From: Bdellovibrionales bacterium
GTDB lineage: Bacteria; Bdellovibrionota; Bdellovibrionia; Bdellovibrionales; CAYMLA01
Direction: 5' to 3'
Length of the DNA stretch: 64,000 nucleotides
Assembly: GCA_965217115.1 (NCBI GenBank)
Contig: OZ244239.1
Coordinates: 902,392 to 966,391, forward strand
This document shows, one piece after another, positions 1-64,000 of the stretch. The notes under the pieces are model-generated. The model was not told the origin of the DNA and searched no databases. It was given only the letters and a program-made list of their open reading frames with translations. Numbering within the stretch: the stretch's first letter is position 1; the number at the start of each line of letters is the position of its first letter. The translations under genes were made by a program, and so were the position numbers.

Positions 1-13
1 ATGCCTAAACGCG

Positions 14-739
14 TCAACTTGATTTTACCTGTAAAATCAATGCTGTAATATTATCTTCACCGCCATTAGCCTTAGCCTCTTTTATACACTTTTCTACACC
101 CGCCTTGCAGCTTAAATCATTCACTATATGAGATAGGACTTCATCGTCCACCATCCCAGTTAGCCCATCGGAACAAATCAAGTATTTCTCATCAACAATC
201 AACTTTCTTTTATAAATATCACAGGAAACATTGGCTTCGTATCCGACGCTCCGCGTTATTATATTCCTTCCTGAGTAGCTTTTTATGTTCTCTACACTCA
301 AAACACCAGCTTTGACTTGTTGGTTCACCAGCGAATGATCTTCTGTCACTTGCCAAAAATTCCCATTAGATGACAGATAGACTCTTGAATCTCCCACATT
401 ACCTATGTACACAGTGTCACGCATAACATAGCAAAGTACCATCGTCGTTCCCATTCCCTTCAACTCAGCAACCTCTTGGCTTTTAGTAAAAATACGCTGG
501 TTCACCTCCTTATAAACCGCTTGTAAAAGCTCTTCAGGAGCCAAGCGACTGGTCTTCTGCTCCTGGAGAAACTCTTTTGCTGTTTTCACAGCAATATTAG
601 AAGCCACCTCGCCACCCTTATGGCCACCCATTCCATCGGCAACAATATAAAGCCCCAAGCTCTCATCAACTAAAAATGAATCTTGATTACTACTACGGCT
701 AAGGCCCGTATCTGTTTCACACCAAACATCTAAATACAT
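14..739 (-). CDS. PP2C-family (PPM) Ser/Thr protein phosphatase
   Basis: 241-aa ORF with PPM motifs 'VADGMGGHKGGEVAS', 'GTTMV', 'ICSDGL' and 'GGEDNITALIL'. Confidence 0.9.
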   Translation of the reverse strand: MYLDVWCETDTGLSRSSNQDSFLVDESLGLYIVADGMGGHKGGEVASNIAVKTAKEFLQEQKTSRLAPEELLQAVYKEVNQRIFTKSQEVAELKGMGTTMVLCYVMRDTVYIGNVGDSRVYLSSNGNFWQVTEDHSLVNQQVKAGVLSVENIKSYSGRNIITRSVGYEANVSCDIYKRKLIVDEKYLICSDGLTGMVDDEVLSHIVNDLSCKAGVEKCIKEAKANGGEDNITALILQVKSS

Positions 740-896
740 AATTCAACCATTCTAAACTAATTTTTACTAAGGTCACAAAAAAACTCTTTAAAATTATCGT
801 AAAAGTAGAATCAAACCTAGTCTAGGAAGAAAAACACCATTATTATGATATTTAGACTTTAATAGCCGCAAAAAACAGCCGAAAAGCTATGTGAAT

Positions 897-1694
897 ATGG
901 AAATATTTAAAAGAACAACTCTCTACCACTGTATTGCCCTCTCCTTTCTCTGCCATCTCATCCTTACAGGAGGAGTCTGGCTAGTTCCAACACACAAACA
1001 ACAGCAACCTGTCACTATTGATGTTATTTCATCAAGAGACACCCCTAAAATAAAGAGACAGATCGTCGAGCAGCCTAAGAAAAGTATCAACAACATCTCT
1101 CCTAAAAAAACTCGGTTTCTTGGAAGGCATAACCAGAAGATTCTTAAACAAACCCAAGCAAAAAGCCATGGTGCTTTTAAAAACACTTCCCTTCCAATAA
1201 ATAGCCCCATTAAAAAAACACGAAGAGAATCCAAATGGACGCGATTTTCACCAAAATATAAGTTCTCTTATACAAAAAAAAACAACTCAACTTTAAAGCC
1301 CTCGCAAACCAACGACGCCCTCAAAGATATTGCTAAAGGAACTCACACTCTTCTCAATACTAGAGAATTTATTTATTATTCCTACTATTCTCGTATTCGT
1401 AAACAGCTACGCCAGCGTTGGGAAAAAAACATCCGCAAGAAACTGTCTGAAATATATAAATCAGGACGAGCCATTGCCACAACACATAATCACGCTACTA
1501 AGATATTGGTAGTCCTCAACACTAAAGGCGACCTACTTAACATCAAAGTACTTGGACATTCAGGAGTTAAAGACTTGGATGCCGCTGCCATTGAAGCTTT
1601 TCGGTCTGCCGCCCCCTTTCCCAATCCCCCTAAGGGAATTGTTAACTCAAAAGGGCAAATTCAAATTCCGTGGGAATTTGTCATAGAAACCTAG
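897..1694 (+). CDS. TonB C-terminal-domain protein (N-terminal membrane anchor, basic linker)
   Basis: N-terminal hydrophobic helix. C-terminus 'VLGHSGVKDLDAAAIEAFRSAAPFPNPPKG' resembles the TonB_C fold. ATG at 897; an in-frame GTG at 891 is also possible. Confidence 0.6.
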   Translation: MEIFKRTTLYHCIALSFLCHLILTGGVWLVPTHKQQQPVTIDVISSRDTPKIKRQIVEQPKKSINNISPKKTRFLGRHNQKILKQTQAKSHGAFKNTSLPINSPIKKTRRESKWTRFSPKYKFSYTKKNNSTLKPSQTNDALKDIAKGTHTLLNTREFIYYSYYSRIRKQLRQRWEKNIRKKLSEIYKSGRAIATTHNHATKILVVLNTKGDLLNIKVLGHSGVKDLDAAAIEAFRSAAPFPNPPKGIVNSKGQIQIPWEFVIET

Positions 1695-1831
1695 TAGGGG
1701 CTTTTGCGAATTTTCGCTCTTACTTTCTTATTTATTCCTCGTTTTTATAGGTAATCAGGTTTATATCCGATAAGTTTACATATACAATTAACGAACAATA
1801 CTCTCTCAACAAAACAAATTAGGATGCATCT

Positions 1832-4555
1832 ATGGGAAATCTAAATCGAGACGTGCTAGAATCTATCGTGAAACGAGTGCATTACCTAATGATACAAATG
1901 ATTCATATTGCCAACCACCGTAAAGAAAAAGTCAAAGGGGACCCTAAAGTAGGAGGACACCCTGCCGCTTGCGCATCTGCCCTACACATTATGGGAGCTA
2001 TTCACCTTATTGCAAAATCAGGGTTTGATCACGTCGTTAACAAGCCCCACGCTTCTCCTGTAGATCATTCCTATAATTATTTGCTTCGTCAGTTTTTCCA
2101 TGAAGATGGCACTGCTTTTTCAGACGAAGAAGCTAACAGAGTCATGCACTGCTTGCGTGCCTTTCCCCAAGAAAGCCAATCTCAAGCCCAACCCGTTTTT
2201 CAATCCTATCACTCGGCCTACGACCCTGATTACCATGGATTCTTACCATCCGGGACTGTCGGCATTCCTCCCGTCAATGCTGGTTACTTAGCTCTTGCCT
2301 ACCGCTATGCTGAAAAACATGGATACAAGGTTCCTGACGCTCATTTTTGGTGTCTTATGGGTGACTCTGAGTTCCGCGAGGGCTCTTTATTTGAAGCCAT
2401 TCCTGAATTTGCAGAACGACAATTGGGTAACCTCACTTGGATTTTAGATTACAATCGTCAAAGTCTCGACGGGCATCGTATGAATAATAAAAATATCATG
2501 GATGGCACTGACGATATACGTATAGAGAGAACCATGGAAGCCAACGGCTGGAATGTTATTCAAATTCGTCATGGCGCTCTCCGTCAAAGTCTATTTAAAA
2601 AGAAAGGAGGAGAGACGTTTCAAAAATTGATTGAAGACACTCTCGAAGATTATGAATTACAAGCCATCCTTATGGTCAAAGATATAAAATCCTTAAAAAA
2701 AGGTCTCATTCACTCACATCCTGATCTTAAGGACTTTCTTAAGAATGTGAGCGATAGAGAACTCTATGAGGGGTTTCGTGATTTCGGAGGGCATAACATT
2801 ATCACTATTGCCGACGCCCTTGAAGAAAGTAAAAAAGATCCTTTAAAACCAACCATGATTATCTGTCATACCTTAAAAGGTTGGCAGATGGATGCTGCGG
2901 CTATGCCTGGAAACCACTCAAGCCTCCCCACTGCCAAAGAAGTGGACAAACTAAGGGAAGCCCAGGGGATTTCACAGGAACAACTGTTCTCTCATTTTGC
3001 AGATTTCAGTAAAGAAGATAAATTTCTTCGCCAACGTGGGACTTCTATTCTCAAAGAAGTTCAAAATGAGAAAAAACTCAAAGAAAGTAATATCTTATTT
3101 TTTAGAGAAATAATGGAAAATTTCGGAAAGCTCCCTGACTCTCTTGATATTAATCTTAAGATGGCCAGTTACCCTCACACCCAATGGATGCTCGGACAAC
3201 TCACTGCTAAACTCACTCGCATTGCCAACACCCCTCTGGATGAGACAAAACTACAGGAGAAACAAAAACCTCTTAGTGATTTCGAAAAATCATGGAAACT
3301 CCCCAGTGAAGTTCTTGTCTCCATGGCTCCAGATGTGGGCACCAGTACCAACCTCAACCCAGCAATGAACGGAAAAATATTTGGCGCTGAAATTTCCACC
3401 GACCATGAAGCTGAGATGAATGTAAAAGATAGAAATACACCTGATTTGGTTCAACACGAAAATAACTCCAGCCGTTACATTCGCTTTGAAATTGCTGAAG
3501 CCAACACCATGTCCTGTGTCGGTTCTTTCGGGAAGATACGCGATATTCTTGGCATTCCTCTACTACCATTAATGACTGTTTACGATTTTTTTATTAAAAG
3601 AGCCTTAGATCAATACTTTTACAATATGTATTGGAGATCTAGCTTTATCCTTGTTGGAACTCCATCAGGTGTCACCCTCTCCTCCGAAGGAGCACAACAT
3701 GGTTGGAAATCAGATATTCAAATTCCCAATCAAATCACATGGGAACCTGCCTTTTGTATCGAGCTTGATTGGATCCTCTGTGATGCAATTAAGCGGCACA
3801 TGACCTTTAACAACGAAGGACGTAATGGTGTCGTCATACGTGGGGTCACTCGGGGGATTGAACAAAAAAATCTCATAAAATATCTACGTCAACAAACCCG
3901 TTTCAAAAATAATTGGGATGGAAGAGAAATCACTCACCATGATTTTCCCATGGACAACAGCACTGATGAATCCTCCCTCCCTTGCATTGACGACCTCTCT
4001 ATCATGGAACAATTAAGACAAGATGTCCTTGCTGGTGCCTATTACCTGATAGACTATCGCCACTACAGTAGCTATGACCCTGGAGACAATGTCATTAATA
4101 TCTTTGTCATGGGTTCTATGGTCACTGAAGGAGTTAAAGCCTCTGAATCTCTCTTGCAAAAAGGAATTTACGCCAATATTATCGTTGTTACTAGTTCGGA
4201 CCTTCTCGTTGGCAACCTTGGCCACGACAATGATTACTCCCACCTTAAACACGGATTAAATATCAATGGGAATCTCCACCTAAACTCCGACAATGCCACG
4301 TCATCTGAAGAATTCCAAACAATGGCTGGACGGCGGGTCCCCGTCGTCAGCGTTCATGACGGTGAGCCTGGACTACTCGATAATATCGGTTCCATCTTAG
4401 GTGTTAAACAACAAACTCTGGCTGTGCGCAAACACTCCCGCTGCGGACGACCTGATGATATCTATCAATACCACAGTATTAATCATCAAGCCATTGTTGA
4501 GGCTGTTGAAAAGGTTCTGTCTGAAACAGCGTTAGAAATGGTCTTGGCAAAATGA
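1832..4555 (+). CDS. Divergent AceE-like thiamine-diphosphate-dependent 2-oxoacid dehydrogenase E1 component (homodimeric type)
   Basis: 907 aa. Blocks align by eye to E. coli AceE: 'GGHPAACASA', 'MGDSEFREGSLFEAI...NLTWILDYNRQSLDG' (TPP GDG-N motif), 'GWNVIQIRHG', 'GGHN', 'HTLKGW', 'SEGAQHGW'. No E2/E3 genes adjacent. Confidence 0.75.
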   Translation: MGNLNRDVLESIVKRVHYLMIQMIHIANHRKEKVKGDPKVGGHPAACASALHIMGAIHLIAKSGFDHVVNKPHASPVDHSYNYLLRQFFHEDGTAFSDEEANRVMHCLRAFPQESQSQAQPVFQSYHSAYDPDYHGFLPSGTVGIPPVNAGYLALAYRYAEKHGYKVPDAHFWCLMGDSEFREGSLFEAIPEFAERQLGNLTWILDYNRQSLDGHRMNNKNIMDGTDDIRIERTMEANGWNVIQIRHGALRQSLFKKKGGETFQKLIEDTLEDYELQAILMVKDIKSLKKGLIHSHPDLKDFLKNVSDRELYEGFRDFGGHNIITIADALEESKKDPLKPTMIICHTLKGWQMDAAAMPGNHSSLPTAKEVDKLREAQGISQEQLFSHFADFSKEDKFLRQRGTSILKEVQNEKKLKESNILFFREIMENFGKLPDSLDINLKMASYPHTQWMLGQLTAKLTRIANTPLDETKLQEKQKPLSDFEKSWKLPSEVLVSMAPDVGTSTNLNPAMNGKIFGAEISTDHEAEMNVKDRNTPDLVQHENNSSRYIRFEIAEANTMSCVGSFGKIRDILGIPLLPLMTVYDFFIKRALDQYFYNMYWRSSFILVGTPSGVTLSSEGAQHGWKSDIQIPNQITWEPAFCIELDWILCDAIKRHMTFNNEGRNGVVIRGVTRGIEQKNLIKYLRQQTRFKNNWDGREITHHDFPMDNSTDESSLPCIDDLSIMEQLRQDVLAGAYYLIDYRHYSSYDPGDNVINIFVMGSMVTEGVKASESLLQKGIYANIIVVTSSDLLVGNLGHDNDYSHLKHGLNINGNLHLNSDNATSSEEFQTMAGRRVPVVSVHDGEPGLLDNIGSILGVKQQTLAVRKHSRCGRPDDIYQYHSINHQAIVEAVEKVLSETALEMVLAK

Positions 4556-4607
4556 GCTATTTTTTTTAGTAGACACTTAAAAAATGACTTAGCTTATCCA
4601 AATTAGA

Positions 4608-5540
4608 TCAACTACTTACTTGATTTCGACCATTAGACTTAGACCTATACAAAGCTTCATCCGCCTTTTTAAATAATTCATCCCACGATAGAATCTCAGA
4701 TGTTAAAGAACACAGCCCTAAAGATATTTTAATGGCCATCGTCTTTCCATCAAATGTAAAAACATGGTTCTCAACTTTGGTACGAGCCCTTTCCGCAACT
4801 TCAAGAGCATCGGTCTTAGAACTCCCTGCTAAGATCAATGTAAATTCCTCACCACCAAATCGCGCAAAGAAATCCCTGCTGCGAATGACACTGTTCTTTA
4901 TGACCTGACTTAGCTCTTTAATGACATAATCACCTGCAGAATGGCCATAGGTGTCGTTAACTTGTTTGAAATGATCAATATCAAAGATAATCACACTCAA
5001 CTCTTCCTTTAAAAGCCTCGCCCTTTTAAAAGCCTCGGGACCTTTATAGACTAATGCTCTTTTATTATAAATACCTGTTAAAGAATCCATTTGGGCTTTT
5101 TCAAAATTCTCTTGATTACTCATCGCCTCTAAATTTCCAGGGGCTAAATACTTAAAAATAACATTTCCTGTTTGAATCTGATCATTATCACCTAACTCCA
5201 CTGGAACCATTGGCATCAAAATATTCCCATTAATCAATGTTTTATTCGTTGATCCCAGATCAATGACAGACACTCCCGTATTCGCCACCATTATCTTAGC
5301 ATGAGCCTTGCTCACACTCCCTTCATCAATATGGATTTGTGCATTCACAGATCGTCCAATAACCAATTCAGAATCAATCAATTTCCACTGCTGTCCCATA
5401 TACTTAGACGGTCCAACCAACACCACAAAAAAAGGAGGCGTCTTTTCTGCTGCCTCTAATTTTTGATTAAACGTGTCACTGGGAGTAACACTGGTTTTTT
5501 CTTCATCAACTTCTTTATTCGACATTCTCGACCCCTGCAT
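4608..5540 (-). CDS. FHA-domain diguanylate cyclase (FHA + GGDEF)
   Basis: N-terminal FHA signature 'VIGRS...SKAHAKI...VIDLGSTNKTLING'. C-terminal GGDEF domain with an intact 'RFGGEEF' active site. Confidence 0.9.
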   Translation of the reverse strand: MQGSRMSNKEVDEEKTSVTPSDTFNQKLEAAEKTPPFFVVLVGPSKYMGQQWKLIDSELVIGRSVNAQIHIDEGSVSKAHAKIMVANTGVSVIDLGSTNKTLINGNILMPMVPVELGDNDQIQTGNVIFKYLAPGNLEAMSNQENFEKAQMDSLTGIYNKRALVYKGPEAFKRARLLKEELSVIIFDIDHFKQVNDTYGHSAGDYVIKELSQVIKNSVIRSRDFFARFGGEEFTLILAGSSKTDALEVAERARTKVENHVFTFDGKTMAIKISLGLCSLTSEILSWDELFKKADEALYRSKSNGRNQVSS

Positions 5541-5635
5541 GTGTAAAACATCATAGACCTCTTACTCCGCACAAACAATTTAACTCTTATGTTTTATAGT
5601 CCTTTAATATTTCTTCTACTAGCCATATGACCAGA

Positions 5636-6748
5636 TTAAGAAATATTCACATCTTCTTCTATACGATGGTACCCTCGCCACTCTTTCAAGCGGCCATAAG
5701 CCTGGCCTTCCTCATTATACTCAATCATCACATAAGTCAGTTTTGTTATCACTCCCAAAGAAGAAATGTCTAATGATGTCAATTCTGTCCAAGTTCCTGT
5801 ATTGAAGTACTCCCCCTTAGGCCATTGCCGATATTGATAAACATGGGTGTGCCCAAAAACAACAGTACTCACCCGATCATCTTCTAAAATTTTACGCGCA
5901 GCCACACTTAAATCAGGAAACACCGCACTCTCCAGCAAAACCCTTAGTATTCTTTGAATAGACCACACCTTTCCCGGCTCATTTTTAAATGGTGAACTCA
6001 AAAAATACCAGAGTAATTTCGAAAAAGTTACCAAAGCAAACCATGTTCTCTGGAACAACATCCAACGAATCATTCTATCAAAAGGACGAATTTTATCTAT
6101 ATGAGGGTAGTGTAGTTTGATGGTCATAACAAAATCGATAAAAAAATGAGAACCAAATGGTAAATTTAGTATTGGCTCTGGTAGATTTTTCTTTAAAAAA
6201 AACTTCCGTGGATCAAAACGATTTGCTGCCTCATGCATATGGCCATGTTCAATATGAACTCCATCAAAAGAATAAACTAAATTCTTATAACGGATTGCAC
6301 AGCCTAAAACTTTATTTAGATAAGCACGCACACCTGGCCACATAACTGCTTGATCATGGTTACCCACAATATATGTAATACTATTGCCTGGAGAAGAGAC
6401 AAATTTACGCAAGGCTTCAAATGCCTTAACGTGTCCTGAAACAATGTTTTTTAACTTCTCAATAGAGACACTCTCCGTAATAACAGTCAGATAATGTCCT
6501 CTATAGTCTACTTGTAAAAAATTAAGAAAATCTCCATTAATAATAAGTTCCAATTCACAATCAACATATTGACCCGTTGTGTAGTAATGGAGGAATTCTA
6601 CAAACTTCTCTTCAAAATAAAATTCTTCTAACTGATTCACACTGCCGTTTTTAAGAACTCGCCCAGTTCCTAAGTGCAAATCACTAATAACTAATTTTAT
6701 TTTATTTTTCCCTTGAGTTTCGTTTTTCTCTGCGAATTGTTCTACCAT
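5636..6748 (-). CDS. Calcineurin-like metallophosphoesterase
   Basis: 370 aa with motifs 'ISDLHLG', 'INGDFLNF', 'VGNHD', 'HIEHGH', 'FGHTH'. Confidence 0.8.
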   Translation of the reverse strand: MVEQFAEKNETQGKNKIKLVISDLHLGTGRVLKNGSVNQLEEFYFEEKFVEFLHYYTTGQYVDCELELIINGDFLNFLQVDYRGHYLTVITESVSIEKLKNIVSGHVKAFEALRKFVSSPGNSITYIVGNHDQAVMWPGVRAYLNKVLGCAIRYKNLVYSFDGVHIEHGHMHEAANRFDPRKFFLKKNLPEPILNLPFGSHFFIDFVMTIKLHYPHIDKIRPFDRMIRWMLFQRTWFALVTFSKLLWYFLSSPFKNEPGKVWSIQRILRVLLESAVFPDLSVAARKILEDDRVSTVVFGHTHVYQYRQWPKGEYFNTGTWTELTSLDISSLGVITKLTYVMIEYNEEGQAYGRLKEWRGYHRIEEDVNIS

Positions 6749-6769
6749 GAAATTGTTTCCCAGAGTTAA

Positions 6770-8167
6770 TTATTTTGCAACTTTTTTAAATTCTAAAACT
6801 GCCCCTTCATCAACTTCAAGATTTGTTAAAGCAAGTCTTAAGGCCTTCACCGTTCGGCGAAATTGTTCTTGATTTTTATCTATTTGCTTGTTTAATTCTT
6901 GGACCTTATTTCTGTAGTTATTTGATTCGCCCAAAAGTTGATCCATTTTTCTTTTGAGTCCCATTAATGTTTCATCTTTTTGTCTAACAACAGCGTGATT
7001 CTCAAGTTTCATCAGTTCAATACGATTTTCAAGTTCCCTTTCACGCACTCTTATTTTCTTTAGGTCAGACGACAATCGACATTCTAGCTCTTCCACTTTG
7101 CTTTTCTTCTCTTCAATTTCTCTTGTCTTATGGTTCACTGCCTCTTTGAGAATTCCCATTTCAGCTGAAAATATTTCTTCTTGATTTCCTAAATACTGTT
7201 TTAATTTTTCTAACTCCCCCATTTTCTCATCGGAGTTTTTCCTAAAAGTTTCACCTGCTGCTGCAAGGTCTTCATTTTCTATGATTAATCTATCAGCTTC
7301 CTTCTCTAACTCTATAATTTTTTGCTGAGCTGCTTTTAGATTTTCAGCTTGCACTAACCCGACTTCACCAGAAAACTTCTCTGTCTCCGAAGTACTCAAA
7401 GAATCTATACCGTAGCTCACTTGTACCTGATCGTCGGAAGCTCCTCCTCCCACCGATTGCACAGCCACTTGAGTGCTCTCATCAGAATTTTCCTCTGTTT
7501 TTATTTTTTCAAAAGCAACAGGCTCTAACGTTGAAGACAATGGTGTTGCCTTTGTCTCATCTTCTTCTTCAACATCTAGGGAGTATAAATTCTCTTCCTG
7601 CTTATTTTGTAACGAAAAACCATCATCCTGTTCTACTTTTTCACAAATATGAACCTCTGTAGCCTCACTATCTACAGCCTCATTACCTACAACCTCATTA
7701 CCTACAGCCTCATTATCTACAACCTCTTTGTCAGTGTGGTTTTCTCTAATTTGCTGGAACATGGTAGGTTCATCATTCTCAGCACCTTCAACAGCAGAAG
7801 CACTCTCTCCGAGATCAAGAACCCCAAACGGGTCTACATCAAGTGAATTTTCATTCATTTGGTTCTCATCACTATTTCCAGCACCTTCGACAGCAGAAGC
7901 ATTCTCTCCGACATCAAGAACCCCAAACGGGTCTACATCAAGTGAATTTTCATTCGTTTGGTTCTCATCACTATTTCCAGCACCTTCGACAGCAGAAGCA
8001 TTCTCTCCGACATCAAGAACCCCAAACGGGTCTACATCAAGTGAATTTTCATTCATTTGGTTCTCATCACTATTTCCAGCACCTTCCGGCGAAATATCGT
8101 CCAAAAGAGATTCCATGATTTCATCAGCTAAAAGCGATGTCTGTTCTAAATTATCCGTCTTTTTCAT
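6770..8167 (-). CDS. Acidic tandem-repeat / coiled-coil protein of unknown function
   Basis: 465-aa ORF. The N-terminal half is very acidic with 33-aa repeats. The C-terminal ~170 aa are heptad-like and rich in E, K and L. No family recognised. Confidence 0.65.
   Translation of the reverse strand: MKKTDNLEQTSLLADEIMESLLDDISPEGAGNSDENQMNENSLDVDPFGVLDVGENASAVEGAGNSDENQTNENSLDVDPFGVLDVGENASAVEGAGNSDENQMNENSLDVDPFGVLDLGESASAVEGAENDEPTMFQQIRENHTDKEVVDNEAVGNEVVGNEAVDSEATEVHICEKVEQDDGFSLQNKQEENLYSLDVEEEDETKATPLSSTLEPVAFEKIKTEENSDESTQVAVQSVGGGASDDQVQVSYGIDSLSTSETEKFSGEVGLVQAENLKAAQQKIIELEKEADRLIIENEDLAAAGETFRKNSDEKMGELEKLKQYLGNQEEIFSAEMGILKEAVNHKTREIEEKKSKVEELECRLSSDLKKIRVRERELENRIELMKLENHAVVRQKDETLMGLKRKMDQLLGESNNYRNKVQELNKQIDKNQEQFRRTVKALRLALTNLEVDEGAVLEFKKVAK
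7781..8086 (-). repeat. About three tandem copies of a 99-bp (33-codon) in-frame repeat
   Basis: The string 'ccccaaacgggtctacatcaagtgaattttcattc' recurs at 7822, 7921 and 8020 (period 99 bp). It encodes 'AVEGAGNSDENQ(M/T)NENSLDVDPFGVLDVGENAS'. Confidence 0.9.
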
Positions 8168-8541
8168 ACCTTAACACTTATCGGGAATATTCTTAGAAAA
8201 ATTAACCTTCATAGGACTAAACAGAAATGGGCTTTTAGCTGTCTCAAATCAAGACACTCAATGGGATTTTGACAAAAAAGGACCTTTTCCTAGCTTTTTG
8301 AGCTTGTCTGTAAGAGCCAAAGGACTTTTGAGAATACAAAAAAGCCCCTCATTTTCCGATGGCCTTCTAACTGGTTTTTTTGTTGGTTGGCCAAACCTGT
8401 CAGAGAGAAGACAATGTATCTTCCTGTTATCGAGAGTTGATATAAGAGATAACTTAGTTTTAATAAAATTGACCAGGTTTATATTGCAAACATTGAAGAT
8501 TAACAGTTCTTAATAATGATATGTAAGCAGGAGACAGATCA

Positions 8542-8913
8542 ATGATTCGAGGAATTCACGATTTTTACTATAACGTAAAAAATATGGAAAAAGCGGTTCA
8601 ATTCTATACTGAGACATTAAATATGAAAGTCACTCATGGGTCAGAACACTGGACAAGTCTTGACTGTGAAGGTGTCATGATAGGTCTACACTGGAGTGGG
8701 GGCAATGATATCCCATCTTTTCCAAGAGATTCTCATGGTGCTCATTGTGGTGGGACTTTGACTTTAGTTAGCGATAATATACCTGAAGATCGAAAAATTT
8801 TAGAAGCAGCAGGTTCTAAAATTTTAGGTGAAATGGATGAACTCTGGGGACATATGCTGATTTTTGAAGATATAGATGGCAATGTTCTTAAACTTCAAAA
8901 CGCGAAGTATTGA
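8542..8913 (+). CDS. VOC/glyoxalase-family protein
   Basis: 123 aa with a glyoxalase-like pattern ('FYTETLNMKV', 'FEDIDGNVLKL'). SD 'caggaga' lies upstream of the ATG. Confidence 0.75.
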   Translation: MIRGIHDFYYNVKNMEKAVQFYTETLNMKVTHGSEHWTSLDCEGVMIGLHWSGGNDIPSFPRDSHGAHCGGTLTLVSDNIPEDRKILEAAGSKILGEMDELWGHMLIFEDIDGNVLKLQNAKY

Positions 8914-9050
8914 GGAGCATATTTGAGCCAATTTAATTTACAGACTAATGGGGGAACCGCCCCCCTAACTCAAGTGAATGAGCCTGTTTTTTAAACCTAA
9001 CCTCTTTGACTAAGCCCTTAGTTTTTAATAAAAGGACACGCATCAATTTA

Positions 9051-9809
9051 TTAAAAATGATAAATTAGATTAATAGCATTTTTCCTATGTTTTACCTTTG
9101 CACCATTTCTGTTAAGGCTTCTAAAAGCATCTGCTTGAAATTCATGTCTAGAATAAACAAACTCTAAACTAAAACCATTATGAAAATTTAAGCCTGCTTT
9201 TAGTGCCCTGTAGCTTCCATCAACATCTGTCTCTCCTTTTGTTCCATATTCTGGATCACCTGGAACTCCGCTGTAGTAACTTTTCGTCCACTTACCCTTT
9301 GTTTTTGCATAACCAGCTCCAACATAAGGGCTCACACCTCTTACTGCAGTAAATATATATAATCCACCAAAATAAATATCGATTGTCTCTACCTCAGATG
9401 AAGGTGAATCAACAACGATATCTACTGGGCCGGTCGCAGTGTTTTGTGTAAACGCAGAACCGTCATCATGTTTCAAAGCAATCTCTTGTCTTGGAGACTT
9501 TATTCTTGTTTTATAAATTCCAACTTCATATCCCCAACCTGTTTCTGGAATATATCTTAGATTATAACCAAAAGACGTACTTCTCTCAATGAGTGCATCT
9601 AATATATTTGCATTTTCCTCTGTTATATCCTCTGGATTAGTGCCTATAAAGTGTCCATAATCCAAATGCTTACCTGTTATATCACTCGTTGAATCTCCCA
9701 CACTGCTGCTAACAAGAAACCCATGTTTAAAGATTTCTTCAGCTTTTGCTTCCTGATTGTGTGTCACTGCTAAGATCATCGTCGCGAGAATAATTATATA
9801 TGTGTGCAT
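9051..9809 (-). CDS. Putative outer-membrane beta-barrel protein
   Basis: Signal peptide 'MHTYIIILATMILAV...AKA', alternating Gly/aromatic-rich strands and a C-terminal '...LIYHF' with terminal Phe. Confidence 0.55.
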   Translation of the reverse strand: MHTYIIILATMILAVTHNQEAKAEEIFKHGFLVSSSVGDSTSDITGKHLDYGHFIGTNPEDITEENANILDALIERSTSFGYNLRYIPETGWGYEVGIYKTRIKSPRQEIALKHDDGSAFTQNTATGPVDIVVDSPSSEVETIDIYFGGLYIFTAVRGVSPYVGAGYAKTKGKWTKSYYSGVPGDPEYGTKGETDVDGSYRALKAGLNFHNGFSLEFVYSRHEFQADAFRSLNRNGAKVKHRKNAINLIYHF

Positions 9810-10021
9810 AACGGCCTCTCCTTCATTGGTCTCGTTCTATCTCTTTAGGAGAAGAAACTCTTAAAGAGCGATCAAACATTATTAGTTTAAACAAACCTGT
9901 CTAAGCTAGCTAAAAGGTTTTCACCCTCTCTTTTAACACAGAGCATCAAAAGATGCCACCTTTTTCCGCTCTTGAGAACTTTTTACAAAAAAGGGTTTTA
10001 TGACTTATACTCGGGGGCTTA

Positions 10022-11092
10022 TCAGATCAAGAGCTCTGGACGTCCTTCATATTTAGACGTCAATTGACCACAGGCTGCATAAATATCTCTACCCATGGTT
10101 TTACGTAAAAGAACATGAACTCCATTGTCCATTAATTCCTCGCGAAAGCGTTCCACCTGCCCATTGCTCGGTCGAACATAATCAGCATCCTCATGCTCAT
10201 TAAAGGGAATTATGTTCACCTTGCAGGGAATTGATTTAGCTATTTCAGCTAAACGTCTAGCGTCAGCAAGAGAGTCTGTCACTCCTTTAAGTAATACATA
10301 CTCAACAGTCACCTTGTCCTTTGTGATTCTTGCGTGTTTTCGACAGGCCTCTAACAATTGTTCAATGGAGTGCTTTTTATTGATCGGCATAATCTCAGAA
10401 CGAACGGCGTTGGAGCTACCATTGAGTGAAACAGCCAAACGCACTCTGGCTTGAGTGACCAATGGAATTTGCTCCACCAGACCAGAAGTTGATACTGTGA
10501 TCTTCTTTCTTGATATATTCATCCCCCAAGGAGAGTGTAAAACTTCAATCGCTTTAAATACAGCTTCGGGATTATCAAGTGGCTCCCCCATTCCCATAAA
10601 AACAATATTCGTAATACGCTGACCCTCTTCTATAAGATTAGAAGCCCCAACAAACTGCCCGACAATTTCTCTGGCACTTAACCGTTTCTTTAGTTTTCTT
10701 TTGCCCGTAAAACAAAACTTACAACCAAGATTACAACCAACCTCCGATGACACACACAAAGTCAAACGCCCATCAGAAGGAATTAAAACAGCCTCGACCG
10801 TCATTGCTACTTGACGATCATCAATCACTTCGCTGACATCAAAAAGAAACTTCTGTGTCCCATCCACACTGATTTTATGTTCCACAACTTTAGGCAAAGA
10901 AAAATTTAGCAACTGAGGCAACTCTTCGCGAAATTTTTTTGAAAGGTTCGTCATTTGCTCAACGTCAGTCACTCCTTTTTCATAAACCCATTTAAAAATC
11001 TGCTGAGCACGAAACTTGGCCTTACCCAAAATCTCCAATCGACTTTGTAAATCATCCAAACTCAAATCATAAAAATAACTCTTTTCCTTCAA
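10022..11092 (-). CDS. rlmN: 23S rRNA/tRNA (adenine-C2)-methyltransferase, radical SAM
   Basis: 356 aa. Has 'RAQQIFKWVY', the radical-SAM cluster 'CNLGCKFCFTG', 'MGMGEPL' and C-terminal 'AACGQL'. Confidence 0.92.
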   Translation of the reverse strand: MKEKSYFYDLSLDDLQSRLEILGKAKFRAQQIFKWVYEKGVTDVEQMTNLSKKFREELPQLLNFSLPKVVEHKISVDGTQKFLFDVSEVIDDRQVAMTVEAVLIPSDGRLTLCVSSEVGCNLGCKFCFTGKRKLKKRLSAREIVGQFVGASNLIEEGQRITNIVFMGMGEPLDNPEAVFKAIEVLHSPWGMNISRKKITVSTSGLVEQIPLVTQARVRLAVSLNGSSNAVRSEIMPINKKHSIEQLLEACRKHARITKDKVTVEYVLLKGVTDSLADARRLAEIAKSIPCKVNIIPFNEHEDADYVRPSNGQVERFREELMDNGVHVLLRKTMGRDIYAACGQLTSKYEGRPELLI

Positions 11093-11195
11093 TCAGCCCT
11101 CCACCAAAGCCCTCTCCTTCTACCACAAACACCAAAATATCTCACCAAAACCCCCTTTAATAATCCATTCTAATCATTTTTTAAGAATTTATTTC

Positions 11196-11248
11196 ACACC
11201 CCCCTCCGTTATTCCCTCCGTTATTCCCCCCGTTGTTCCCAGTCCCCG
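11196..11248 (+). repeat. C-rich 11-12-nt tandem motif (CCCYCCGTTRTT)n preceding hairpin copy A
   Basis: 'cccctccgttatt ccctccgttatt ccccccgttgtt cccagtccccg' read directly from the sequence. Confidence 0.8.
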
Positions 11249-11264
11249 CAAGTTTTCAAATAAA

Positions 11265-11377
11265 TGGTTCAAAGGGTCTTTCATCTTCAAGCGAGTTCGG
11301 ATTGGTGCGCCGCTCGCAAAGCGAGCCGCGCTGCCGAACGAATGTCTGAGCTTGAAGATGGAAGACCCTTTGAACCA
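11265..11377 (+). repeat. GC-rich 113-bp imperfect palindrome, family H, copy A
   Basis: 'tggttcaaagggtctttcatcttcaagc...gcttgaagatggaagaccctttgaacca' around the core 'cgccgctcgcaaagcgagccgcg'. In this copy the palindrome extends into the flanks (aaataaa / tttattt). Confidence 0.9.
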
Positions 11378-11448
11378 TTTATTTCAGACCCAGCTCCCCA
11401 AAACCCATGTTATAGAGAACCATCTTATACAATTCTACTGGGAGAAAT

Positions 11449-11523
11449 AAAGCCCTAGGTAAATAATCAGCCTCTAGCCGACAAGGCTAAGATTTGACGA
11501 CGTACAAAATAAATTATTCCATT
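11449..11523 (+). repeat. 75-bp repeat Q, copy 1
   Basis: 'aagccctaggtaaataatcagcctctagccgacaaggctaagatttgacgacgtacaaaataaattattccatt' is near-identical to 13441-13514. It abuts the LysR stop codon. Confidence 0.85.
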
Positions 11524-12388
11524 ATTCAAGTGAACGTAGACATTTGGCAACTTTTTTCATTTCTGAGCTTTCTGTAGATGATTTTGACTTAACAATATAA
11601 ACATCTCTTTTGATGGGCTTAAAGCCACTTGGGAAATTTTTCTGATATAGCTTATAATCATCTTTAACAATTTGATTGTGAATTTTGGCAATAAAATTTG
11701 GAAGATAAATAACACATAATCCACTCCTTGAAAGTTCTATTGCACTTTCGAGAGTATCAACTCTATGTTGAATTAAGCGTGGAAACTCATGCTCCGGCCA
11801 ACCATCAAGCCCTTTGACACCTGACGGAGCCCCTTTTATTGGTTGTATGGGAGCTACAAAAGGTATTTCCTGAAAATTTAAATTATTAAAAGAACCTTTT
11901 GTTCCGTAAATTGACATTTGAACTTTTGAAATTTTTAAAAAATCTACCCCAGGAGTTGGGATAGGCTCATATGTTATTCCAAAATCTACTATCTTTTTTG
12001 CAACAAATTCTTCTAATTCTCCCTGTCTGGTTTCATAGAGATCTAATTTATAAGTTTCCAACAATGGCTTCAACTTCTTTAAAAAATACGTGCTAAAGAC
12101 CTCAAATGTTGCTATTTTAATATTACTTGATTCAGCTTTTTTATTTATTACACTTAAATCTTCTATTTGATTGATGATGTTCTTAGCTCTCTTATAAATA
12201 ACTACTGCTTCATTGGAGGGCACTATACCTCGGCCTTCGGGTAAAAATAGTTCAAAACCCAGTTCTTCTTCTAATACTTTCAGTGACTTAGACAGCGCAC
12301 CATGGCTCATTCCTATTAGATCAGCGGCACTTCTTAACCCACCAGTTTCAACAACCGTACAAAATTGCTTAAGCCTATTGGTCTCCAT
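11522..12388 (-). CDS. LysR-family transcriptional regulator
   Basis: The HTH 'LKQFCTVVETGGLRSAADLIGMSHGALSKSLKVLEEELG' begins right after the Met at 12388. The upstream 80 codons of the ORF-track call are hydrophobic read-through and were trimmed. Divergent from 12493 (+). Confidence 0.85.
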   Translation of the reverse strand: METNRLKQFCTVVETGGLRSAADLIGMSHGALSKSLKVLEEELGFELFLPEGRGIVPSNEAVVIYKRAKNIINQIEDLSVINKKAESSNIKIATFEVFSTYFLKKLKPLLETYKLDLYETRQGELEEFVAKKIVDFGITYEPIPTPGVDFLKISKVQMSIYGTKGSFNNLNFQEIPFVAPIQPIKGAPSGVKGLDGWPEHEFPRLIQHRVDTLESAIELSRSGLCVIYLPNFIAKIHNQIVKDDYKLYQKNFPSGFKPIKRDVYIVKSKSSTESSEMKKVAKCLRSLE

Positions 12389-12436
12389 ATAGAAACAGAT
12401 ATATAAAATAATTCGATATACGGCAACAATAAAAAT

Positions 12437-12446
12437 GAATATATTC
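12437..12446. promoter_or_regulatory. Perfect 10-bp palindrome GAATATATTC in the LysR/divergent-gene intergenic region (candidate operator)
   Basis: Read directly from the sequence. Its position between divergent starts (12388 and 12493) fits LysR autoregulation. No experimental support. Confidence 0.2.
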
Positions 12447-12492
12447 CGACCTTCTTGAGAAATCAATAAAGGTCTAAAACCGAGGAGGAGAT

Positions 12493-12858
12493 ATGAAAAC
12501 AATAATTTTATTATGTTTATTGATAGGGTCACAGCATATTTTTGCTGCCAGTTGTGACATTGAAAAAGGGCACTACTTAATATTAAAGGTTGATCAACTA
12601 AAGGTAAAAGTAGATTCTTGTGACCCAACTCCAGGGTGGGGCCAGGGAAGAGCTCATTTTGCTACATTTGATAAAAATGATTTAGCTCGAGCAAAGCGAG
12701 AACTACTTACCAAGCATCACCCCCTGATACCTGACCGTTGTCAATTACTAGGAACAGGTGATATTGAAATTATAAGTAATCGTAGTCTTTGTAGCTTCTC
12801 AGGGGTAGACGAAGCAACAGCAAATTTCACCGTAAGATATAAGTGTCACTTATTCTGA
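12493..12858 (+). CDS. Small secreted protein, unknown function
   Basis: 121 aa. SD 'gaggagg' lies 4 nt upstream. Signal peptide 'MKTIILLCLLIGSQHIFA', five Cys. Confidence 0.6.
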   Translation: MKTIILLCLLIGSQHIFAASCDIEKGHYLILKVDQLKVKVDSCDPTPGWGQGRAHFATFDKNDLARAKRELLTKHHPLIPDRCQLLGTGDIEIISNRSLCSFSGVDEATANFTVRYKCHLF

Positions 12859-12939
12859 TTTAATGTAACTGTTCCTTTAATTCTGTGCAGAGGACGGTAT
12901 GCTAATAAATGTATTTAATAGAGTTAAGGGAAGTGAGAC

Positions 12940-13449
12940 ATGTTATCAAATTTTAAGTTAATTGAATTTTCATCAATAATGTTACTTATTCTAGGTAGTC
13001 TCTCTTTTGCAGGAGTTAAAAACGAAGAGGTTATCTATAAAAAATTGATTCTCAAAGCCAGTAAAGAACAGATTTGGTCTACATTGACTGATCAAAATGA
13101 ACTGGGCAAATGGTGGAATAAAGGAGTCAGACTTGAACCATATGTCGGTGGACAATTCTATGAACCTTGGGGAGAGGGGCAATTAGCCACTGGGAAAGTA
13201 GTAGATTTAAAATTTCAAAAGTTTATAAAGTTTACTTGGAAAGAGAAGTATTGGAATTCTTCTGAAAGTACAGTTTGTACATTTTTTCTAGAGAAAGTAG
13301 AAAAAGGGACGGTCTTAAAAATTCATCATTCTGGCTGGGAGTCTATTAAAGAATTAAGTAAAAGAAAAAAACTAATTGAAGGATTTCAGAAGGGCTGGGA
13401 CCTTCTTTTACCAAAATTGAAGAAATATGTTGAATCGGAAAAGCCCTAG
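12940..13449 (+). CDS. SRPBCC-superfamily (AHSA1/START-like) protein with N-terminal signal/anchor
   Basis: 'ILKASKEQIWSTLTDQNELGKWW...GG.F...W' is typical of the Aha1-like SRPBCC family. The stop codon lies inside repeat Q copy 2. Confidence 0.75.
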   Translation: MLSNFKLIEFSSIMLLILGSLSFAGVKNEEVIYKKLILKASKEQIWSTLTDQNELGKWWNKGVRLEPYVGGQFYEPWGEGQLATGKVVDLKFQKFIKFTWKEKYWNSSESTVCTFFLEKVEKGTVLKIHHSGWESIKELSKRKKLIEGFQKGWDLLLPKLKKYVESEKP

Positions 13450-13514
13450 GTAAATAATCAGGCTCTAGCCGACAAGGCTAAGATTTGACGACGTACAAAA
13501 TAAATTATTCCATT
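13441..13514 (+). repeat. 75-bp repeat Q, copy 2
   Basis: Near-identical to 11449-11523. It spans the SRPBCC stop codon and ends 12 nt before the next gene's ATG. Confidence 0.85.
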
Positions 13515-13526
13515 GGATTATCAGAT

Positions 13527-14117
13527 ATGAATACTAAAAAAGAAAGTTGGAATGATTATTACAAAAAAATAAGCAGAAAACCTCCTAGCCTATTACTTAA
13601 GGTGGCCTTAAATGAGGTTAAGCAGATTGGTATTGCTTATGACTTAGGGGCTGGAGCAGGAGTTGACTCAAAATTTCTAGCCAAACAAGGTTGGAATGTT
13701 TTTGCTGTAGATAAAGAACCGTCATCTATTAATTTTATTAGGAAAATCAAAACAGTGAGAGGTGATATTAAACCTGTTTTATCTAACTTTGAAGAATTAA
13801 CTCTTCAAAAAGCCCATCTTATATTTGCATCATTTTCTTTACCGTTTTGTAGCCCGTGTAAATTTCCATTTTTATGGAACAAAATACAATCATCACTGGT
13901 CGGCGGGGGCATATTGGCTGGAACATTGCTTGGAAATAACGATAGTTGGGTCAAAGATTCTAACGGAGGAATGACATTTCAAACAAATAAACAGATTCTC
14001 GATTTATTTGAAGATTATGAAATTTTATATTTCGATGAACAGGAAGAGGATCGTCCAACGGCTCTAGGAAAGCAAAAGCACTGGCATGTATACAGTTTTG
14101 TAGTCCGAAAACACTAG
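13527..14117 (+). CDS. Class I SAM-dependent methyltransferase (TehB-like size)
   Basis: Motif I 'AYDLGAGAGVDSKFLAKQGWNVFAVDKEP'. ATG 13527 is preferred over the TTG at 13485, which lies inside repeat Q. Confidence 0.8.
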   Translation: MNTKKESWNDYYKKISRKPPSLLLKVALNEVKQIGIAYDLGAGAGVDSKFLAKQGWNVFAVDKEPSSINFIRKIKTVRGDIKPVLSNFEELTLQKAHLIFASFSLPFCSPCKFPFLWNKIQSSLVGGGILAGTLLGNNDSWVKDSNGGMTFQTNKQILDLFEDYEILYFDEQEEDRPTALGKQKHWHVYSFVVRKH

Positions 14118-14151
14118 GTTCTGAGGCGAATTAAAAATCACAAAGCTCAGG
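14114..14151 (+). repeat. 38-bp post-ORF repeat S, copy 1
   Basis: 'ctaggttctgaggcgaattaaaaatcacaaagctcagg' includes the stop codon TAG of the methyltransferase gene. It recurs at 16208 and 17059. Confidence 0.85.
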
Positions 14152-14173
14152 CTTTTAAGATGCCTCCCGTAAA

Positions 14174-14230
14174 GAAGATGAAAGCCCCTTTGAACCAACC
14201 TTATCTACCAAAAGTTAAGTCCTCTCTTTA
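14174..14230 (+). repeat. Truncated H (right arm only) plus tail T
   Basis: 'gaagatgaaagcccctttgaacca' followed by 'accttatctaccaaaagttaagtcctctcttta'. Confidence 0.85.
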
Positions 14231-14281
14231 ACCCCCGCTGTTCCCCCCGTTGTTCCCAATCCCCGCTGTTCCCAGTCCACG
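14231..14281 (+). repeat. C-rich 11-12-nt tandem motif (CCCCCGYTGTT)n
   Basis: 'acccccgctgtt ccccccgttgtt cccaatccccgctgtt cccagtccacg'. Confidence 0.8.
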
Positions 14282-14297
14282 CAAGTTTTCAAATAAA

Positions 14298-14410
14298 TAG
14301 TTCAAAGGGTCTTTTATCTTCAAGCGAGTTCGGATTGGTGCGCCGCTCGCAAAGCGAGCTGCGCTGCCGAACGAATGTCTGAGCTTGAAGATGAAAGCCC
14401 CTTTGAACCA
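14298..14410 (+). repeat. H palindromic repeat, copy B (followed by tail T at 14411-14445)
   Basis: Same 113-bp sequence as copy A with a few substitutions. Preceded by 'caagttttcaaataaa'. Confidence 0.9.
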
Positions 14411-14467
14411 CGCCTTATTTGCCAAAAGTTAAGTTCTCTATTTAGTCCCCAACCTCTCAGCCAAAGC

Positions 14468-14560
14468 CTCTTTTTAAAACTCTAAATTGACAATCTACGC
14501 AAGGGGTTAGACACCTCAAAAACTCTCAGGCATCGATAAATTGATGTCTAAGCTATTTTC
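14468..14560 (+). repeat. ~95-bp repeat U, copy 1
   Basis: 'ctttttaaaactctaaattgacaatctacgcaaggggttagacacctcaaaaactctcagg...' is about 80% identical by eye to 15417-15510. Confidence 0.75.
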
Positions 14561-14675
14561 TCCATGGCATAGAATATGCTGTCTAAAGTCTTGAAATTAA
14601 TGGTATCAGTCTGATTTAGGAGAATTAAATGAAAAAATTATTATTTTTAACAACTATTATTTTGAGGGTATGCCT

Positions 14676-14948
14676 GTGAGATTAGTAAGAACTATCACTA
14701 TCGCTTTAAGTATTTTTTTGAGCTTTGCTGTGTTAGCAAGCGACTATGAGTGTTCAGGATTATTTATGAAGTGCTCTGAAGGAGAAGAAATACATCACCT
14801 TACTAGATTGTCAGAATCTGAATGTAGTGGATCATATGAGGGATGTAGGCAGTACTTAAAAAACGAATTAAAGAACTTACGGAAAGTAAAAAAAACTGAA
14901 GTGTTTTGCTATTTCGATGAATACCGTAACGAAGCTATCTGTTTATAA
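14676..14948 (+). CDS. Small Cys-rich secreted protein, unknown function
   Basis: Signal peptide '(M)RLVRTITIALSIFLSFAVLA' and 7 Cys in the mature part. GTG 14676 has SD 'gaggg' 7 nt upstream. An in-frame ATG at 14670 is the alternative start. Confidence 0.5.
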   Translation: MRLVRTITIALSIFLSFAVLASDYECSGLFMKCSEGEEIHHLTRLSESECSGSYEGCRQYLKNELKNLRKVKKTEVFCYFDEYRNEAICL

Positions 14949-15001
14949 CTAGATTAGTAAAGATGGTTTAAGATGTAAAATACACTCAGCAGGAATACTC
15001 T

Positions 15002-15026
15002 CTGCAAAGATAAGAGTTCTTTGCAG
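15002..15026 (+). terminator. Stem-loop downstream of the 14948 stop (8-bp stem CTGCAAAG / CTTTGCAG, 9-nt loop)
   Basis: Read directly from the sequence. No immediate U-tract follows, so terminator function is uncertain. Confidence 0.3.
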
Positions 15027-15093
15027 CAGCTTGAACAAAGAAATTTCTTTTTCACCTAAGGTTTCTTCTAAAACATGATCCAAAATATACGAG

Positions 15094-15172
15094 CCAAACG
15101 AATGCCTGAGCTTAAAGATGAAAGCCCCTTTGAACCAACCTTATCTACCAAAAGTTAAGTTCTCTATTTAGT
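15094..15172 (+). repeat. Truncated H (right ~44 bp) plus tail T
   Basis: 'ccaaacgaatgcctgagcttaaagatgaaagcccctttgaacca' + 'accttatctaccaaaagttaagttctctatttagtcc'. Confidence 0.85.
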
Positions 15173-15251
15173 CCTTAAGATCCCACCAAACAAGGCACAC
15201 ACCCCGCCCCTTGCCCCCGCTGTTCCCAGTCCCCGCAAGTTTTCAAATAAA

Positions 15252-15364
15252 TGGTTCAAAGGGTCTTTTATCTTCAAGCGAGTTCGGATTGGTGCGCCGC
15301 TCGCAAAGCGAGCCGCGCTGCCGAACGAATGTCTGAGCTTGAAGATGGAAGACCCTTTGAACCA
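15252..15364 (+). repeat. H palindromic repeat, copy C (tail T at 15365-15398)
   Basis: Near-identical to copies A, D and E. Preceded by the C-rich motif and 'caagttttcaaataaa'. Confidence 0.9.
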
Positions 15365-15416
15365 GCCTTACCTACCAAAAGTTAAGTCCTCTCTTTAGTC
15401 TGCTGCCCCAGAAAAA

Positions 15417-15510
15417 ACTCTTTTTAAAACTCTAAACTGACAATCTGTGCAAGGGATTAGACACCTCAGAAAAGCTCAGTTACCGATAGATTTATGTCTG
15501 AGCTGTTTTT
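15417..15510 (+). repeat. ~95-bp repeat U, copy 2
   Basis: 'ctttttaaaactctaaactgacaatctgtgcaagggattagacacctcagaaaagctcag...' parallels 14468-14560. A degenerate Q-like stretch follows at 15531-15570. Confidence 0.75.
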
Positions 15511-15765
15511 TCGATGAGCGGTAAATAATTGATCCCCAGCCAACAGGACTAGAATATCATAGCGAGGCCACTGGAAAGTGGTCTTTTTCCTTTGGGGCCG
15601 GAAAACGTCACTTCTAAAAGCAATCCCCGAAAAAATTGAAAAATTTACATCACTCGATGATTTTCCCCTTAAAAGTGCACGAATCAGTTATAATAATTCA
15701 AACAATATCAATCAAATTTAAGAGAATTTGTCCCCCAAGGAAATAGAACGATATCAAGAGGAGAA

Positions 15766-16176
15766 ATGATGAAAAAAATATTAATTGGTTTAACTCTTTT
15801 AATGTCCGTTACAGTTTTTGCTGAGAAAAGGATTATCACCTGCTCAAATACGGCTATCACAGTTCATTCGGAGAATATTATCGGAGGGGAATTCACTGTG
15901 ACGCCTTCTAAAGGAATTCAGCATAAACTAACTATCAAATTGGAAGGAGGAGCAGATTCAATTTTTTGGGCTACTTCAGACACTTCTCAAGAACAACTTT
16001 TTGCTGGAGGCATCATGCATAATGCCAGTAGCTTAACCATGTTTCCTGGCGGTAATAAAGCAATGTTGTCCTTCGAAGGCGATATTTATCCTTTGGTGTG
16101 TGATAAAAAATGGAGTACTGAGTTGAGTAAATGGCTTGAAGAATGGCACCAAAGGGAGAAAAGGTGGTCTTGGTAG
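15766..16176 (+). CDS. Secreted protein, unknown function
   Basis: 136 aa. SD 'agaggag' upstream. Signal peptide 'MMKKILIGLTLLMSVTVFA'. Confidence 0.55.
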   Translation: MMKKILIGLTLLMSVTVFAEKRIITCSNTAITVHSENIIGGEFTVTPSKGIQHKLTIKLEGGADSIFWATSDTSQEQLFAGGIMHNASSLTMFPGGNKAMLSFEGDIYPLVCDKKWSTELSKWLEEWHQREKRWSW

Positions 16177-16207
16177 TAAACTCATTAACTAGACAGATTT
16201 TTTTTCA

Positions 16208-16245
16208 CTAGGTTCTGAGGCTAATTAAAAATCACAAAACTCAGG
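16208..16245 (+). repeat. Post-ORF repeat S, copy 2 (no H follows)
   Basis: 'ctaggttctgaggctaattaaaaatcacaaaactcagg'. Confidence 0.8.
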
Positions 16246-16299
16246 AACTCTAAACGAATCGAACAAATAAACCATTAGTTTATCGAGGATAGAAAGACT

Positions 16300-17058
16300 T
16301 TGAGATTACTTTTAATATTGTTTTTTTCTGCATTTATATTTAGTGATACCTCTTGGGCTTCTTCTTCATGTGCAGACTTTCTCGGGAGTTCATTCAGAAG
16401 TGAAAGTCGTGTTATTACGACCGATACAATAGTTAAAAAAAGTGATGCTCCCATCTTAATGAAAGATATTTTAGGTTTTGTATATTACACTAAATTAAAT
16501 TGGAAAAATTTTATATCTAAACATCGAAGAAAGGTTCGTTTATATGATACTGATTGGAGCAGAGAGAATTTCCTTAAGGAACAATTACTCTTACCTAAAG
16601 ACTTAAAGCCTGATGAGCGAAAGATTATCTTAAAAATAAAGAGAGAGACATCACCGGAATCAAAACATTATAAAAAGGCGCAAGAATTAGAAGGGACTCC
16701 AGATATTATTGGAGTTGAGTCTGCTATTTTGAAAATTAAACTTAAAAGCAACGACATTTATTATGCTGAACACACTTCAAATAGAGAGACATCAATAAAA
16801 GTTCAAGATATTCTTTCAGCATTATCTGGAATAGGAAGAAAAAAGAATTTCTCGCCAAATGATATTGCAGAATTACACTTTTTCCATAATCATCCAGGAA
16901 TAACTCAACCTATCTCAAAGCCTGATGTGGGAGTTGCCAAGAAATTTGTAAAAATTTTTGGTGATAATAATCCCGATTTTAAATTTCACATGTATGCAAT
17001 TAGTTTTGAAAATAGTCTTCGTCCAACACTTATCTTTCATGCTGGGTTTCAGAATTGA
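16300..17058 (+). CDS. Secreted protein with a JAB/MPN+ (JAMM) metalloprotease motif
   Basis: TTG start with 'gagga' 10 nt upstream. Signal peptide 'MRLLLILFFSAFIFSDTSWA'. 'HFFHNHPGITQPISKPD' matches H-x-H-x7-S-x2-D exactly, with a candidate upstream Glu in 'YYAEHTS'. Confidence 0.6.
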   Translation: MRLLLILFFSAFIFSDTSWASSSCADFLGSSFRSESRVITTDTIVKKSDAPILMKDILGFVYYTKLNWKNFISKHRRKVRLYDTDWSRENFLKEQLLLPKDLKPDERKIILKIKRETSPESKHYKKAQELEGTPDIIGVESAILKIKLKSNDIYYAEHTSNRETSIKVQDILSALSGIGRKKNFSPNDIAELHFFHNHPGITQPISKPDVGVAKKFVKIFGDNNPDFKFHMYAISFENSLRPTLIFHAGFQN

Positions 17059-17096
17059 CTAGGTTCTGAGGCGAATTAAAAATCACAAAGCTCAGG
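17059..17096 (+). repeat. Post-ORF repeat S, copy 3
   Basis: Identical to copy 1. Starts immediately after the TGA stop at 17056-17058. Confidence 0.85.
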
Positions 17097-17118
17097 CTTT
17101 TAAGATGCCTCCCGCAAA

Positions 17119-17166
17119 GAAGATGAAAGCCCCCTTTGAACCAACCTTATCTACCAAAAGTTAAGT
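17119..17166 (+). repeat. Truncated H (right arm) plus tail T
   Basis: 'gaagatgaaagccccctttgaacca' + 'accttatctaccaaaagttaagtc'. Confidence 0.85.
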
Positions 17167-17230
17167 CCGTTGTTCCCCCGCTGTTCCCCATTGTCCCCCC
17201 CCCTGTTCCCCCCGCTGTTCCCAGTCCCCG
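17167..17230 (+). repeat. C-rich 11-12-nt tandem motif, longest array
   Basis: 'cgttgtt cccccgctgtt ccccattgt ccccccccctgtt ccccccgctgtt cccagtccccg'. Confidence 0.8.
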
Positions 17231-17246
17231 CAAGTTTTCAAATAAA

Positions 17247-17359
17247 TGGTTCAAAGGGTCTTTTATCTTCAAGCGAGTTCGGATTGGTGCGCCGCTCGCA
17301 AAGCGAGCCGCGCTGCCGAACGAATGTCTGAGCTTGAAGATGGAAGACCCTTTGAACCA
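17247..17359 (+). repeat. H palindromic repeat, copy D (tail T at 17360-17392)
   Basis: Full 113-bp copy, in tandem with copy E about 215 bp downstream. Confidence 0.9.
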
Positions 17360-17461
17360 GCCTTATCTACCAAAAGTTAAGTCCTCTATATAGGCCTTAA
17401 GCCCCCCACCGAACACCCCATACCTTCGCTGTTCCCAGTCCACGCAAGTTTTCAAATAAAA

Positions 17462-17574
17462 TGGTTCAAAGGGTCTTTCATCTTCAAGCGAGTTCGGATT
17501 GGTGCGCCGCTCGCAAAGCGAGCTGCGCTGCCGAACGAATGTCTGAGCTTGAAGATGGAAGACCCTTTGAACCA
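17462..17574 (+). repeat. H palindromic repeat, copy E (tail T overlaps the hldA-like stop codon)
   Basis: Full copy. The tail 'gccttatctgccagaagttaagttctctatgtagg' at 17575-17608 contains the TAA stop (17578-17580, minus strand) of the neighbouring gene. Confidence 0.9.
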
Positions 17575-17577
17575 GCC

Positions 17578-18618
17578 TTATCTGCCAGAAGTTAAGTTCT
17601 CTATGTAGGCCTTAAGCCCCCCCCCCGAACAAGGTACACACCCCACCTTACCCACAACAAACCCCGCTGCAAAATTAGACAAAACACAGGAATCTAATAG
17701 TGACAATTGAGCTGCCTTTGCTAACGCTAAAGTTGCTACCACAGTATCCCCCGCCCCCGTCACATCAAAAACCTGACGGGCATAGGTGGGAACAATGTTC
17801 ACTTGTTCTGCGCTGTAAAGAACCATTCCTTCACTTCCCCGAGTTAAAACCAATTCATCGGCGCCTATTTTATCACGAATTCTCTGTCCTAAATTTAAAA
17901 TAGCCTGCTCATCTTGCCAACAACGATCAAAAGATTCTCCCAAAAGAGTTAAACTCTCCTCAAAATTGGGCTTAAATAGATTCGCCCCGCGATAAAAATC
18001 CAGGGGAGTCTCTCGATGGGGGTCAATTAAAACTTGCTTAGAAGATGACTTGGCAATGAGCAAAATTTCTTGAATCAAAGTCTCATTCAACAGTCCTTTG
18101 GCGTAATCCTGTAAAACAACCGCTTGGCACTGATCAATATTATCCTTGATCACTTGCAATATCTTCCTATGAACACTCTCACTGATATCCTGACGACGCT
18201 CATAATCAACGCGCACAATGTGATTATGACCTGTCATAACTCGAGCTTTACGTGTCGTTGGACGGCAGGAGTCTTCCACAAGATATTGACCTTCAATTCC
18301 CTCTCTCTCTAAAATATCACGTAACTTATCAGCTCCTTGGTCCTTTCCAATCACTGAAACAAGAATAGGATAACCCCCCAAACCGACAATATTATGAGCT
18401 ACATTGGCCGCCATCCCCAGACGAGTATCTTCTTTTTTAACCTCTAGAACTGGCACTGGAGCTTCTGGGCTAATTCTGCGCACATCACCAGTGATATATT
18501 CATCCAACCCACAATCACCTACCACTAAGATTCTCTTATCTGACAGAGTTTCAACTTGTTGTAAGAGCTTCGGTAAAAGTTCTTTACCTGGAATAGAGCT
18601 TTGAAAGGGCTTTAACAT
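17578..18618 (-). CDS. hldA: D-glycero-beta-D-manno-heptose-7-phosphate kinase (RfaE domain I type, PfkB family)
   Basis: 'ILVVGDCGLDEYITGDVRRISPEAPVPVL' is the RfaE-kinase hallmark, and 'DVTGAGDTVVATLA' is the PfkB motif. The last ~22 codons are encoded by repeat-related sequence. Confidence 0.85.
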   Translation of the reverse strand: MLKPFQSSIPGKELLPKLLQQVETLSDKRILVVGDCGLDEYITGDVRRISPEAPVPVLEVKKEDTRLGMAANVAHNIVGLGGYPILVSVIGKDQGADKLRDILEREGIEGQYLVEDSCRPTTRKARVMTGHNHIVRVDYERRQDISESVHRKILQVIKDNIDQCQAVVLQDYAKGLLNETLIQEILLIAKSSSKQVLIDPHRETPLDFYRGANLFKPNFEESLTLLGESFDRCWQDEQAILNLGQRIRDKIGADELVLTRGSEGMVLYSAEQVNIVPTYARQVFDVTGAGDTVVATLALAKAAQLSLLDSCVLSNFAAGFVVGKVGCVPCSGGGLKAYIENLTSGR

Positions 18619-18803
18619 CTTATTTGTGTCTCCTTAATTTAAAAACAAACACACTCTCTCACCTTATCAATAAAATGACAGCAACAGTAACAATTTTCCT
18701 CTTTTTTACAAGAAAACCTCTCGACGAAGAAGAAAAATAACAATATCCTTTTGAGTGTTTAATAAAGGTTTTTAAATAGATTCTTCCTTGGAGGAGCTCA
18801 TTC

Positions 18804-20066
18804 ATGGATAAACTACTCAAAGGTCAGTTTTTTGAAAACACCCTCCGCTCACTCGAAAATGCAGGCCGAGTTATCAACATAGACCCCAACGTTATGGAGC
18901 GTCTTAAATATCCTAAAAGATGTATCATTATGAGTATCCCCATCCGCATGGACGACTACAGTGTTAAAGTCTTCACTGGATACCGCGTTCAGCACAACTC
19001 CACACTTGGACCATTTAAAGGGGGTATTCGTTACCATCAAAATGTGACTCTTAGTGAAGTCGCAGCGTTATCCACTCTTATGACTTTTAAGAATTCTCTC
19101 CTAGGTCTTCCTCTAGGAGGAGGTAAGGGTGGCGTGACAGTTGACCCCACGCAGCTCTCTAAGACAGAAAAACAAAATCTCACTCGGCGTTACGCCAGTG
19201 AACTGAGCACCTTTATTGGCCCACGCACAGATATCCCAGCGCCAGATGTTGGAACAACTCCACAAACCATGGCTTGGTTTATGGATACGTACTCTCAAGA
19301 GACAGGCCTTGCACAACCAGGGTGTGTCACTGGAAAACCTGTCGCTATCGGTGGAACTGAAGGTCGGGCTGGCGCCACAGGACTTGGAGTTGTTTACTGC
19401 ACCGAACGAGCCTGGCAGAAATTAGGTCGGAAAATGTCTGAGGTATCAATCGCCATACAGGGTTTTGGAAATGTTGGCCAAAATGCCGCTCTCTATAGCC
19501 ACCGTCTTGGTTCTAAAGTTATCGCTGTCAGTGATGTCTTTGGAGGCTTTTATGACCCTGAAGGACTCGATATACCAGGTATGATCGAATATGCAAAAGC
19601 ATACAAGTCTCTTAAAGGATACTCCAAAGGGGCTGCCATTTCCAACGAAGAACTTCTGCATTTAGACGTAGACTCTCTTTTGCCTTGCGCCCTTGAGGGA
19701 GTGATTCACAAGGATAATTTTGACAAGGTCAAAGCAAAAATGATTGTCGAAGGAGCCAACGGGCCTTGCACTATCGAAGCCAGTAAAGCCCTACGAGAAA
19801 AAAATGTTCACATCATCCCTGATGTTCTTGCCAATGGCGGAGGTGTAGTTGTCAGTTACTTTGAGTGGGTGCAGGATGCCACTTCTTCCCTCTTTTGGGG
19901 AGAAACTGAGGTCAATCGTCGTCTAGAAACCATCATGCACAAAGCATTTGATACAGTTTGGGCATTTTCAGAAGAAAAAAATTTAGATATGAGATTATCC
20001 GCAATGTCCGTTTCTGTTAAACGCCTTGAACGTGCCACTCTTATGCGAGGGCTTTATCCTAGATAA
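18804..20066 (+). CDS. gdh: Glutamate dehydrogenase (Glu/Leu/Phe/Val dehydrogenase family)
   Basis: 420 aa with 'GPFKGGIRYH', 'PLGGGKGGV' and the NAD(P) fold 'IQGFGNVG'. Confidence 0.92.
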   Translation: MDKLLKGQFFENTLRSLENAGRVINIDPNVMERLKYPKRCIIMSIPIRMDDYSVKVFTGYRVQHNSTLGPFKGGIRYHQNVTLSEVAALSTLMTFKNSLLGLPLGGGKGGVTVDPTQLSKTEKQNLTRRYASELSTFIGPRTDIPAPDVGTTPQTMAWFMDTYSQETGLAQPGCVTGKPVAIGGTEGRAGATGLGVVYCTERAWQKLGRKMSEVSIAIQGFGNVGQNAALYSHRLGSKVIAVSDVFGGFYDPEGLDIPGMIEYAKAYKSLKGYSKGAAISNEELLHLDVDSLLPCALEGVIHKDNFDKVKAKMIVEGANGPCTIEASKALREKNVHIIPDVLANGGGVVVSYFEWVQDATSSLFWGETEVNRRLETIMHKAFDTVWAFSEEKNLDMRLSAMSVSVKRLERATLMRGLYPR

Positions 20067-20074
20067 AGTAACTG

Positions 20075-21046
20075 ATGATGCTCTGGTCGTTTGTTCCCCC
20101 AAAAATAGCCCATGACATAGCTCCCTATGCCCTAAAGGCCTATACATTTTTTTCTAAAGCAGAGCCCGTAGCATGTAATTCTTTTTCATGGCGTGGTCTT
20201 CACTTTCCTAATCGCTTAGGGATTGCGGGAGGTGTCGATAAAACAGCTTCGAGTATTATTCCCTGGTGGAAACTCGGTGCTGGTTTTATTGAAGTTGGCA
20301 CTGTCACCCCCCAACCTCAAAAACCCAATTCAGGAAAAATCCTTATTCGTGATGAACAACAAAGAGCTCTGTGGAATAAGATGGGGTTCCCAAGCCCTGG
20401 TTCTGAAACAGTCCTCAAAAATCTTAAAAAAATCCCCTCCAAAAGACTCTCTCCCATCTTTATTAATATTGGCAAAAACCGTCAAACAGAGAGTCACAAC
20501 GCTCATGAAGACTACAGTCAACTCGTTCATTTATTTCAAAACTATGCTGATGCTTTTGTTATCAATATCAGTAGCCCAAATACAGAGGGCTTACGCTCTT
20601 TGCAAGAACCGGAAACTATTCACAAACTCATCTCTCAATGCCAAAAATTCAATAAGAAAAACATTCCAGTTCTTATAAAGTTTAGTCCCGATCTACACAG
20701 AGAAAAACTCAAAGAAAATCTCTTGGCCTCCTTAGAGGCAAATATTGATGGGTGGATTCTAACAAACACCACTACTGATCGTACGAACACCCCTCATCTA
20801 CCCAAGGAAGGGGGTGTTTCAGGCACTCCACTCACTCAACTTTCACGGAAAAAACTCGAAGAAACAATTGATATTTTAGGCACTCAGAAAGAAGGAAAGC
20901 TTCTCATCTCAACAGGAGGCATCATGGGCGCAGAAGAGGCCGATCTTAGATTAGACATGGGTGCTGATCTGATTCAATTCTACTCAGCCCTTGTCTTTAA
21001 AGGGCCTCGTTTTTTTAAAGACGTCACTCAATTTTGGATAAAATAA
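20075..21046 (+). CDS. pyrD: Dihydroorotate dehydrogenase (quinone), class 2
   Basis: 'GIAGGVDK', 'GFIEVGTVTP', 'INISSPNTEGLRSLQ' and 'GGVSGTPL'. Confidence 0.9.
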   Translation: MMLWSFVPPKIAHDIAPYALKAYTFFSKAEPVACNSFSWRGLHFPNRLGIAGGVDKTASSIIPWWKLGAGFIEVGTVTPQPQKPNSGKILIRDEQQRALWNKMGFPSPGSETVLKNLKKIPSKRLSPIFINIGKNRQTESHNAHEDYSQLVHLFQNYADAFVINISSPNTEGLRSLQEPETIHKLISQCQKFNKKNIPVLIKFSPDLHREKLKENLLASLEANIDGWILTNTTTDRTNTPHLPKEGGVSGTPLTQLSRKKLEETIDILGTQKEGKLLISTGGIMGAEEADLRLDMGADLIQFYSALVFKGPRFFKDVTQFWIK

Positions 21047-21120
21047 GTTTTCTTTGATGTCAGCCAGGGCGAGAGCCAGCGTCTGGATTTATGGAGACTC
21101 TCTAGACGTTTAAATATCTC

Positions 21121-21363
21121 TCAACTCCAATCAGGTTCTAATTTTTTCACATCCCTTAGATCAACCAAGCGAGGTTTTAAATCTCTCTCACCAATTCTCT
21201 CTAACATAACAAAACCATTGTCTACGTCTATTTTAGTAATAAAAGCCTGGGAGAATATCTCACCATCCTTGAAATGATAATTCCCCTTCCACCCTTGCTC
21301 AGCACAAAGCTGGGCTTTTTCTAAAATATCAGCTTCTATACCTTCTGTTTTCTTTTCTCTCAA
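21121..21363 (-). CDS. Hypothetical 80-aa protein
   Basis: An isolated ORF filling an intergenic gap. No motif recognised. Confidence 0.4.
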   Translation of the reverse strand: MREKKTEGIEADILEKAQLCAEQGWKGNYHFKDGEIFSQAFITKIDVDNGFVMLERIGERDLKPRLVDLRDVKKLEPDWS

Positions 21364-21423
21364 TGCCTACTCCTTTTAAGTCTCTACATGACATAGTTCT
21401 CTTATTACAGTATCATTTAATAT

Positions 21424-21831
21424 ATGAAAAAGCGTGGACTTTGGATACCTGTTGTTGCTGGTTTCGTTATTAAAAAAGGGCAAATACTCATAGGCGAGCG
21501 TATTATTAAAAATGCAGCCCCTGCATGGGAGTTTCCTGGAGGGAAAATAGAGCTGGGAGAGTCCCCAGAAGAGGCTCTGGCTAGAGAGCTTTTTGAGGAA
21601 CTCTCAATCGAAGCGCAAATTGGAGAACTTAAACTCGCCTGCACCCATACCTACAACGACACAGGAATTATTTTGCTTTTTTTCTCGGTTCCCTACTGGA
21701 AAGGAGAAGTTAAGTTGGATCACTACCAAAAAATCAAATGGGTCGCCCCCAAAGAATTGCGACAACTTCCTATCTTAGAATCTAATAAAAAAGTACTCGA
21801 TCAACTTATTTCGGCCATTGAGGACTCTTAA
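21424..21831 (+). CDS. mutT: NUDIX hydrolase (MutT-like)
   Basis: Nudix box 'GGKIELGESPEEALARELFEELSI'. Confidence 0.85.
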   Translation: MKKRGLWIPVVAGFVIKKGQILIGERIIKNAAPAWEFPGGKIELGESPEEALARELFEELSIEAQIGELKLACTHTYNDTGIILLFFSVPYWKGEVKLDHYQKIKWVAPKELRQLPILESNKKVLDQLISAIEDS

Positions 21832-21851
21832 CGTGGTAAAAAATACGACCT

Positions 21852-23105
21852 ATGACTTCTAAAAAACCATTTCCTACTCAATTTAATGTCTGTATTGTGG
21901 CTGGGAAACTTCCTATCCTAGGACGTGCCGCACAACATGGCTTTCTTTGGCCACTGGCTAAAGGTCTAGCAGATGAAGGCCATAACGTCACTGTTCTCTC
22001 CACAAGAAGTCCATTAAATAGATATAAATTACAAAGAGCCGGGGTTGATATTTATTTTATCAAAGAAAAGGAGAGCTCTTATAAAAATTTACCATTTCCC
22101 GATGGAGTTAAAGAAATTTTTAATCACCTTCATCAAGAATCCCCCTTTCATCTTATTCACAGCATCGATGCCAACGGCTACAAGATTATCAGAGACAAAA
22201 AGCTCTATCGAGTGGCTGCCGCTGTTGATATCGGTGCAACACAAATATCACAGCTTTTTTCAATTCTTGCCATGGCACAAGAAACTTTAGGGAGCCAGTT
22301 AAGCACAAGTTTAGCCATAGCCTACAAATTTATAACGACCTACTACGGCAGAGACAGAAGCATACTTAGAAAAGCCGATGGGATTTTTGTTTCCAGCCCC
22401 CAGCAACGTATCGTACTAGAGAGATACTATCTTTTTCCCGATGCCCGTACCTATACCATTCCCTATAGTATTGAATTAGGGGATCTATCGGCAGATCATG
22501 ACAATAATGCCTTAAGAGAAACACTCGGAGTACCCAAAGAGAGTAAAACAGTTGTTACAATCTCTGATATGAGCGAGTTTGGAGAATTACGCAATTTGCT
22601 TCGAGCTTTTCAAAAAGTTGCCATTAAAAAACCCAGTTCAAGACTTATCATCGTTGGTAACGGTCCTATGTTTAAAAAAGTCGAATATGAAATACTCATT
22701 CTAGCCTTAGGAAGTAAAGTCATTCTAACAGGCGCCGTAAATAACACGGATCTACCGAACTATATTTCTCTCTCCGATGTTTTTGTTAATCTCAGCTCAC
22801 GCACAACAGGTTTTGAATCCAGCATTATCGAAGCCATGGCACAAAAAAAGGTCGTTGTCGGATCCGAAGTAAGCCCTATTTCTAATATTGTTGACGATGG
22901 TATTGACGGCTTTCTTATTAGACCAGCCGATGTCTCATCCCTCTCATCTTTGCTAATAGAAATTTTCACATTGCAATTACCCACGGAAGAGATCGGACAA
23001 AATGCTCGTAAGAAGACGCTTGATTTGTTTGATGCGTCGCGTATGATGGGGCAGCTCGTCGATGCCTACACTCGTATTATTAGATCCACCAACTATTATC
23101 TATGA
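21852..23105 (+). CDS. Glycosyltransferase, GT-B fold (GT4-like)
   Basis: 417 aa. The C-terminal 'GFESSIIEAMAQKKVVVGSEV...DGIDGFLI' is the typical GT1/GT4 E-x7-E region. Confidence 0.85.
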   Translation: MTSKKPFPTQFNVCIVAGKLPILGRAAQHGFLWPLAKGLADEGHNVTVLSTRSPLNRYKLQRAGVDIYFIKEKESSYKNLPFPDGVKEIFNHLHQESPFHLIHSIDANGYKIIRDKKLYRVAAAVDIGATQISQLFSILAMAQETLGSQLSTSLAIAYKFITTYYGRDRSILRKADGIFVSSPQQRIVLERYYLFPDARTYTIPYSIELGDLSADHDNNALRETLGVPKESKTVVTISDMSEFGELRNLLRAFQKVAIKKPSSRLIIVGNGPMFKKVEYEILILALGSKVILTGAVNNTDLPNYISLSDVFVNLSSRTTGFESSIIEAMAQKKVVVGSEVSPISNIVDDGIDGFLIRPADVSSLSSLLIEIFTLQLPTEEIGQNARKKTLDLFDASRMMGQLVDAYTRIIRSTNYYL

Positions 23106-23280
23106 AACACGACCGTATGGTTGTTAATTCCCTACATCGAACACCAGCCCATGTTTTCCCTAGGAATATCAAAATAATATTGGTACAATTTAAGTCTTCT
23201 CAGTGGGTTACAAAGGTTTTTCTCCACTGATAAAATATCATTTATTTACAACCTCTTTTTATTAACTAAGGACAGTGGCC

Positions 23281-23568
23281 ATGACAAAAGCAGACCTTAT
23301 TAATCATATCTCCGAAAAAGCAGGCATCACTCGTGTGAAATCTGAAACTGTTATAAATACCATTTTTGATTCTATGATCGAAGCACTTGTTCGTAATGAT
23401 CGTATTGAAATTCGCGGCTTCGGTTCTTTTGTCAATCGCATTTATGAACCCTATAAAGGACGAAATCCAAGAACAGGTGAAGTTATTAATGTTGGCGAAA
23501 AGAAACTTCCCTTTTTCAAAGTCGGTAAACAATTAAAAGAAACTATTAATAATGAGGGAAAATCTTAA
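23281..23568 (+). CDS. ihfB: Integration host factor beta-like / HU-family DNA-binding protein
   Basis: 'MTKADLI...RIEIRGFGSF...GRNPRTGE' closely parallels IhfB. ATG 23281 has SD 'aagga' 8 nt upstream. Confidence 0.85.
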   Translation: MTKADLINHISEKAGITRVKSETVINTIFDSMIEALVRNDRIEIRGFGSFVNRIYEPYKGRNPRTGEVINVGEKKLPFFKVGKQLKETINNEGKS

Positions 23569-24538
23569 ACTCTCTCATATCGTCAATTCCCATAATCACC
23601 ATAAACAACCTTTCCAACCCCAGTGCGATGCCAGAGGAATCCGGCATTCCCTCTCTGAGAGCTTGAATAAAGTCCTCATCTATTGGAACAGGTTCCTTTC
23701 CCAAGCGTTTTCTTATTTCTAAGTCCTTTTTAAATCTTTTTACCTGTTCATCAGGATCAACTAATTCATAAAAAGCATTGGCAATTTCAACCCCTTGACA
23801 ATAAAACTCGAACCTCTGTGCCCAGCCATCAGCTCCAATCTTCGCCAATGCTGCCATAGAGGGGGGGAAATTTGATATAAAGACTCCTTGTTGGCCTTTT
23901 AAATAAGGTTCTATTTTTTCTAAAAAAGCCCGAAAGAACAAATCATCCCACTCATCATCTTCTTTGAAATTAATAGATAAGCTCTCTAATAACTGTCTCA
24001 AATCCTCTTCAGAAGTGTGTGGGAATAAGTGAAAATCTAACACTTTTTGGAATAACGAAGCCATTGTTTCAAATTGAATAAAGCTTATAGCCGACCCTGC
24101 TATTTGTTCTACTTCCCTTCTCTTCGCCCACTCTTGGGAACTTCTTAATAAGAGTTCAACGTCTTTCTGTAAACTCTCTAAGTCCTCATCGACTCGATAC
24201 CATTCTAGCATAGTGAACTCTGGTTGATGATAACGCCCAAACTCCCCATTGCGAAAACACTTTTTTATTTCAAAGACTTTTTTCCAACCTGCAACAAGAA
24301 GCCTCTTTAAATGAAACTCCGGACTTGTTGGTAGATATTTAATAAAAACACTGCCATTTGAATGTAATTGAGTCTTAAACGGCTCTAAGTAAGGCTCTAA
24401 CCCCGGAGAACTTACCAGTGTCGGAGTTTCTGCCTGTGAGAACTGATGGGAGATAAAAAACTCCCTAACATGAGCTTGAAACGCCATCCAAAGATCATGT
24501 TTCTCTTTCTTTCCATAGATTTGTTTAAAATCTTCCAT
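23546..24538 (-). CDS. epmA: EF-P lysine aminoacylase (class II LysRS paralogue)
   Basis: 'FRNGEFGRYHQPEFTMLEWY' and 'GIALGLERL'. The 330-aa length fits EpmA/GenX. Confidence 0.85.
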   Translation of the reverse strand: MEDFKQIYGKKEKHDLWMAFQAHVREFFISHQFSQAETPTLVSSPGLEPYLEPFKTQLHSNGSVFIKYLPTSPEFHLKRLLVAGWKKVFEIKKCFRNGEFGRYHQPEFTMLEWYRVDEDLESLQKDVELLLRSSQEWAKRREVEQIAGSAISFIQFETMASLFQKVLDFHLFPHTSEEDLRQLLESLSINFKEDDEWDDLFFRAFLEKIEPYLKGQQGVFISNFPPSMAALAKIGADGWAQRFEFYCQGVEIANAFYELVDPDEQVKRFKKDLEIRKRLGKEPVPIDEDFIQALREGMPDSSGIALGLERLFMVIMGIDDMREFKIFPHY

Positions 24539-24547
24539 TAATTGAAG

Positions 24548-26209
24548 CTATTTTCCCTGAAATTCATAGTTAAAGGATAGGTAGATTCCCCAGTTAAGTT
24601 CAGACAGCTTACCATTCATAAATTGAGTTCTTATTTTTTTAACACGAATCCCACCTACAAAAAAGCGACCTCTTTCAAGGTTCAAACGAACTCCAGCACG
24701 ATAACCAAAGGAGTAGCTCTCCAGTGGGCGACCTCCTGATACACTTGCAAAAATCGGCCAACCTAATAAAAATTCATTCACCATTAATGTTTTAGGCCAA
24801 AGAGGAAAAGTCACTACGCCACCAAAAAGTGGTGATACACGGGAGAGAGAAGAAAGTCCACTTGGATTCGACTCACTCTCATCAGATGTGGCAGAGTAAA
24901 CATCATAACCTAGCCCTGCCTGCCAATTAATAAAATATTCATCCCCTTTCCTCCAAGGACGTGTGTAAAAAAACTCTGATAACAAAAATGTCGTTTTCTG
25001 ATTTAAAGAAGTTGATGACGAACTTGACTGGTTACCAAAACCAACTAAACCTCTTCCCAACCAAGAGCCTCTGCCTAAGGATATCTGCAAAAAAGGACTT
25101 GTCTCTAAATGATAATCCATCGCAGATAATTCACTTGTATCCACGAAAGTGTCAATAGAGATCCATTTAACCCCCGCCTGCACCCACCAAGACTTATTGT
25201 GTAGATTTTTTTCTTCAAAGAGAAACACTGACTTCTTAGATAAACGCACCTTCATAAAAGGCTTTAATCCCGCATCTTTCTTTTTAAGTCTTCCGTGGAT
25301 TTGCTTTCCATCCACTCTCATTATTTTTAGAACCCCTCGCCTTCGAGCTTCTTTTTGTAGAATGAGCCCTTCTGGCGAAAACTCTAAAATTTCTAAATAA
25401 TCTCCTCTCTTGAGGTTTGTCTTTAAATTTAATGTTGCAACAGCCTTGTCTCCCGTTATTTTTGTTAAAAAACCATCAAAGGGAATTGCTTTTACCAATG
25501 AACGTACAATTTGAATAACTATTTTTCTACGCCCTTTCTTGGCTGTATCTCGCGGAAATTTTAATTGCCATTGAGCTAACTCCACATTTTTTTGTGAACT
25601 AATAATTTTCATATATAATGTTTTTTTTCTTATTTGGAAAAGCACTAACCCCACATTTTCTCTCAATGCTTTGTTTTTCCATTTTCCTAGGATATAGGGC
25701 CGGCGTGAAATTTTTATTTTCAATGGCGCTTGTTTTTTTAACGACTTAAAAATGATTCTTTGTAACGGCCATAGCTTTCTACGCCATTTTTTCTTGATCA
25801 CACTATCAGCTAAGGAGATGTCTATGGGAGTTAAAATCAGAGATTCCAAGGCACTGACTCTTGGAGCAATGAAATCAGCAGAGCCTTCTATGAAACCTTT
25901 CTCAGCTTCGCTTTCATCCTCAAAAGCCGTTAATTTTTCTTCTTCTGCGTTTAACGAAAATTCCTCATTTTTTTTTACACTCTCTTCTGATTCTTCTTCA
26001 TCAATGCCTAGATTTTTTAGCTCCTCATTACTCAACTCGTCATTACTCAACTCGTCATTGTTCAACTCGTCATTGTTCAAATCATCAACATATTCAATAT
26101 CCTCTAACGCTTGAGCCTTTAATTCATGGCATGAAAATCCATACCAAAAAACAGTCACAGCAAAAACATGTAATAATATCTTTAATCTACTCTTTGCCAC
26201 TTTCACCAC
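24548..26209 (-). CDS. Secreted/envelope protein of unknown function with acidic pentapeptide repeats
   Basis: 553 aa. Signal-like N-terminus, 'NDELNNDELSNDELSNEEL' (15-bp tandem repeats around 26030-26085) and a beta-rich C-terminal half. Confidence 0.6.
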   Translation of the reverse strand: MVKVAKSRLKILLHVFAVTVFWYGFSCHELKAQALEDIEYVDDLNNDELNNDELSNDELSNEELKNLGIDEEESEESVKKNEEFSLNAEEEKLTAFEDESEAEKGFIEGSADFIAPRVSALESLILTPIDISLADSVIKKKWRRKLWPLQRIIFKSLKKQAPLKIKISRRPYILGKWKNKALRENVGLVLFQIRKKTLYMKIISSQKNVELAQWQLKFPRDTAKKGRRKIVIQIVRSLVKAIPFDGFLTKITGDKAVATLNLKTNLKRGDYLEILEFSPEGLILQKEARRRGVLKIMRVDGKQIHGRLKKKDAGLKPFMKVRLSKKSVFLFEEKNLHNKSWWVQAGVKWISIDTFVDTSELSAMDYHLETSPFLQISLGRGSWLGRGLVGFGNQSSSSSTSLNQKTTFLLSEFFYTRPWRKGDEYFINWQAGLGYDVYSATSDESESNPSGLSSLSRVSPLFGGVVTFPLWPKTLMVNEFLLGWPIFASVSGGRPLESYSFGYRAGVRLNLERGRFFVGGIRVKKIRTQFMNGKLSELNWGIYLSFNYEFQGK

Positions 26210-26427
26210 TCAACTTCGCATTTACATATTTTAGGGCGTGTAAGCTCTACCATTCATCAAACAATACCATGAATATTCACTCTCAAGCAAAGCAAAGAAG
26301 ACAATAAAGCTCCCTAATCATCAGTGTCAATGCCATGAAATTAGACTTGAACTCGCTATTCTTTCTGCTACCATTCCTAAGTAAAAACACCTCTGAATGT
26401 TTGCAATAAGAGAAAAGGAGTGCTTTT

Positions 26428-26952
26428 TTGAAACTGTCTCTTTATATTATTCTTCTCCTCTTACTCCCATCCAGTGCCTACTCTGTTAAAATAAAAAAAG
26501 GAGATGTTTTTCCAACTTTTAAACTGAAAACTCTGGATAATCTAAAAGAGTTTTCTCTGGAAGATTTCAAAGGGAAAGTTGTCGTTTTAGACCTTTGGGC
26601 CCATTGGTGCGCCCCTTGCCTGGAAGCAATGCCTGAATTGGTAAAGTTACAAACAAAATACGGCCTCCATGGCTTACAGGTTGTTGGTGTTAACGTCGAT
26701 CACAAAATCCCTAAAGCCATTGAATTTGTTAAGAAATTCCGTCCTAATTTCCCCATTGTTCATGATAAATCACAGAAATATTTGAAAAAAATTAACATAC
26801 AGGTTCTTCCAACGACTTTTATTTTAGACCACAAACTAAGGCTCAAGGCTCTATTTAGAGGGTATGGCTCTAGTACGAAGAAAAATCTAGAGAGACAAAT
26901 CAAAAAATTGCTACAGCAAGTCCCTCTATCCCCACCCGTGGGAAAGAAATGA
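26428..26952 (+). CDS. TlpA-like periplasmic thiol:disulfide oxidoreductase (redoxin)
   Basis: Signal peptide and 'WAHWCAPC' CxxC motif. TTG start with SD 'aaggag' 8 nt upstream. Confidence 0.85.
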   Translation: MKLSLYIILLLLLPSSAYSVKIKKGDVFPTFKLKTLDNLKEFSLEDFKGKVVVLDLWAHWCAPCLEAMPELVKLQTKYGLHGLQVVGVNVDHKIPKAIEFVKKFRPNFPIVHDKSQKYLKKINIQVLPTTFILDHKLRLKALFRGYGSSTKKNLERQIKKLLQQVPLSPPVGKK

Positions 26953-26982
26953 TCTAAAACAGAGCCATATCCAAACTGAAAT

Positions 26983-27010
26983 GCGCTCTAAAGGATTTGA
27001 GCGCTTTTCT
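26983..27010 (+). terminator. Rho-independent terminator candidate
   Basis: Stem GCGCTC / GAGCGC with a 10-nt loop, followed by TTTTCT, 30 nt after the 26952 stop. Confidence 0.5.
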
Positions 27011-27180
27011 GAACAAATAACAGCAAATCGACAGACTCTCAAGCGACCCTAAGCCCCTCTTCACAGCCCATTCCTTCACCCCTTTAATTTTGTAAATTTA
27101 TATATATATGCTCTTTTTTCACTTATTTTCTTCTCATTTTCACTATTTCCACGTATTTAATGCTTTAAGAGAACCTTACC

Positions 27181-27687
27181 ATGGAGGCTTTTGTGAAAAA
27201 AACAGATTTTCTCTTCGAAAGAATAGTCAGTGAGGTGCAAAAAATTAAAGACCTAGACACACTTAAGAAAGAACTCAAAAAACTCGCCAAAGAAATACAA
27301 AAAGAGATCCAAAAAATCGGAAGCCCCGTCGACCTCGCCAAAAACCAGCTAAAACAATTAGAACTTCAATACAGTGATCTTCTTAAAAAAATATCTAAGG
27401 CTCAGAAGCAATTTGATAAAGAGGTCTTCAATGCTCTTGGTAATATAAAAAAAGTACGCAAAGACGCGAAAAAAACTTTCCACTCTTACAAGAAAAAAGC
27501 TAAAACTCAAAAAAAGAAAATTAAAGTCGCCATCAAAAAGAAAGCTAAAAAGAAAACAGCTGCCGTAAAAAAAACTAGTAAAAAAATAGCTAAAAAAATC
27601 TCTAAAAAAATTAATAAAAAACTAAATACAACTAAAAAAACCTCAACACGTAAAAAAAACTCAACACGTAAAAAAACCTCTTCTTAA
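27181..27687 (+). CDS. Lysine-rich protein with a histone H1-like C-terminal tail
   Basis: 168 aa. The N-terminal half is coiled-coil-like. The C-terminal ~75 aa are mostly K, A, T and S ('KKKAKKKTAAVKKTSKKIAKKISKKINKK'), ending in the 18-bp tandem repeat 'STRKKN STRKKT'. Confidence 0.7.
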   Translation: MEAFVKKTDFLFERIVSEVQKIKDLDTLKKELKKLAKEIQKEIQKIGSPVDLAKNQLKQLELQYSDLLKKISKAQKQFDKEVFNALGNIKKVRKDAKKTFHSYKKKAKTQKKKIKVAIKKKAKKKTAAVKKTSKKIAKKISKKINKKLNTTKKTSTRKKNSTRKKTSS

Positions 27688-27710
27688 AAGCAAAGTAAAA
27701 GGTCATTGCT

Positions 27711-30647
27711 ATGAATAGCTTCTTTCCGTCACTTGATAACATGAACAATAATGAAGAGTTTATTTCAAGACACATTGGTCCTAATTCCTCAGAGACTCAA
27801 GAAATGCTACAAAGCTTAGGAGTTAGTGATTTTGATAGCCTCATTAATAAAACACTTCCTGAAAATATTCTCACGAAGAAAGATTTTGACTTAAAACACG
27901 CACAAACAGAACACCAAACTCTCAAAGAGATCAAAGCTCTCGCTAAACAAAACCAGATTTACCGTACTTACATTGGCATGGGGTTTCACGATACCATCAC
28001 ACCTCCCGTTATTCAGAGAAATGTTTTTGAAAATCCTGGCTGGTACACAGCTTACACCCCCTATCAACCAGAGATTTCACAGGGACGCTTAGAGGCTCTT
28101 ATTAATTTTCAAACCATGTGTTCTGAGCTCACTGGAATGGATATCTCTAATGCCTCTCTTCTCGATGAAGGAACTGCTGCAGCCGAAGCCATGATTTTGT
28201 GCCGCAATCAAATTCGTGATAAGAACAGGAAGACTTTCTTCATCAGCGACGACACCCATCCACACACTATTGAGGTTATCAAGACCCGCGCCCAACACTT
28301 GGATATAAATATACAAATCGGCCCTGTTGTCTCTACAGATTGGTCTCTGTGTTTTGGAGCATTGCTCTCCTATCCGAACACCTATGGTTCCATTGAGAAT
28401 ATGAGTTCGCTCATTGCTAAAATACAAGGAAATGGTGCTCTTGTTGCTGTTGCAGTAGATCTACTCAGCTTAACTATTCTCAAGCCTCCCGGGGAGATGG
28501 GTGCAAATGTTGTCGTCGGTAACACACAGCGCTTTGGTGTTCCACTTGGTTTTGGCGGTCCCCATGCCGCATTTATGGCCACACAAGATAAATTTAAACG
28601 CAGTCTTCCTGGCCGCATAGTCGGTGTTTCGGTGGATACTAAAGGACGCAAATCTTATCGATTGGCTCTACAGACACGGGAACAGCACATCCGTCGAGAG
28701 AGAGCATCAAGTAATATCTGCACCGCCCAAGTTCTTTTGGCCAATATGGCTTCTTTCTATGCTGTTTATCATGGTCCACAGGGGCTTATTCGTATTGCTA
28801 AACGTATTCACAAACTCACATCGGCACTCTACGAAGGACTGCAGTCTTTAGGTTTTGAATGTCTTCACGGAGATTTTTTTGACACAATCGTTCTTCGCAC
28901 AGTCACTCCATCTACTGAAAAAAAAGGACAGAAAAGCAACGACGAGATTTATCAAGAAGCATTGAATAAAAAAATTAACCTCAGAAAGGTCCCTCAAGGT
29001 TTAAGTATTTCCCTTAACGAAACAACGACTTCTGAGGATATTTCTGACATTTTAGAAGTTTTTAGTGGACAAAAAAGAGACCTCACAAAGCTCATCGCAG
29101 ATGCATCTAAAAAAATCCCTGATGACCTTATTCGATTATCTACTTTTATGACTCATAAGGTTTTTAACTCTTTTCACAGTGAAACATCCATGCTCCGTTA
29201 CATTCAAAAATTACAGAACAAAGATCTCTCACTCACGCAAGCCATGATTCCTCTAGGCTCTTGCACCATGAAGCTCAATGCCACCACAGAACTTATCCCC
29301 GTGTCCTGGCCTGAGTTTAATAAGATCCATCCCTTTGTGCCTTTAGATCAAGCCAAAGGTTATCTACAGCTCATCAAAGAAACGGAACAAATGCTTGCCA
29401 CTATCACTGGTTTCTCTTGCGTATCACTGCAACCCAACGCCGGCTCCCAAGGAGAGTTTGCAGGTCTACTTGTTATACGTCGCTACCAACAGGAGAAAAA
29501 TCAAGGGGAACGTAATATATGCCTCATACCCCATTCAGCCCATGGCACTAATCCTGCCAGCGCTGTTATGTCAGGACTTAAAGTCGTCGTCATCAAATGT
29601 GATAACGATGGTAATATTGACGTTGACGATTTAAAAAACAAAGCTCAAGAACACAAGTCCCACTTATCTAGTTTAATGATCACCTATCCTTCCACCCACG
29701 GAGTCTACGAAGAAACCATCCAAAACATCTGTAAAATTATTCACGATAACGGCGGACAGGTCTACATGGACGGAGCCAACATGAATGCTCTTGTCGGGTT
29801 GGCTCGCCTTCCCGAGTTAGGGGCCGATGTGTGTCATCTAAATCTCCATAAAACATTTGCCATTCCCCACGGTGGCGGCGGTCCAGGCGTTGGACCCATT
29901 GGCGTCGCAGAACATTTAAAAAACTTCCTCCCAAACCATGGACTCGTTCCTGAGGCTGGACCTATCACGGGAATTGGTTCTACGACCTCGGCTCCTTGGG
30001 GAAGCGCCAGTATTTTACCCATCTCTTGGGCATATATGAAGATGCTGGGAGGCAACGGCCTCAGAAAAGCCACTGAATATGCTATTTTAAACGCTAACTA
30101 CATTGCTAAGAAATTAGAAAACCATTATGAAATTTTGTACAAGGGAAAAAATGGCATGGTCGCCCACGAGTGCATTATTGATGTCAGACCCTTCAAACAA
30201 AGTGCGGGTGTCACGGTTGATGATATCGCTAAACGACTGATTGATTATAGTTTTCACGCACCAACAATGTCTTGGCCTGTCCCCGGAACTCTTATGGTGG
30301 AACCCACAGAGAGCGAAGAAAAAAAAGAACTGGATCGCTTTATCAATGCCATGATCCGTATTCGAAAAGAGATACAGGCTATTGAAGAAGGTGTCTACTC
30401 CCGAGAAGACAACGTTCTCAAAAATGCTCCTCATACAGTTGAAGGCCTCATTGCCCCCTCTTGGAGTCATGAGTATCCAAGGGACGAAGCTGCTTACCCT
30501 GTTCCTGGTTTAAGAGATAACAAGTACTGGGCTCCTATTACAAGAATCGACAATGCCTATGGCGATCGCAACTTAGTTTGCTCCTGTCCTGCCATAGAAG
30601 AATATGAGACAGAAGAATATGAAACAGAAGAACATGAAACGAAATAA
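27711..30647 (+). CDS. gcvP: Glycine dehydrogenase (decarboxylating), glycine cleavage P protein
   Basis: 978-aa single-chain P protein with 'GWYTAYTPYQPEISQGRLEAL', 'HLNLHKTF' (PLP Lys) and 'AYGDRNLVCSC'. Confidence 0.95.
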   Translation: MNSFFPSLDNMNNNEEFISRHIGPNSSETQEMLQSLGVSDFDSLINKTLPENILTKKDFDLKHAQTEHQTLKEIKALAKQNQIYRTYIGMGFHDTITPPVIQRNVFENPGWYTAYTPYQPEISQGRLEALINFQTMCSELTGMDISNASLLDEGTAAAEAMILCRNQIRDKNRKTFFISDDTHPHTIEVIKTRAQHLDINIQIGPVVSTDWSLCFGALLSYPNTYGSIENMSSLIAKIQGNGALVAVAVDLLSLTILKPPGEMGANVVVGNTQRFGVPLGFGGPHAAFMATQDKFKRSLPGRIVGVSVDTKGRKSYRLALQTREQHIRRERASSNICTAQVLLANMASFYAVYHGPQGLIRIAKRIHKLTSALYEGLQSLGFECLHGDFFDTIVLRTVTPSTEKKGQKSNDEIYQEALNKKINLRKVPQGLSISLNETTTSEDISDILEVFSGQKRDLTKLIADASKKIPDDLIRLSTFMTHKVFNSFHSETSMLRYIQKLQNKDLSLTQAMIPLGSCTMKLNATTELIPVSWPEFNKIHPFVPLDQAKGYLQLIKETEQMLATITGFSCVSLQPNAGSQGEFAGLLVIRRYQQEKNQGERNICLIPHSAHGTNPASAVMSGLKVVVIKCDNDGNIDVDDLKNKAQEHKSHLSSLMITYPSTHGVYEETIQNICKIIHDNGGQVYMDGANMNALVGLARLPELGADVCHLNLHKTFAIPHGGGGPGVGPIGVAEHLKNFLPNHGLVPEAGPITGIGSTTSAPWGSASILPISWAYMKMLGGNGLRKATEYAILNANYIAKKLENHYEILYKGKNGMVAHECIIDVRPFKQSAGVTVDDIAKRLIDYSFHAPTMSWPVPGTLMVEPTESEEKKELDRFINAMIRIRKEIQAIEEGVYSREDNVLKNAPHTVEGLIAPSWSHEYPRDEAAYPVPGLRDNKYWAPITRIDNAYGDRNLVCSCPAIEEYETEEYETEEHETK

Positions 30648-30698
30648 CATGATTCAAAACACTGACAATCCCATGATCGGAATCTCTGGATTCTCTAA

Positions 30699-31445
30699 AT
30701 GAGCTTGCACATTGTCTCAATTCCCATTGGCCATCCAGATGATGTCACTCTCAGAGCGATCAACACCTTAAAATCTTCAGATTTAATTATTGGTGAGGAG
30801 CGCAAGGTCGCTGTCAGGTTCTTGAAAAGTATTGGTTTAAGTGACTTTAAATTGGAGCTTCTTAACGAGCATTCTGATAGTCAAGATTTAGATTTTTTAG
30901 AAGATCAGTGTCTTCACAAAAAAGTATCTTTGATTTCAGATTGTGGAACTCCTGTTTTCTGTGACCCTGGTTCACAACTAATTGATCGCTGTCGTAAAAA
31001 AAACATCTCTCTGGTTGCTATCCCAGGGGCATCGAGTCTTATGACTCTTCTATCTCTTAGCAGTAAAGCGATTAAAGAATTTCATTTCCACGGTTTTCTC
31101 CCTGCCAACAATGAAAAGCGCCAAGGTTTCTTACAGGCCCTTGCCAAGGAGAAACAAGCCTCCGTACTGATGGACACCCCCTATAGATTAAAAAAAACCT
31201 TAACAGAATTGGCGAAATTTATTCCTCACCGAGAATCTCTCCTGGGGATCAACCTCACTCAAGAGAATGAATATGTTTTAGAAGGAACCTTAAAAGAAAT
31301 CGTACAGAGGTTTTCCCAAAAAGAAACTTCAACTGAGAGAGCATTACCAGATAAAGCAGAATTTATTATTTTTCTCTACACGATTGAGAAAAATCACTCA
31401 CAATCAAAGCAACGACCTCAGATCAAACATCGATCAAGGCGTTAA
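30699..31445 (+). CDS. rsmI: 16S rRNA (cytidine1402-2'-O)-methyltransferase (tetrapyrrole-methylase fold)
   Basis: 'LHIVSIPIGHPDDVTLRAINTLKSSDLIIGEE', 'ISDCGTPVFCDPG' and 'IPGASS'. Confidence 0.85.
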   Translation: MSLHIVSIPIGHPDDVTLRAINTLKSSDLIIGEERKVAVRFLKSIGLSDFKLELLNEHSDSQDLDFLEDQCLHKKVSLISDCGTPVFCDPGSQLIDRCRKKNISLVAIPGASSLMTLLSLSSKAIKEFHFHGFLPANNEKRQGFLQALAKEKQASVLMDTPYRLKKTLTELAKFIPHRESLLGINLTQENEYVLEGTLKEIVQRFSQKETSTERALPDKAEFIIFLYTIEKNHSQSKQRPQIKHRSRR

Positions 31446-31446
31446 T

Positions 31447-32409
31447 TTAAAGCTTTTCAGTAAAGTCTGTTAGTAAGAAATAACGATCGAATAGAGAGTT
31501 GTATCGGGACCACTTTTCCCCCGACTTTCGTTCGTCTTTCATAAAACCTTCAAGAATATTTATACGACTATCAAGTTCATCCACCATAGAAACAACAAGA
31601 GCCTCTAAAAACTTAGGTCGCTTAGGGCTGCCAAACTCCAACTTACCGTGATGACTTAAAACAATATGCTTACAGATATCTCTTAACTCATCAGAGAAGC
31701 CTTCAATATGATTTGATTTCCTATCGATCAATTCTAAGGCAATGCCCATATGCCCTATCAACCGCCCTTTATCCGTGTAAGAAGTCGTTCCTCCATAGGA
31801 CAACTCCCAAACCTTACCTATATCGTGATAAATAGCTCCAAAATACAGAAGATCTCGATTCAAAGTCTGATAATGGCTGGACAAAAATTTCATGATTTTT
31901 AAAATAGACATCGTGTGATCTAAAAGTCCCCCTATCCATGCATGATGAATATTCTTTGCCGCAGGAGCCTTTAATAGCAATGGCTTTATTTCTTTATCAT
32001 TAACCGTATTTTCCAGCAACTGTCGTAAATGACTATTTTCCACTTCATCAACAAATTGCAACAGCTCGACATACATTAACTCTGATGAATTATCACTCGC
32101 GGGTAGAAAGTCTTTAATATCATAATCATCGACTTGTACTTTTTGTATATCACGAATAATAATCTGCTTGCGCCCTTGAAAAACCTGTACAACTCCTTGC
32201 ACCCAGGATAAGTCACCATCATCAAACTTTTTGTTCAAGTCATCGGCATTATCCCAAACTCGCCCATCAATTTGTCCTGTTTTGTCAGAAAGCAACACAG
32301 ATAAGTAGGGTTTTCCCGTTTTTCCCATGTTTAGATGCTTCTCTTTCACAAGAAGAACTGTCTCTATTTTATCTTTTTCCTGGAAATGCTCTACACTGAT
32401 CTTTTTCAT
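31447..32409 (-). CDS. OB-fold + HD-domain 3'-5' exoribonuclease (YhaM-like)
   Basis: N-terminal OB fold ('GKPYLSVLLSDKTGQIDGRVW'). HD domain with 'HH...GGLLDHT', 'YHDIGK' and 'LSHHG'. Confidence 0.8.
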   Translation of the reverse strand: MKKISVEHFQEKDKIETVLLVKEKHLNMGKTGKPYLSVLLSDKTGQIDGRVWDNADDLNKKFDDGDLSWVQGVVQVFQGRKQIIIRDIQKVQVDDYDIKDFLPASDNSSELMYVELLQFVDEVENSHLRQLLENTVNDKEIKPLLLKAPAAKNIHHAWIGGLLDHTMSILKIMKFLSSHYQTLNRDLLYFGAIYHDIGKVWELSYGGTTSYTDKGRLIGHMGIALELIDRKSNHIEGFSDELRDICKHIVLSHHGKLEFGSPKRPKFLEALVVSMVDELDSRINILEGFMKDERKSGEKWSRYNSLFDRYFLLTDFTEKL

Positions 32410-32466
32410 GTGATTATCTTATAATGATTTGATCAAAGAAACATCGTTTTTTTTCACATCTCTCTC

Positions 32467-33627
32467 TTATCGCACTATTCCTTGCTCCCCATGACTCCCT
32501 CCACCGTCACCCTGTGAATCTTTTTTTGGATGCTTCTTAGCAATCGCCTGTTGCACCTTTTCCTCACAAGTTTGATTATAATCGCCCATTATTTTAGCTG
32601 ATTTCTTAGACTGGAAGTTCTGCAAAGCTCCCTCGCAACAATCAGCAATGAGTGTTGTGAGCCCTTCTTTAAAAAGGGGTTTGAAATTCTTCTCTGCCAA
32701 TGCTTTTACATTAAATTCAACGTGATAGGTGAATGGGCTTTTCCCTAAATCTTTAAAAAAGGCTCCTGAGAAATCACTCTCTTGAACAAACCTAGGGTGT
32801 TCTTTGTCGGTTTTAGCAAATAAACCCTTTTCGTCCAGTTCCCTAAGACCATCCCCTGCAAATACAAGGATTTTATCACCACTTGATATATTTTTTATTC
32901 TTGGAAAACTAAAATCTCCATCTTTGATCCCTAAGGTGTACTTCTTGCCCCCTACTGTTATATCAGAAAATGATCGACCCTTCTTATCCCTGCGACAGGT
33001 AAATTCTGTTGGATTTAAAGACTCCAACAACCTTTCATCCGCGGAATCAACATTCTTGTATATAGTCATGCCTACCCAAGTTATACCAGCAATGACTCCA
33101 TTAATGGCAATTGAAATTGGCAACATATTAGCAGTTGTGATAACAATACCAACAGCATGGGCTTTAGGCGCTATTAATGATAAGAACACAGACGGTGATT
33201 TACTTGGTTTTTGATAGAGTTTATTTATCGCTGTGTAAAGGGAGCGAAAACTCCTATGGGAGGTCGCATTTAACTCTTTGCCATTAATAAGGAACTTTCC
33301 CTCAATGGCTTTTTGAAAACCGACGTTGACCTTCTCGCCACCCACCCTCATCACCAGATCATTGCCACTCACGGAGAGTTTTATCTTTTGGGATTTAGGT
33401 GTTTGCTCTATCAGATCTTGGATGAACTTCCTGTCGTCTTTCAACTTCAATATCTTCTTTAAACCAACGAACATCTCCCGCGCATGGACGCCATGGATCT
33501 GTTCATAGGCTCGACCCATTAACTCTTGATTCACATCACTCAAAGGAGTCCCAAACACGACGGGTGAAAAAAGCAAGCCCACCATAGATGTAAAAAAAAC
33601 TGACATCAGTAAAACCATTCTCTTCAT
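32467..33627 (-). CDS. Secreted paralogue 1 of a tandem four-gene family (unknown function)
   Basis: SD 'ggaagg' 6 nt before ATG 33627. Signal peptide 'MKRMVLLMSVFFTSMVGLLFSPVVFG'. Has the conserved N-domain, a unique hydrophobic segment (about 33040-33153) and a Cys-containing C-domain. Confidence 0.75.
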   Translation of the reverse strand: MKRMVLLMSVFFTSMVGLLFSPVVFGTPLSDVNQELMGRAYEQIHGVHAREMFVGLKKILKLKDDRKFIQDLIEQTPKSQKIKLSVSGNDLVMRVGGEKVNVGFQKAIEGKFLINGKELNATSHRSFRSLYTAINKLYQKPSKSPSVFLSLIAPKAHAVGIVITTANMLPISIAINGVIAGITWVGMTIYKNVDSADERLLESLNPTEFTCRRDKKGRSFSDITVGGKKYTLGIKDGDFSFPRIKNISSGDKILVFAGDGLRELDEKGLFAKTDKEHPRFVQESDFSGAFFKDLGKSPFTYHVEFNVKALAEKNFKPLFKEGLTTLIADCCEGALQNFQSKKSAKIMGDYNQTCEEKVQQAIAKKHPKKDSQGDGGGSHGEQGIVR

Positions 33628-33672
33628 CAGAAACCTTCCATTCAAATTCAATGGGTTTTTCATGTGCTGCTC

Positions 33673-34845
33673 TTATTTCACTGTTGTTCTATTATTAGTC
33701 GTTCCATCATCACCTGATGAATCTTTTTTTGGATGCTTTTTAGCAATCGCCTGTTGCACCTTTTCCTCACAAGTTCGACTCCTAGCGCCCATCGTTCCAT
33801 ATGATCTCTTATTAAATTGGAAGTTCTCCAAAGCTCCATCGCAACAATCAGCAATGGCTGTGAGCCCTACTCTTAAAAAAGGCTTGAAATTTTTCTCTGC
33901 CAATTTTTTTAACCCACGTTTATCACCTTGATAAAAGCGGCTGCTTTTATAGTCTCTAAAAACAGCTTTTGAGAAATCACTCGCCTGAACAGATTTAGGG
34001 TATGGCTCGGTTCTAATAACTGAACCCCTTCTGTACCGTCCCCTAAAACCATCATTTGCAAATATAATCTCTCTTTTATGCCCATCAGCCTTACCAACTG
34101 ATATGCTTTTTATTCTTGGACGATTAAACGCTCCATCTCTGATCTTTAAGGTGTACTTCTTGCCCCCTACTGTTATATCAGAAAATGACTGATCATCCTT
34201 ATCCCTGCGACAACTAAATTCCGTTGGATCTAAAGATTGCAGCAGCCTTTCATCCATAGGAGTGCCTCCAAGATTCGTATCTGACCCTAGAAAATCTATA
34301 CCATTAAGAATTGAGGGTATAAGAATTACAGGAGTCATTGCAGCAATAGCAGAAGTAGCTATCAAACCAAGAGCATAGGCTTTAGGCGCTATTAACGATA
34401 AAAACACAGACGGTGATTTACTTGGCTTTTGATAGAGTTTATTTATCGCCGTGTAAAGAGACCGAAAACTCCTATGGGAGGTCACATTTAACTCTTTGCC
34501 ATTAATAAGGAACTTTCCCTCGATGGCTTTTTGAAAGCCAACGTTGATCTTCTCTCCCCCCACACTCATCACCAGATCATTGCCACTCACGGAGAGTTTT
34601 ATCTTTTGGGATTTAGGTGTTTGCTCTATCAGCTCTTGGATGAATTTCCTGTCGTCTTTCAACTTCAATATCTTCTTTAAACCAACGAACATCTCCCGCG
34701 CATGGACGCCATGGATCTGTTCATAGGCTCGACCCATTAACTCTTGATTCACATCACTCAAAGGAGTCCCAAACACGACTGGTGAAAAAAGCAAACTCAC
34801 CATAGATGTAAAAAAAACTGACATCAGTAAAACCATTCTCTTCAT
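33673..34845 (-). CDS. Secreted paralogue 2
   Basis: Same architecture as paralogue 1. Start ATG 34845 after 'aaggaaggtctgtg'. Unique segment at about 34255-34374. Confidence 0.75.
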   Translation of the reverse strand: MKRMVLLMSVFFTSMVSLLFSPVVFGTPLSDVNQELMGRAYEQIHGVHAREMFVGLKKILKLKDDRKFIQELIEQTPKSQKIKLSVSGNDLVMSVGGEKINVGFQKAIEGKFLINGKELNVTSHRSFRSLYTAINKLYQKPSKSPSVFLSLIAPKAYALGLIATSAIAAMTPVILIPSILNGIDFLGSDTNLGGTPMDERLLQSLDPTEFSCRRDKDDQSFSDITVGGKKYTLKIRDGAFNRPRIKSISVGKADGHKREIIFANDGFRGRYRRGSVIRTEPYPKSVQASDFSKAVFRDYKSSRFYQGDKRGLKKLAEKNFKPFLRVGLTAIADCCDGALENFQFNKRSYGTMGARSRTCEEKVQQAIAKKHPKKDSSGDDGTTNNRTTVK

Positions 34846-34889
34846 CACAGACCTTCCTTTCAAATTCAATGATTTTTCATGTGCTGCTC

Positions 34890-36071
34890 TTAGTGCACTG
34901 CCGGAGTATCCCTAAAACGCACTCCACCGTTATCTTGTGAATCTTTTTTTGGATGCTTTTTAGCAATCGCCTGTTGCAGCTTTTCCTCACAAGTTCGACT
35001 CCTAGCGCCCATCGTTCCATATGATCTCTTATTAGATTGGAAGTTCTCCAAAGCTCCCTCGCAACAATCAGCAATGGCTGTGAGCCCTACTTTTAAAAAA
35101 GGCTTGAAATTTTTCTCTGCCAATTTTTTTAACCCACGTTTATCACCTTGATAAAAGCGGCTGCTTTTATAGTCTCTAAAAACAGCTTTTGAGAAATCAC
35201 TCTCCTGAACAGGTTCAGGGCGGTATGGCTCGGTTCTAATAAAAAGTAAACCATTTCTGTACCGTCCCCTAAAACCATCATTTGCAAATATAATCTCTTT
35301 TTTATGCCCATCAGCCTTACCAATTGATATACTTTTTATTCTTGGGCGATTAAACGCTCCATCTCTGATCTTTAAGGTGTACTTCTTGCCACCCACTGTT
35401 ATATCAGAAAATGGTTGATCATCCTTATCCCTGCGACAACTAAATTCCGTTGGATCTAAAGATTGCAACAGCCTTTCATCCATAGGAGTGCTTCCAAGAT
35501 TCGTATCTGCCCTTAGAAAATCCAGAACAGTCCAAATTGTGGGAGCAACAATTGCACCAAGCATTGCACCAATACCAACACTAGCTATCAAACCAACAGC
35601 ATGGGCTTTAGGCGCTATTAATGATAAAAACACAGACGGTGATTTACTTGGTTTTTGATAGAGTTTGTTTATCGCCGTGTAAAGGGACCGGAAACTCCTA
35701 TGGGAGGTCGCATTTAACTCTTTGCCATTAATAAGGAACTTTCCCTCAATGGCTTTTTGAAACCCGACGTTGATCTTCTCGCCACCCACCCTCATCACCA
35801 GATCATTGCCACTCACGGAGAGTTTTATCTTATGGGATTTAGGTGTTTGCTCTATCAGCCCTTGGATGAATTTCCTGTCGTCTTTCAACTTCAATATCTT
35901 CTTTAAACCAACGAACATCTCCCGCGCATGGACGCCATGGATCTGTTCATAGGCTCGACCCATTAACTCTTGATTCACATCACTCAAAGGAGTCCCAAAT
36001 ACGACTGGTGAAAAAAGCAAGCCCACCATAGATGTAAAAAAAACTGACATCAGTAAAACCATTCTCTTCAT
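34890..36071 (-). CDS. Secreted paralogue 3
   Basis: Same architecture. The C-domain is about 90% identical to paralogue 2 by eye. Unique segment at about 35481-35597. Confidence 0.75.
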   Translation of the reverse strand: MKRMVLLMSVFFTSMVGLLFSPVVFGTPLSDVNQELMGRAYEQIHGVHAREMFVGLKKILKLKDDRKFIQGLIEQTPKSHKIKLSVSGNDLVMRVGGEKINVGFQKAIEGKFLINGKELNATSHRSFRSLYTAINKLYQKPSKSPSVFLSLIAPKAHAVGLIASVGIGAMLGAIVAPTIWTVLDFLRADTNLGSTPMDERLLQSLDPTEFSCRRDKDDQPFSDITVGGKKYTLKIRDGAFNRPRIKSISIGKADGHKKEIIFANDGFRGRYRNGLLFIRTEPYRPEPVQESDFSKAVFRDYKSSRFYQGDKRGLKKLAEKNFKPFLKVGLTAIADCCEGALENFQSNKRSYGTMGARSRTCEEKLQQAIAKKHPKKDSQDNGGVRFRDTPAVH

Positions 36072-36166
36072 CATAGACCTTCCTTTCAAATTCAATGATT
36101 TTTCATGTGCTGTTCTTAACCAATACTCTTTAAGCAGAGAAATGCTAAATTTTAAACACCTCTCTC

Positions 36167-37336
36167 TTATCGCACTATCTGACTATCCTTACCAGACACT
36201 CCACCGTCACTCTGTGAATCTTTTTTTGGATGCTTTTTAGCAATTGCCTGTTGCACCTTTTCCTCACAATTTCGCTTATCAGCGCCCATCGTTCCATATG
36301 AGATCTTAGCCTGGAATTTCTGCAAAGCTCCCTCGCAACAATCAGCAATGGCTGTGAGCCCTGCTTTTAAAAAAAGTTTGAAATTCTTCTCTGCCAATGG
36401 TCTTACCGTGTCTGAATCTTTTTCGTAAAAGCGCCTGCTTTTATGGTCTCTAAAAACAGCTTTTGAGAAATCACTCGCTTGAACAGACCCAGGGGTTCCT
36501 GTGTCCTCTCTAAAAATGGTACCATTTTTGTACAGTCCCCTAAAACCATCATTTGCAAATGTCATCGTTTTTTTATCCCCATCATCCTTACCAACTGATA
36601 TACTTTTTATTCTTGGAAAACTAAACGCTCCATCTCTGATCTCTAAGGTGTACTTCTTGCCCCCTACTGTTATATCAGAAAATGATTGCCCCTTCTTCCT
36701 GCGACAACCAAAGTCCGTTGGATTTAAAGACTGCAACAAGCTTTCATCCGCACCAATAGCTCCAAAACCAATACCCATCTTTGTAGATATAAAGTCATTA
36801 GAAAACGCAACAGCGGTAGCAACTCCTGCTGCTGCTGCTGCTGCTACACCCAACATAACACCAGCATGGGCCTTAGGCACTATTAATGATAAAAACACAG
36901 ACGGTGATTTACTTGGTTTTTGATAGAGTTTGTCTATCGCCGTGTAAAGGGACCGGAAACTCCTATGGGAGGTCGCATTTAACTCTTTGCCATTAATAAG
37001 GAACTTTCCCTCAATGGCTTTTTGAAACCCGACGTTGATCTTCTCGCCACCCACCCTCATCACCAGATCATTGCCACTCACGGAGAGTTTTATCTTATGG
37101 GATTTAGGTGTTTGCTCTATCAGCCCTTGGATGAATTTCCTGTCGTCTTTCAACTTCAATATCTTCTTTAAACCAACGAACATCTCCCGCGCATGGACGC
37201 CATGGATCTGTTCATAGGCTCGACCCATTAACTCTTGATTCACATCACTCAAAGGAGTCCCAAACACGACTGGTGAAAAAAGCAAGCTCACCATAGATGT
37301 AAAAAAAACTGACATCAGTAAAACCATTCTCTTCAT
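36167..37336 (-). CDS. Secreted paralogue 4
   Basis: Same architecture. The unique segment at about 36746-36862 includes a (GCA)6 Ala6 run at 36827-36844. Confidence 0.75.
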   Translation of the reverse strand: MKRMVLLMSVFFTSMVSLLFSPVVFGTPLSDVNQELMGRAYEQIHGVHAREMFVGLKKILKLKDDRKFIQGLIEQTPKSHKIKLSVSGNDLVMRVGGEKINVGFQKAIEGKFLINGKELNATSHRSFRSLYTAIDKLYQKPSKSPSVFLSLIVPKAHAGVMLGVAAAAAAGVATAVAFSNDFISTKMGIGFGAIGADESLLQSLNPTDFGCRRKKGQSFSDITVGGKKYTLEIRDGAFSFPRIKSISVGKDDGDKKTMTFANDGFRGLYKNGTIFREDTGTPGSVQASDFSKAVFRDHKSRRFYEKDSDTVRPLAEKNFKLFLKAGLTAIADCCEGALQKFQAKISYGTMGADKRNCEEKVQQAIAKKHPKKDSQSDGGVSGKDSQIVR

Positions 37337-37526
37337 CACAGACCTTCCTTTACAAGAACTCTTTAAAATTCACCACTGACATAGTGTATAACACTCCAAT
37401 CCCGGGTCCTAGTTCCATTCCTCATTTCCATTTTAATTCTTGGCTTAAGACTGGAAGTGAACTAGACCTTTGTGTTATGTAAATTTCTTAAGATCTCTTG
37501 CAAAAAAAACCCGAAATCGCCCGATC

Positions 37527-39239
37527 TCAAAGGCTCTTGCCCCCTCGATAACGATACAGAGGCAGGTAATTAGGATAGAGTTTTTCAATTTTCTCAATCC
37601 AATATTTTTTTCGCTTTGAAGTTTTTAACAACCCCATATAAGCAGGGAGAAGGCGACTGTTTATCTTTAAAGCCTCTTGCCAACGACTCTTAGCACATTT
37701 TAACTTGTTTCTCTCAGCACAAATTGATCCTTCTATTAAAAAAGGCAGGGCATATTTCTTGCTTTTTTGGGCAACTCTTCCTGATGAGATTGCCTCTCCA
37801 TCTTGCCCTGTTCTTCTCAAGTAAAAGGCTCGAATTGTCTGAACAAAGCCATCCTTTGGAGCCATGAACACAGCCTCGTCAATAAATTTAGTCGCCTCAT
37901 GCTCCCTCTGGGATAAAACCAAGCACAAGGAATAAAGAGCTCTCTGTCTACTCTTTCTTAAAAGATTCTCTGAAACAAATTTACATTCATCAAATAAATC
38001 AATCCAATCAATATCACTTTTATAAACTAAGATATCCCTGTAATAATTCTGTGGGCTATCTCCTAAAGCATCTAAAAAGCCCCTTAGAAACCTCCCCTCC
38101 TTTTTCGTATTTCCCAGTATTGCACTGTAAGCTTTCAACAAAAAAGCGGGCGCTCTATAAGGGTTTAACTGATCAGTCACAATTTTCAATGCCTGATTAG
38201 CTCTCAATAAAATTTTCCCCCGCTCTTTGCCTTGAAGGTTTTTTTTATACTCCTTTAAATACCCCCAACCAGAGATAAAGTAAGATAACAGAGAGGACTC
38301 TCCAACCTCCATCACTTCCTTAGAGGATGTTTTTAAATTTCTCCATTGCTTTTGATGGAAATTTAACATCATTTTATTTAACAGAGCTGAAGTGAAATTT
38401 CCGTTAATACTTAAAGCCTTCAACAGTTGATTTTCAGCTTGCTCCCAATCATTGCTCTCCATATAGAGAAGGCCCAAAGCCGTGTAAACCTCCACTGCGA
38501 CTTGCCTCCCTCTCTTAGATGCAAGCAAGGACTCTAATTCCCTCCGAGCAGCAACTCTCTCTCCCTTCAGAATCATACGCAAAGGAGATAGCTTCACTAA
38601 AATCTCTGATTGATTGGGGATTAAAACATCTGCTTGAGATAAAAAACTCCACGCACCTTCATAATCACCCACCTGATAAGAATCCCATCCTTTATTTGCC
38701 AAGTTTTCAAAATTATTTATTTTAGATTTAAACACACTGTTTTTGATTAAAAAAAACACTCCTGATATGAGAATAAATGCCACGACTGTGACCCACAGGT
38801 ATTTTCGATAGGATGAGATTTTTTTTTCAACCTCTCTCTCTATATTTGAACCAAAACGCTTTTCTGCTTTTTTACTTTCCCCCTTAATAAGTTCCTCTGG
38901 CAATACAAACTCAGGATCTGTTTTATCAAAATTACCAACATCCAGAACATCTGTGTCCGTAATTGTATTATTAATACTTACGGTTCTTGTCTTATCATTC
39001 AGAGAGAGATTTGTTCTCTCTATCGTGCTGTCCATCATCTCTTCTCTTAATTTGGAAAAATGAGGCTCTAAAGAGATTTGACAATATCTTCCGAAGGGCT
39101 GACAAATCTCATCGTCATCGATAAGGTTTCCATTTTGTAAATGCTCTGCAATTTCATTATAACTATAGGGACCAAGTAGCTCACCATTAGAGCGAACAAG
39201 CCATTTTTTTATTTGTTTATCATTCTTCTTTAAAGACAC
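37527..39239 (-). CDS. GYF_2-domain / TPR-repeat membrane protein
   Basis: N-terminal 'WLVRSNGELLGPYSYNEIAEHLQNGNLIDDDEI' (GYF_2-like), one TM helix ('YLWVTVVAFILISGVFFLI'), then TPR-like repeats. Confidence 0.65.
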   Translation of the reverse strand: MSLKKNDKQIKKWLVRSNGELLGPYSYNEIAEHLQNGNLIDDDEICQPFGRYCQISLEPHFSKLREEMMDSTIERTNLSLNDKTRTVSINNTITDTDVLDVGNFDKTDPEFVLPEELIKGESKKAEKRFGSNIEREVEKKISSYRKYLWVTVVAFILISGVFFLIKNSVFKSKINNFENLANKGWDSYQVGDYEGAWSFLSQADVLIPNQSEILVKLSPLRMILKGERVAARRELESLLASKRGRQVAVEVYTALGLLYMESNDWEQAENQLLKALSINGNFTSALLNKMMLNFHQKQWRNLKTSSKEVMEVGESSLLSYFISGWGYLKEYKKNLQGKERGKILLRANQALKIVTDQLNPYRAPAFLLKAYSAILGNTKKEGRFLRGFLDALGDSPQNYYRDILVYKSDIDWIDLFDECKFVSENLLRKSRQRALYSLCLVLSQREHEATKFIDEAVFMAPKDGFVQTIRAFYLRRTGQDGEAISSGRVAQKSKKYALPFLIEGSICAERNKLKCAKSRWQEALKINSRLLPAYMGLLKTSKRKKYWIEKIEKLYPNYLPLYRYRGGKSL

Positions 39240-39248
39240 TCTTTTACC

Positions 39249-40808
39249 TCAATGACGAAAATGTCTTTCCCCTGTCAAAAGAATATTTACTCCCAATTCA
39301 CTGGCTTTGAGCAAAACTTCTTTATCCCGGATAGAACCACCTGGTTGAATAATCCAACGAATGCCAGCACGATCTATTTCTTCAATAGAGTCTTCAAAAG
39401 GAAAAAATGCGTCACTGGCCAAAACGGCTTCTTTGCAATCAGGGTGAAACTCTTTCATCCGACTAATTGCTTGTCTAACAGCATCTACTCGATTGACTTG
39501 CCCCATACCTAATCCCAAAGACTGCCCCTGCCCACAAATAGCTATGGCATTGCTCTTTAAATGGGCACACACGTTCCATGCAAATTGTAAATCTGCCTTA
39601 ATACAAGAAGAAGGCTCTTCCCCTGACACTGTCCATCCATCATTCCACGGGGACGGCTCATCTTGATTTTGCACTAAAAAACCTCCTGCCACTGTTTTTA
39701 CTTCAACAGCATTCATTCCAGGTATTTCTTCCAAATCTAGCATTTGTGGCCACTTTAAAAGACGCAAGTTTTTTTTCTTCTGTAAAATTTTTAAAGACTC
39801 TTGAGAAAAAGAGGGTGCTACCACACACTCTAAAAACAACGAATTTAAAAGTTTCGCAACTTCTTCCGTCACTTCTTCATTCACCGATACAATACCACCA
39901 AACACACTCATTGGGTCTGCTTTTAGAGACTTATTAACTGCCTCGGTTAAATTCTCTCCAACAGCAACGCCACAAGGATTATTATGCTTTACCGAAACTG
40001 CCGCAGCCTGATCTTTAAAGGAGCGCAGCACCCTTGTCGCCGCTTCCAAATCCAAAATATTATTGTAGGATAACATCTTGCCCTGTAAAATTTCTGATTG
40101 ATGCAAGCCACTCAAGGCTCCTTTGGTTTTGTACCAAGATGCCGATTGATGGGGGTTTTCACCATAGCGTAGGCGAGATTGCAAAGCCCCCCCTAATGAA
40201 TACTCTAAATCTAGTTTATTATTTAATTTTCGTGCGATCATGCTGTCATAGGAAGAAACATGAGCAAAAATTTTCGCTGCTAACTCTTTTCTTTCATCAA
40301 TGCTTAATTTATCTCCTGATAAATCTTTCTGTGCAATCCAATCATAATCAGACGGATGACAAACCACTGTAACACGTTCAAAACCTTTAGCTGCGCCCCT
40401 TAAAAAACTCGGTCCACCAATATCAATAAAATCACTCAACTCACGGTCAGCTAAACCTTTCTGCGAAGCCTCTTCAAAGGGGTAAAGATTACCAATCACT
40501 AAATCAATAGGCTGTAGCTGATATTTTTCAAGAGTTTGCAAGTCCTCTGACTTATAACCTCTCGCCAAAATAGACATGTGAATATGGGGATGTAAAGTCT
40601 TTACACGACCATCCATAACCTCTGGAAACCCCGTATACTCGCTCACATCCATGACCTTTAAACCATTTTCCCTTAAATGTCGTGCTGTTCCGCCTGTAGA
40701 AAGTATCTTTAAACCACGGTGAGCAAAATTATTTAAAAAATCAACAAGCCCCTCTTTGTTAGAAGCACTCACCAGAGCCAGTTTAAACTGTGATAGAGAT
40801 TCAGACAC
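39249..40808 (-). CDS. purH: Bifunctional AICAR transformylase / IMP cyclohydrolase
   Basis: 519 aa with 'ALVSASNKEGL', 'STGGTA', 'DGRVKTLHP', 'QPGGSIRD' and C-terminal 'RHFRH'. Confidence 0.95.
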   Translation of the reverse strand: MSESLSQFKLALVSASNKEGLVDFLNNFAHRGLKILSTGGTARHLRENGLKVMDVSEYTGFPEVMDGRVKTLHPHIHMSILARGYKSEDLQTLEKYQLQPIDLVIGNLYPFEEASQKGLADRELSDFIDIGGPSFLRGAAKGFERVTVVCHPSDYDWIAQKDLSGDKLSIDERKELAAKIFAHVSSYDSMIARKLNNKLDLEYSLGGALQSRLRYGENPHQSASWYKTKGALSGLHQSEILQGKMLSYNNILDLEAATRVLRSFKDQAAAVSVKHNNPCGVAVGENLTEAVNKSLKADPMSVFGGIVSVNEEVTEEVAKLLNSLFLECVVAPSFSQESLKILQKKKNLRLLKWPQMLDLEEIPGMNAVEVKTVAGGFLVQNQDEPSPWNDGWTVSGEEPSSCIKADLQFAWNVCAHLKSNAIAICGQGQSLGLGMGQVNRVDAVRQAISRMKEFHPDCKEAVLASDAFFPFEDSIEEIDRAGIRWIIQPGGSIRDKEVLLKASELGVNILLTGERHFRH

Positions 40809-42190
40809 TAAAAAGAAGCTCCTGTAGCCAATAGTTTTAAATCATCATTGGTAAGAAATAATCCAATTCCAAAATAGTCAGATTTTTTTTTGCCCAAGAC
40901 ATCATCTACACCACCGTGAATGTAAATACCTTTGTAAATATCCATCTTTGCACTTAAGCGTAAGTTCAAATAAGAAAAATCTAACGCCTCCATAGAAAAT
41001 TTAAATTTCTGACGAAACATATGATAATCAATCCCAAACCCACCTGTATTTTCTATAAGCCCACCCTTTACAGTGAAGTCATAAAAGTTTTTCGCAAATA
41101 ACGCAGTCAATTTCACCTTATTTCTAAATGTTACTGTTTCAATGGTGCTCACTGAATCACCGGGAATCGTCTCCGTATCTTTTTCCGTAACCTCCCTAAC
41201 TCCAGTAGGATCATCAACGACTCCAAGATAATAATAACGATCCAGACCAGGCTGAATCTTTACACCTAACGTTGATTTAGATATATTGGAAACAGGATAA
41301 TGGTTTGTATAAAAATCAATACTCGTTTGCAAACGATAGCCCGATCCTAAAAGGTTATTCACTCCTTCAATGGCTTCATTCAGCTCATCCACCGTCTGAC
41401 TATCGTTCACCAAGCGCCCTAAAGTCCCCTCTCCCGAATTAATTTTATCTGTGATCTCTGCCGTATTCTGTAACGTGCGATCAATACGAGATAGACTCTC
41501 CACGGCTTTACTCCATGCTGCTTTAAAACCATTATCACTTTCATTATTAATGAAACCATCTAGAGTTTTAGAAACACGCTTAAACTCTTTGACCATGCTT
41601 CGAACATCTTTTTTATTATCCGAAGCCATTTCAGATATATCAGTTGTCAAGTTTTCTAAATTTCTCATCACGCGTCCAAAGGAGTCACCGGTGTTTCCAT
41701 CTCCTTTCAAAGCATTGCGCATCGTATTGGCAACATCACCCACGACTTTAGATATTCTACCCATCTGTGTTAATAACGCCTGAATAGACCCTCTGTCTTC
41801 CACATAGAAAATCTGTCCCCCTTCCTCTAGAACAAGGTCATTCTCGTCCCCCGCTACCACCTCGATATGCTTATCTCCTAAGATACCATTGGCTCTAATT
41901 TCAATGCGTGCGCTATTAGTCAACGGAACGTCTGCATCAAGCACCATATCCACTCGTGCCAAGCCATTTTGTAAACGAATATCCTTAATTATACCAATGT
42001 TAATTCCAGCCATCTTAACACCACTGTTTTTCACTAAACCACTGGCATCACTCACAACAAACCAAGCCTTTCGAGAACCCCCTAAATAATTAGACTTTTC
42101 ACTCACTTGCATGGACATAAAAGCAACAAGGCCTGCCACCACTGCCACCAAAAGACCTACTTTAAATTCCACTGCACCAAGAACACTCAT
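40808..42190 (-). CDS. MCE/MlaD-family substrate-binding protein (long form)
   Basis: N-terminal TM helix plus MCE domain ('GLVKNSGVKMAGINIGIIKDIRL...ARVDM'). Located downstream of mlaE/mlaF-like genes. Confidence 0.85.
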   Translation of the reverse strand: MSVLGAVEFKVGLLVAVVAGLVAFMSMQVSEKSNYLGGSRKAWFVVSDASGLVKNSGVKMAGINIGIIKDIRLQNGLARVDMVLDADVPLTNSARIEIRANGILGDKHIEVVAGDENDLVLEEGGQIFYVEDRGSIQALLTQMGRISKVVGDVANTMRNALKGDGNTGDSFGRVMRNLENLTTDISEMASDNKKDVRSMVKEFKRVSKTLDGFINNESDNGFKAAWSKAVESLSRIDRTLQNTAEITDKINSGEGTLGRLVNDSQTVDELNEAIEGVNNLLGSGYRLQTSIDFYTNHYPVSNISKSTLGVKIQPGLDRYYYLGVVDDPTGVREVTEKDTETIPGDSVSTIETVTFRNKVKLTALFAKNFYDFTVKGGLIENTGGFGIDYHMFRQKFKFSMEALDFSYLNLRLSAKMDIYKGIYIHGGVDDVLGKKKSDYFGIGLFLTNDDLKLLATGASF

Positions 42191-42197
42191 TATTATC

Positions 42198-42959
42198 TCA
42201 AACCTTTTGCCTTAAACCTTTTTCTATAAAACTCTTCACTAGAGGAATCTCAGATTTTAAAAAATCCTCTGATGTTCCTGCAAACAAAACTTTCCCCCCA
42301 TCAAGCATGGCAACACTGTCACTTATTCGAAAAGCCGCATACATATCATGGGTTACTACAATTGATGTTATCCCCTCTCGATGATTATGTGTACTTAGAA
42401 TTAAATTATCAACCATCTCTGCCCGTATAGGGTCTAGTCCAGTTGTGGGCTCATCATAAACTAAAATATCTGGGTCCAAGGCTAAAGCCCTGGCCAAGCC
42501 CACGCGTTTACGCATTCCTCCACTCAACTCTGAAGGCATCTTGCCATAATGCTTTTCTTCCATTTCCACTAATTTTAATTTCTGCAAAGCGATTTCATTC
42601 ACCTCTTTAGGTTTTAAATCACGACGATGTTCAAATAAAGGAAAGCAAACATTACCAAGAACTGTCTCATCATCAAAGAGAGCTGCATGCTGAAACAACA
42701 TTCCAAAATTACAACGAAACCGAGTGAGCGCTCTTTGAGACATTACCGATAAATCACAGCCCAAAACTTCAATCGCTCCCCTCGTCGGAGCTAAAAGACC
42801 TAAAATATGCCGCAAAAGAACACTCTTACCCGCTCCACTATAGCCTATAATAGAAGTGATTTTTCCTCTTGGGATTTCAAAGTTCATTCCATCAATGATG
42901 TAATCTTCTCCATCATTGAATGTTTTATACAGGTTTTTAACTGAAACTGCCGTTTTCAC
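42198..42959 (-). CDS. mlaF: ABC transporter ATP-binding protein (MlaF-like)
   Basis: Walker A 'GYSGAGKS', signature 'LSGGMRKR', Walker B 'ILVYDEPT'. Confidence 0.9.
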   Translation of the reverse strand: MKTAVSVKNLYKTFNDGEDYIIDGMNFEIPRGKITSIIGYSGAGKSVLLRHILGLLAPTRGAIEVLGCDLSVMSQRALTRFRCNFGMLFQHAALFDDETVLGNVCFPLFEHRRDLKPKEVNEIALQKLKLVEMEEKHYGKMPSELSGGMRKRVGLARALALDPDILVYDEPTTGLDPIRAEMVDNLILSTHNHREGITSIVVTHDMYAAFRISDSVAMLDGGKVLFAGTSEDFLKSEIPLVKSFIEKGLRQKV

Positions 42960-43756
42960 TACAAAACCCCTATAAAAGAGTAATAAATACGAATCAAATT
43001 AGTTAAAAAATAATCAAGAACAATGATCAGAACCATGCTCGTCACCACACCTCGGTTCGTCGATTCACCAACTCCCTTCGCTCCACCCGTCGTAAAAAAG
43101 CCTCGATACACACAAATCGTTGAAAAAACAAAACCAAACACAGATGCCTTTAAAAGGCCCTCAGCAATATGGTGAGGTTCCAGATTTTTACGAATTTTAT
43201 CCCAAAAAATAGCCTCATCCAACTTGAGCAAATTCACACATAGAAAATAAGCTCCCAATATAGCTACAAAATCAAAAATAGCGCAAAGTACTGGCATTGA
43301 AATAATCGCTGCATAAATTCTCGGCACTACGAGATATTGCTTAGAATTAATTCCCATAACTTCGAGGGCATCAATCTGCTCACTCACCCGCATTGTACCT
43401 AGCTGAGCAGCCATTGCTCCTCCTGCCCTCGCCGAGACAATAAGACCTGCTAAAACAGGGCCCAATTCCCTCGTAATACCGAAAGCCACAGTGGAGCCCA
43501 CCAAGTTAACAGCATTGACTATCTTAAAACCTAAAAATACCTGAAAAGCCAATGCCAATCCCGTAAATAAACCTGTCAATACGATAATGAGTACCGATCT
43601 ATTACCAATAAAGTAAATATGCTGAATCAACTCAGGAATACGATAGGGTCGAGTGAAGCTCAGACAAATGGACTCTGAAAAGAAGACAGCTATTCGTCCC
43701 ATTTCTAAAATAAGCTGATAAAATAACTGAAATATGCTGTTCAATAAATTCTTCAC
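42959..43756 (-). CDS. mlaE: ABC transporter permease (MlaE-like)
   Basis: 'ITRELGPVLAGLIVSARAGGAMAAQLGTMRVSEQIDALEVMGI' is the MlaE-family signature region. Confidence 0.9.
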   Translation of the reverse strand: MKNLLNSIFQLFYQLILEMGRIAVFFSESICLSFTRPYRIPELIQHIYFIGNRSVLIIVLTGLFTGLALAFQVFLGFKIVNAVNLVGSTVAFGITRELGPVLAGLIVSARAGGAMAAQLGTMRVSEQIDALEVMGINSKQYLVVPRIYAAIISMPVLCAIFDFVAILGAYFLCVNLLKLDEAIFWDKIRKNLEPHHIAEGLLKASVFGFVFSTICVYRGFFTTGGAKGVGESTNRGVVTSMVLIIVLDYFLTNLIRIYYSFIGVL

Positions 43757-43797
43757 GTTGCTCGATCCACTTCATCAATTTTTTTAAAGAACTGATT

Positions 43798-44991
43798 TTA
43801 CTTTAAAATCCGAGGAACCCGTGGGCTAATACCTGTAAGAATCTCATAAGGTATCATTTCCGCCTGATGAGACAACTCACTTACACACAAGATCACCGAT
43901 CCCTCTTTACCAAATAAAGTAAAATTTTCTCCTTCCTTAGGGGTCTTCCCCTTTATTGCCAATTCTGTTACATCAAAGAAAGTATACCCCATACACACTC
44001 GACCGACTTGTGGAACACGCTCTCCCTTGTACAAAGCTAGACTTTTGTTAGATAAGCAGCGTGGATACCCATCAGCATAACCACAGAAAATCAAAGCCAG
44101 AAGAGAGTCAGATTCTGCTTTCCAAGTTCCTCCATAGGAGATTTTCTGCCCTTTTTTCACCTCACGTACAGACATCACCTCTCCCTTCAAGGACATAACT
44201 GGGCGCAAATCAAAATTTTCTCTTTTTATATTCTCTGGCAAAACCCCATAAAGAGCCAAGCCTGGTCGCATTCCCTTAGCTACAGACAGTAACTCCTTTG
44301 GGAAAATCTCTTCTCTGAGTAATTCAATAAGCCCCAAAGCCCCTGGACTGTTAAGACAATGAATGTCAACACCCTCGCACCACTCGCCAAGATCTCGCAT
44401 AAATTTCTTAAAAAGAGTTAACTGTCTAATACTATCGCCAAGTGGATCCGCAATATCTTCTCCTGCCATTAAATGAGTGCCTATGCCAATGATCTTCACT
44501 GTCGAACAAGCAACAATTTCTTCTTTTATTTTTTCTATTTCATCATGAACAAACCCCATACGAGACATTCCTGTATCGAGTTTAATATGTATCGGGTACC
44601 TCTTTTGAGTCTCCTCTTTTGAAAAAAACTGAGACAATACTTGAGACAAAGCCCTCCACTGCCTCCAACTTCCAACAACGGGCGTACAACCATTTTTGAT
44701 TAACTGATTTGCACCTTCCTGGGAAAAACCTCCAAAAACTAAAATCTCTGCCTGGATATTGGCTTCACGTAAAGCAACAGCCTCTTCAACAAGGCTCACG
44801 CCCAGATGAGTCACACCCTCTTCTTCTAAAATTCTCGCCACCGAAATCAATCCATGGCCATAACCATCGGCTTTCACCATTGGACAAAAGAATGGACTCC
44901 CCATTTCTTTATTGATCGCTAACAAAAAGCGACAATTATGCCTAAGATTTTTTCCACTGATTTCGGCAAAAGTATTACGAAATTGTTTCAA
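43798..44991 (-). CDS. alr: Alanine racemase
   Basis: PLP-Lys motif 'MVKADGYGHG' and C-terminal beta domain 'YGG...' with 'GRVCM'. Confidence 0.9.
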   Translation of the reverse strand: MKQFRNTFAEISGKNLRHNCRFLLAINKEMGSPFFCPMVKADGYGHGLISVARILEEEGVTHLGVSLVEEAVALREANIQAEILVFGGFSQEGANQLIKNGCTPVVGSWRQWRALSQVLSQFFSKEETQKRYPIHIKLDTGMSRMGFVHDEIEKIKEEIVACSTVKIIGIGTHLMAGEDIADPLGDSIRQLTLFKKFMRDLGEWCEGVDIHCLNSPGALGLIELLREEIFPKELLSVAKGMRPGLALYGVLPENIKRENFDLRPVMSLKGEVMSVREVKKGQKISYGGTWKAESDSLLALIFCGYADGYPRCLSNKSLALYKGERVPQVGRVCMGYTFFDVTELAIKGKTPKEGENFTLFGKEGSVILCVSELSHQAEMIPYEILTGISPRVPRILK

Positions 44992-46679
44992 ACTCCCCTC
45001 TCGGCATAAACAAAGTTATCTTTTCCTTGATCTATTTCAAATACAACTTCCACCACAGTTCCTTTTCCTATTTCAGAAGTTATATTTAATTCAGCTCCAA
45101 ATGAAGTCAAAACACCTAAGACCACTGATACTCCCATACCCTTGTTTTCAACAGATTTTGACGAAAAAGGTTCCTTAATCTGTCGCAACTGCTCTTGAGA
45201 CATACCACAACCCGAATCTATTATTAGTAAATGAACTTTTTCACCTTTACTCTCAACCTTTACACTTAAGGTTGATGTGTCTGTTCTAGCCATTGCTTCC
45301 AGAGAGTTATTTATAATTTCCGTCAACACTAACTGCAATAATGACGGTTCTGCTTTCACACAGCCACTAAAAGTATCCTCCACTTCCAAAGTGATTTCTA
45401 AATCCTGTATCTTTAGCTCAAAAAACTTCAATACAGTGGGAATCAAAATCTTTAAATTAACTGAAACTGTTTCCATCCTCTCTAAACCAGCAAACAAGCT
45501 TAGGCGGTCTAATACTTCACGAATTTTCCTAGCACTCTCCTCTATTGCTCTCAAGTTTCCCTGAGTTTCATCCTCAACTCTCCTGGCTCCCATTAATTTT
45601 GCCTGACCTATAATAGATGTGGTCGGCGGAACCAAGTTTTGTACAATACCTCTAGACATTTTCAATAAAGCTCTCTTCCTTATCTCAAATTCATCCACGA
45701 TATTTGTCATTGAAGATTCTATTTTTTTCTTTTTTCTATCTAAGTTCCATTTCTCATTGTTGTTATTGTATTTCTCCATGGAGGAACTCTTCTCTTCTTG
45801 AAGAACTAATCGTTTTGTAGATTTTTGTAGGCATAAATAAAGTATTAATGAACACAAAAGAATCAATCCTAAAAAAATAAATATCAACTTTAAGAGCAAA
45901 GGGTTTATGGTTTTGTCTAAATCGTATTCCCAAAAAAAATACAAATTATTATAAGGAGGCTTTTTTATATATTTTCCTAAAGAACTTTTATCATCCTCTT
46001 TAAGTTCTAAAGGAAATAGGACGTTGAGTGGGATCTCAATGTTTTCCAATATGCTTTTAAGAGGTCGTCTCTTGCCTTTCTCTTGAAAAGAGTAAAACAC
46101 TTCCCCTTGATCATTTATCAAAGAAATATTTCTTTTTTCTAGGTTTCTATGAAAAGAAATATTTAAAAACCTATTTTTCAAAAAACCTACTGCAACCAAC
46201 GTCTGTGATTTCTTTAAGGGCTTTATGAATAATGTCTTCTCATCTATACGGATAAAAGTTTCTGTGTTATTTGAAATAGTTTTTACTGATATTTTTTTAA
46301 TTTTCTCTAAGATTTTTTTCTTTTCTTTTTCAAAACCATTATGCCAGCGCAGTGAAATTTGAGATTTTTTTATTTCAAATAACCATATTCCGATAAAAGC
46401 CTCTGGCATTTTTGATTCAAAAAGAGAGTTTTCTTGTGATTGTGTGTAGTCAAGAAGCTGTTTTCCTAATTTTTGTATTTTATCATCTACTTTTTGAGTT
46501 AAGATGCTCATATCTCTTTGTGCCAAAAACCGTATCGAATTTTGTTTTTCTTCAAACAGAGATCTCTGCGCTTGCCACAAAACTCCCCCTCCCACAAGAA
46601 GACCACTCAGCACGCCCACAAATAAAATCAAACTTTTTAACTGTAGCCTAAACACCAAAAACTCCTTAAAACAAGCCAT
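44988..46679 (-). CDS. Membrane sensor histidine-kinase-like protein (intact HATPase_c; DHp H-box lacks His)
   Basis: Two TM segments. N box 'EIINNSLEAM', G1 'IDSGCGM', G2 'GMGVSVV'. The H-box position reads 'VQNLVPPTTSIIG' versus the canonical 'HELRTPLTSIxG'. Confidence 0.75.
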   Translation of the reverse strand: MACFKEFLVFRLQLKSLILFVGVLSGLLVGGGVLWQAQRSLFEEKQNSIRFLAQRDMSILTQKVDDKIQKLGKQLLDYTQSQENSLFESKMPEAFIGIWLFEIKKSQISLRWHNGFEKEKKKILEKIKKISVKTISNNTETFIRIDEKTLFIKPLKKSQTLVAVGFLKNRFLNISFHRNLEKRNISLINDQGEVFYSFQEKGKRRPLKSILENIEIPLNVLFPLELKEDDKSSLGKYIKKPPYNNLYFFWEYDLDKTINPLLLKLIFIFLGLILLCSLILYLCLQKSTKRLVLQEEKSSSMEKYNNNNEKWNLDRKKKKIESSMTNIVDEFEIRKRALLKMSRGIVQNLVPPTTSIIGQAKLMGARRVEDETQGNLRAIEESARKIREVLDRLSLFAGLERMETVSVNLKILIPTVLKFFELKIQDLEITLEVEDTFSGCVKAEPSLLQLVLTEIINNSLEAMARTDTSTLSVKVESKGEKVHLLIIDSGCGMSQEQLRQIKEPFSSKSVENKGMGVSVVLGVLTSFGAELNITSEIGKGTVVEVVFEIDQGKDNFVYAERGV

Positions 46680-46917
46680 GCTATAAATAACACTCTATCA
46701 ACTATTTCGCCCATTTATTTATTCTGACTTTTTCATCAAAAATACAATGTAATGCACCTAAAAATTTAAACAGGATTAATATAAATATATTTTAATATGA
46801 GCCTCTCAAAGAGAGCAAGCGACAAAGACTTTGACTCTCTGTATACCGTAAATATTTAGTCTATTTTTGTCAGAAACCTTGAAAACCCATCTAAAAAGAG
46901 TGTATATAAATCTTTCT

Positions 46918-48525
46918 ATGAAAACCAATGAATGTGACTTTCTTATTATTGGATCGGGGCTAGCTGGCTTAACCGCAGCTATGCACCTTTCCAGATTAGG
47001 AGAGGTCCATATTCTATCTAAAGGGCAACCTGATGAGACCAACACCTCAATGGCCCAGGGGGGTATTTCCTCCGTTAGCTCATCTGAGGATTCCTTTCTA
47101 AATCATATAAAAGACACTCTCACAGCAGGAGCAGGGCTCTGCCATGCTAATGTCGTTCGCAGTGTCATCGAACAAGCCCCCGATTGCATAAGGCAACTAC
47201 AGGACTGGGGTGTACAGTTTGATCAAGACTCTCTCAAAAAAATGTCTCTCACCCGTGAGGGAGGCCATAATAAAAAAAGAATTCTCCATGTTAAAGATCA
47301 AACGGGGAAAGCTATTCACACCCAACTTTTACAAGTCACCCATGAATCCCCTCATATTAAATTTTTTTCCAATTACACAGGCATTGATCTTATTCTGGAC
47401 GAACAGATTAAACCCTCTAAAACTCATCCAGCTTCTTGCATCGGGTGCTATGCACTAGATACTTCTTCCCAAGAAGTCATCGCATGGAAGTCCAAGATTA
47501 CTATTTTAGCCACTGGTGGAGTTGGAAAAGCCTATCTTTACACTTCTAATTGGAGTGGCTCTACTGGAGATGGAATTGCGATGGGCTTTCGCGCCGGCAC
47601 TCGAATCGCTAATATGGAATTTATGCAGTTTCACCCCACCTGCCTCCATCACCCTGAAGCAAGAAACTTTCTTATTTCTGAAACCCTCCGCGGAGAAGGC
47701 GCGTGTCTTATCAATTCCCAGGGGCACAAGTTCATGGATGATCACCATGCCTTGGCTGAACTTGCGCCCCGTGACATTGTTGCTCGAGGCATTACTGCTG
47801 AAATAAGAAGAACAGGAGATAGCTGCGTATTTCTTGATATTACCCACAAACCTGCTGGTTTTTTGAAAACTCGCTTTCCTGTCATCTATAAACGCTGCCT
47901 TCAATATGGTATCGACTTAACCACTGATCCTATTCCCGTTATTCCAGCCGCACATTATCTCTGTGGTGGTCTTGTCAGCAATGAAGTAGGACAAACTGAT
48001 ATACAAGGCCTCTTTGCTCTTGGCGAAACGGCCTGCACGGGGCTTCATGGAGCGAATCGCTTGGCTTCTAATTCTCTATTAGAGTGCGTAGCCTATGCAC
48101 ATAATACCTACAAATTTCTTCAAAAAAATATAGCTTCCTTCCCTCTCTCAAAAACAGATATTAAGAATTGGACTTCTCTTGAAAGCACAAATGATGACGA
48201 GCTTCTTGTTATTTCACAGACTTTAGATGAGATTCGCCATCTCATGTGGAACTACGTCGGCATTATTCGCTCTAATAAAAAACTTTCCCACGCGCAATCA
48301 CGCCTCGATAATATTATAAAAGAAACTAAGACTTATTATGGTCACTTTCAACTCTCTCAAGACCTCATAGAATTAAAAAATATCGCTCTAGTGGCAAAAC
48401 TCACCGTTGAAAGCGCCCTACGACGTCAAGAGTCTATCGGTATTCACTACAATATTGATGCACCTAGAGCTACTGACTCAAAAAGTCATTTTAGTGATAC
48501 CATTATCCTTCCCGGGCAGTTTTAG
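46918..48525 (+). CDS. nadB: L-aspartate oxidase
   Basis: 'DFLIIGSGLAGL', 'AQGGI', 'HPT', 'HYLCGG' and 'GANRLASNSLLE'. ATG 46918 is preferred over the upstream TTG at 46867. Confidence 0.92.
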   Translation: MKTNECDFLIIGSGLAGLTAAMHLSRLGEVHILSKGQPDETNTSMAQGGISSVSSSEDSFLNHIKDTLTAGAGLCHANVVRSVIEQAPDCIRQLQDWGVQFDQDSLKKMSLTREGGHNKKRILHVKDQTGKAIHTQLLQVTHESPHIKFFSNYTGIDLILDEQIKPSKTHPASCIGCYALDTSSQEVIAWKSKITILATGGVGKAYLYTSNWSGSTGDGIAMGFRAGTRIANMEFMQFHPTCLHHPEARNFLISETLRGEGACLINSQGHKFMDDHHALAELAPRDIVARGITAEIRRTGDSCVFLDITHKPAGFLKTRFPVIYKRCLQYGIDLTTDPIPVIPAAHYLCGGLVSNEVGQTDIQGLFALGETACTGLHGANRLASNSLLECVAYAHNTYKFLQKNIASFPLSKTDIKNWTSLESTNDDELLVISQTLDEIRHLMWNYVGIIRSNKKLSHAQSRLDNIIKETKTYYGHFQLSQDLIELKNIALVAKLTVESALRRQESIGIHYNIDAPRATDSKSHFSDTIILPGQF

Positions 48526-48567
48526 ATTTCGTTTTTTCAGAACTAATAATGGTCTAAATGGAGCTTC

Positions 48568-49359
48568 TCATCTAACTGGGGATGGTGAAAATAGATGAAA
48601 CTTTCCACCACTATCATTCAAACAATAAATTTGTGACTCTTTTCCCCAAAATCCTAAATTAACCGAATGAACTCTACGACCTGCAAACTCAAAATTATAC
48701 TCATCCCGCACATGCACGTGCCCTGTGAAAATATAATCAAACTCTTTATTTGATCCTTTTATTTCTTCACATAGATTATGAGCGTAACTACGAATTAACT
48801 TCAAAGCCTGGGCTTCATTGAAATTATGCTTTTTTTCTTGTCTCAAACGACTAGCTTTACTCAATCTCTCTCCGATCGATGAAACCACTGAACCTGGCAG
48901 AGAAAATAAAATTATTTTTATAAAAGAACTCCGTATAAATCGACGCCAACGTAGGTAACTAGTATCATTTGAATTTATTAAATCTCCGTGCTCTGCCCGG
49001 ACTCTAAAAGAGCCCAGACGAAAGTGAGCTTCATTCGAATGAACAGTCACCCCTAACTCTTCTTGCCAATAAGACCGCAAATGAAAATCGTGATTGCCCT
49101 CGAAGAAATGAATCTCAATTTCTTTCTTTTTTACTTCCTTTATCAAAGAAATCAACTCAGCATATTTTTTTATGAAATAAGAGTGATCGGCAATCCAAAG
49201 ATCAAAAATATCTCCCAATAAAAATACATGGGTTGCCTTTAATTCTCCAGATACGATAGAACGAAAAAAATGCAGCAGAGTTTTTCCATTACGCTCATTA
49301 AGGTCATTTAAGTGAATATCTGATAAAAACCAAGCTTGCAAAAAACTAAAGTTCTCCAT
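48568..49359 (-). CDS. lpxH: LpxH-like UDP-2,3-diacylglucosamine pyrophosphatase (metallophosphoesterase)
   Basis: 'FLSDIHL', 'LLGDIFDLW', 'EGNHDF', 'EHGD' and 'TGHVH' are colinear with LpxH. Overlaps the ftsZ 3' end by 14 nt. Confidence 0.7.
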
Positions 49360-50650
49360 CTACCTCATTCGGTTTACGTCGAAGATAAGAAGGTACATCT
49401 AAATCATCGCTATCTGTAAAAGAAAACTCTATATTTTCTACTAATTCCTCTTTAGTTCCGCGAAAAGTCTTCGCTTTTTCTAAAAGAATATCTCTGGGCA
49501 GAGCATCTTTCTTTTCCTGATAGATTTCAGGAGTTTTATTTTCAATCTGATGATATTGACCGTCTTTAGAAGACAATCCCTTACTCAGTATCTGAAATCC
49601 ATCTCCCTCGCCCATCTGTTCAAGAACCTGAGTTTGACTATCCGTGAGGGTTTTCTGCATTTCTTTCATTTGATCAGATGCCTCTTTATGACTCTCATCA
49701 CCAAACCCTGTGGCAATAACCGTCACGCTCACTGCATCTCCAATATTCTCATCAATCACTGCACCGAAAATAATTTCAGCATCCTCATGGGCTGCCTCCG
49801 TAATTAACGTCGAAGCTTCGTTGACTTCAAAAAGACTTAGCTCAGATCCACCTGTAACATTTATAATAATGCCCGTTGCCCCTTCGATGGCAACATTCTC
49901 AAGTAGTGGGGAAGATATCGCCATTGTCGCCGCTTCCACTGCACGATTATCACCTTCGGCTACTCCTGTACCCATAATGGCCACGCCCTTTGTTTCCATC
50001 ACAGTGCGAATGTCGGCAAAATCCAAATTAATCAAGCCACGAATATTAATAAGATCCGAAATTCCCTTAACCGCTTGATGAAGAACCTCATCCGCTTTCT
50101 TAAAAGTCTCAAGCAAAGGAGTTCTCTCTCCAGAAATAGACAAAAGCTTTTGATTAGGAATCACAATCAAAGTGTCCACATTTTCTTTTAATTCTTTAAG
50201 ACCCATTTGAGCATGCTTTTGCCTTTTCTTTCCTTCAAAAATAAATGGGCGAGTGACGACACCGATTGTCAACGCTCCCATTTCTTTAGCTATTTTCGCC
50301 ACAATCGGAGCGCCACCAGTTCCTGTTCCACCGCCCATTCCTGCAGTGACAAAAACCATATCAGCCCCTTCAAGCTGCTGAGCAATCTCATTGTAGGACT
50401 CGATCGCTGCTTTTTTTCCAATTTCAGGGTTAGCTCCAGCGCCCAAGCCCTTCGTTAACTCACTTCCCAATTGAACTTTTCCCTCTGAACTACTGGCATC
50501 CAAAGCCTGAATATCTGTATTAGCCACAACAAATCCAACACCTGTCATTCCCATTTTAATCATCGTGTTCACAGCGTTGCTTCCGCCGCCACCAACACCA
50601 ACAACTTTAATATTCGCACCTATACTGGTATTTTCTTCCAATTCAAACAT
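49346..50650 (-). CDS. ftsZ: Cell division GTPase FtsZ
   Basis: '[11 protein letters not shown]' and '[10 protein letters not shown]'. ATG 50650 lies 6 nt after SD 'aggaggg'; the ORF-track start at 50656 is a GTG inside the spacer. Confidence 0.97.
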
Positions 50651-50668
50651 TATCACCCTCCTGGGTTA

Positions 50669-51901
50669 TTACTCCATCACATTCAAAAAATTAAACAGCT
50701 TACGTTTTAATCCTAAAACTCCATCTCCCAATTTTGATTCCCGCTCCTCTTTTACGCCATTCTGCCTTTGCCCATAAAACAACAAACCAATAGCCGTCGC
50801 ATAATCAGAGGACTTCACGACATCGGTCAACCCTCCAACCTTGATCGGTTGGGCTAAACGAAAAGGGATGTCAAACATAAACTCTCCCATCTCCTCCAAA
50901 CCTGAAAGCTCACTAGCTCCGCCCGTCAAAACAATACCCGATCCTAAATCCTTAAAAAAACCACTGCTAACAATATCTTTCTTTATCAATTCTAGTGTCT
51001 CTTCAGCTCGTGGTTCTAAAATACTACAAAGGTTTTTTCGTAGAATACTTCGAGATTGGCGACCGCCAACTCCTTCAACATCAATCATCTCTTCATCATT
51101 CAACATTTCTGTCAAAGCACAGCCATATTTCTTTTTTAATTTTTCAGCATTTTGTTGAGGAGTTCTCAAGCCCACTGCTAAATCATGAGTAAAATGTTCT
51201 CCACCCACTGGTAACACAGAAGTATAAGCCACACTGCCATTAGCATAGACAATGGTACCACAACTCCCACCACCCATATTCACTAATGCCACGCCTAGAT
51301 TTTTTTCATCTTCACTCACTGTTGCCAATGACGATGCCAGTTGATCTAAGACTAAGCCTGCTATTTTTAAATTTGCTTTTTCAGTGCACTTAATAGCATT
51401 TTGACTAGCTGTTCTTCCGCTGGTCACAATATGGACAGACGCTTCAAGACGAATGCCCGACATCCCGATAGGGTCCCAAATCCCCCCTTGTTCATCAACT
51501 TTGTACTCTCTGGGTAAAACATGTAAAACATCGCGATCTGTTGGCACTGCCACTGCTTTTGCCGCCTCCAACACACGGTCAATATCCTGCTCACTCACTT
51601 CCTGATTTTTTATGGCAATCATTCCTTTAGAATCAAAGGATTTTACATGTGTTCCTGATATGCTCAACCATACCTCGCCCACATCATAGCCAGACATTAA
51701 TTCAGCTTCTTCTTTCGCCCTAGTGATTGCCTCTGTTGTTGCATCAATATTAACAACTACGCCTTGACGCATTCCCGTGTTGGAAGCTGTTCCAACTCCC
51801 ACGACATCTAAACCATTTTCTCCAATGACACCAACAACAAGAACCACCTTTGTGGTTCCAATATCAAGACCTGCAATAATCGGCTGAATCCGTTTAGCCA
51901 T
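50669..51901 (-). CDS. ftsA: Cell division protein FtsA
   Basis: Actin-like ATPase with 'GLDIGTTKV', 'NMGGGS' and 'GIVLTGGAS'. Confidence 0.95.
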   Translation of the reverse strand: MAKRIQPIIAGLDIGTTKVVLVVGVIGENGLDVVGVGTASNTGMRQGVVVNIDATTEAITRAKEEAELMSGYDVGEVWLSISGTHVKSFDSKGMIAIKNQEVSEQDIDRVLEAAKAVAVPTDRDVLHVLPREYKVDEQGGIWDPIGMSGIRLEASVHIVTSGRTASQNAIKCTEKANLKIAGLVLDQLASSLATVSEDEKNLGVALVNMGGGSCGTIVYANGSVAYTSVLPVGGEHFTHDLAVGLRTPQQNAEKLKKKYGCALTEMLNDEEMIDVEGVGGRQSRSILRKNLCSILEPRAEETLELIKKDIVSSGFFKDLGSGIVLTGGASELSGLEEMGEFMFDIPFRLAQPIKVGGLTDVVKSSDYATAIGLLFYGQRQNGVKEERESKLGDGVLGLKRKLFNFLNVME

Positions 51902-51990
51902 TTTTCCTCTCTAGACCGAGAATTCTTCTCTGGTCTGCTGTACACTCTTTTGATGCATTAACGCCTAAAACTCACAAGACTAGGTAAAGA

Positions 51991-52746
51991 TTAAGGTTTT
52001 TTACGCAGCTTGACAAGAACTTTTTTTGAAAACCTAGCATCAATAACTCGACCTCTAACCTGATGAGATTCCATGTATTCAAGAACTCGGTTGACTCTTT
52101 TTATTTTTCCCGCAACTGGACCTTGGCCCATGATTACTTTTGTTCCACTCCCTATAAGTGATAACCAGAACCCTTCTTTATCATTGTACTCAATATCAGA
52201 AACCTTCTCTTTTGTTAACAAACCCTCCTTTGGCAAAGCTTTCAAGAACTCAATAGCCTTCTGACGAAGGGCTTGTTGTTTTTCTAAAGATTCTCCACGC
52301 AACACAACCAAGTCAAGCGAACCCGCTTCTTTTGTCGTCTCTAAAAGCCCCCCCCCTTCCATCACAGGATTTAAGCTTCCATTTTTGTTGAAAAGAACCG
52401 TCGCCACTCCTTTTGCCGTAATAGAAATCTCCAAAGTATCTGGCCAATGCCTTGATAGAACCACCGAATTCACCCAATGCTCTGCTAACACCTCGTCACG
52501 GATAGTTTTTAATTTTAATTTTAATAGCGATTGCCCCTCTAATTTTTCTAACTTTAATTGAAGCTGTGACATTTTTTTCTGCACCAATACATCTACCTGC
52601 GAACGGTTCGCTTGGTGGATGAAAATTTCTTTTAAGTTAAAGAGACTTTGTCCATCCAACCAATAAAGAATTCCCGCCAAACTCGACCCAACAAGTACAG
52701 CTAAAAAAGAAAATAAAAATAATCGTTTAAATAGAATCTTTCCCAT
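51991..52746 (-). CDS. ftsQ: Cell division protein FtsQ (POTRA domain)
   Basis: N-terminal TM helix plus a POTRA-like region. Located between murB and ftsA. Confidence 0.8.
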   Translation of the reverse strand: MGKILFKRLFLFSFLAVLVGSSLAGILYWLDGQSLFNLKEIFIHQANRSQVDVLVQKKMSQLQLKLEKLEGQSLLKLKLKTIRDEVLAEHWVNSVVLSRHWPDTLEISITAKGVATVLFNKNGSLNPVMEGGGLLETTKEAGSLDLVVLRGESLEKQQALRQKAIEFLKALPKEGLLTKEKVSDIEYNDKEGFWLSLIGSGTKVIMGQGPVAGKIKRVNRVLEYMESHQVRGRVIDARFSKKVLVKLRKKP

Positions 52747-52889
52747 AACCTAAGAATATTCTAAGGCAATCATGAAGAAAATACTCTCAACAATTAAATT
52801 TCATATCAAAATATTCGACTATAGACCTGAAAAAAGGCTCTTCACCTTTCTCTCGTTAAACTTAGCTAAGTTATAAAATAAAAAGTCCT

Positions 52890-53798
52890 TTAAAAGCCCA
52901 TTAAGACAACTTCGCTCTCAAGAGTGATCCCTTTTTTCTCTTTAATCGTTTTGCAAACGTAATCAATCAGATCAGCAATATTCTGAGCAGAAGCCTCTCC
53001 TGTGTTAATAATAAAATTGGCATGCTTTTTTGAAACCTTCGCTCCACCTATTGAATATCCTTTCAAACCACAGTCCTCAATCAATGCCCCTGAAGAAAAA
53101 CCTTCTGGATTTCTAAATACAGAACCACAACTCGGTTTGTCTAAAGGCTGTTTAGACATTCTTTTCTTATTGGCTTCAAATACTAATTTCTTAATTTCAT
53201 CCCTCGGCTTATTAGGCCACTTCAATCCAACACGCACAATGATCCCTGGTTGCCATCCACTGCAATCACGATACTGCCATCGTAAATCAGATTTCCGGTA
53301 ACGCTTAATATGTGATTTTTCATTTTTACTCCACTTTAAAACATCCACCCATTCAATGATTTCTACAAATTCACGGGGAACCAATTCCTCTCTGACACCT
53401 GCATTCATCACTACACCACCACCAGTATTTCCAGGTAATCCAGTCAAAAACAATGCAGGAGACAAGCTTTTCTTTAGATAATAGCGCATTACCTCAAATT
53501 TAGGCGTTCCCGACATAACAGAAAGGACATAGTCATCACCTACAATATTCTCATCTATTCCAATGAGATTCTTTGTTGAAACAACTAAACCTTTAATCCC
53601 TGCATCGCTAATCAGAACATTCGTACCACCACCTAATATTGTAATTAATTGTTTATTTTCTAAGGCCCAATCAACCACTTCTTTGAATTGCGCAATACTT
53701 TGTGGCTGACAAAAAAACTCACTCATTCCTCCCACCTTCCAAGAAGTGTAGGGAGCTAAACAAATATTTTCTTGTATACAACTCAGTTTCAAACTCAT
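52890..53798 (-). CDS. murB: UDP-N-acetylenolpyruvoylglucosamine reductase
   Basis: 'GGGTNVL', 'AGVRE' and 'GSVFRNP'. The start at 53798 forms an ATGA overlap with the murC stop. Confidence 0.92.
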   Translation of the reverse strand: MSLKLSCIQENICLAPYTSWKVGGMSEFFCQPQSIAQFKEVVDWALENKQLITILGGGTNVLISDAGIKGLVVSTKNLIGIDENIVGDDYVLSVMSGTPKFEVMRYYLKKSLSPALFLTGLPGNTGGGVVMNAGVREELVPREFVEIIEWVDVLKWSKNEKSHIKRYRKSDLRWQYRDCSGWQPGIIVRVGLKWPNKPRDEIKKLVFEANKKRMSKQPLDKPSCGSVFRNPEGFSSGALIEDCGLKGYSIGGAKVSKKHANFIINTGEASAQNIADLIDYVCKTIKEKKGITLESEVVLMGF

Positions 53799-55162
53799 GA
53801 TTTTTTTAAACAGCTTTTTAATTCTGCTCCAAATTTCCAACCATCACCTGCCCCAAGAGTTAAATAGACATCGCCCTCTTTAATTATCTTCTGACTTTCT
53901 ATCAAGACATGATCCCTTGGAATATAACACACATCTGGGTGAGATATTGCCTCAGAAAGCATCTTTCCCGTCACTCCATCTATGGGAGTTTCAGCACCAG
54001 GATAAATATCTGTTACTATGACTTGATCAGCCAACTCAAAACACTGAGTGAATTCATGCCACATATTCTGTGTCCTCGTATAACGATGGGGCTGAAACAT
54101 CACAACTAGCCTCTTACTATTGCTAAATTTTTCCTTAAACCCCTGCAATGTCGCGCGAATTTCCGTTGGATGATGAGCGTAATCATCATAAAAAAGTACG
54201 CCCTTCTCTTCACCTCTAAATTCAAATCGTCTTCCTACCCCTGTAAATTTTCCCACTCCTTCAATACAAGTTTCAAAACTAATTCCAGAAGATAAACCAC
54301 AGACAATTGCAGCTAAAGCATTCAGAGCATTATGACGGCCAGGAAGAGAAACTAAAAAAAATCCTAAACTCTTCTTTAACCCTCCACTATGAGAACGGTA
54401 AACTTCATATTTTCCTTTTTCACCCTTAATATAAAAATCATTCTCTTTTTCAAAACCGTAAAACAACATCTTCTTAGGAAACTCTTTAAATAACTCCCGC
54501 ACTCGATGATCATCACCACAAACAATCGCTAACCCATAAAAAGGAACTTTCAAGGTGAATTCATAAAATGCTTTCTGTAAATTTTGAAAAGATTTGTAAT
54601 GATCCAAATGGTCTACGTCAATATTAGTCACCACAGCAATCTCTGGAGTTAATTTAGAAAAGCTTCCATCGCTCTCATCAGCCTCAGCAATAATCCATTC
54701 ACCTTGACCCAACATTGCCGTGGACTTAATTAAATCTAAGCGTCCGCCAACCACAATTGTCGGGTCCGTCTCAGCTTGTAAAAAAATCGACGCCATAATA
54801 CTCGTTGTTGTCGTCTTACCGTGGGTTCCTGCAATAGCAATTCCCCGTTTAGAACGCATGATTTCCGCCAAAGCCTCCGCCCGTGGAATTACAGATATCC
54901 CCTGTTTTTGCGCTTCAACTATCTCTGCATTACTCTCTTTAACGGCACTCGAATAAACGACAACATCAATATTTTTAATAAATTTTTTTTCATGCCCTTG
55001 AAAAATTCTAACTCCTATCTCCTGTAAATACTTTGTCTGTGTATTGACAGATAAGTCACTCCCCTGAACAAAAGCACCCATATTATGTAGAAGTTCCGCC
55101 AAACCACACATTCCTATGCCACCAATACCTACAAAATGAAAACGAGCTTTTGTTAATTTCAC
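53795..55162 (-). CDS. murC: UDP-N-acetylmuramate--L-alanine ligase
   Basis: 'HFVGIGGIGM', 'GTHGKTTTT' and 'DDYAHHP'. Confidence 0.95.
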   Translation of the reverse strand: MKLTKARFHFVGIGGIGMCGLAELLHNMGAFVQGSDLSVNTQTKYLQEIGVRIFQGHEKKFIKNIDVVVYSSAVKESNAEIVEAQKQGISVIPRAEALAEIMRSKRGIAIAGTHGKTTTTSIMASIFLQAETDPTIVVGGRLDLIKSTAMLGQGEWIIAEADESDGSFSKLTPEIAVVTNIDVDHLDHYKSFQNLQKAFYEFTLKVPFYGLAIVCGDDHRVRELFKEFPKKMLFYGFEKENDFYIKGEKGKYEVYRSHSGGLKKSLGFFLVSLPGRHNALNALAAIVCGLSSGISFETCIEGVGKFTGVGRRFEFRGEEKGVLFYDDYAHHPTEIRATLQGFKEKFSNSKRLVVMFQPHRYTRTQNMWHEFTQCFELADQVIVTDIYPGAETPIDGVTGKMLSEAISHPDVCYIPRDHVLIESQKIIKEGDVYLTLGAGDGWKFGAELKSCLKKS

Positions 55163-55174
55163 CTAAATACCAAC

Positions 55175-56263
55175 CTATTGATTCAATAACTTATCAGCTA
55201 TCTTTAATGCCGCCTCAGGAATATACATCTCTCGAGCACTTTCTCCCATCTTTTTCAATAAAGAAGGATTTTGTACAAAAAATTCTATTTTTTCAACTAA
55301 TATTTTCCCCGTTAAGTCTTTCTGCAGGATCATCTCTGCCGCTTGCTGATTCACCAACTCCTGAGCATTTTTTCTTTGATGATCGTCCGCTGCTGTTGGC
55401 AAAGGAATAATCACCGCTGGTCTACCTGCCGCCATCAATTCAGCCATCGTCGACGCTCCCCCTCGACAAATTACCAAATCAGCCCACTCTAAACACTCTG
55501 ACATATCATGAAGATAGCTTCTCACATTCACAAATGAAAATTTCTCTGCGTATACCGCCTTCATCTTAACAAAATTTCTTTGCCCTGTTTGATGAATTAA
55601 ACTCACTTCTATGTTCTTTAAAGCCAATTCACTACAAACCTCATAAACTACTTCATTAATAATAGTTGCCCCTTGGCTTCCTCCAAAAACCAATATTTTT
55701 AACGCTTTATTTTCTTCCATTACCTTATCTTTCATTTTAGAAACCAATTCAATTTCTCTTCTAACAGGTAATCCAACTCTCTCCACTCTCCGTGTTTTCA
55801 AATACTCAGCTGCTTTGTCGAAAACAACAAATGAACGCCGAACAAAGAAAGAAAGAATACGATTTGTCAGTCCTGGAAATGCATTTGGCTCCCACAAAAA
55901 AGTTCGCCTACCCAATAAAGAAGCCATCAAAACAAAAGGGCCAGAGGCATACCCTCCCACACCTAAAACAGCCACAGGTTTTAAAATACAAATTAAATAA
56001 ATACTCTTACAAAACGCTACAGGTAAGAAAAATAACGTTTTTGTTTTAGACCATAAACCACCACTATGGTTCAGCTTCCCTACTTTCAACAAATGAAGAT
56101 CAAAACCTTCTTGAGGAAGAATTCTCTCCTCCAAACCACCATAAGCTCCAACAAAATGAATTTTTATCTCTTTATTTGAACGATCTTCCAAGGAACGAGC
56201 TATGGCAACGCCTGGGTAGATGTGACCTCCAGTCCCGCCCCCTGCAATAACTATGTTTTTCAA
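55175..56263 (-). CDS. murG: Lipid II-forming UDP-GlcNAc transferase
   Basis: 'AGGTGGHIYP', 'GGSQGA' and 'RGGASTMAEL...HQ..NA'. Confidence 0.95.
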   Translation of the reverse strand: MKNIVIAGGGTGGHIYPGVAIARSLEDRSNKEIKIHFVGAYGGLEERILPQEGFDLHLLKVGKLNHSGGLWSKTKTLFFLPVAFCKSIYLICILKPVAVLGVGGYASGPFVLMASLLGRRTFLWEPNAFPGLTNRILSFFVRRSFVVFDKAAEYLKTRRVERVGLPVRREIELVSKMKDKVMEENKALKILVFGGSQGATIINEVVYEVCSELALKNIEVSLIHQTGQRNFVKMKAVYAEKFSFVNVRSYLHDMSECLEWADLVICRGGASTMAELMAAGRPAVIIPLPTAADDHQRKNAQELVNQQAAEMILQKDLTGKILVEKIEFFVQNPSLLKKMGESAREMYIPEAALKIADKLLNQ

Positions 56264-57429
56264 AGTTTTGCTCTATAAGAAGATGATCGTCGGGAAGATG
56301 AACGTGCTGGCTTTCGTGTCACTAATCTCTCCAAATTCATTAACAATCCCATACAAAATGCCATCATTAACAAGGAGCTTCCTCCATAACTAATAAATGG
56401 TAAAGTTAAGCCCTTTGTAGGCAATATCCCTAAAACTACGCCTGTATTAATAAATACATTCAATGTAAAAGTCATCGTTAAACCAACAGCCAATGCCTTA
56501 GGAAAAATCTCTTTCAATTTAAAAGACAGCTGAAAACCTCTGAAAATTACAAAGCCATAAAGTACCATGATAACTAAAAAACCAATAAACCCTGTCTCTT
56601 CACCCAAAACAGCCAATGTGAAATCTGTATGTGCTTCAGGTAAATAAAATAGCTTCCCCTGCCCTTGACCTAAACCACTACCAAACATCCCCCCTGAGTG
56701 AAAGGTCAACATACTTTGGATAACCTGAAAACCTTTCTCCTGCGCGTCTGCCCACGGGTCAACAAAGGCTAGCATTCTAGATTTTCGATAGGGGACCTTC
56801 ATCACCAGAAAATAGAATAAAGGAATTATTGCTAGGATAGCTCCAAAAATAAAACGCCATTTCAAACCGAAAGCAAAAAGCACAGCCACAGCTACAAACA
56901 TACAAATTGCAAAAGAACCAAAATCAGGTTGTTTCAAAAGCAGCAACAACGGTGTGAAAAAAACAACTGCCTTCACTCCCCAATCTACCCAAATATTTTT
57001 ATGCAAAGGCTTAGAGGAAGCCAGGCAAGTCGCCAAAAACAGACTCAACGCAATCTTTAAAAGTTCTGAGGGTTCAAATCTCAAACCCCAGGGAAGACTT
57101 ATCCATCGCAAAGACCCTCCTACCTTTACTCCTATGCCAGGAATAAATGTAGCTATCATACAAAAAACTGCTAAAACCCAAAGAGTCCAACCCCATTTTT
57201 GAATCCACTTAAAGGGAATATTAGAAGTTAATAACAGCACCCCTATAGCCAAAATGCTAAAAACAGCTTGTTTTTTAAAGAAATAAAACCCATCTCCTAA
57301 AGATTCTAGAGCATATATAAAGCTCGAACTATAAACTTGTACTAGACCAATGCCTATAAGAGCGATCACAACCGTTAAAAGCCCACGATTATTTTTCTGC
57401 AACCTCTCCCCCCCCAAGCTGGCGTACAT
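56260..57429 (-). CDS. ftsW: SEDS-family peptidoglycan glycosyltransferase FtsW
   Basis: Polytopic membrane protein with 'QPDFGS', 'PEAHTDF' and 'LPFISYGGSS'. Confidence 0.93.
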   Translation of the reverse strand: MYASLGGERLQKNNRGLLTVVIALIGIGLVQVYSSSFIYALESLGDGFYFFKKQAVFSILAIGVLLLTSNIPFKWIQKWGWTLWVLAVFCMIATFIPGIGVKVGGSLRWISLPWGLRFEPSELLKIALSLFLATCLASSKPLHKNIWVDWGVKAVVFFTPLLLLLKQPDFGSFAICMFVAVAVLFAFGLKWRFIFGAILAIIPLFYFLVMKVPYRKSRMLAFVDPWADAQEKGFQVIQSMLTFHSGGMFGSGLGQGQGKLFYLPEAHTDFTLAVLGEETGFIGFLVIMVLYGFVIFRGFQLSFKLKEIFPKALAVGLTMTFTLNVFINTGVVLGILPTKGLTLPFISYGGSSLLMMAFCMGLLMNLERLVTRKPARSSSRRSSSYRAKL

Positions 57430-57597
57430 AATGCTAGTCTACTTAATTGTAGCGTAAATCAACTGTAACGTAAATTATTAATAAGCCACTCAGAAAGAAT
57501 CAGGCTCAAGAAAAAGGCCAATTTCGACCCATGCTTTAAAACGATGACAATTATTTCGGGAAGGTATTAAGAAAACATGCTTAAATAGCCACAATAA

Positions 57598-57744
57598 TCA
57601 ATGAATTTCCCCGCCGTTGGGCGTCGGTTCCATATTTGATTGTCTTTCTCTCTGTTCCTTTTTCTCTATAAATTTTCTAAGTTTTCCTGAACAAGAAGTT
57701 ATCCAATTAGCTACACCAGAGAAACAACATTCAGCAGCTGCCAT
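57598..57744 (-). CDS. Candidate 48-codon ORF in the murD-ftsW gap (speculative)
   Basis: Hand translation gives 'MAAAECCFSGVANWITSCSGKLRKFIEKKEQRERQSNMEPTPNGGEIH'. Below the ORF-track cutoff, and no convincing SD. Confidence 0.15.
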   Translation of the reverse strand: MAAAECCFSGVANWITSCSGKLRKFIEKKEQRERQSNMEPTPNGGEIH

Positions 57745-57787
57745 CAATAACTGACCACTTATTTTTTCATTTAATGCCGTCGGATTA

Positions 57788-59173
57788 TTAATTAAAAGAA
57801 TTCACAATTTCTTTAAAGTACTGCCCACGTTCTATATAACTATCAAACAAATCAAAACTAGAACACCCAGGGGACAATAACACCTTGTCACCAATGCGAG
57901 ATTTTTGAAAAGCGACATGAACTGCCTCCTCAAAAGTTCCAATCAAAAAGGTTTCCGATTCATCACCAATATCACGATTAATACGTTCCTTAGCTTCGCC
58001 TACAAGAATCAAAGTTTTCACTTTTTGTCGAACCACTTGGCGTAGAGGTTCATAGTTTAAATTTGTGTCTTTTCCTCCCGCAATTAAAATTACATTTTCA
58101 TTAAAGGACTCTAGCGCTCTGAGAACAGAGTGAACATTCGTTGCCTTAGAATCATTGTAAAACTCTACTCCTCCAATTTTTTTCACATATTCAAGACGAT
58201 GGGCTATTCCACGAAATTTTGACATAATGCTCTCAATGGCCTCTCTCGTAGCCCCGTGCTCTTTTGCTGCCAACATAGCAGCCATAAAGTTTTCAACAGA
58301 GTGTGGCCCTTTCATTTTTAAGCCCTCAATAGAAAATCTCTCAATCTCAGGCCCCGTACGCACACGCACCTCTTTATCAATATTAACAGCTCCACCTATA
58401 TTCATAATCTGAGATTCTAACGATGGTTTGCGAGAAAAATAAAATATTCGCCCACGCTGAACAGAGAGGTCACGAGCTAACTCAACAACCGCATTGTCAT
58501 CGGCATTTAAAATACTTGTCGTAGCTTGATTCGTATTTAAAAAGATCCTTCTCTTTGCATTGATATAATCCTCCATTGATTTATGGCGGTCCAAATGGTT
58601 TTCAGCTAAATTTGTAAAAACGATGTTTGAAGGACAAAATGTTTCCACATGCTCCAGCATAAAACTGGATACTTCCATAATGACAACATCCGATTTCTCT
58701 TCTTTCAATAAATATTCAGTTGCTGGCAAGCCATAGTTTCCACCCAACCAGACTTTTTTTCCTGATTCCTTCAAAAACAATTCTATTAACTTAGATGTTG
58801 TCGTCTTTCCATTTGTTCCCGTCACGGCAATAATCGGCTCTTTTATGAATTGAGCTGAAAATTCAAATTCCCCCGTAACCTTCACACCATTGTTACGAGC
58901 ATAATCAAATATTTTAAGCTGAGGATTAATTCCTGGGCTTAAAACAATCAAATCCTGTTGTAAAAATGTCTTTGGCGAATGTCCACCTAAATCGTAGTTC
59001 ACGATATAACCTTCCAAAGCATCCAAAGCCGTTGATAATTCAGGCTTAGATTTATGATCACTAATTGTAACCTCCGCTTCATAGCGAACTAAAAATTTGA
59101 CCAAAGACACACCTGAACGTCCAAGCCCAACGATTAAAATTTTCTTTCCTTTTAAATCACCTACTTCCATCAT
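57788..59173 (-). CDS. murD: UDP-N-acetylmuramoylalanine--D-glutamate ligase
   Basis: 'VGLGRSG', 'GTNGKTTT' and 'NDSKATN'. Confidence 0.95.
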   Translation of the reverse strand: MMEVGDLKGKKILIVGLGRSGVSLVKFLVRYEAEVTISDHKSKPELSTALDALEGYIVNYDLGGHSPKTFLQQDLIVLSPGINPQLKIFDYARNNGVKVTGEFEFSAQFIKEPIIAVTGTNGKTTTSKLIELFLKESGKKVWLGGNYGLPATEYLLKEEKSDVVIMEVSSFMLEHVETFCPSNIVFTNLAENHLDRHKSMEDYINAKRRIFLNTNQATTSILNADDNAVVELARDLSVQRGRIFYFSRKPSLESQIMNIGGAVNIDKEVRVRTGPEIERFSIEGLKMKGPHSVENFMAAMLAAKEHGATREAIESIMSKFRGIAHRLEYVKKIGGVEFYNDSKATNVHSVLRALESFNENVILIAGGKDTNLNYEPLRQVVRQKVKTLILVGEAKERINRDIGDESETFLIGTFEEAVHVAFQKSRIGDKVLLSPGCSSFDLFDSYIERGQYFKEIVNSFN

Positions 59174-59180
59174 TTTTGCC

Positions 59181-60257
59181 TTACCTCAACTTTAATGTAC
59201 TAATGCTTAAAATAGCTAACAATATAGAAACAATCCAAAAACGGATAATAATCTTTGATTCATCTAGCCCCTTCAATTCAAAATGATGATGGATAGGAGC
59301 CATCTTAAAAACCCTCTTTCCTGTCAGTTTAAAAGAAATCACCTGAGTGATCACCGACAGAGCTTCAACAACAAAAATTCCTCCAAGTAAAACCAAAAGC
59401 AATTCATTCTTACTCAAAATAGCCATAATTCCCAGAAAACCACCCAAGCTGAGACTTCCTACATCACCCATAAAAACTTGAGCTGGATAAGAATTAAACC
59501 AAAGAAATCCCAGCCCTGCAGCGACAACCGTTGCACAAAAAGGCGCCAATTCACCAGCACCTGCTACATACGGGATCTGTAAGTACTCAGCTAAAATAAA
59601 ATGCCCAGCAACATAAGCAAACAAAGCAAACGTTCCCGCGCAAACTATCACTGGGAAAATTGCCAAACCGTCCAACCCATCAGTCAAATTAACACTATTG
59701 GCACAACCCACAACCACAAAGGTCGCAAAAGGAATATAAAGAACCCCTAAATCAAACACTAGATTTTTAAAAAATGGCACATGAAGCTCAGTGGAAAATT
59801 CACAAAAATAAACCAGATAAGAAACAACCAATCCACTGATTAGAAACTCCACTAGTAAGCGAATTCTACCTGAGAGTCCTTTACTTCCTTTTTGCTGAAC
59901 TTTCATCGAATCATCAATATAACCAATCACTCCAAAACTAAAAGTGACTATCAGAGCTGCCCACACCAAGGGGTTAAAGAGATCCATCCACATCAAACAA
60001 GGAATTAGCACACTTAGTAAAATTAAACCTCCACCCATCGTGGGAGTTCCTGTCTTCTTTAAATGTGACTCGGGCCCATCATCGCGGATAGTTTGCTTCA
60101 TTTGCTTGCGAACCAAACGACGAATAAAACGAGGACCCGACAACCAAATAAGAAAAAAAGCCGTAAAAAAAGAAATGAACGTACGGAAAGTAATATATCG
60201 AAAAATATTAAAGCCAGATATCTGCTCCGACAAAGAATAGAGCCACTGATACAACAT
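59181..60257 (-). CDS. mraY: Phospho-N-acetylmuramoyl-pentapeptide transferase
   Basis: 'GTPTMGG', '[13 protein letters not shown]' and 'MAPIHHHFE'. Confidence 0.96.
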
Positions 60258-60358
60258 GAATTCCCAACTCCTCTAGATCAAGATTCAGACCCTAGCATAA
60301 AAGGCTTAGCTATAGCAAGGGGGAATAATGGGCAAAACACTCTATATGTTTGATATTA

Positions 60359-61012
60359 TTAAAAAAATCCCCCTTGATTTCCCTGATTATTCTCAAAAAA
60401 ATCAAAATCAATGCTGATAGCTGCCGCTAATATAATTGCTTTCTGTGATGATTCCCAGCTCCAATCACCAAAATCAATGGAAAAGCTGTCTGCATCACTA
60501 AAGGCTTCCTTCAGCAGTCCCTGCCATTTTTTATTAATTTCTCCGATTTTCTGATGACGGTTATTAAAAACCGAAAAGCGCCATAACTGCCATAATGGAG
60601 AACTAATACGACCAAAAATATTTCCATCTCTCTCGACAAGGTCATACTTTTTATACAATAACCCAAAACGGCGACGGACACACCCTATATACTGTCCTCT
60701 GTCATCCATAACGTTTAACTCAGAAAACAAAAAGAAAAAGTTTCTTGAGAAAAATAGCAGAGGGGATTTTTCGGTATTCATCACATCTATCTCTAAGGAC
60801 CGATGAGAACGTAAAATCCAACGTTTTAACTTCGTTGACCAGTTTCCTCCTCTTTCAACAATAACAGCCAAATGTCCACCGTTAGAATTCAAAAGATTAT
60901 AATAATTCTTTGCTTCCCAGTCTATAAGGATCTCCATCCACTCTTTTTTCTGTGAAACAATTAAGCTTTTTTCTAAATCCAATAACTGTTGATATGATAT
61001 AACTAATTTCAT
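60359..61012 (-). CDS. Phospholipid-scramblase-family (PLSCR/tubby-like fold) protein
   Basis: Colinear by eye with human PLSCR1. 'EAKNYYNL' parallels 'ETNNKYEI'. 'KKWQGLLKEAFSDADSFSIDF...KAIILAAAISIDFDFFE' parallels 'KHWTGILREAFTDADNFGIQF...KAVMIGACFLIDFMFFE'. ATG 61012 starts 2 nt after the murF stop. Confidence 0.75.
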   Translation of the reverse strand: MKLVISYQQLLDLEKSLIVSQKKEWMEILIDWEAKNYYNLLNSNGGHLAVIVERGGNWSTKLKRWILRSHRSLEIDVMNTEKSPLLFFSRNFFFLFSELNVMDDRGQYIGCVRRRFGLLYKKYDLVERDGNIFGRISSPLWQLWRFSVFNNRHQKIGEINKKWQGLLKEAFSDADSFSIDFGDWSWESSQKAIILAAAISIDFDFFENNQGNQGGFF

Positions 61013-61014
61013 CC

Positions 61015-62424
61015 TCAATCCTTCAAGCCTAATTGCTCTGATACTCCCCATTTTTGCAGAATTCTCTCTAACTTCATTCCACGAGAACCTTTAAGGACAA
61101 CCAGTTCAAACTTATCTAAGCAATTGCCATATTCATCAGCCCACTTTTCTAAAAAAGATTTCGATGAACGAAACTGACCTGAAAAATTAGCCCTCTTCAA
61201 ACCTTCATTAAAAGAGACAACACTCTCACCAATGAACCAAATTTCATCGGAATTCTTGCCAGCTAAATATCCAACCTCTTCATGGGCTTTTTCCCTCTCT
61301 TGACCCATCTCTAGCATTTCACCCAAAATAACTAAAGATTTTCGTTCTTTTCTGGAAGTTCTTGCAAGGTTCTGAAAAAGAGCTTTCATGCTTTCTGGAT
61401 TAGCATTGTATCCATCAAAAATAATTTTCGTCTTATCTTTCTTTAAGACTTGATTTCGCCCCCAATAGCTCTGACAAAACTTCAGCCCACACCAAATATC
61501 TTCTCCTTCAAGCCCCACAGACAGAGCTAAAGCACTTGCCGCCATTAAATTTTGTCCATTATGCAAGCCAAAAACATTTACTTCACAAGAGCCTGTAACT
61601 CCTCCCACTCTTCCATCAATACGCAGTGGCTCAAACCCCTGAGCCTTAACATTTAAATTTACATCACAATTCATTTCTTTTTGGCTAAAAGTTTTTATTT
61701 GATCATTAGTATTTTTAAATTTCCCCATCATCTTTAATGTCAAAGGATCATCTAAGTTGAATACTCGTATGATAGAATCTGAATTATGATAAATCTCCTC
61801 TTTAGCTTGAGCCACCTCCTCTAAAGAAGAAAAGAACTCCATATGGGCTCTACCAATATTCAAACACACCACGACATTTGGTTCAGCAATTTCCACTAAA
61901 CGCGCTAATTCACCTTTATGGTTCATGCCCATTTCGCAAATAACTATTTCACTATTTTCCTCGGCTCCAAGTAATGTGAATGGAACTCCCCAATGATTAT
62001 TAAAACTTCCTCGACTCTCATGAACTTTTTTAAACTTTTCTATTATTTTTTTTGTAAACTCTTTGGTTGTCGTCTTACCGTTAGAGCCTGTAATACCAAT
62101 TACTTTAAATTTATTACGACGACGCCAGTAGTTTGCTAGATCTTGAAGCCCCCTTAAGGTGTCTCTAACTTTTATCACTGTGACTTTTCGACTCACCTTC
62201 ACATCAACATCTTCATGGACAATCAAACAACTCGCCCCTTTTTCCACTGCTTGTATTAGAAAAAAATGACCATCAAATTGCTCTCCCTTGAGAGCAAAAA
62301 ATATTTTCCCCTCTAGATTATTACGCGTGTCACTGCCCGTGCCAGAAAAATCAGTCTGCACCTGAGAGACAACCTCTCCACCTGTATTCTCCTGTAATTC
62401 CTTAAGAGTTAATTTCCATGCCAT
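61015..62424 (-). CDS. murF: UDP-MurNAc-tripeptide--D-alanyl-D-alanine ligase
   Basis: 'GITGSNGKTTTKE', 'EMGMNHKGE' and 'DGYNANP'. Confidence 0.93.
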   Translation of the reverse strand: MAWKLTLKELQENTGGEVVSQVQTDFSGTGSDTRNNLEGKIFFALKGEQFDGHFFLIQAVEKGASCLIVHEDVDVKVSRKVTVIKVRDTLRGLQDLANYWRRRNKFKVIGITGSNGKTTTKEFTKKIIEKFKKVHESRGSFNNHWGVPFTLLGAEENSEIVICEMGMNHKGELARLVEIAEPNVVVCLNIGRAHMEFFSSLEEVAQAKEEIYHNSDSIIRVFNLDDPLTLKMMGKFKNTNDQIKTFSQKEMNCDVNLNVKAQGFEPLRIDGRVGGVTGSCEVNVFGLHNGQNLMAASALALSVGLEGEDIWCGLKFCQSYWGRNQVLKKDKTKIIFDGYNANPESMKALFQNLARTSRKERKSLVILGEMLEMGQEREKAHEEVGYLAGKNSDEIWFIGESVVSFNEGLKRANFSGQFRSSKSFLEKWADEYGNCLDKFELVVLKGSRGMKLERILQKWGVSEQLGLKD

Positions 62425-63967
62425 GTAAACATTCCTTCGCTACGAAATAATCACTAAAAGCCCGTATTTCTTCACCAATCACCTGCTCTTCTTCGTGCCC
62501 CTTACCTACGATCACAATTACATCTCCCTTCTGAGATTCTTGCAAAGCCATGTAAATAGCCTTTTTCCTTGAGACCTCTTGAACCACACAGCTTTTAACA
62601 TACTTTTGAGAAAAACCCACCAACACATCTGCCATAATCTCCAGTGGTTCCTCTCCCCTTGGGTTGTCTGATGTTAAAAATACTCTGTCTGCAGTTTTTT
62701 CTGAAGTTTTTGCCATAAGAGGTCTTTTCTTTTTATCCCGCTCTCCACCACAACCAAAAACAACTGTTATTGTACACCCTTCAACACCTATGCTCTGTCT
62801 TAATTGATGAAAACTTGATAACACTTTCTCTAAAGCATCAGGAGTATGAGCATAATCAACAAAAACACTCCTATCACAAGAATTTGGTACGGCTTGCAAC
62901 CTTCCTGGGACTCCTTGAAATTGTCGCAAACCCTCTGCACATACTTCTAAACCAACTCCTCCTGCCACAGCCACCGCTAAAGCGGCAACTGCATTTTGAA
63001 TATTAAAAGAACCAATTACAGGTAATGAAATTTTAACACTTCCTATCGGGGTTTTTACCTGAAACTGACTTTTTGAAAAATCCTGAAAGCTGATTTTATA
63101 GGAAAAATCATCTCTGGCTTTTCCATGATTCTCTCCATAACTCCAAATCTCAACATTTTTAACACTTTTTACTACATTTATCATTTCATCAGCATAAAGA
63201 TCATCTCTATGAATGATTGCATATTTCTTTTTTTTATTGGAGCTCATTAAGAAGTAAGAAAATAACAGTTTTTTTGCTGAAAAATAATTTTGCATATTTT
63301 TATGATAATCTAAATGATCCTGGGTTAAATTTGTAAAAACTCCCACATTAAAGTTTACAGCTTCCACTCTTTTCTGCATTAGCGCGTGACTGGAAACCTC
63401 CATGACCACTGACTTAGCTCCCTGTTTTTTAAATTCAGCTAATCGCGAGTGCAAAGTTAACGAGTCTGAAGTCGTCAATTTCGATGACCAAGTTTTTTCT
63501 ACGATCTTTCCAAAATTAACGCTTTTAATATGATGATCCAGAGTTCCCATAACACCCGTCGTTATTTTTGCATAGTTTAAAATACTCTCAAGCATATAAA
63601 CTATCGTGGTCTTGCCATTAGTTCCTGTAATCCCCACACAAAAAAGTTCATCTGTTGGACAGTCTTCACTTTTATGGGCCAAGTGAGCTAAAGCTAAACG
63701 ACTATCACTAACTTGCAAGATTTTTCCTTTGTAGTCTGTGGATATCTGACTTGTATCTTCAACAACAAGACCCGTGGCCCCTCTACGACAAGCTTCTTCA
63801 AGAAAATCATGCCCATCAAAACGTTCACCTTTAATTGCAACAAAAATATCACTTTCTTGAAATTTCCGACTATCAGCACAAATACGAATAACCTTCACTT
63901 GCTTTCTTACACAAGCTAAAAAATCACTTACGGAATTTAGAATATTCTGAGTCTCCATTATAATCAC
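62402..63967 (-). CDS. murE: UDP-MurNAc-L-Ala-D-Glu--2,6-diaminopimelate ligase
   Basis: 'GITGTNGKTT', 'MEVSSHAL', 'VDYAHTPDAL' and 'DNPRGE'. The start may instead be Met4 at 63958. Confidence 0.93.
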   Translation of the reverse strand: MIIMETQNILNSVSDFLACVRKQVKVIRICADSRKFQESDIFVAIKGERFDGHDFLEEACRRGATGLVVEDTSQISTDYKGKILQVSDSRLALAHLAHKSEDCPTDELFCVGITGTNGKTTIVYMLESILNYAKITTGVMGTLDHHIKSVNFGKIVEKTWSSKLTTSDSLTLHSRLAEFKKQGAKSVVMEVSSHALMQKRVEAVNFNVGVFTNLTQDHLDYHKNMQNYFSAKKLLFSYFLMSSNKKKKYAIIHRDDLYADEMINVVKSVKNVEIWSYGENHGKARDDFSYKISFQDFSKSQFQVKTPIGSVKISLPVIGSFNIQNAVAALAVAVAGGVGLEVCAEGLRQFQGVPGRLQAVPNSCDRSVFVDYAHTPDALEKVLSSFHQLRQSIGVEGCTITVVFGCGGERDKKKRPLMAKTSEKTADRVFLTSDNPRGEEPLEIMADVLVGFSQKYVKSCVVQEVSRKKAIYMALQESQKGDVIVIVGKGHEEEQVIGEEIRAFSDYFVAKECLHGMEINS

Positions 63968-64000
63968 TTACTCTAAAAAGATTTTTACAGTTTTATTTTT

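Follow-up and report, generated by a model that had tools for sequence, protein, structure and literature searches.

Hairpin repeats bearing the hldA 3' end divide an islet of foreign-looking genes between rlmN and hldA in a Bdellovibrionales bacterium

ICESt1 and the CIME elements of Streptococcus thermophilus occupy the 3' end of fda, and the ssrA islands of Dehalococcoides have direct repeats. Elements such as phage e14, at icd of E. coli, bring with them a substitute 3' end for their protein-coding target gene. The terms tandem accretion and CIME (cis-mobilizable element, without integrase) are in use in PMC5704250 and PMC6323972, and the vcrABC island of Dehalococcoides is described as integrated at ssrA in PMC3146451. 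In the Bdellovibrionales window analyzed here (the whole stretch of 64 kb, from a source genome of 2.17 Mb), a 6.5-kb interval of foreign-looking small genes lies between rlmN and hldA. This interval is split into modules by direct repeats, which consist of a 113-nt hairpin (H) and a copy of the 3' end of the neighboring hldA. It may be a small genomic islet that grew at the hldA 3' end as one composite site recombined repeatedly, a reading to which we assign a probability of roughly 0.5.

As in accreted islands and CIMEs, successive modules are set apart by direct repeats in one orientation that reproduce the target gene's 3' end; the gene itself is intact, some modules lack an integrase and the composition of the cargo is unlike that of the core. 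In contrast to these systems, the hldA modules are very small (0.7-2.8 kb) and alternate with gene-less 215-nt units, the repeat contains a near-perfect hairpin, and the segment common to all copies lies just outside the gene. Furthermore, a cognate integrase was not found in the 64 kb, and the hldA array is known from one sequence alone. The likeness to e14-type elements is that the final codons of a protein-coding housekeeping gene recur in the repeat, but those elements are single, large and integrase-encoding, whereas the hldA locus is an array of tiny modules.

Both flanks are housekeeping genes, and family matches bear out their earlier assignment as RlmN and HldA. On the left, rlmN (10022-11092, minus strand) matches Pfam RlmN_N and Radical_SAM; on the right, hldA (17578-18618, minus strand) encodes a heptose-7-phosphate kinase of the PfkB family. 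In the two closest relatives, L082 and L083, rlmN follows directly after hldA, with gaps of 42 and 78 nt, and the gene order of L082 from gcvP to rlmN is otherwise that of the window. Direct adjacency is also found in L005 and L009. The adjacency of hldA and rlmN is ancestral, and because the two genes abut in the closest relatives, the whole interval between them is a lineage-specific insertion. The empty site in these four relatives is another trait of accreted islands, here seen at some distance, the HldA identity to the window being 67% or less. Next to rlmN, a piece of unique DNA 5' of the gene (region 'a', 11093-11201) bears the rlmN ribosome-binding site. Its alignment with the hldA 3' end gave no significant similarity (score 14, shuffle mean 17), so that no displaced native hldA end is detectable beside rlmN. 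No tRNA gene was found in the window.

The cargo has a foreign composition. Its GC content is 0.316-0.387, against 0.392 +/- 0.028 for 48 core genes, and in five of the six cargo genes, at 0.346 or less, it is below that of the core. The first gene of the interval encodes a LysR-family regulator (11522-12391, minus strand; HTH_1 and LysR_substrate; GC 0.333) and is divergent from p121 (12493-12858), which encodes a small protein with a signal-peptide-like N-terminus. All other genes of the interval are likewise on the plus strand. They encode an SRPBCC/AHSA1-family protein (12940-13449; PF08327, E = 2e-17), a TehB-like SAM methyltransferase (13527-14117; PF03848, E = 1.6e-9, with the NCBIfam TehB models below their cut-offs), the small Cys-rich protein p92 (14670-14948, with a second signal-peptide-like start at 14630 in another frame), the small protein p136 (15766-16176), again with a signal-peptide-like N-terminus, and p252 (16300-17058). 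The family matches of the regulator, the SRPBCC protein and the methyltransferase agree with what had been read from the letters, while p121, p92, p136 and p252 have no family match. The putative JAMM-type motif that had been noticed in p252, HxHx7SxxD, is present and is conserved in its sole homologue, the only one besides its own sequence among 5.8 billion proteins. This homologue belongs to another genome, L081, and is 77% identical in amino acids and 82.6% in nucleotides, the similarity being limited to the coding sequence. It sits at a different locus, between pgpA and cinA-recA, with none of the repeats H, S and T nearby.

The hairpin occurs in five full, co-oriented copies: H0 (11265-11377), H2 (14298-14410), H3 (15252-15364), H5a (17247-17359) and H5b (17462-17574). 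In the same orientation there are three copies of the right arm only, at 14174-14197 (24 nt), 15093-15137 (about 45 nt) and 17119-17143 (25 nt). A search for the arm with up to 3 mismatches gave 11 matches, all within 11266-17573, and none in shuffled sequences. The earlier count of five full and three truncated copies at 11.2-17.6 kb, with none in the other 57 kb, is therefore upheld by this search. The cores are 97-100% identical to one another, which suits recent duplication or gene conversion as well as a conserved site. Folding predictions give -46.9 kcal/mol as DNA (z = -8.8) and -86.4 kcal/mol as RNA (z = -9.5), with a stem that is a 28-bp duplex with one mismatch and no bulges. The terminal inverted repeats have arms 93-97% complementary to each other, with a length of 28 nt, or 35 nt in H0. 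About 35 nt of left flank, the leader, recur with every one of the five full copies, and four of these also have the hldA tail as their right flank, so that what was duplicated extends beyond the palindrome. All eight repeat copies have just one segment in common, the final 24 nt of H, beside the hldA stop codon.

The tail, T, originates in hldA, a point that the sequence-only reading had missed. Together with its spacer it is the terminal part of hldA, a minus-strand gene (ending in GGGLKAYIENLTSGR and the stop), and its source is the last ~30 codons of the gene (17578-17669). The native copy encodes GKVGCVPCSGGGLKAYIENLTSGR followed by the stop, of which the L-K-x-Y-I portion aligns with HldA orthologues. 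H begins 3 nt past this stop codon, and the repeats therefore resemble the att-site duplications found at gene 3' ends. There are seven co-oriented copies of T, the functional end included, all on the plus strand and all within the island; only H0 among the full hairpins is without one. The six others are decayed copies of the hldA end, 26-78 nt long, which translate to IE(N/D)LTFG(R/K) and a stop. In all six, F (TTT) stands in place of the S that the functional end has in LTSGR; they therefore have a common source other than the present hldA end.

The arrangement of these elements can be followed on the plus strand from rlmN to hldA. Unit E0 (11202-11384) is composed of C-rich 12-mers (11202-11240), a leader (11228-11264) and H0, with a palindrome that extends over 11258-11384. 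The first gene module (11385-14173) holds lysR, p121 and the SRPBCC and methyltransferase genes. Within it, two copies of a 75-nt direct repeat, R75, which are 99% identical (11449-11523 and 13440-13514), bracket the first three of these genes. The first 9-10 nt of copy 1 match the last codons and stop of the SRPBCC gene, and a hairpin that resembles a terminator lies in this copy, behind lysR on the minus strand. Repeat S begins at the methyltransferase stop codon (copy 1, 14113-14173) and is followed by the 24-nt arm, of beta haplotype, and an hldA-tail copy (14174-14235). Unit E2 (14232-14450) contributes C-rich 12-mers, leader, H2 and a tail copy (14413-14450). The second module (14451-15092) starts with U copy 1 (14451-14566), upstream of p92, and ends at the 45-nt arm, again beta, which is joined to the longest hldA-tail pseudo-copy (15093-15216; tail at 15139-15216, 78 nt, score 122). 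Both repeats around this module carry the same beta/TTTAGTCC haplotype. Unit E3 (15215-15402; leader, H3, tail copy 15366-15402) leads into the third module (15403-17118), which opens with U copy 2 (15403-15516) and a partial R75-like piece (15520-15551; together 15403-15551). After p136, a stretch at 16207-16281 comprises a partial S (16207-16245) and a 30-nt motif (16252-16281) that is also present downstream of the p252 homologue in L081. After p252 follow S copy 3 (17058-17118), the truncated arm of beta haplotype and a tail copy (17145-17168), all within 17058-17168. Unit E5a (17167-17426) consists of C-rich 12-mers, leader, H5a and a tail pseudo-copy (17361-17426) that encodes GGLKAYIEDLTFGR and a stop, and unit E5b (17424-17574) of leader and H5b.

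The sequence-only reading had described one ordered junction after several ORFs. The full order, namely S, truncated arm, T, C-rich 12-mers, 'caagttttcaaataaa', H and T, is complete at two places, behind the methyltransferase gene (14113-14441) and behind p252 (17058-17389), with 90% identity over 340 nt. The junction after p92, however, is without S, and the one after p136 has only the first 40 nt of S. The C-rich motif, as 12-nt tandems, is borne out by TRF, and U does follow H and T, at its two occurrences, which are 83-88% identical.

We infer that the array owes its assembly to recombination at these repeats and not to some other process. The bracketing is uniform: to the left of all three gene modules, towards rlmN, stands a full H, and to their right, towards hldA, a truncated arm with an hldA tail; gene-less 215-nt units lie between the modules. 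This repeat pattern is consistent with the scar of repeated recombination at one site and fits accretion as in tandem islands at gene 3' ends. The composite site would consist of the last hldA codons and the hairpin that starts 3 nt past the stop. In the proposed course of events, incoming foreign modules, circular or linear, would have carried their own H right end (24-45 nt) and hldA tail, and recombined with the resident copy in Campbell fashion. Next to the module just gained, each event would have left a full H and its tail towards rlmN, and the truncated arm with its tail towards hldA. The units without genes, made of C-rich leader, H and hldA tail, may then be solo sites or tandem duplicates of the site, and the agent may be a site-specific recombinase that is encoded elsewhere and acts in trans, or else RecA, with 65-200 nt of homology as its substrate. 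The earlier suggestion of serial insertion or tandem islet accretion is thus strengthened by the hldA origin of T, the hldA-rlmN adjacency in relatives and the uniform bracketing of the modules. Against accretion stand the lack of a recombinase match in the window, the unit E0 without an hldA tail and the lack of a displaced hldA end by rlmN. As had been claimed, no recombinase is in view: none of the 55 window ORFs of at least 80 aa matches a recombinase, transposase or reverse-transcriptase Pfam family. Furthermore, the transition from repeat to unique DNA comes at varied positions: 24 or 45 nt into H, directly after H (E0), or at 0-78 nt in the hldA tail. The junctions do not share one crossover point, which counts against accretion at a recombination site. 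The two junctions of S with the 24-nt arm are copies of one event, and there are therefore only about three independent junction types.

Passive local amplification is the best of the alternatives, although we consider it rather unlikely. According to this explanation, the original hairpin was the terminator of hldA, perhaps at first a MITE insertion, and was tandemly duplicated with the last ~90 nt of the gene by microhomology-mediated slippage. Unequal crossing-over and gene conversion would have multiplied and shuffled the units, and the genes would have come in by unrelated illegitimate events, possibly at palindrome breaks, unless the island arrived whole; the repeats would be by-products and not recombination sites. 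Two 215-nt units do adjoin hldA in perfect tandem (TRF: 1.9 copies, 95% matches), and the portion of the unit that comes from hldA stops at CCCCGCTG, the same 8-mer that stands at the left edge of the leader. The near identity of the H cores also suits amplification, as do truncated arms that stop at 24 or 45 nt, as if from deletions or break repair. The one allele in all pseudo-copies, unlike the functional hldA end, fits a single assembly, possibly in a donor. Since S, U and R75 are duplicated too, ordinary segmental duplication or homologous exchange is active here. Yet amplification leaves unexplained the uniform polarity with which the three gene modules are bracketed and why unrelated AT-rich cargo landed only between the units, and the first duplication, which includes coding sequence, would still require an illegitimate event.

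It is improbable that H is a member of a palindromic repeat family dispersed over intergenic DNA, of the MITE, REPIN, ERIC or Correia type, and that the locus is a dense BIME-like cluster of such elements. ERIC, Correia and REPIN elements are typically of a size and shape like those of H, and the likeness extends to a palindrome of ~110-130 nt with long inverted termini (28-35 nt in H), a BIME-like intergenic mosaic of several small repeat types and a plausible terminator-like role. The termini GGTTCAAAGGGT moreover resemble GGTTCATGGGT, the termini of an IS1595-family element in L081 that makes a 7-bp target duplication. However, such families are genome-dispersed, whereas the H copies all lie in one 6.4-kb interval with shared flanks that include a gene end, and the other 57 kb, mostly core genes with many intergenic sites, has none. 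Terminal inverted repeats are the MITE trait that H possesses, but unrelated flanks and a target-site duplication are absent, no direct repeat flanking any copy, and the window has neither a transposase nor a RAYT gene. Neither were copies found in 83 related loci, GTDB representative genomes, JGI metagenomes or plasmid and phage collections. A peptide search for spurious H-encoded ORFs also gave no match, in a database from which the window's own H-ORFs are absent (no positive control).

A bolder version of recombination at the composite site seems quite doubtful. The unit of hairpin and hldA tail might be the recombination site of an undescribed cassette-capture system in a Bdellovibrionales lineage, which would insert and excise modules by means of a recombinase encoded elsewhere or a hairpin-processing enzyme. 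Such a system would be a functional analogue of the integron, anchored at a housekeeping gene, and its modules of 0.7-3 kb would bring along just the gene tail and the final 24-45 nt of the hairpin.

The integron-like gene cassettes of the sequence-only reading, that is, an integrase-less array (CALIN) with H as attC, would account for co-oriented small ORFs that are each followed by an imperfect palindrome within the attC length range (57-141 nt) and for a recombinase that is not beside the array, but this identity is contradicted by the missing attC boxes (no RYYYAAC ... GTTRRRY pairs, R'' and R', in a regex scan of both strands of the island) and by the stem architecture (near-perfect, with neither an unpaired spacer nor extrahelical bases), and it is made extremely improbable by ends in the inverse order of attC (GTTCAAA ... 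TTTGAAC), three of eight repeat copies that are not hairpins, one four-gene module with genes in both orientations, the divergent lysR among them, varying break points, a repeat partly derived from a housekeeping gene, and the absence of an intI gene or any Phage_integrase match from the window.

Finally, the hairpin next to hldA may have a role of its own. On the minus strand, hldA ends in UAA-GGC, which is followed by the 113-nt hairpin H5b and then by the U-rich run AUUUUAUUUG, and a 241-nt stretch around this hairpin folds at -101 kcal/mol (z = -5). Judged from these features, H on the minus strand most likely now serves also as the terminator of hldA.

The host is a low-GC relative of the Bdellovibrionales (about 39% GC across the window), and its RlmN finds its best matches, 59-63% identical, in Bdellovibrionales and Pseudobdellovibrionaceae genomes. 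The genes rlmN (10022-11092) and hldA (17578-18618), both on the minus strand, are separated by 6.5 kb, referred to here as the island. It carries one minus-strand LysR gene and six ORFs on the plus strand (numbers denote lengths in amino acids): p121, an AHSA1/SRPBCC protein, a TehB-like methyltransferase, p92, p136 and p252. In L082, the closest relative found (HldA 67% identical), the gene order is that of the window (gcvP, redoxin, HU, glycosyltransferase, NUDIX, pyrD, gdh, hldA, rlmN) and the hldA-rlmN gap measures 78 nt; it is 42 nt in L083, and both genes abut in L005 and L009 too. Therefore, the 6.5 kb represent a lineage-specific insertion into a short spacer. This spacer varies in other members of the order too and seems to act as a recurrent gene-gain site. 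Distant Bdellovibrionales carry unrelated inserts of 1-3.7 kb at this position (L002, 6272-9904; L003, L004 and L006), in which neither hldA-tail copies nor repeats of the island type are present. Five ORFs occupy the insert of Bdellovibrio sp. HCB290, and in that of L004 a 32-nt repeat containing the palindrome TTCTCCGCGCGGAGAA occurs twice.

Within the window, the 113-nt hairpin repeat H is confined to the island: all 11 arm matches with at most 3 mismatches lie within 11266-17573, against 0 in shuffles. The arm matches define five co-oriented full hairpins, H0 (11265-11377), H2 (14298-14410), H3 (15252-15364), H5a (17247-17359) and H5b (17462-17574), and three copies of the same orientation that retain the right arm only (14174-14197, about 15093-15137 and 17119-17143). 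H folds into a near-perfect hairpin (z = -8.8 as DNA, -9.5 as RNA), and its last 24 nt are the sole segment common to all eight repeat copies. The tail repeat T, with seven copies, is likewise restricted to the island. The ordered junction proposed in the sequence-only reading (S, truncated arm, T, C-rich 12-mers, leader, H, T) is complete downstream of both the methyltransferase gene and p252, with 90% identity across 340 nt between these two junctions, and partial after p92 and p136. The leader-to-right-arm segment is nearly identical among the five full units. TRF reports the C-rich tandems of 12 nt and, adjoining hldA, a 215-nt unit repeated 1.9 times. On the hairpin, tail, junction and tandem checks, that first description of the repeats was accurate.

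From the rlmN side, the plus strand reads: unique segment a, unit E0 (C-rich, leader, H0), region x, R75, lysR, p121, the SRPBCC gene, R75, the methyltransferase gene and S; then a 24-nt arm with tail, E2 (C-rich, leader, H2, tail), U, p92, region y and a 45-nt arm with a 78-nt tail; and finally E3 (leader, H3, tail), U, an R75-like piece, p136, a partial S, p252, S, a 24-nt arm with tail, E5a, E5b and hldA. All three gene-bearing modules are flanked by a full hairpin towards rlmN and by a truncated arm plus hldA tail towards hldA. The arm exists as two haplotypes: the arms of H0, H3, H5a and H5b are alpha, whereas all three truncated copies and the H2 right arm are beta. Both repeats bracketing the p92 module have the beta arm and an identical tail variant. 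The repeat/unique boundaries fall at no single fixed position. The 75-nt direct repeat R75 is present in two copies, 99% identical (11449-11523 and 13440-13514), which enclose lysR, p121 and the SRPBCC gene, and as a partial third copy (15520-15551). Its first nucleotides are the final codons and the stop of the SRPBCC gene, and its two copies form a second, independent module-bounding repeat pair inside the island. Rfam gave nothing in the whole window at gathering scores, nor in the island at E <= 1, no tRNA gene was found, and a promoter/terminator scan showed no enrichment over shuffles.

The origin of T can be read from the hldA side. The rightmost T and its C-rich spacer (17576 to about 17669) constitute the minus-strand coding end of hldA, FAAGFVVGKVGCVPCSGGGLKAYIENLTSGR followed by the stop, and since an L-K-x-Y-I motif near this end aligns with HldA orthologues, it is the native end. 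A distance of 3 nt separates H5b from the stop codon of hldA, and the minus strand continues after hldA with UAA, GGC, the 113-nt hairpin and then AUUUUAUUUG; in this position the hairpin would plausibly act as a terminator. All other T copies are decayed hldA gene ends in the same orientation, of 78 nt (15139-15216), 66 nt with a 9-nt deletion (17361-17426) and, for the remainder, 26-40 nt. They translate as IE(N/D)LTFG(R/K) and a stop, with LTFGR in five and LTFGK in one. At the position of TCT (S) in the functional end, all six have TTT (F); hence they share an origin that is not the present hldA end. H0, on the rlmN side, has no hldA tail. A MAFFT alignment suggested a diverged T after H0, which was discounted because a search for a displaced native hldA end beside rlmN (regions a and x) gave no similarity above shuffles.

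Taken together, the island is best read as the product of accretion by recombination at a site made up of the hldA tail and hairpin, to which we give a probability of about one half. An incoming circle with only an arm plus tail would meet the resident hairpin plus tail, and a Campbell-type recombination would then yield a full hairpin on the rlmN side and a truncated arm and tail on the hldA side. The homology between module ends and resident site amounts to 65-200 nt, which is enough for RecA. Tandem islands and integrase-less CIMEs at gene 3' ends follow the same logic, and gene-end direct repeats delimiting stacked islets are a known kind of structure. What is unusual here are the tiny modules, the alternating gene-less 215-nt units, the long perfect hairpin within the repeat and the lack of a recombinase within 64 kb. 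Furthermore, S, U and R75 are also duplicated, and ordinary segmental duplication and gene conversion therefore certainly operate in the island.

The main competing explanation, tentative and in our view rather unlikely, is that the hldA terminator unit was amplified passively, while the cargo arrived by unrelated events or the whole island at once. An 8-nt microhomology, CCCCGCTG, present both in the hldA coding sequence and at the leader's left edge, offers a starting point for such amplification. It is improbable that H belongs to a dispersed MITE/REPIN-like family. In favour of one, the H termini (GGTTCAAAGGGT) resemble those (GGTTCATGGGT) of an IS1595-family element in locus L081 over their first 11-12 nt, and that element (transposase gene at 19145-19912, 18-nt inverted termini GGTTCATGGGTAGTTAAG) has a 7-bp target duplication, ATAGTTT; however, the H copies have common flanks and no target-site duplications, and 57 kb of neighbouring sequence contain no copies. 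That the repeats are the sites of a new cassette-capture system is improbable as well. The suggestion of integron-like gene cassettes failed in an attC box scan, which gave no RYYYAAC/GTTRRRY box pair, and an integron or CALIN is further rejected because the H ends have a polarity inverse to that of attC, the stem lacks the attC bulges, three repeat copies are not hairpins and one module comprises four genes in two orientations.

The array is known from one genome only. H arm patterns had 0 matches in GTDB representative genomes, JGI metagenomes and viral contigs, as had the H centre pattern in metagenomes; the junction (17050-17660) found no BLASTN match among plasmids and phages, and nhmmer and blastn-short with E, S, U and R75 gave chance-level matches only in 83 loci. 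A 254-aa six-frame concatenate of H matched none of 5.8 billion proteins, a database from which the H-ORFs of the window are themselves absent. Of the 55 window ORFs of at least 80 aa, none matches a family of recombinases, transposases or reverse transcriptases, in agreement with the first reading. The E. coli dif site, compared by eye, was a poor match and was dropped as a counterpart of tail plus arm. If the repeats are true recombination sites, single genes would be stacked very compactly at a housekeeping gene end without a resident integrase, and an att design that joins a gene tail to a long perfect hairpin would be out of the ordinary; should they be only duplication scars, they would present a clear case of a long palindrome at a gene end seeding a gene-gain hotspot. 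The mobilome of the Bdellovibrionales, predatory bacteria and their relatives, is poorly described.

The cargo itself is unremarkable: small secreted proteins, an SRPBCC protein, a TehB-like methyltransferase and a LysR regulator. GC is at most 0.346 in five of six cargo genes (range 0.316-0.387), compared with 0.392 +/- 0.028 in 48 core genes; the repeat units are GC-richer (0.51-0.53). Searches of the cargo against PADLOC and NCBIfam revealed no defence system, no mobile-element family and, beyond weak TehB and LysR matches, no specific family. In a different frame, 40 nt ahead of the p92 ORF, there is a signal-peptide-like start (ATGAAAAAATTATTATTT; 14630-14680) that reaches a stop after 16 codons; p92 may carry a frameshift or have been assigned the wrong start. 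The small ORF at 9674 in L081 has a similar break, at a homopolymer run. On the minus strand, an open frame (14949-15137, ending YILDHVLEETLGEKEISLFKLLQRTLIFAESIPAECILHLKPSLLI and a stop) extends from the 45-nt truncated arm of the hairpin into region y. Pfam gave no match for it, and it may be what is left of the C-terminal part of a gene severed at the hairpin.

Among 5.8 billion proteins, p252 matched only itself and P0002 (77% amino acid identity), encoded in L081 between pgpA and cinA-recA on a 0.8-Mb contig of an organism with 34% GC. The nucleotide identity of 82.6% is limited to the coding sequence, and the surroundings of P0002 contain no H, S or T. An AlphaFold2 model of p252 from the two-sequence alignment has a mean pLDDT of 50, the JAMM fold being putative only, and Foldseek against the PDB returned nothing at E <= 0.001. 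A 30-nt motif (AAACGAAtcGAACAAAtAAACCATTAGTTT) occurs just upstream of p252 (16252-16281) and 200 nt downstream of its homologue (L081, 11135-11165). Although a single short match, it scores about 9 SD above shuffles, and its placement would fit a circularly permuted module.

Elsewhere in the window, an acidic 465-aa protein (6770-8167, minus strand), without a Pfam family, has three near-identical tandem repeats of about 33 aa (EGAGNSDENQxNENSLDVDPFGVLDxGExASAV) and a coiled-coil-like half after them. Four tandem paralogues of about 400 aa each (32467-37339, minus strand), without a Pfam family, have signal-peptide-like starts, almost identical N-terminal stretches of ~170 residues and divergent C-terminal halves (69-75% identity overall); they are followed by a 570-aa TPR protein (37527-39239). 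Finally, a gene with a strong scramblase-family match (60359-61051, minus strand; PF03803, E = 7e-43) is located within a mur/fts (cell-wall/division) cluster, between Mur ligase and mraY-like genes.

Follow-up and report, generated by a model that had tools for sequence, protein, structure and literature searches.

The window analyzed here, a 64-kb stretch of Bdellovibrionales DNA, contains a 6.5-kb accessory island (11093..17577) with rlmN as its left neighbor (10022-11092, - strand) and pfkB, which encodes a PfkB-family kinase, as its right neighbor (17578-18618, - strand). The rest of the window is housekeeping DNA, in which the dcw cluster for cell division and the genes of the glycine cleavage system are found, and the nearest named relatives of its RlmN come from Bdellovibrio and Pseudobdellovibrionaceae (62-66% identity). 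In four contigs from relatives (L001, L002, L003, and L024), pfkB and rlmN are adjacent, with spacers of 27-56 nt, versus a distance of 6.5 kb in the window. The island encodes a LysR regulator on the - strand, and its six + strand ORFs encode an AHSA1/SRPBCC protein, a methyltransferase, and four small proteins for which no Pfam, PHROG, or PADLOC match was found. Copies of a long hairpin element, designated H, surround these orphan genes, and the island that they occupy splits an otherwise conserved pfkB-rlmN pair. Between the H sites lie 500-800 nt of non-coding DNA, extra modules (X and D6), and the reverse-strand LysR gene. Among ORFs of at least 120 aa in the 64-kb window, we found no integrase, transposase, HUH enzyme, or reverse transcriptase, and none of these ORFs matched Phage_integrase or another recombinase family; the window also contained neither an IS element nor a RAYT gene.

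The hairpin copy at 17247..17359 (+ strand; H4) has the sequence that an earlier note had described as a 113-bp, GC-rich, imperfect hairpin; it comprises a 28-bp outer stem, an asymmetric GC-rich core, and an AAA loop. The outer stem consists of 28 consecutive pairs, since the 16- and 10-bp Watson-Crick runs reported in that note are separated by two T.G (U.G) pairs. Its terminal inverted repeats, the 28-nt arms (35 nt in H1), are 93-96% complementary, and the ends of the hairpin are TGGTTCAAAGGG...CCCTTTGAACCA, i.e., GTT...AAC (GTTC...GAAC). In the interior, TTCGG pairs with CCGAA as proposed, and the inner stem reads GCGC-C-GCTCGC-AAA-GCGAGC-C-GCGC, to which a C.C mismatch must now be added. 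On the 3' side, 6-11 surplus bases remain unpaired, depending on register (about 8 had been claimed), and the bulge within the 56-nt core has the sequence CGAATGTCTGA. The GC content of the core (0.61-0.63) exceeds that of the arms (0.41-0.45) and of the window (0.39), in agreement with the contrast originally drawn. To evaluate the fold, which the note had suggested checking on both strands, we compared its energy to 200 dinucleotide-preserving shuffles per case. As RNA, the + strand of H4 folded at -75.7 kcal/mol (shuffles, -33.0 +/- 3.6; z = -11.9) and the - strand at -65.8 kcal/mol (z = -11.2), while DNA parameters gave ~-42 kcal/mol for either strand (z ~-10.5 to -11). These energies lie far beyond those of the shuffles, with 0/200 as good in every case. 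The separate arms or half-elements folded at -1.2 to -3.5 kcal/mol, and the inner stem was strong by itself (-18.2 kcal/mol). H is therefore a very stable hairpin on either strand, its asymmetry is real, and it is the one long-hairpin family in the 64-kb window.

Five full copies of H are present, as stated earlier (11265, 14298, 15252, 17247, and 17462); all lie on the + strand, are 96-100% identical, and differ from one another at 0-5 of 113 positions. H1 (11258..11384, with the 113-nt match starting at 11265) is found at the rlmN end of the island, where the palindrome extends to 127 nt with 35-nt arms and no right module follows. H2 (14298..14410) is the most divergent copy (4-5 differences), with a right arm of the GAAAGCCCC type that also occurs in truncated copies. 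H3 (15252..15364) is identical to H4, and H5 (17462..17574) forms a tandem with H4 at a 215-nt period, ending 3 nt from the pfkB stop codon. Direct repeats thus delimit the island, with H1 on the rlmN side and H4 and H5 on the pfkB side. Only five sites vary in total: one alternates between U.G and C-G, one is an unpaired mismatch position, and three weaken or alter pairs in H2. Since these sites are mutually incompatible phylogenetically, exchange between the H copies is suggested. The recommended test for compensatory substitutions gave no scorable compensation from the five variable sites of the local copies.

The repeated unit is not the 113-nt hairpin but a block of ~197-215 nt, in which C-rich direct repeats of 12 nt are followed by a left module of 34 nt, then by the hairpin, and finally by a right module. 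The C-rich repeats, or "iterons" (CCGCTGTTCCC), number ~5 at 17167..17222 (+ strand) and lie 5' of the left module; they recur at 11202-11240 (3.2 copies) and 14232-14282, and their number per unit varies from 1 to 5. The left module (CGCTGTTCCCAGTCCCCGCAAGTTTTCAAATAAA; 17213..17246, + strand) stands 5' of every full copy, its other + strand occurrences being at 11231-11264, 14264-14297, 15218-15251, and ~17427-17461. The right module begins GCCTTATCTACCAAAAGTTAAGTYCTCT... and is described below. The H4 and H5 units are 95% identical over the tandem, flanks included. Both flanks of the hairpin (TTCAAATAAA to the left and GCCTTATCTA to the right; TTTATTTCAG for H1) belong to the duplicated unit, and no direct repeat indicative of a target-site duplication was found in the H flanks, those of H1 included. 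In addition to the full copies, three truncated units with a right arm and a right module are present at 14174, 15093, and 17119. The first is a decayed unit (14104..14225, + strand) whose X module lies over the stop codon of the methyltransferase ORF and is followed by a right arm (14174-14197) and a right module; its fold is not significant. The second (15093..15208, + strand) retains the 3' part of the core and the right arm (15093-15137) ahead of the longest right module (15139-15208). In the third (17049..17166, + strand), which is 93% identical to 14104-14191, the X module begins 1 nt past the stop codon of ORF252 and precedes a right arm (17119-17143) and a right module. The X module is thus common to two of the three truncated units and begins at or just past an ORF stop codon. 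We considered whether X modules constitute a second structured family; this was ruled out by folds no better than those of shuffles (z -1.1 to +0.8). All copies of the unit, five full and three truncated, lie within 11.2-17.6 kb, and the remaining 57 kb of the window contained none.

Comparison of the island to pfkB revealed the origin of the right modules. The true 3' end of pfkB (17575..17647, - strand), which reads ...CSGGGLKAYIENLTSGR up to the stop codon at 17578-17580, lies to the right of H5 with the last 23 codons and the stop, and served as the template. BLAST against the island identified a copy of this gene end at 15139-15208 (83% over 72 nt, E = 1e-16), and further copies of 22-37 nt adjoin every other right arm. 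Among the individual pseudo-copies, those after H4 (17360..17415, + strand) and H2 (14411..14448, + strand) are 89% identical to the gene end over 57 nt and 37 nt, respectively, and another follows H3 (15365-15398). The right modules are decayed and carry the pfkB end in antisense. Since the PfkB residues LKAYIE align with the C-termini of relatives, the end of the gene is ancestral and the other copies are pseudo-3'-ends. Furthermore, because the right modules are pfkB-end copies, the ~215-nt block composed of pfkB 3' end, hairpin, and left module was multiplied in place within the island and was not scattered by an element that transposes freely. That the five copies are nearly identical, which the earlier note had taken as conservation, must be read accordingly: whole blocks were duplicated in situ, flanks and pfkB-end pseudo-copy included, so the likeness reflects recent duplication or conversion and not purifying selection.

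Islands that integrate in the 3' ends of genes are bounded by att direct repeats, and integrase-less elements can accrete in tandem as CIME-type arrays. H, alone or with the pfkB 3' end, might likewise be an att site at which small circular elements that carried genes integrated one after another to build the island, each integration leaving one more site and the recombinase being encoded elsewhere. The asymmetric core would then let the recombinase distinguish strands or orientations, possibly on a folded single strand of DNA, in the manner of integron integrases at attC. We regard this explanation as rather unlikely, although a good deal is consistent with it. All H sites have one orientation and form one cluster, in which they separate unrelated ORFs that share a strand and are mostly orphans. 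The gene pair disrupted by the island is a conserved one, and the bounding copies H1 and H5 differ at 1/113 positions. As in islands at gene 3' ends, the island is both delimited and partitioned by direct repeats that contain the target gene's 3' end, the array itself encodes no integrase, and a pseudo-copy of the gene end at every site is the usual sign of such integration. The adjacent short direct repeats resemble arm-type or attI-type binding sites, and the strand asymmetry and conserved bulge also fit. However, no integrase, transposase, or HUH enzyme is encoded in the 64 kb, and the H repeats differ from att repeats in their length (~200 nt, with a 113-nt hairpin) and in their ragged ends. 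The pfkB-end copies break off after 22, 27, 34, 37, 57, or 72 nt and the truncated units have two different starting points, so that the junctions do not converge on one crossover nucleotide; such boundaries resemble decay or homologous exchange rather than precise crossover. Moreover, the distal repeat, H1, has no gene-end segment, precisely where the displaced native gene end would be expected, and in a relative (see below) the hairpin stands alone beside another gene, solitary and with no cassettes.

The attC sites of sedentary chromosomal integrons (120-130 bp, e.g., Vibrio VCRs) and of CALIN arrays offer another analogy in several respects. H is similar to them in size, is an imperfect hairpin whose strands fold differently, and occurs, as in VCR and CALIN arrays, as near-identical copies in one orientation and one cluster between small, mostly orphan ORFs. 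Nevertheless, a canonical integron attC was ruled out because the core sites are absent: a simple pattern filter for complementary R''/R' cores (RYYYAAC...GTTRRRY) yielded 0 candidates on both strands of the window. The ends of H (GTT...AAC) are in the reverse of attC's AAC...GTT order, its conserved part is internal and not at the stem base, and its sites carry pseudo-copies of a chromosomal gene end. The 500-800 nt of non-coding sequence between ORFs and sites is also unlike the close packing of integron cassettes. Neither intI nor attI, as expected of a complete integron, was found in the 64-kb window; since CALIN arrays lack intI, its absence alone does not argue against an attC-like role for H. 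A dif-like reading of GGTGCGC in the core was rejected as well, since it is a 7-nt match alone and the XerD arm is absent. A bolder version, which we consider quite improbable, is that H is the strand-specific folded site of an undescribed cassette-accretion system, an attC analogue of different architecture whose recombinase or HUH enzyme is encoded elsewhere. Its architecture would comprise the conserved asymmetric core, the variable arms, and the adjacent direct repeats, and the system would pile up orphan genes at a housekeeping 3' end.

Since the five local copies are uninformative about constraint, evidence for sequence conservation has to come from outside the window, and it comes from a single sequence. 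The one match to H beyond the window was found with a profile of the unit (E = 1e-15) at 2646-2765 of L001 (ENA ERZ25073853), a contig whose RlmN is 74% identical to that of the window, and it scored 92.8 bits with covariance model R1. This homologue lies 15 nt past the stop codon of pyrD (DHO_dh), a non-orthologous site compared to pfkB, and relative to its upstream gene it has the orientation that H5 has relative to pfkB. A 135-aa "gene" in L001 is a spurious ORF call over the element. A short tandem repeat (period 7/21, G-rich) precedes the L001 element too; a TGGGAAC in its flank that could be likened to the window's 12-nt repeats was dismissed as chance, being too short and inverted. L002, a second contig from the same organism, begins inside the right arm of the element, and the hairpin may explain this break in the assembly. 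H was present once in the 17 kb of this relative's DNA, and covariance model R1 detected no further copies in ~95 kb from five relatives.

The core of the L001 homologue is identical at 51/56 positions (91%), the unpaired bulge included, with the conserved sequence AGTTCGGATTGGTGCGC.GCTCGC-loop-GCGAGC.GCGCTGCCGAACG.ATGT.TGA. By comparison, third codon positions of the window and L001 are 44% identical in rlmN and 39% in pfkB. Within the core, the AAA loop has become CAACG with the gain of one C-G pair, and the C.C mismatch of the window is a U.G in L001. The distal arms of the homologue (GCCAAACAAAAAAAAGA / TCTTTTTTTTTGTTTGGC) are unrelated in sequence to those of the window, and pairing is kept. 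Judging from this alignment, the ~56-nt core appears to be under sequence constraint across the two genomes and the arms appear free to change so long as they pair. A core identity of 91% where neutral sites are near saturation supports sequence-specific recognition beyond the evidence first put forward, which had been the similarity of the five copies. As to the strand on which recognition might occur, the + strand fold contains 4-6 G.U pairs and the - strand fold 0-1 in both genomes. This bears out a strand asymmetry. The data neither contradict nor prove the earlier idea that H is recognized as a single strand.

These observations also bear on whether the core forms a structured RNA (a cis-regulatory element or the product of a small RNA gene) transcribed from the + strand, with its internal loop and bulge as a ligand- or protein-binding site and the outer stem as a variable closing helix. 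Such RNAs typically combine a conserved core with peripheral helices that vary in sequence and still pair, the altered loop of L001 brings in a compensating C-G pair, and the + strand RNA is ~9-10 kcal/mol more stable. The window's + strand is the C-rich strand (GC skew), and the usual C-to-T bias, expected to act on the G-rich strand, would predict the opposite of the observed G.U bias. H2 to H5 would share transcripts with the island ORFs, given that these are encoded on the + strand. However, the 8 double-sided changes in the consensus fold all derive from the L001 sequence alone and are confined to the outer arms, in which such changes are to be expected of any palindrome; pairs in the core do not vary and are thus uninformative either way. 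Neither H1 nor the L001 copy, each located between - strand genes, is preceded by a convincing promoter, and five copies within 6.5 kb beside unrelated genes suggest no common regulatory logic. Taken with the searches described next, these points make a structured RNA distinctly unlikely.

The earlier note had advised a search of Rfam, and no family was found for H, even at E <= 10. Over the window there were 0 matches at the gathering threshold, and relaxed searches of the element (E <= 10) and of the L001 homologue (E <= 5) returned chance-level matches only (snR4, H19_3, and ybhL; 12-16 bits). With Rfam yielding no match, hammerhead and other known ribozymes and known ncRNAs were ruled out; ARAGORN found no relation of H to tRNA or tmRNA. 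Exact and degenerate core patterns had 0 matches in genome, metagenome, and viral contig collections, and BLAST of the unit against plasmids and phages found none. An arm-only pattern (GGTTCAAAGGG..CCCTTTGAACC) had 17 matches in genome contigs, from Flavobacterium, Acidobacteriota, and Dialister; these were not homologues but unrelated hairpins composed of tandem GGTTCAAAG/GGGACAAAG-type units. H accounts for a spurious ORF call at 17136-17393, and an exhaustive search of representative proteins with the frame-ii ORF over H returned one irrelevant repetitive protein.

The position of H next to stop codons raises the question of its role at transcript ends. On the - strand, a U-rich tail (UUUAUUUG), which is supplied by the reverse complement of the left module, follows all five copies, and H1 bears it on both sides; the L001 copy is flanked by U8-U9 tracts in both directions. 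Given these tails and the location of H5 just 3 nt past the pfkB stop, a large and partly bidirectional terminator or insulator is plausible. On the + strand, H1 alone is followed by a U tract, H2 to H5 having none, and a C-rich, G-poor stretch of 40-60 nt precedes the hairpin downstream of the island ORFs. It could be argued that H is nothing other than an intrinsic pfkB terminator, large and possibly active in both directions, which local duplications carried along with the gene end, and that the likeness in L001 arose by horizontal transfer or chance and has no functional basis. The spacing from the stop codons (3 nt for H5 and 15 nt for the L001 copy), the tails on the - strand of all copies and on both strands of H1 and L001, and the location of H4 and H5 between convergent genes agree with this. 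However, a consensus scan for intrinsic terminators did not call H, whose 113-127 nt and branched, asymmetric interior are atypical compared to the ordinary 20-40 nt, and relatives do without such an element in the spacers between pfkB and rlmN. Nor would 91% core identity be expected at another gene despite saturated synonymous sites, and a recent transfer of the complete element is hard to reconcile with arms that differ throughout. Finally, the G.U bias is on the wrong strand for a pfkB terminator and H2 to H5 have no + strand U tract. We therefore consider a plain terminator very improbable. The assertion in the earlier note that H is not a simple terminator is upheld as far as size and shape are concerned, but the - strand tails and the proximity of H5 to the pfkB stop are compatible with a terminating function.

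Long palindromes that are non-coding, located at gene 3' ends and non-orthologous sites, and accompanied by tandem clusters and remnants point to the class of REP/REPIN/BIME, ERIC, and Correia repeats. ERIC (IRU) and Correia (CREE/NEMIS) elements are intergenic, imperfect palindromes of ~100-150 bp, and H, at 113-127 nt, is similar in size, is an imperfect palindrome predicted to form a long hairpin in transcripts, is non-coding and intergenic beside gene ends, and has kept its sequence between species at non-orthologous sites. Correia elements consist of an inverted repeat with a conserved core and bind RNase III (PMC2649163), and H shares the combination of inverted repeats and conserved core. 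Unlike ERIC and Correia elements, H has no sequence similarity to them and no TA or other target duplication, its copies are clustered in one island and not dispersed within the 64 kb, its variable part is the outer arms and not the core, and each copy carries a piece of the neighboring gene. The resemblance to REP/REPIN/BIME sequences, which are associated with RAYT (Y1 HUH) transposases, lies in a hairpin that could form in single-stranded DNA or mRNA, a GC-rich, imperfect, mismatch-bearing inner stem, and a mosaic arrangement with other short motifs. REPINs form ordered tandem clusters that include flanking sequence (PMC3116915), and the H4/H5 tandem takes in its flanks in the same manner; the truncated remnants of H are comparable to REP "singlets". 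In contrast, H is much longer than a REP, its arms are not self-folding palindromes (-1 to -3 kcal/mol), and there is no RAYT gene in its window. Conservation in H resides in the core, whereas classical MITEs and REPINs conserve their ends or REP arms. Thus, H is a member of none of these families, with similarity, self-folding arms, and target duplication all missing; the possibility, raised in the earlier note, that the copies match a known REP/BIME-type family was not borne out.

The best reading of the data is that H is a lineage-restricted, non-coding element lodged directly 3' of stop codons, those of pfkB here and pyrD in the relative. We tentatively propose, with somewhat less than even confidence, that it represents a new palindromic repeat family of the REP/ERIC/Correia class at gene 3' ends, that it serves as a hairpin at transcript ends and as a hotspot of recombination, and that some factor recognizes its core. 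In transcripts, the hairpin would be a barrier or insulator at the 3' end. On the - strand, where the U-rich tract follows the hairpin right behind pfkB, it may function like a large intrinsic terminator, while the C-rich, G-poor RNA on the + strand would suit Rho loading and the hairpin could protect the trimmed 3' end from exonucleases. The 28-bp stem would be a potential substrate of RNase III, and the lopsided, conserved core might be the docking site of a protein, e.g., a mobilizing enzyme or an RNA-binding factor. Near-identical direct repeats would, in turn, be substrates for recombination by which the intervening genes could be added, lost, or shuffled. Several observations stand against this proposal. 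Dispersal of H was not seen, the window having no copy beyond the island and one homologue having been found in ~95 kb of relatives, and the argument from conservation draws on that single outside sequence. Conservation of the core in place of the arms is the reverse of the pattern in classical MITEs and REPINs. The G.U bias favors the + strand, whereas it is on the - strand that H lies behind pfkB and pyrD in the manner of a terminator.

If the proposal of a new repeat family is correct, H would be an undescribed palindromic intergenic repeat in a poorly studied lineage of the Bdellovibrionota, and an instructive one, since the conserved part is an asymmetric internal core and not the termini. 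It would also show how the 3' end of a housekeeping gene can be turned into a hotspot, at which a 215-nt block multiplied and orphan genes accumulated, and would provide a case of a hairpin repeat seeding an accessory-gene island with no integrase nearby. Were H instead a recombination site or a structured RNA, its core would constitute a new recognition motif.

The last ~72 nt of pfkB, stop codon included (17575-17647), recur as decayed antisense pseudo-copies within the island between rlmN and pfkB, where comparison with the gene places these sequence repeats at 15139-15208 and 17360-17415. The final five codons of pfkB itself (LTSGR) are unlike the C-termini found in relatives. Three unrelated ORFs have another repeated element of the island, the 'X' module (CACTAGGTTCTGAGGCGAATTAAAAATCACAAAGCTCAGG...), at or just past their stop codons (14104-14173, 16198-16245, and 17049-17118). 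The methyltransferase ORF takes its TAG stop from this module, and the fold of the module was not significant.

Two of the full copies of the 113-nt hairpin H, namely H2 and H3, are each followed on the 3' side by a 104-nt module (14463-14566 and 15413-15516, respectively), the copies being 83% identical. This module carries a promoter-like TTGACA...TAGACA and, ~40 nt on, a hairpin and then a T run; within the copy after H2, positions 14528-14549 scored as terminator-like. The module may represent a gene for a small RNA or, alternatively, the 5' leader of the small secreted-protein ORFs downstream. A 75-nt direct repeat (11449-11523 and 13440-13514; 99% identical), which contains a terminator-like hairpin on the - strand, flanks both sides of a ~2-kb LysR-ORF121-AHSA1 segment. 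The repeat pair may be a trace of another recent insertion or duplication within the island.

Among the island's ORFs, those of 64-85 codons that cross the ~215-nt hairpin units (17136-17393, 11264-11458 (+), and 14228-14425 (-)) are by-products of the repeats and not genes. The 252-aa ORF at 16300-17058 (+) has a signal-peptide-like N-terminus and, by eye, a HNHPGITQPISKPD stretch compatible with the JAMM/MPN+ metalloprotease motif HxHx7SxxD; it had no match in Pfam, PHROG, or PADLOC.

In L001, the relative's contig with a single hairpin homologue, a G-rich tandem repeat (2499-2596; period 7/21, about 4.7-11.7 copies) lies immediately 5' of the hairpin. It has a parallel in the window's C-rich 12-nt direct repeats but differs from them in sequence and strand composition. 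The public record shows a 135-aa 'gene' across this region, an almost certainly spurious annotation. Hairpins of 90-120 nt in Flavobacterium, Acidobacteriota, and Dialister, reached by an arm-only pattern scan (contigs L004-L020; e.g., L010 3906-4002, L005 1000-1118, and L019 3599-3717), have arms of tandem GGTTCAAAG/GGGACAAAG-type 8-9-mers and often enclose a terminator-like stem-loop. They have no kinship with H and are a separate recurring pattern.

Elsewhere in the window, four paralogous genes, each encoding about 390-401 aa, stand in tandem at 32467-37339 (-) with a period of ~1.2 kb; their nucleotide identities range from 63 to 96%, and none of the three copies scanned matched Pfam. A 465-aa ORF (6770-8167), likewise without a Pfam match, contains a 99-nt tandem repeat (7770-8086; three copies, 93-94% identical). 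Two genes (8542-9809) separate rlmN from the next syntenic gene; one ORF is glyoxalase-like (123 aa) and the other beta-barrel OMP-like (252 aa). Since both lack a counterpart at the same position in L001, this interval is a second variable spot adjoining rlmN.

Follow-up and report, generated by a model that had tools for sequence, protein, structure and literature searches.

Copies of the hldA 3' end at the boundaries of small modules inserted between rlmN and hldA in a Bdellovibrionales bacterium

Genomic context of the insertion between rlmN and hldA

The window analyzed here is the whole stretch of DNA, 64 kb in length. The genes rlmN and hldA are separated in it by 6.5 kb of low-GC DNA, including three cargo blocks and two empty units. 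The GC content of the cargo is 0.31-0.38 vs. 0.40-0.49 in the flanks, a foreign composition. The genes and cargo blocks of the locus are the following:

10022-11092, minus strand: rlmN, located directly after hldA in relatives (Pfam RlmN_N and Radical_SAM, synteny)
11093-17577: whole insertion between rlmN and hldA (empty sites in relatives; end of homology at the hldA stop codon)
11522-14117: cargo block 1, four genes (Pfam, NCBIfam; GC 0.32-0.38)
11522-12388, minus strand: LysR regulator, cargo block 1
12493-12858: o121, secreted, cargo block 1
12940-13449: AHSA1/SRPBCC protein, cargo block 1
13485-14117: TehB-like methyltransferase, cargo block 1
14670-14948, plus strand: cargo block 2, o92, small cysteine-rich protein with a signal-peptide-like N-terminus
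15766-17058, plus strand: cargo block 3, o136 and o252
15766-16176, plus strand: o136, secreted ORFan, no homologue found
16300-17058, plus strand: o252, secreted, with a JAMM-like HxHx7SxxD motif
17578-18618, minus strand: hldA, D-glycero-beta-D-manno-heptose-7-phosphate kinase, intact (TIGR02198, PfkB domain, orthologue alignment)

The order hldA-rlmN is kept in 12 Bdellovibrionales loci. Empty-site alleles were found in the two closest relatives, herein referred to as L001 and L002, where the two genes are adjacent and the gap is only 78 and 42 bp, respectively. DNA homology to L001 runs up to the stop codon of hldA and ends there. No duplication of the hldA tail was found in the relatives, including those having other genes in the hldA-rlmN spacer.

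The cargo ORFs have one orientation, except for the LysR gene of block 1. They are unrelated to each other, and their origin as paralogues by simple duplication of a module was rejected on this ground. No family match at the curated cut-off was found for o92, and no Pfam, NCBIfam, or PHROG match for o136 and o252. A single homologue of o252 was found, 77% identical and located in another genome in a different context; the nucleotide identity between the two genes is 82.6%, and the homology ends at the ends of the ORF. Additionally, blocks with unrelated ORFs have two non-coding modules in common:

14104-14173, plus strand: D4, core CTAGGTTCTGAGGCKAATTAAAAATCACAAA, located immediately behind ORF stop codons; further copies begin at 16198 and 17049
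14463-14566, plus strand: D5, upstream of o92; second copy at 15413-15516, 83% identical, upstream of o136

The D4 core has three matches, with 0 expected.

Copies of the hldA 3' end and the repeated unit

The initial annotation claimed that the 3'-terminal string of hldA recurs in non-coding DNA. This was borne out by a blastn search with the last 156 nt of hldA against the whole 64-kb window: the 3' end recurs six times in non-coding DNA, with the best E-values being 2e-14 and 4e-13. All four intergenic copies reported earlier were recovered, and those at 15365-15398 and 17145-17166 were additional. The copies are genuinely homologous to the 3' end of hldA. No match with E <0.4 was found in the window outside 14.2-17.7 kb. 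The tail copies, hairpins (Hp), and associated arrays are located as follows:

11206-11240, plus strand: CCGYTGTTCCC 12-mer array; further arrays at 14235-14273, 15217-15227, 17167-17222, and 17426-17436
11265-11377: Hp0, rlmN-side end of the island, without tail copy, stem longer by 7 bp
14174-14230, minus strand: half site B1, hairpin arm (14174-14197) and tail copy (14199-14230; tail E 5e-4)
14298-14410: Hp1, hybrid with B-type bases in the tail-side arm, joined to T1
14412-14448: tail copy T1, 37 nt, beside Hp1 (E 4e-7)
15093-15208, minus strand: half site B2, 45 nt of hairpin (15093-15137) and the longest tail copy (15139-15208)
15252-15364: Hp2, together with T2 the rlmN-side boundary of cargo block 3
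15365-15398: tail copy T2, beside Hp2 (E 5e-4)
17119-17166, minus strand: half site B3, hairpin arm (17119-17143) and short tail copy (17145-17166; tail E 0.02)
17247-17359: Hp3, with T3 an "empty" unit without cargo, 113/113 identical to Hp2
17360-17415, minus strand: tail copy T3, 57 nt with internal deletions, identity to the gene tail 89% (E 4e-13)
17462-17574: Hp4, 113 nt, 28-bp basal stem, starting 3 nt after the hldA stop codon and followed on the gene strand by TTTTATTTG
17575-17680, minus strand: native hldA 3' tail, approximately the last 34 codons and the stop codon, the gene-proximal copy of the repeated tail

In gene orientation, the repeated unit of ~215-245 bp consists of the last ~100 nt of hldA, beginning at its AAG codons (CAGCGGGG), the 113-nt hairpin, and a spacer of ~30 nt. 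Five units have the full hairpin, and three are represented by the tail and the adjoining 24-45 nt of the hairpin. Every tail copy adjoins the same arm of the hairpin. The copy of B2 (72 nt, 83% identity, E 2e-14) extends back into the GKVG codons. Tandem Repeats Finder detected a 215-nt tandem repeat (17213-17631; 1.9 copies, 95% matches) whose final portion is the tail of the gene itself.

The tail copies have a single polarity and are located at module boundaries. Toward hldA, blocks 1, 2, and 3 are all bounded by a half site. Toward rlmN, blocks 2 and 3 end at a tail with full hairpin; therefore, both are flanked by direct repeats of tail and arm having one polarity. Block 1 ends there at Hp0, and the tail copy of its half site is the only one it has. 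The alignment of all copies revealed two types of sites. The three half sites, including B3 at the hldA-side boundary of block 3, are all B-type, having the arm GGGGCTTTC and AAGGT as diagnostic bases. A-type sites, having GGGTCTTCC and AAGGC, are full units. Flanking repeats are perfectly identical over no more than ~18 nt.

The CCGYTGTTCCC arrays, also detected by Tandem Repeats Finder, are always found immediately to the left of a full hairpin. This motif has 12 matches in the island, all on the plus strand, vs. ~1 expected. It is most probably the expanded joint of the tail start (CCCCGCTG) and the spacer start (TTCCCAGTCC). Its interpretation as arm-type binding sites of a recombinase was rejected, slippage of this joint being the better explanation.

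Hairpins Hp0-Hp4

The hairpins are 96-100% identical to each other; Hp4 has 111-112 of 113 positions in common with Hp0, Hp2, and Hp3, and 109 with Hp1. The basal stem is a 28-bp duplex without bulged bases, with 5'-GGTTC...GAACC-3' at its base. The folding energy of Hp4 is -46.3 / -44.2 kcal/mol (z -9.4 / -9.6), and that of Hp0 is -51.4 kcal/mol (z -11.5). For the half sites, no folding is evident (z -0.9 to +1.3). The possibility that they form hidden hairpins together with D4 was also rejected, the folding being no better than that of shuffled sequences. The arm motif has 12 matches in the 64-kb window vs. 0.01 expected, all of them within 11265-17574. All eight copies of the unit lie within 6.5 kb, and none was found in the other 57 kb of the window. 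The Hp0 unit is surrounded by a 10-bp direct repeat, ATTTATTTCA, at ~11184 and ~11378.

Together with TTTTATTT, the hairpin may be a terminator of hldA transcription. A 45-aa plus-strand ORF starting at an ATG of the hairpin was rejected as a gene: no ribosome-binding site precedes it, the ATG is lost in Hp1, and the copies differ at the amino acid level. The first hairpin arm weakly resembles the native spacer downstream of hldA in L001 at an equal distance from the stop codon; a match this good was reached by 44 of 2000 shuffles. Derivation of the arm from a native L001-type spacer may be considered a lead rather than a result.

No Rfam match at E<=1 was found over 10.9-18 kb, and the exact hairpin pattern is absent from the genome and metagenome contig collections searched. 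A looser, stem-only pattern was found in no viral contig; its 34 matches in metagenomes proved on inspection to be unrelated GGTTCAANGG arrays or gut palindromes. The island has no match in the plasmid and phage collections, and its repeat modules have no meaningful match in 117 related loci (1.54 Mb).

Native 3' end of hldA

HldA is a protein of 346 aa having a match to the PfkB domain in the profile search. It passes the equivalog cut-off of TIGR02198 (rfaE_dom_I; 346.8 bits vs. a cut-off of 345), with residues 22-337 matching profile positions 2-312 of 315. The C-terminal end of the ORF is ...KVGCVPCSGGGLKAYIENLTSGR followed by the stop codon, and its coding sequence is the string given in the initial annotation.

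According to the initial annotation, the last ~22 codons and the stop codon of hldA are supplied by a repeat junction. Several observations speak against this claim. The C-terminus GKVGCVPCxxxELxxYI is conserved in all 18 HldA orthologues compared by alignment, and the last 22 codons are largely inside the TIGR02198 match. The tail has the same length as that of the closest relative, L001, and the two stop codons share one alignment column. The last 22 residues are, judging by this conservation, the native and orthologous C-terminus, in which case the repeats would copy the gene and not invent its end. Copying would then have gone either from the gene to the repeats or through a faithful regenerating copy. 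For annotation, hldA should be considered intact, the extra gene ends pseudo-copies and not genes, and the stretch between rlmN and hldA acquired DNA.

Search for recombinases and known recombination sites

No recombinase or transposase domain, including those of tyrosine and serine recombinases, was found in the ORFs of the 64-kb window having 110 aa or more, or in the 92-aa o92. Neither intI nor an HUH or DDE transposase was found in the window, and no tRNA or tmRNA target is present there. No dif-like 28-mer (XerC arm, 6-bp spacer, XerD arm) was found within 3 mismatches of the proteobacterial-type consensus DBBBCSBATAATRTAYATTATGTHAANT, used as generally known, from which the dif of this lineage may differ. 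Judged by geometry, the R''/R' boxes and the imperfect hairpin with extrahelical bases typical for attC are absent from the repeats.

The initial annotation also interpreted the locus as an island of the attL/attR type at the hldA 3' end. Homologous repeats of the gene end, their position at module boundaries, their single polarity, and the empty sites agree with the insertion part of this interpretation, as does the intact target gene. An integrase att site is conjectural here: the 64 kb contain no integrase or other recombinase, the modules are only ~1-3 kb, and the relatives have no hldA tail duplication.

Possible origin of the insertion

According to the explanation preferred here, to which we give an even chance, small modules without an integrase were inserted one after another by Campbell-type recombination (CIME-like accretion), and their target site overlapped the 3' end of hldA. 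A circular DNA carrying a copy of the site would recombine in the Campbell fashion with the chromosomal site, and an intact end of hldA would be retained after each insertion. Several rounds of insertion would result in tandem accretion, and the two cargo-free units beside the gene would be excision scars or unoccupied sites. The recombinase would act in trans from elsewhere in the genome or would have been lost, leaving CIME-like modules; CIMEs have no integrase by definition. The circular intermediates, the site-specific and not RecA-dependent nature of the recombination, and the identity of the enzyme are parts of this scheme that we infer.

Direct repeats of tail and arm around the blocks are the product expected of Campbell-type recombination, and a hybrid such as Hp1 is what recombination between partner sites of two kinds should yield. 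In the window, significant tail copies (E 2e-14 to 5e-4) occur only within the island. The empty sites, the low GC and unrelated ORFs of the blocks, their shared D4 and D5, the o252 homologue at a different locus of another genome, and the intact hldA with its family-typical C-terminus likewise agree with accretion. Against serial accretion stand the absence of a recombinase from the 64 kb, the Hp0 end without a tail copy or a recognizable displaced native gene end, the lack of tail duplication in relatives having other genes in the spacer, and the size of the modules, far below that of typical ICE, IME, or CIME remnants. Furthermore, B1 and B3 share D4 and so may be copies of one junction and not independent events. 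The hairpin and repeat were found in no second genome among the collections and loci searched, so that mobility of the modules is hypothetical.

Local amplification without a dedicated recombinase is possible, though on the whole unlikely. The hldA 3' end and the hairpin would have been duplicated by slippage or unequal crossing-over, and some units would have received foreign DNA later, after DNA uptake for example, through recombination that was homology-facilitated or illegitimate, with the repeats serving as portable homology only. The tandem repeat at 95% identity and the lack of a recombinase agree with such a process, and the near-identity of the hairpins fits recent duplication or gene conversion. 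The same joint of tail start and spacer in every unit, expanded to a 12-mer microsatellite, points to one original junction copied afterwards, and the D4 shared by B1 and B3 could likewise mark one duplicated junction. However, every block is bounded by a half site toward hldA and by a full hairpin toward rlmN, and the tails flanking block 2, like those flanking block 3, agree in polarity. The consistent A- and B-type bases fit two lineages of partner sites better than random splicing, and ~18 nt of perfect identity is short for RecA-dependent exchange.

The present tail of hldA could also be not ancestral, being a regenerating copy brought by the latest insertion, as the initial annotation literally has it; this is a sub-variant of accretion and not an exclusive rival, and we regard it as doubtful. 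In favor of such a replacement, the gene tail lies inside the terminal repeat copy, and nucleotide identity to L001 falls from 25-26/30 to 13-15/30 across the last 60 nt. However, such a drop is expected, since the C-terminal tail is the most variable part of all HldA orthologues aligned. The length and stop position shared with L001 and the retained motif CVPC...L..YI also argue against replacement, and no displaced native gene end is recognizable at the rlmN side (Hp0).

An integron-like origin is very improbable. In it, the hairpins would serve as attC-type sites that recombine in single-stranded, folded form, and the array would be a cluster of attC sites lacking an integrase (CALIN). An adjacent IntI is not required for a CALIN, attC sites are 57-141 nt in length, a range that includes the 113-nt hairpin, and the small, unrelated, often orphan cassettes mostly share one orientation. 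The tail string GTTAAGT even fits GTTRRRY. In contrast, this string lies 16 unpaired nt outside the stem and has no AAC partner upstream, and the stem base has GTT on its 5' side and AAC on its 3' side, the reverse of R''(RYYYAAC)...R'(GTTRRRY). The absence of intI from the 64 kb, the basal stem without bulges, and the unfolded half sites are further arguments against attC-type recombination.

Local spread of a self-mobile palindromic element (MITE-, REP-, or PATE-like) that dragged flanking DNA, or an assembly artefact, has hardly any probability: a near-perfect palindrome in many copies and the direct repeat around Hp0 would suit such an element, but within the 64 kb its copies are confined to the island. 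Searches of genome, metagenome, viral, plasmid, and phage collections and of 1.5 Mb of related loci retrieved no copy, and neither an HUH nor a DDE transposase was detected. Distinct substitutions and indels between the copies argue against simple collapse or expansion in the assembly.

Comparison with known systems and significance

To our knowledge, hldA is not a described integration target. Small modules without their own recombinase are known from Xer-dependent systems, namely IMEX and the pdif modules of Acinetobacter plasmids. The modules at hldA are like these in that their recombination at short repeats would depend on an enzyme supplied in trans by the host; unlike them, they have no dif-like 28-mer within 3 mismatches of the consensus, and their repeats are direct and not alternating inverted ones. 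Integron arrays and CALINs are similar in having ordered small cassettes, mostly with orphan genes, separated by structured repeats of ~100 nt. They differ from the hldA locus, which has no IntI, no R''/R' geometry, and half sites that stay unfolded; its cassettes share D5 on the promoter side and D4 at the 3' side, and its repeats copy the end of a housekeeping gene.

Tandem accretion of CIMEs with ICEs or IMEs is described for the 3' ends of protein-coding or tRNA genes, such as that of elements related to ICESt1 and ICESt3 at fda in Streptococcus thermophilus (reviewed in PMC5704250). The hldA locus has in common with such islands the insertion directly behind an intact gene, the direct repeats of the gene 3' end at the seams of blocks 2 and 3, the tandem modules, the foreign composition, and the lack of an integrase. 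In contrast to them, its modules are only ~1-3 kb, with no functional partner element or integrase in the 64-kb view; its repeat is long (60-245 bp) and includes the 113-nt hairpin, and its excision is hypothetical.

On the preferred explanation, the locus would be a modest variation on a footprint of known type. It is so far a single locus of a single genome, lacking an enzyme and a second occurrence, and has the value of a lead, not that of a discovery. A bolder reading, which we consider improbable, is that the unit of tail and hairpin is the docking site of an undescribed cassette-capture platform in a lineage of Bdellovibrionota. Such a platform would be analogous to integrons, with small cassettes, mostly for secreted proteins, captured behind a housekeeping gene by a recombinase encoded elsewhere, and its sites would belong to a type having no relation to attC, attI, or dif. 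If the site-specific reading is true, hldA would be a new integration hotspot, and in predatory or related bacteria, very small recombinase-less modules could accumulate next to a housekeeping gene and provide orphan secreted proteins.

Island between rlmN and hldA

The hldA-rlmN gene order is kept in all 12 Bdellovibrionales loci examined, with a gap of 30-210 bp in eight of them and of ~1-1.4 kb, containing unrelated small ORFs, in the other four. In L001, the locus from the closest relative, and in L002, from another genome, DHO-dehydrogenase and gdh genes are followed by divergent hldA and then rlmN, with hldA-rlmN gaps of 78 and 42 bp, respectively. In the window, 6.5 kb separate rlmN (10022-11092) from hldA, and the genes found there have a GC content of 0.31-0.38 versus 0.40-0.49 in the flanks. 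An island is present between the two genes. The initial annotation had placed its attachment site at the hldA 3' end and suggested looking for empty sites; direct repeats and the adjacent hldA and rlmN of L001 and L002 support this idea in anatomical terms and by comparative synteny.

Across Bdellovibrionales the content of the hldA-rlmN spacer varies: four lineages have different, unrelated small ORFs (secreted, lipoprotein-like or membrane) at L003 2568-3824, L004 11005-12129, L012 10984-12341, and L013 11002-11954. No duplication of the hldA 3' end (herein, the tail) was found in the spacers of relatives, including these four.

Repeat units and hairpins

Copies of the tail were searched for by blastn with the last 156 nt of hldA against the entire window. 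The repeat coordinates and strings of the initial annotation proved correct, and two further copies were added. No comparable matches were found in the window outside 14.2-17.7 kb.

Repeat elements of the island and the adjoining gene
17578-18618, minus strand: hldA, PfkB-family ORF, 346 aa, C-terminal end GKVGCVPCSGGGLKAYIENLTSGR before the stop codon
15139-15208: tail copy (72 nt, 83%, E 2e-14)
17360-17415: tail copy (57 nt, 89%, E 4e-13)
14412-14448: tail copy
14199-14230: tail copy
15365-15398: tail copy
17145-17166: tail copy
11265-11377: full hairpin Hp0
14298-14410: full hairpin Hp1
15252-15364: full hairpin Hp2
17247-17359: full hairpin Hp3
17462-17574: full hairpin Hp4
14174-14197: half-site B1, hairpin part
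15093-15137: half-site B2, hairpin part
17119-17143: half-site B3, hairpin part

In every copy the tail runs into one arm of a hairpin, 113 nt long when complete. In gene orientation, the unit consists of the tail from CAGCGGGG (AAG codons of NFAAGFVVGKVG), the hairpin, and the spacer TTTATTTGAAAACTTGCGGGGACTGGGAA, after which the following unit restarts at CAGCG (alignment of repeat units A2). A 215-nt tandem repeat (17213-17631, 95% matches) is made up of the two gene-adjacent units and extends into the hldA coding sequence. The joint between tail start and spacer start, CCCCGCTG to TTCCC, is expanded into the 12-mer CCGYTGTTCCC, found 12 times in the island, on one strand only and always directly adjoining a full hairpin.

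At its base the hairpin forms a 28-bp stem, and its interior is partly paired; its DNA folding energy is -43 to -51 kcal/mol (z -8 to -11.5). Pairwise identity among the five full hairpins is 108-113/113, and in each of the three half sites a tail copy is accompanied by just 24-45 nt of hairpin sequence from the tail side. The hairpin-arm motif occurs 12 times in the window versus 0.01 expected by chance, all of them between 11.2 and 17.6 kb. All three half sites share the diagnostic bases GGGGCTTTC and AAGGT, replaced in full units by GGGTCTTCC and AAGGC; Hp1 is a hybrid of both types. TTTTATTTG follows the hairpin on the gene strand, so judging from sequence the hairpin could double as a terminator of hldA transcription.

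A 10-bp direct repeat, ATTTATTTCA (~11184-11193 and ~11378-11387), brackets the rlmN-side unit (12-mers, spacer, and Hp0), and its right-hand copy lengthens the Hp0 stem by 7 bp. This repeat could be a target duplication or a coincidence in AT-rich DNA. The tail-side hairpin arm 17553-17574 resembles the L001 spacer downstream of hldA (11071-11093), both being 9 nt from the stop codon (AAAGGGTC..TTyCAyCTTmAA); this likeness is weak, 44 of 2000 shuffles scoring as well.

C-terminus of HldA

HldA matches the heptose-7-phosphate kinase model TIGR02198 over residues 22-337 with 346.8 bits (curated cut-off, 345). Its C-terminus, GKVGCVPCxxxELxxYIxx, is common to 18 Bdellovibrionota orthologues (47-64% identity in alignment), with C330 and L335 invariant and V325, C327, V328, and P329 nearly so. 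In L001, whose HldA is the closest (67% by BLASTP, 64% in alignment), the tail is equally long and the stop codon occupies the same alignment column. Therefore, on sequence grounds, the last 22 codons are a native kind of gene end, not a foreign one, and the earlier claim that the repeat supplies this C-terminus is unsupported. The strings found between genes have degenerated into pseudo-copies of the hldA end, with deletions and frameshifts.

Nucleotide homology to L001 ends directly 3' of the hldA stop codon. Identity to L001 drops from 25-26/30 to 13-15/30 across the final 60 nt of hldA; all orthologues aligned are least conserved in this tail, so the drop does not decide its origin. The present tail may be ancestral or a faithful replacement brought by insertion.

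A C10 homopolymer (17617-17626, plus strand; GGG GGG GGG codons) lies within the last 20 hldA codons, where orthologues have xxE, and is a potential slippage site. In the pseudo-copies this tract is interrupted (GGTGGGGGG, GGTGGGAT).

Cargo genes

Cargo gene groups of the island
Block 1: LysR regulator, small secreted ORF, AHSA1/SRPBCC protein, TehB-like methyltransferase
Block 2: 92-aa cysteine-rich protein with signal-peptide-like N-terminus
Block 3: 136-aa secreted ORFan; 252-aa secreted protein with JAMM-like HxHx7SxxD motif

No relatedness was found among the cargo ORFs, and the blocks share the non-coding modules D4, located after three ORF stop codons (3 matches versus 0 expected), and D5, located upstream of two ORFs (copies 83% identical). 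The 252-aa ORF (16300-17058) encodes a signal peptide and the JAMM-like motif HNHPGITQPISKPD, and has no family match. Its single homologue among 5.8 billion proteins (77% amino acid, 82.6% nucleotide identity) was found in another assembly (L117 10001-10933) between pgpA and cinA-recA; homology stops at the ORF borders, and no island repeats surround it there. No HldA orthologue found comes near this level of identity (67% at best), a contrast pointing to horizontal transfer of the cargo. A short ORF, MKKLLFLTTIILRVCL (14629-14679), overlaps the start of the 92-aa ORF and looks like a frameshifted signal peptide.

Other genes of the window

Four tandem paralogous ORFs of ~390-401 aa, 69-88% identical to one another, have no Pfam match.

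Tandem paralogues
32467-33663, minus strand
33673-34869, minus strand
34890-36095, minus strand
36167-37339, minus strand

The ORF at 60359-61051 (minus strand) belongs to the scramblase family (PF03803, E 7e-43) and lies within a cell-wall/division cluster, between a Mur ligase gene (61015-62424) and an mraY-like Glycos_transf_4-domain gene (59181-60257).

Origin of the array

Array in gene orientation
hldA-tail, Hp4, spacer; tail, Hp3, spacer
tail and arm (B3), block 3, tail, Hp2, spacer
tail and arm (B2), block 2, tail, Hp1, spacer
tail and arm (B1), block 1, Hp0, spacer, partial tail start, rlmN

Blocks 2 and 3 have direct repeats of tail plus arm on both sides, in a single polarity. Block 1 has B1 as its hldA-side border and Hp0 as its rlmN-side border; Hp0 lacks a tail copy, and no displaced native gene end is recognisable there. 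The most likely mechanism, to which we give an even chance, is that small integrase-less modules were inserted one after another, by a putative recombinase, at a site made up of the hldA 3' end and adjoining hairpin arm. A cassette-borne copy of the site would recombine Campbell-type with the chromosomal site overlapping the hldA 3' end; repetition would produce the observed array, and the two cargo-free units would be scars or free sites.

In a rival history, the units were duplicated locally and DNA was then spliced in with the help of homology, no dedicated enzyme being involved. Neither the island nor the rest of the 64-kb window encodes a tyrosine or serine recombinase, a transposase, or an HUH enzyme. 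Searches for the hairpin and the repeat modules were negative in genome, metagenome, and viral contig collections, in plasmids and phages, in 1.54 Mb of related loci, and in Rfam. B1 and B3 both carry D4 and may be one copied junction, so independent events are few. Because of these absences, together with that of tail duplication in relatives, and the few events, the duplication history has to be taken seriously; what argues against it is the uniform layout (half site, then full hairpin), the existence of two site lineages, and the shortness of the perfect identity shared by flanking repeats (~18 nt).

The array was compared with known element families. Integron attC sites were rejected: no IntI is encoded in the window, the stem base GGTTC...GAACC reverses the expected AAC...GTT order, GTTAAGT is found 16 nt beyond the stem, and half sites do not fold. 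As for MITE/REP elements, copies are not dispersed within the window, where neither a dif-like site for Xer nor a tRNA or tmRNA target was found. Metagenome matches to the loose stem pattern (L084-L116) are of two unrelated kinds, namely GGTTCAANGG-type 9-10-mers in inverted arrays and a palindrome that recurs in gut metagenomes, GGTTCAAAGGGTTGTGGTATCGCCC....

A new kind of cassette-capture platform is improbable. The layout of the island matches tandem accretion as described in the literature (PMC5704250); seen at a single locus in a single genome, it is a variant of a well-known phenomenon.
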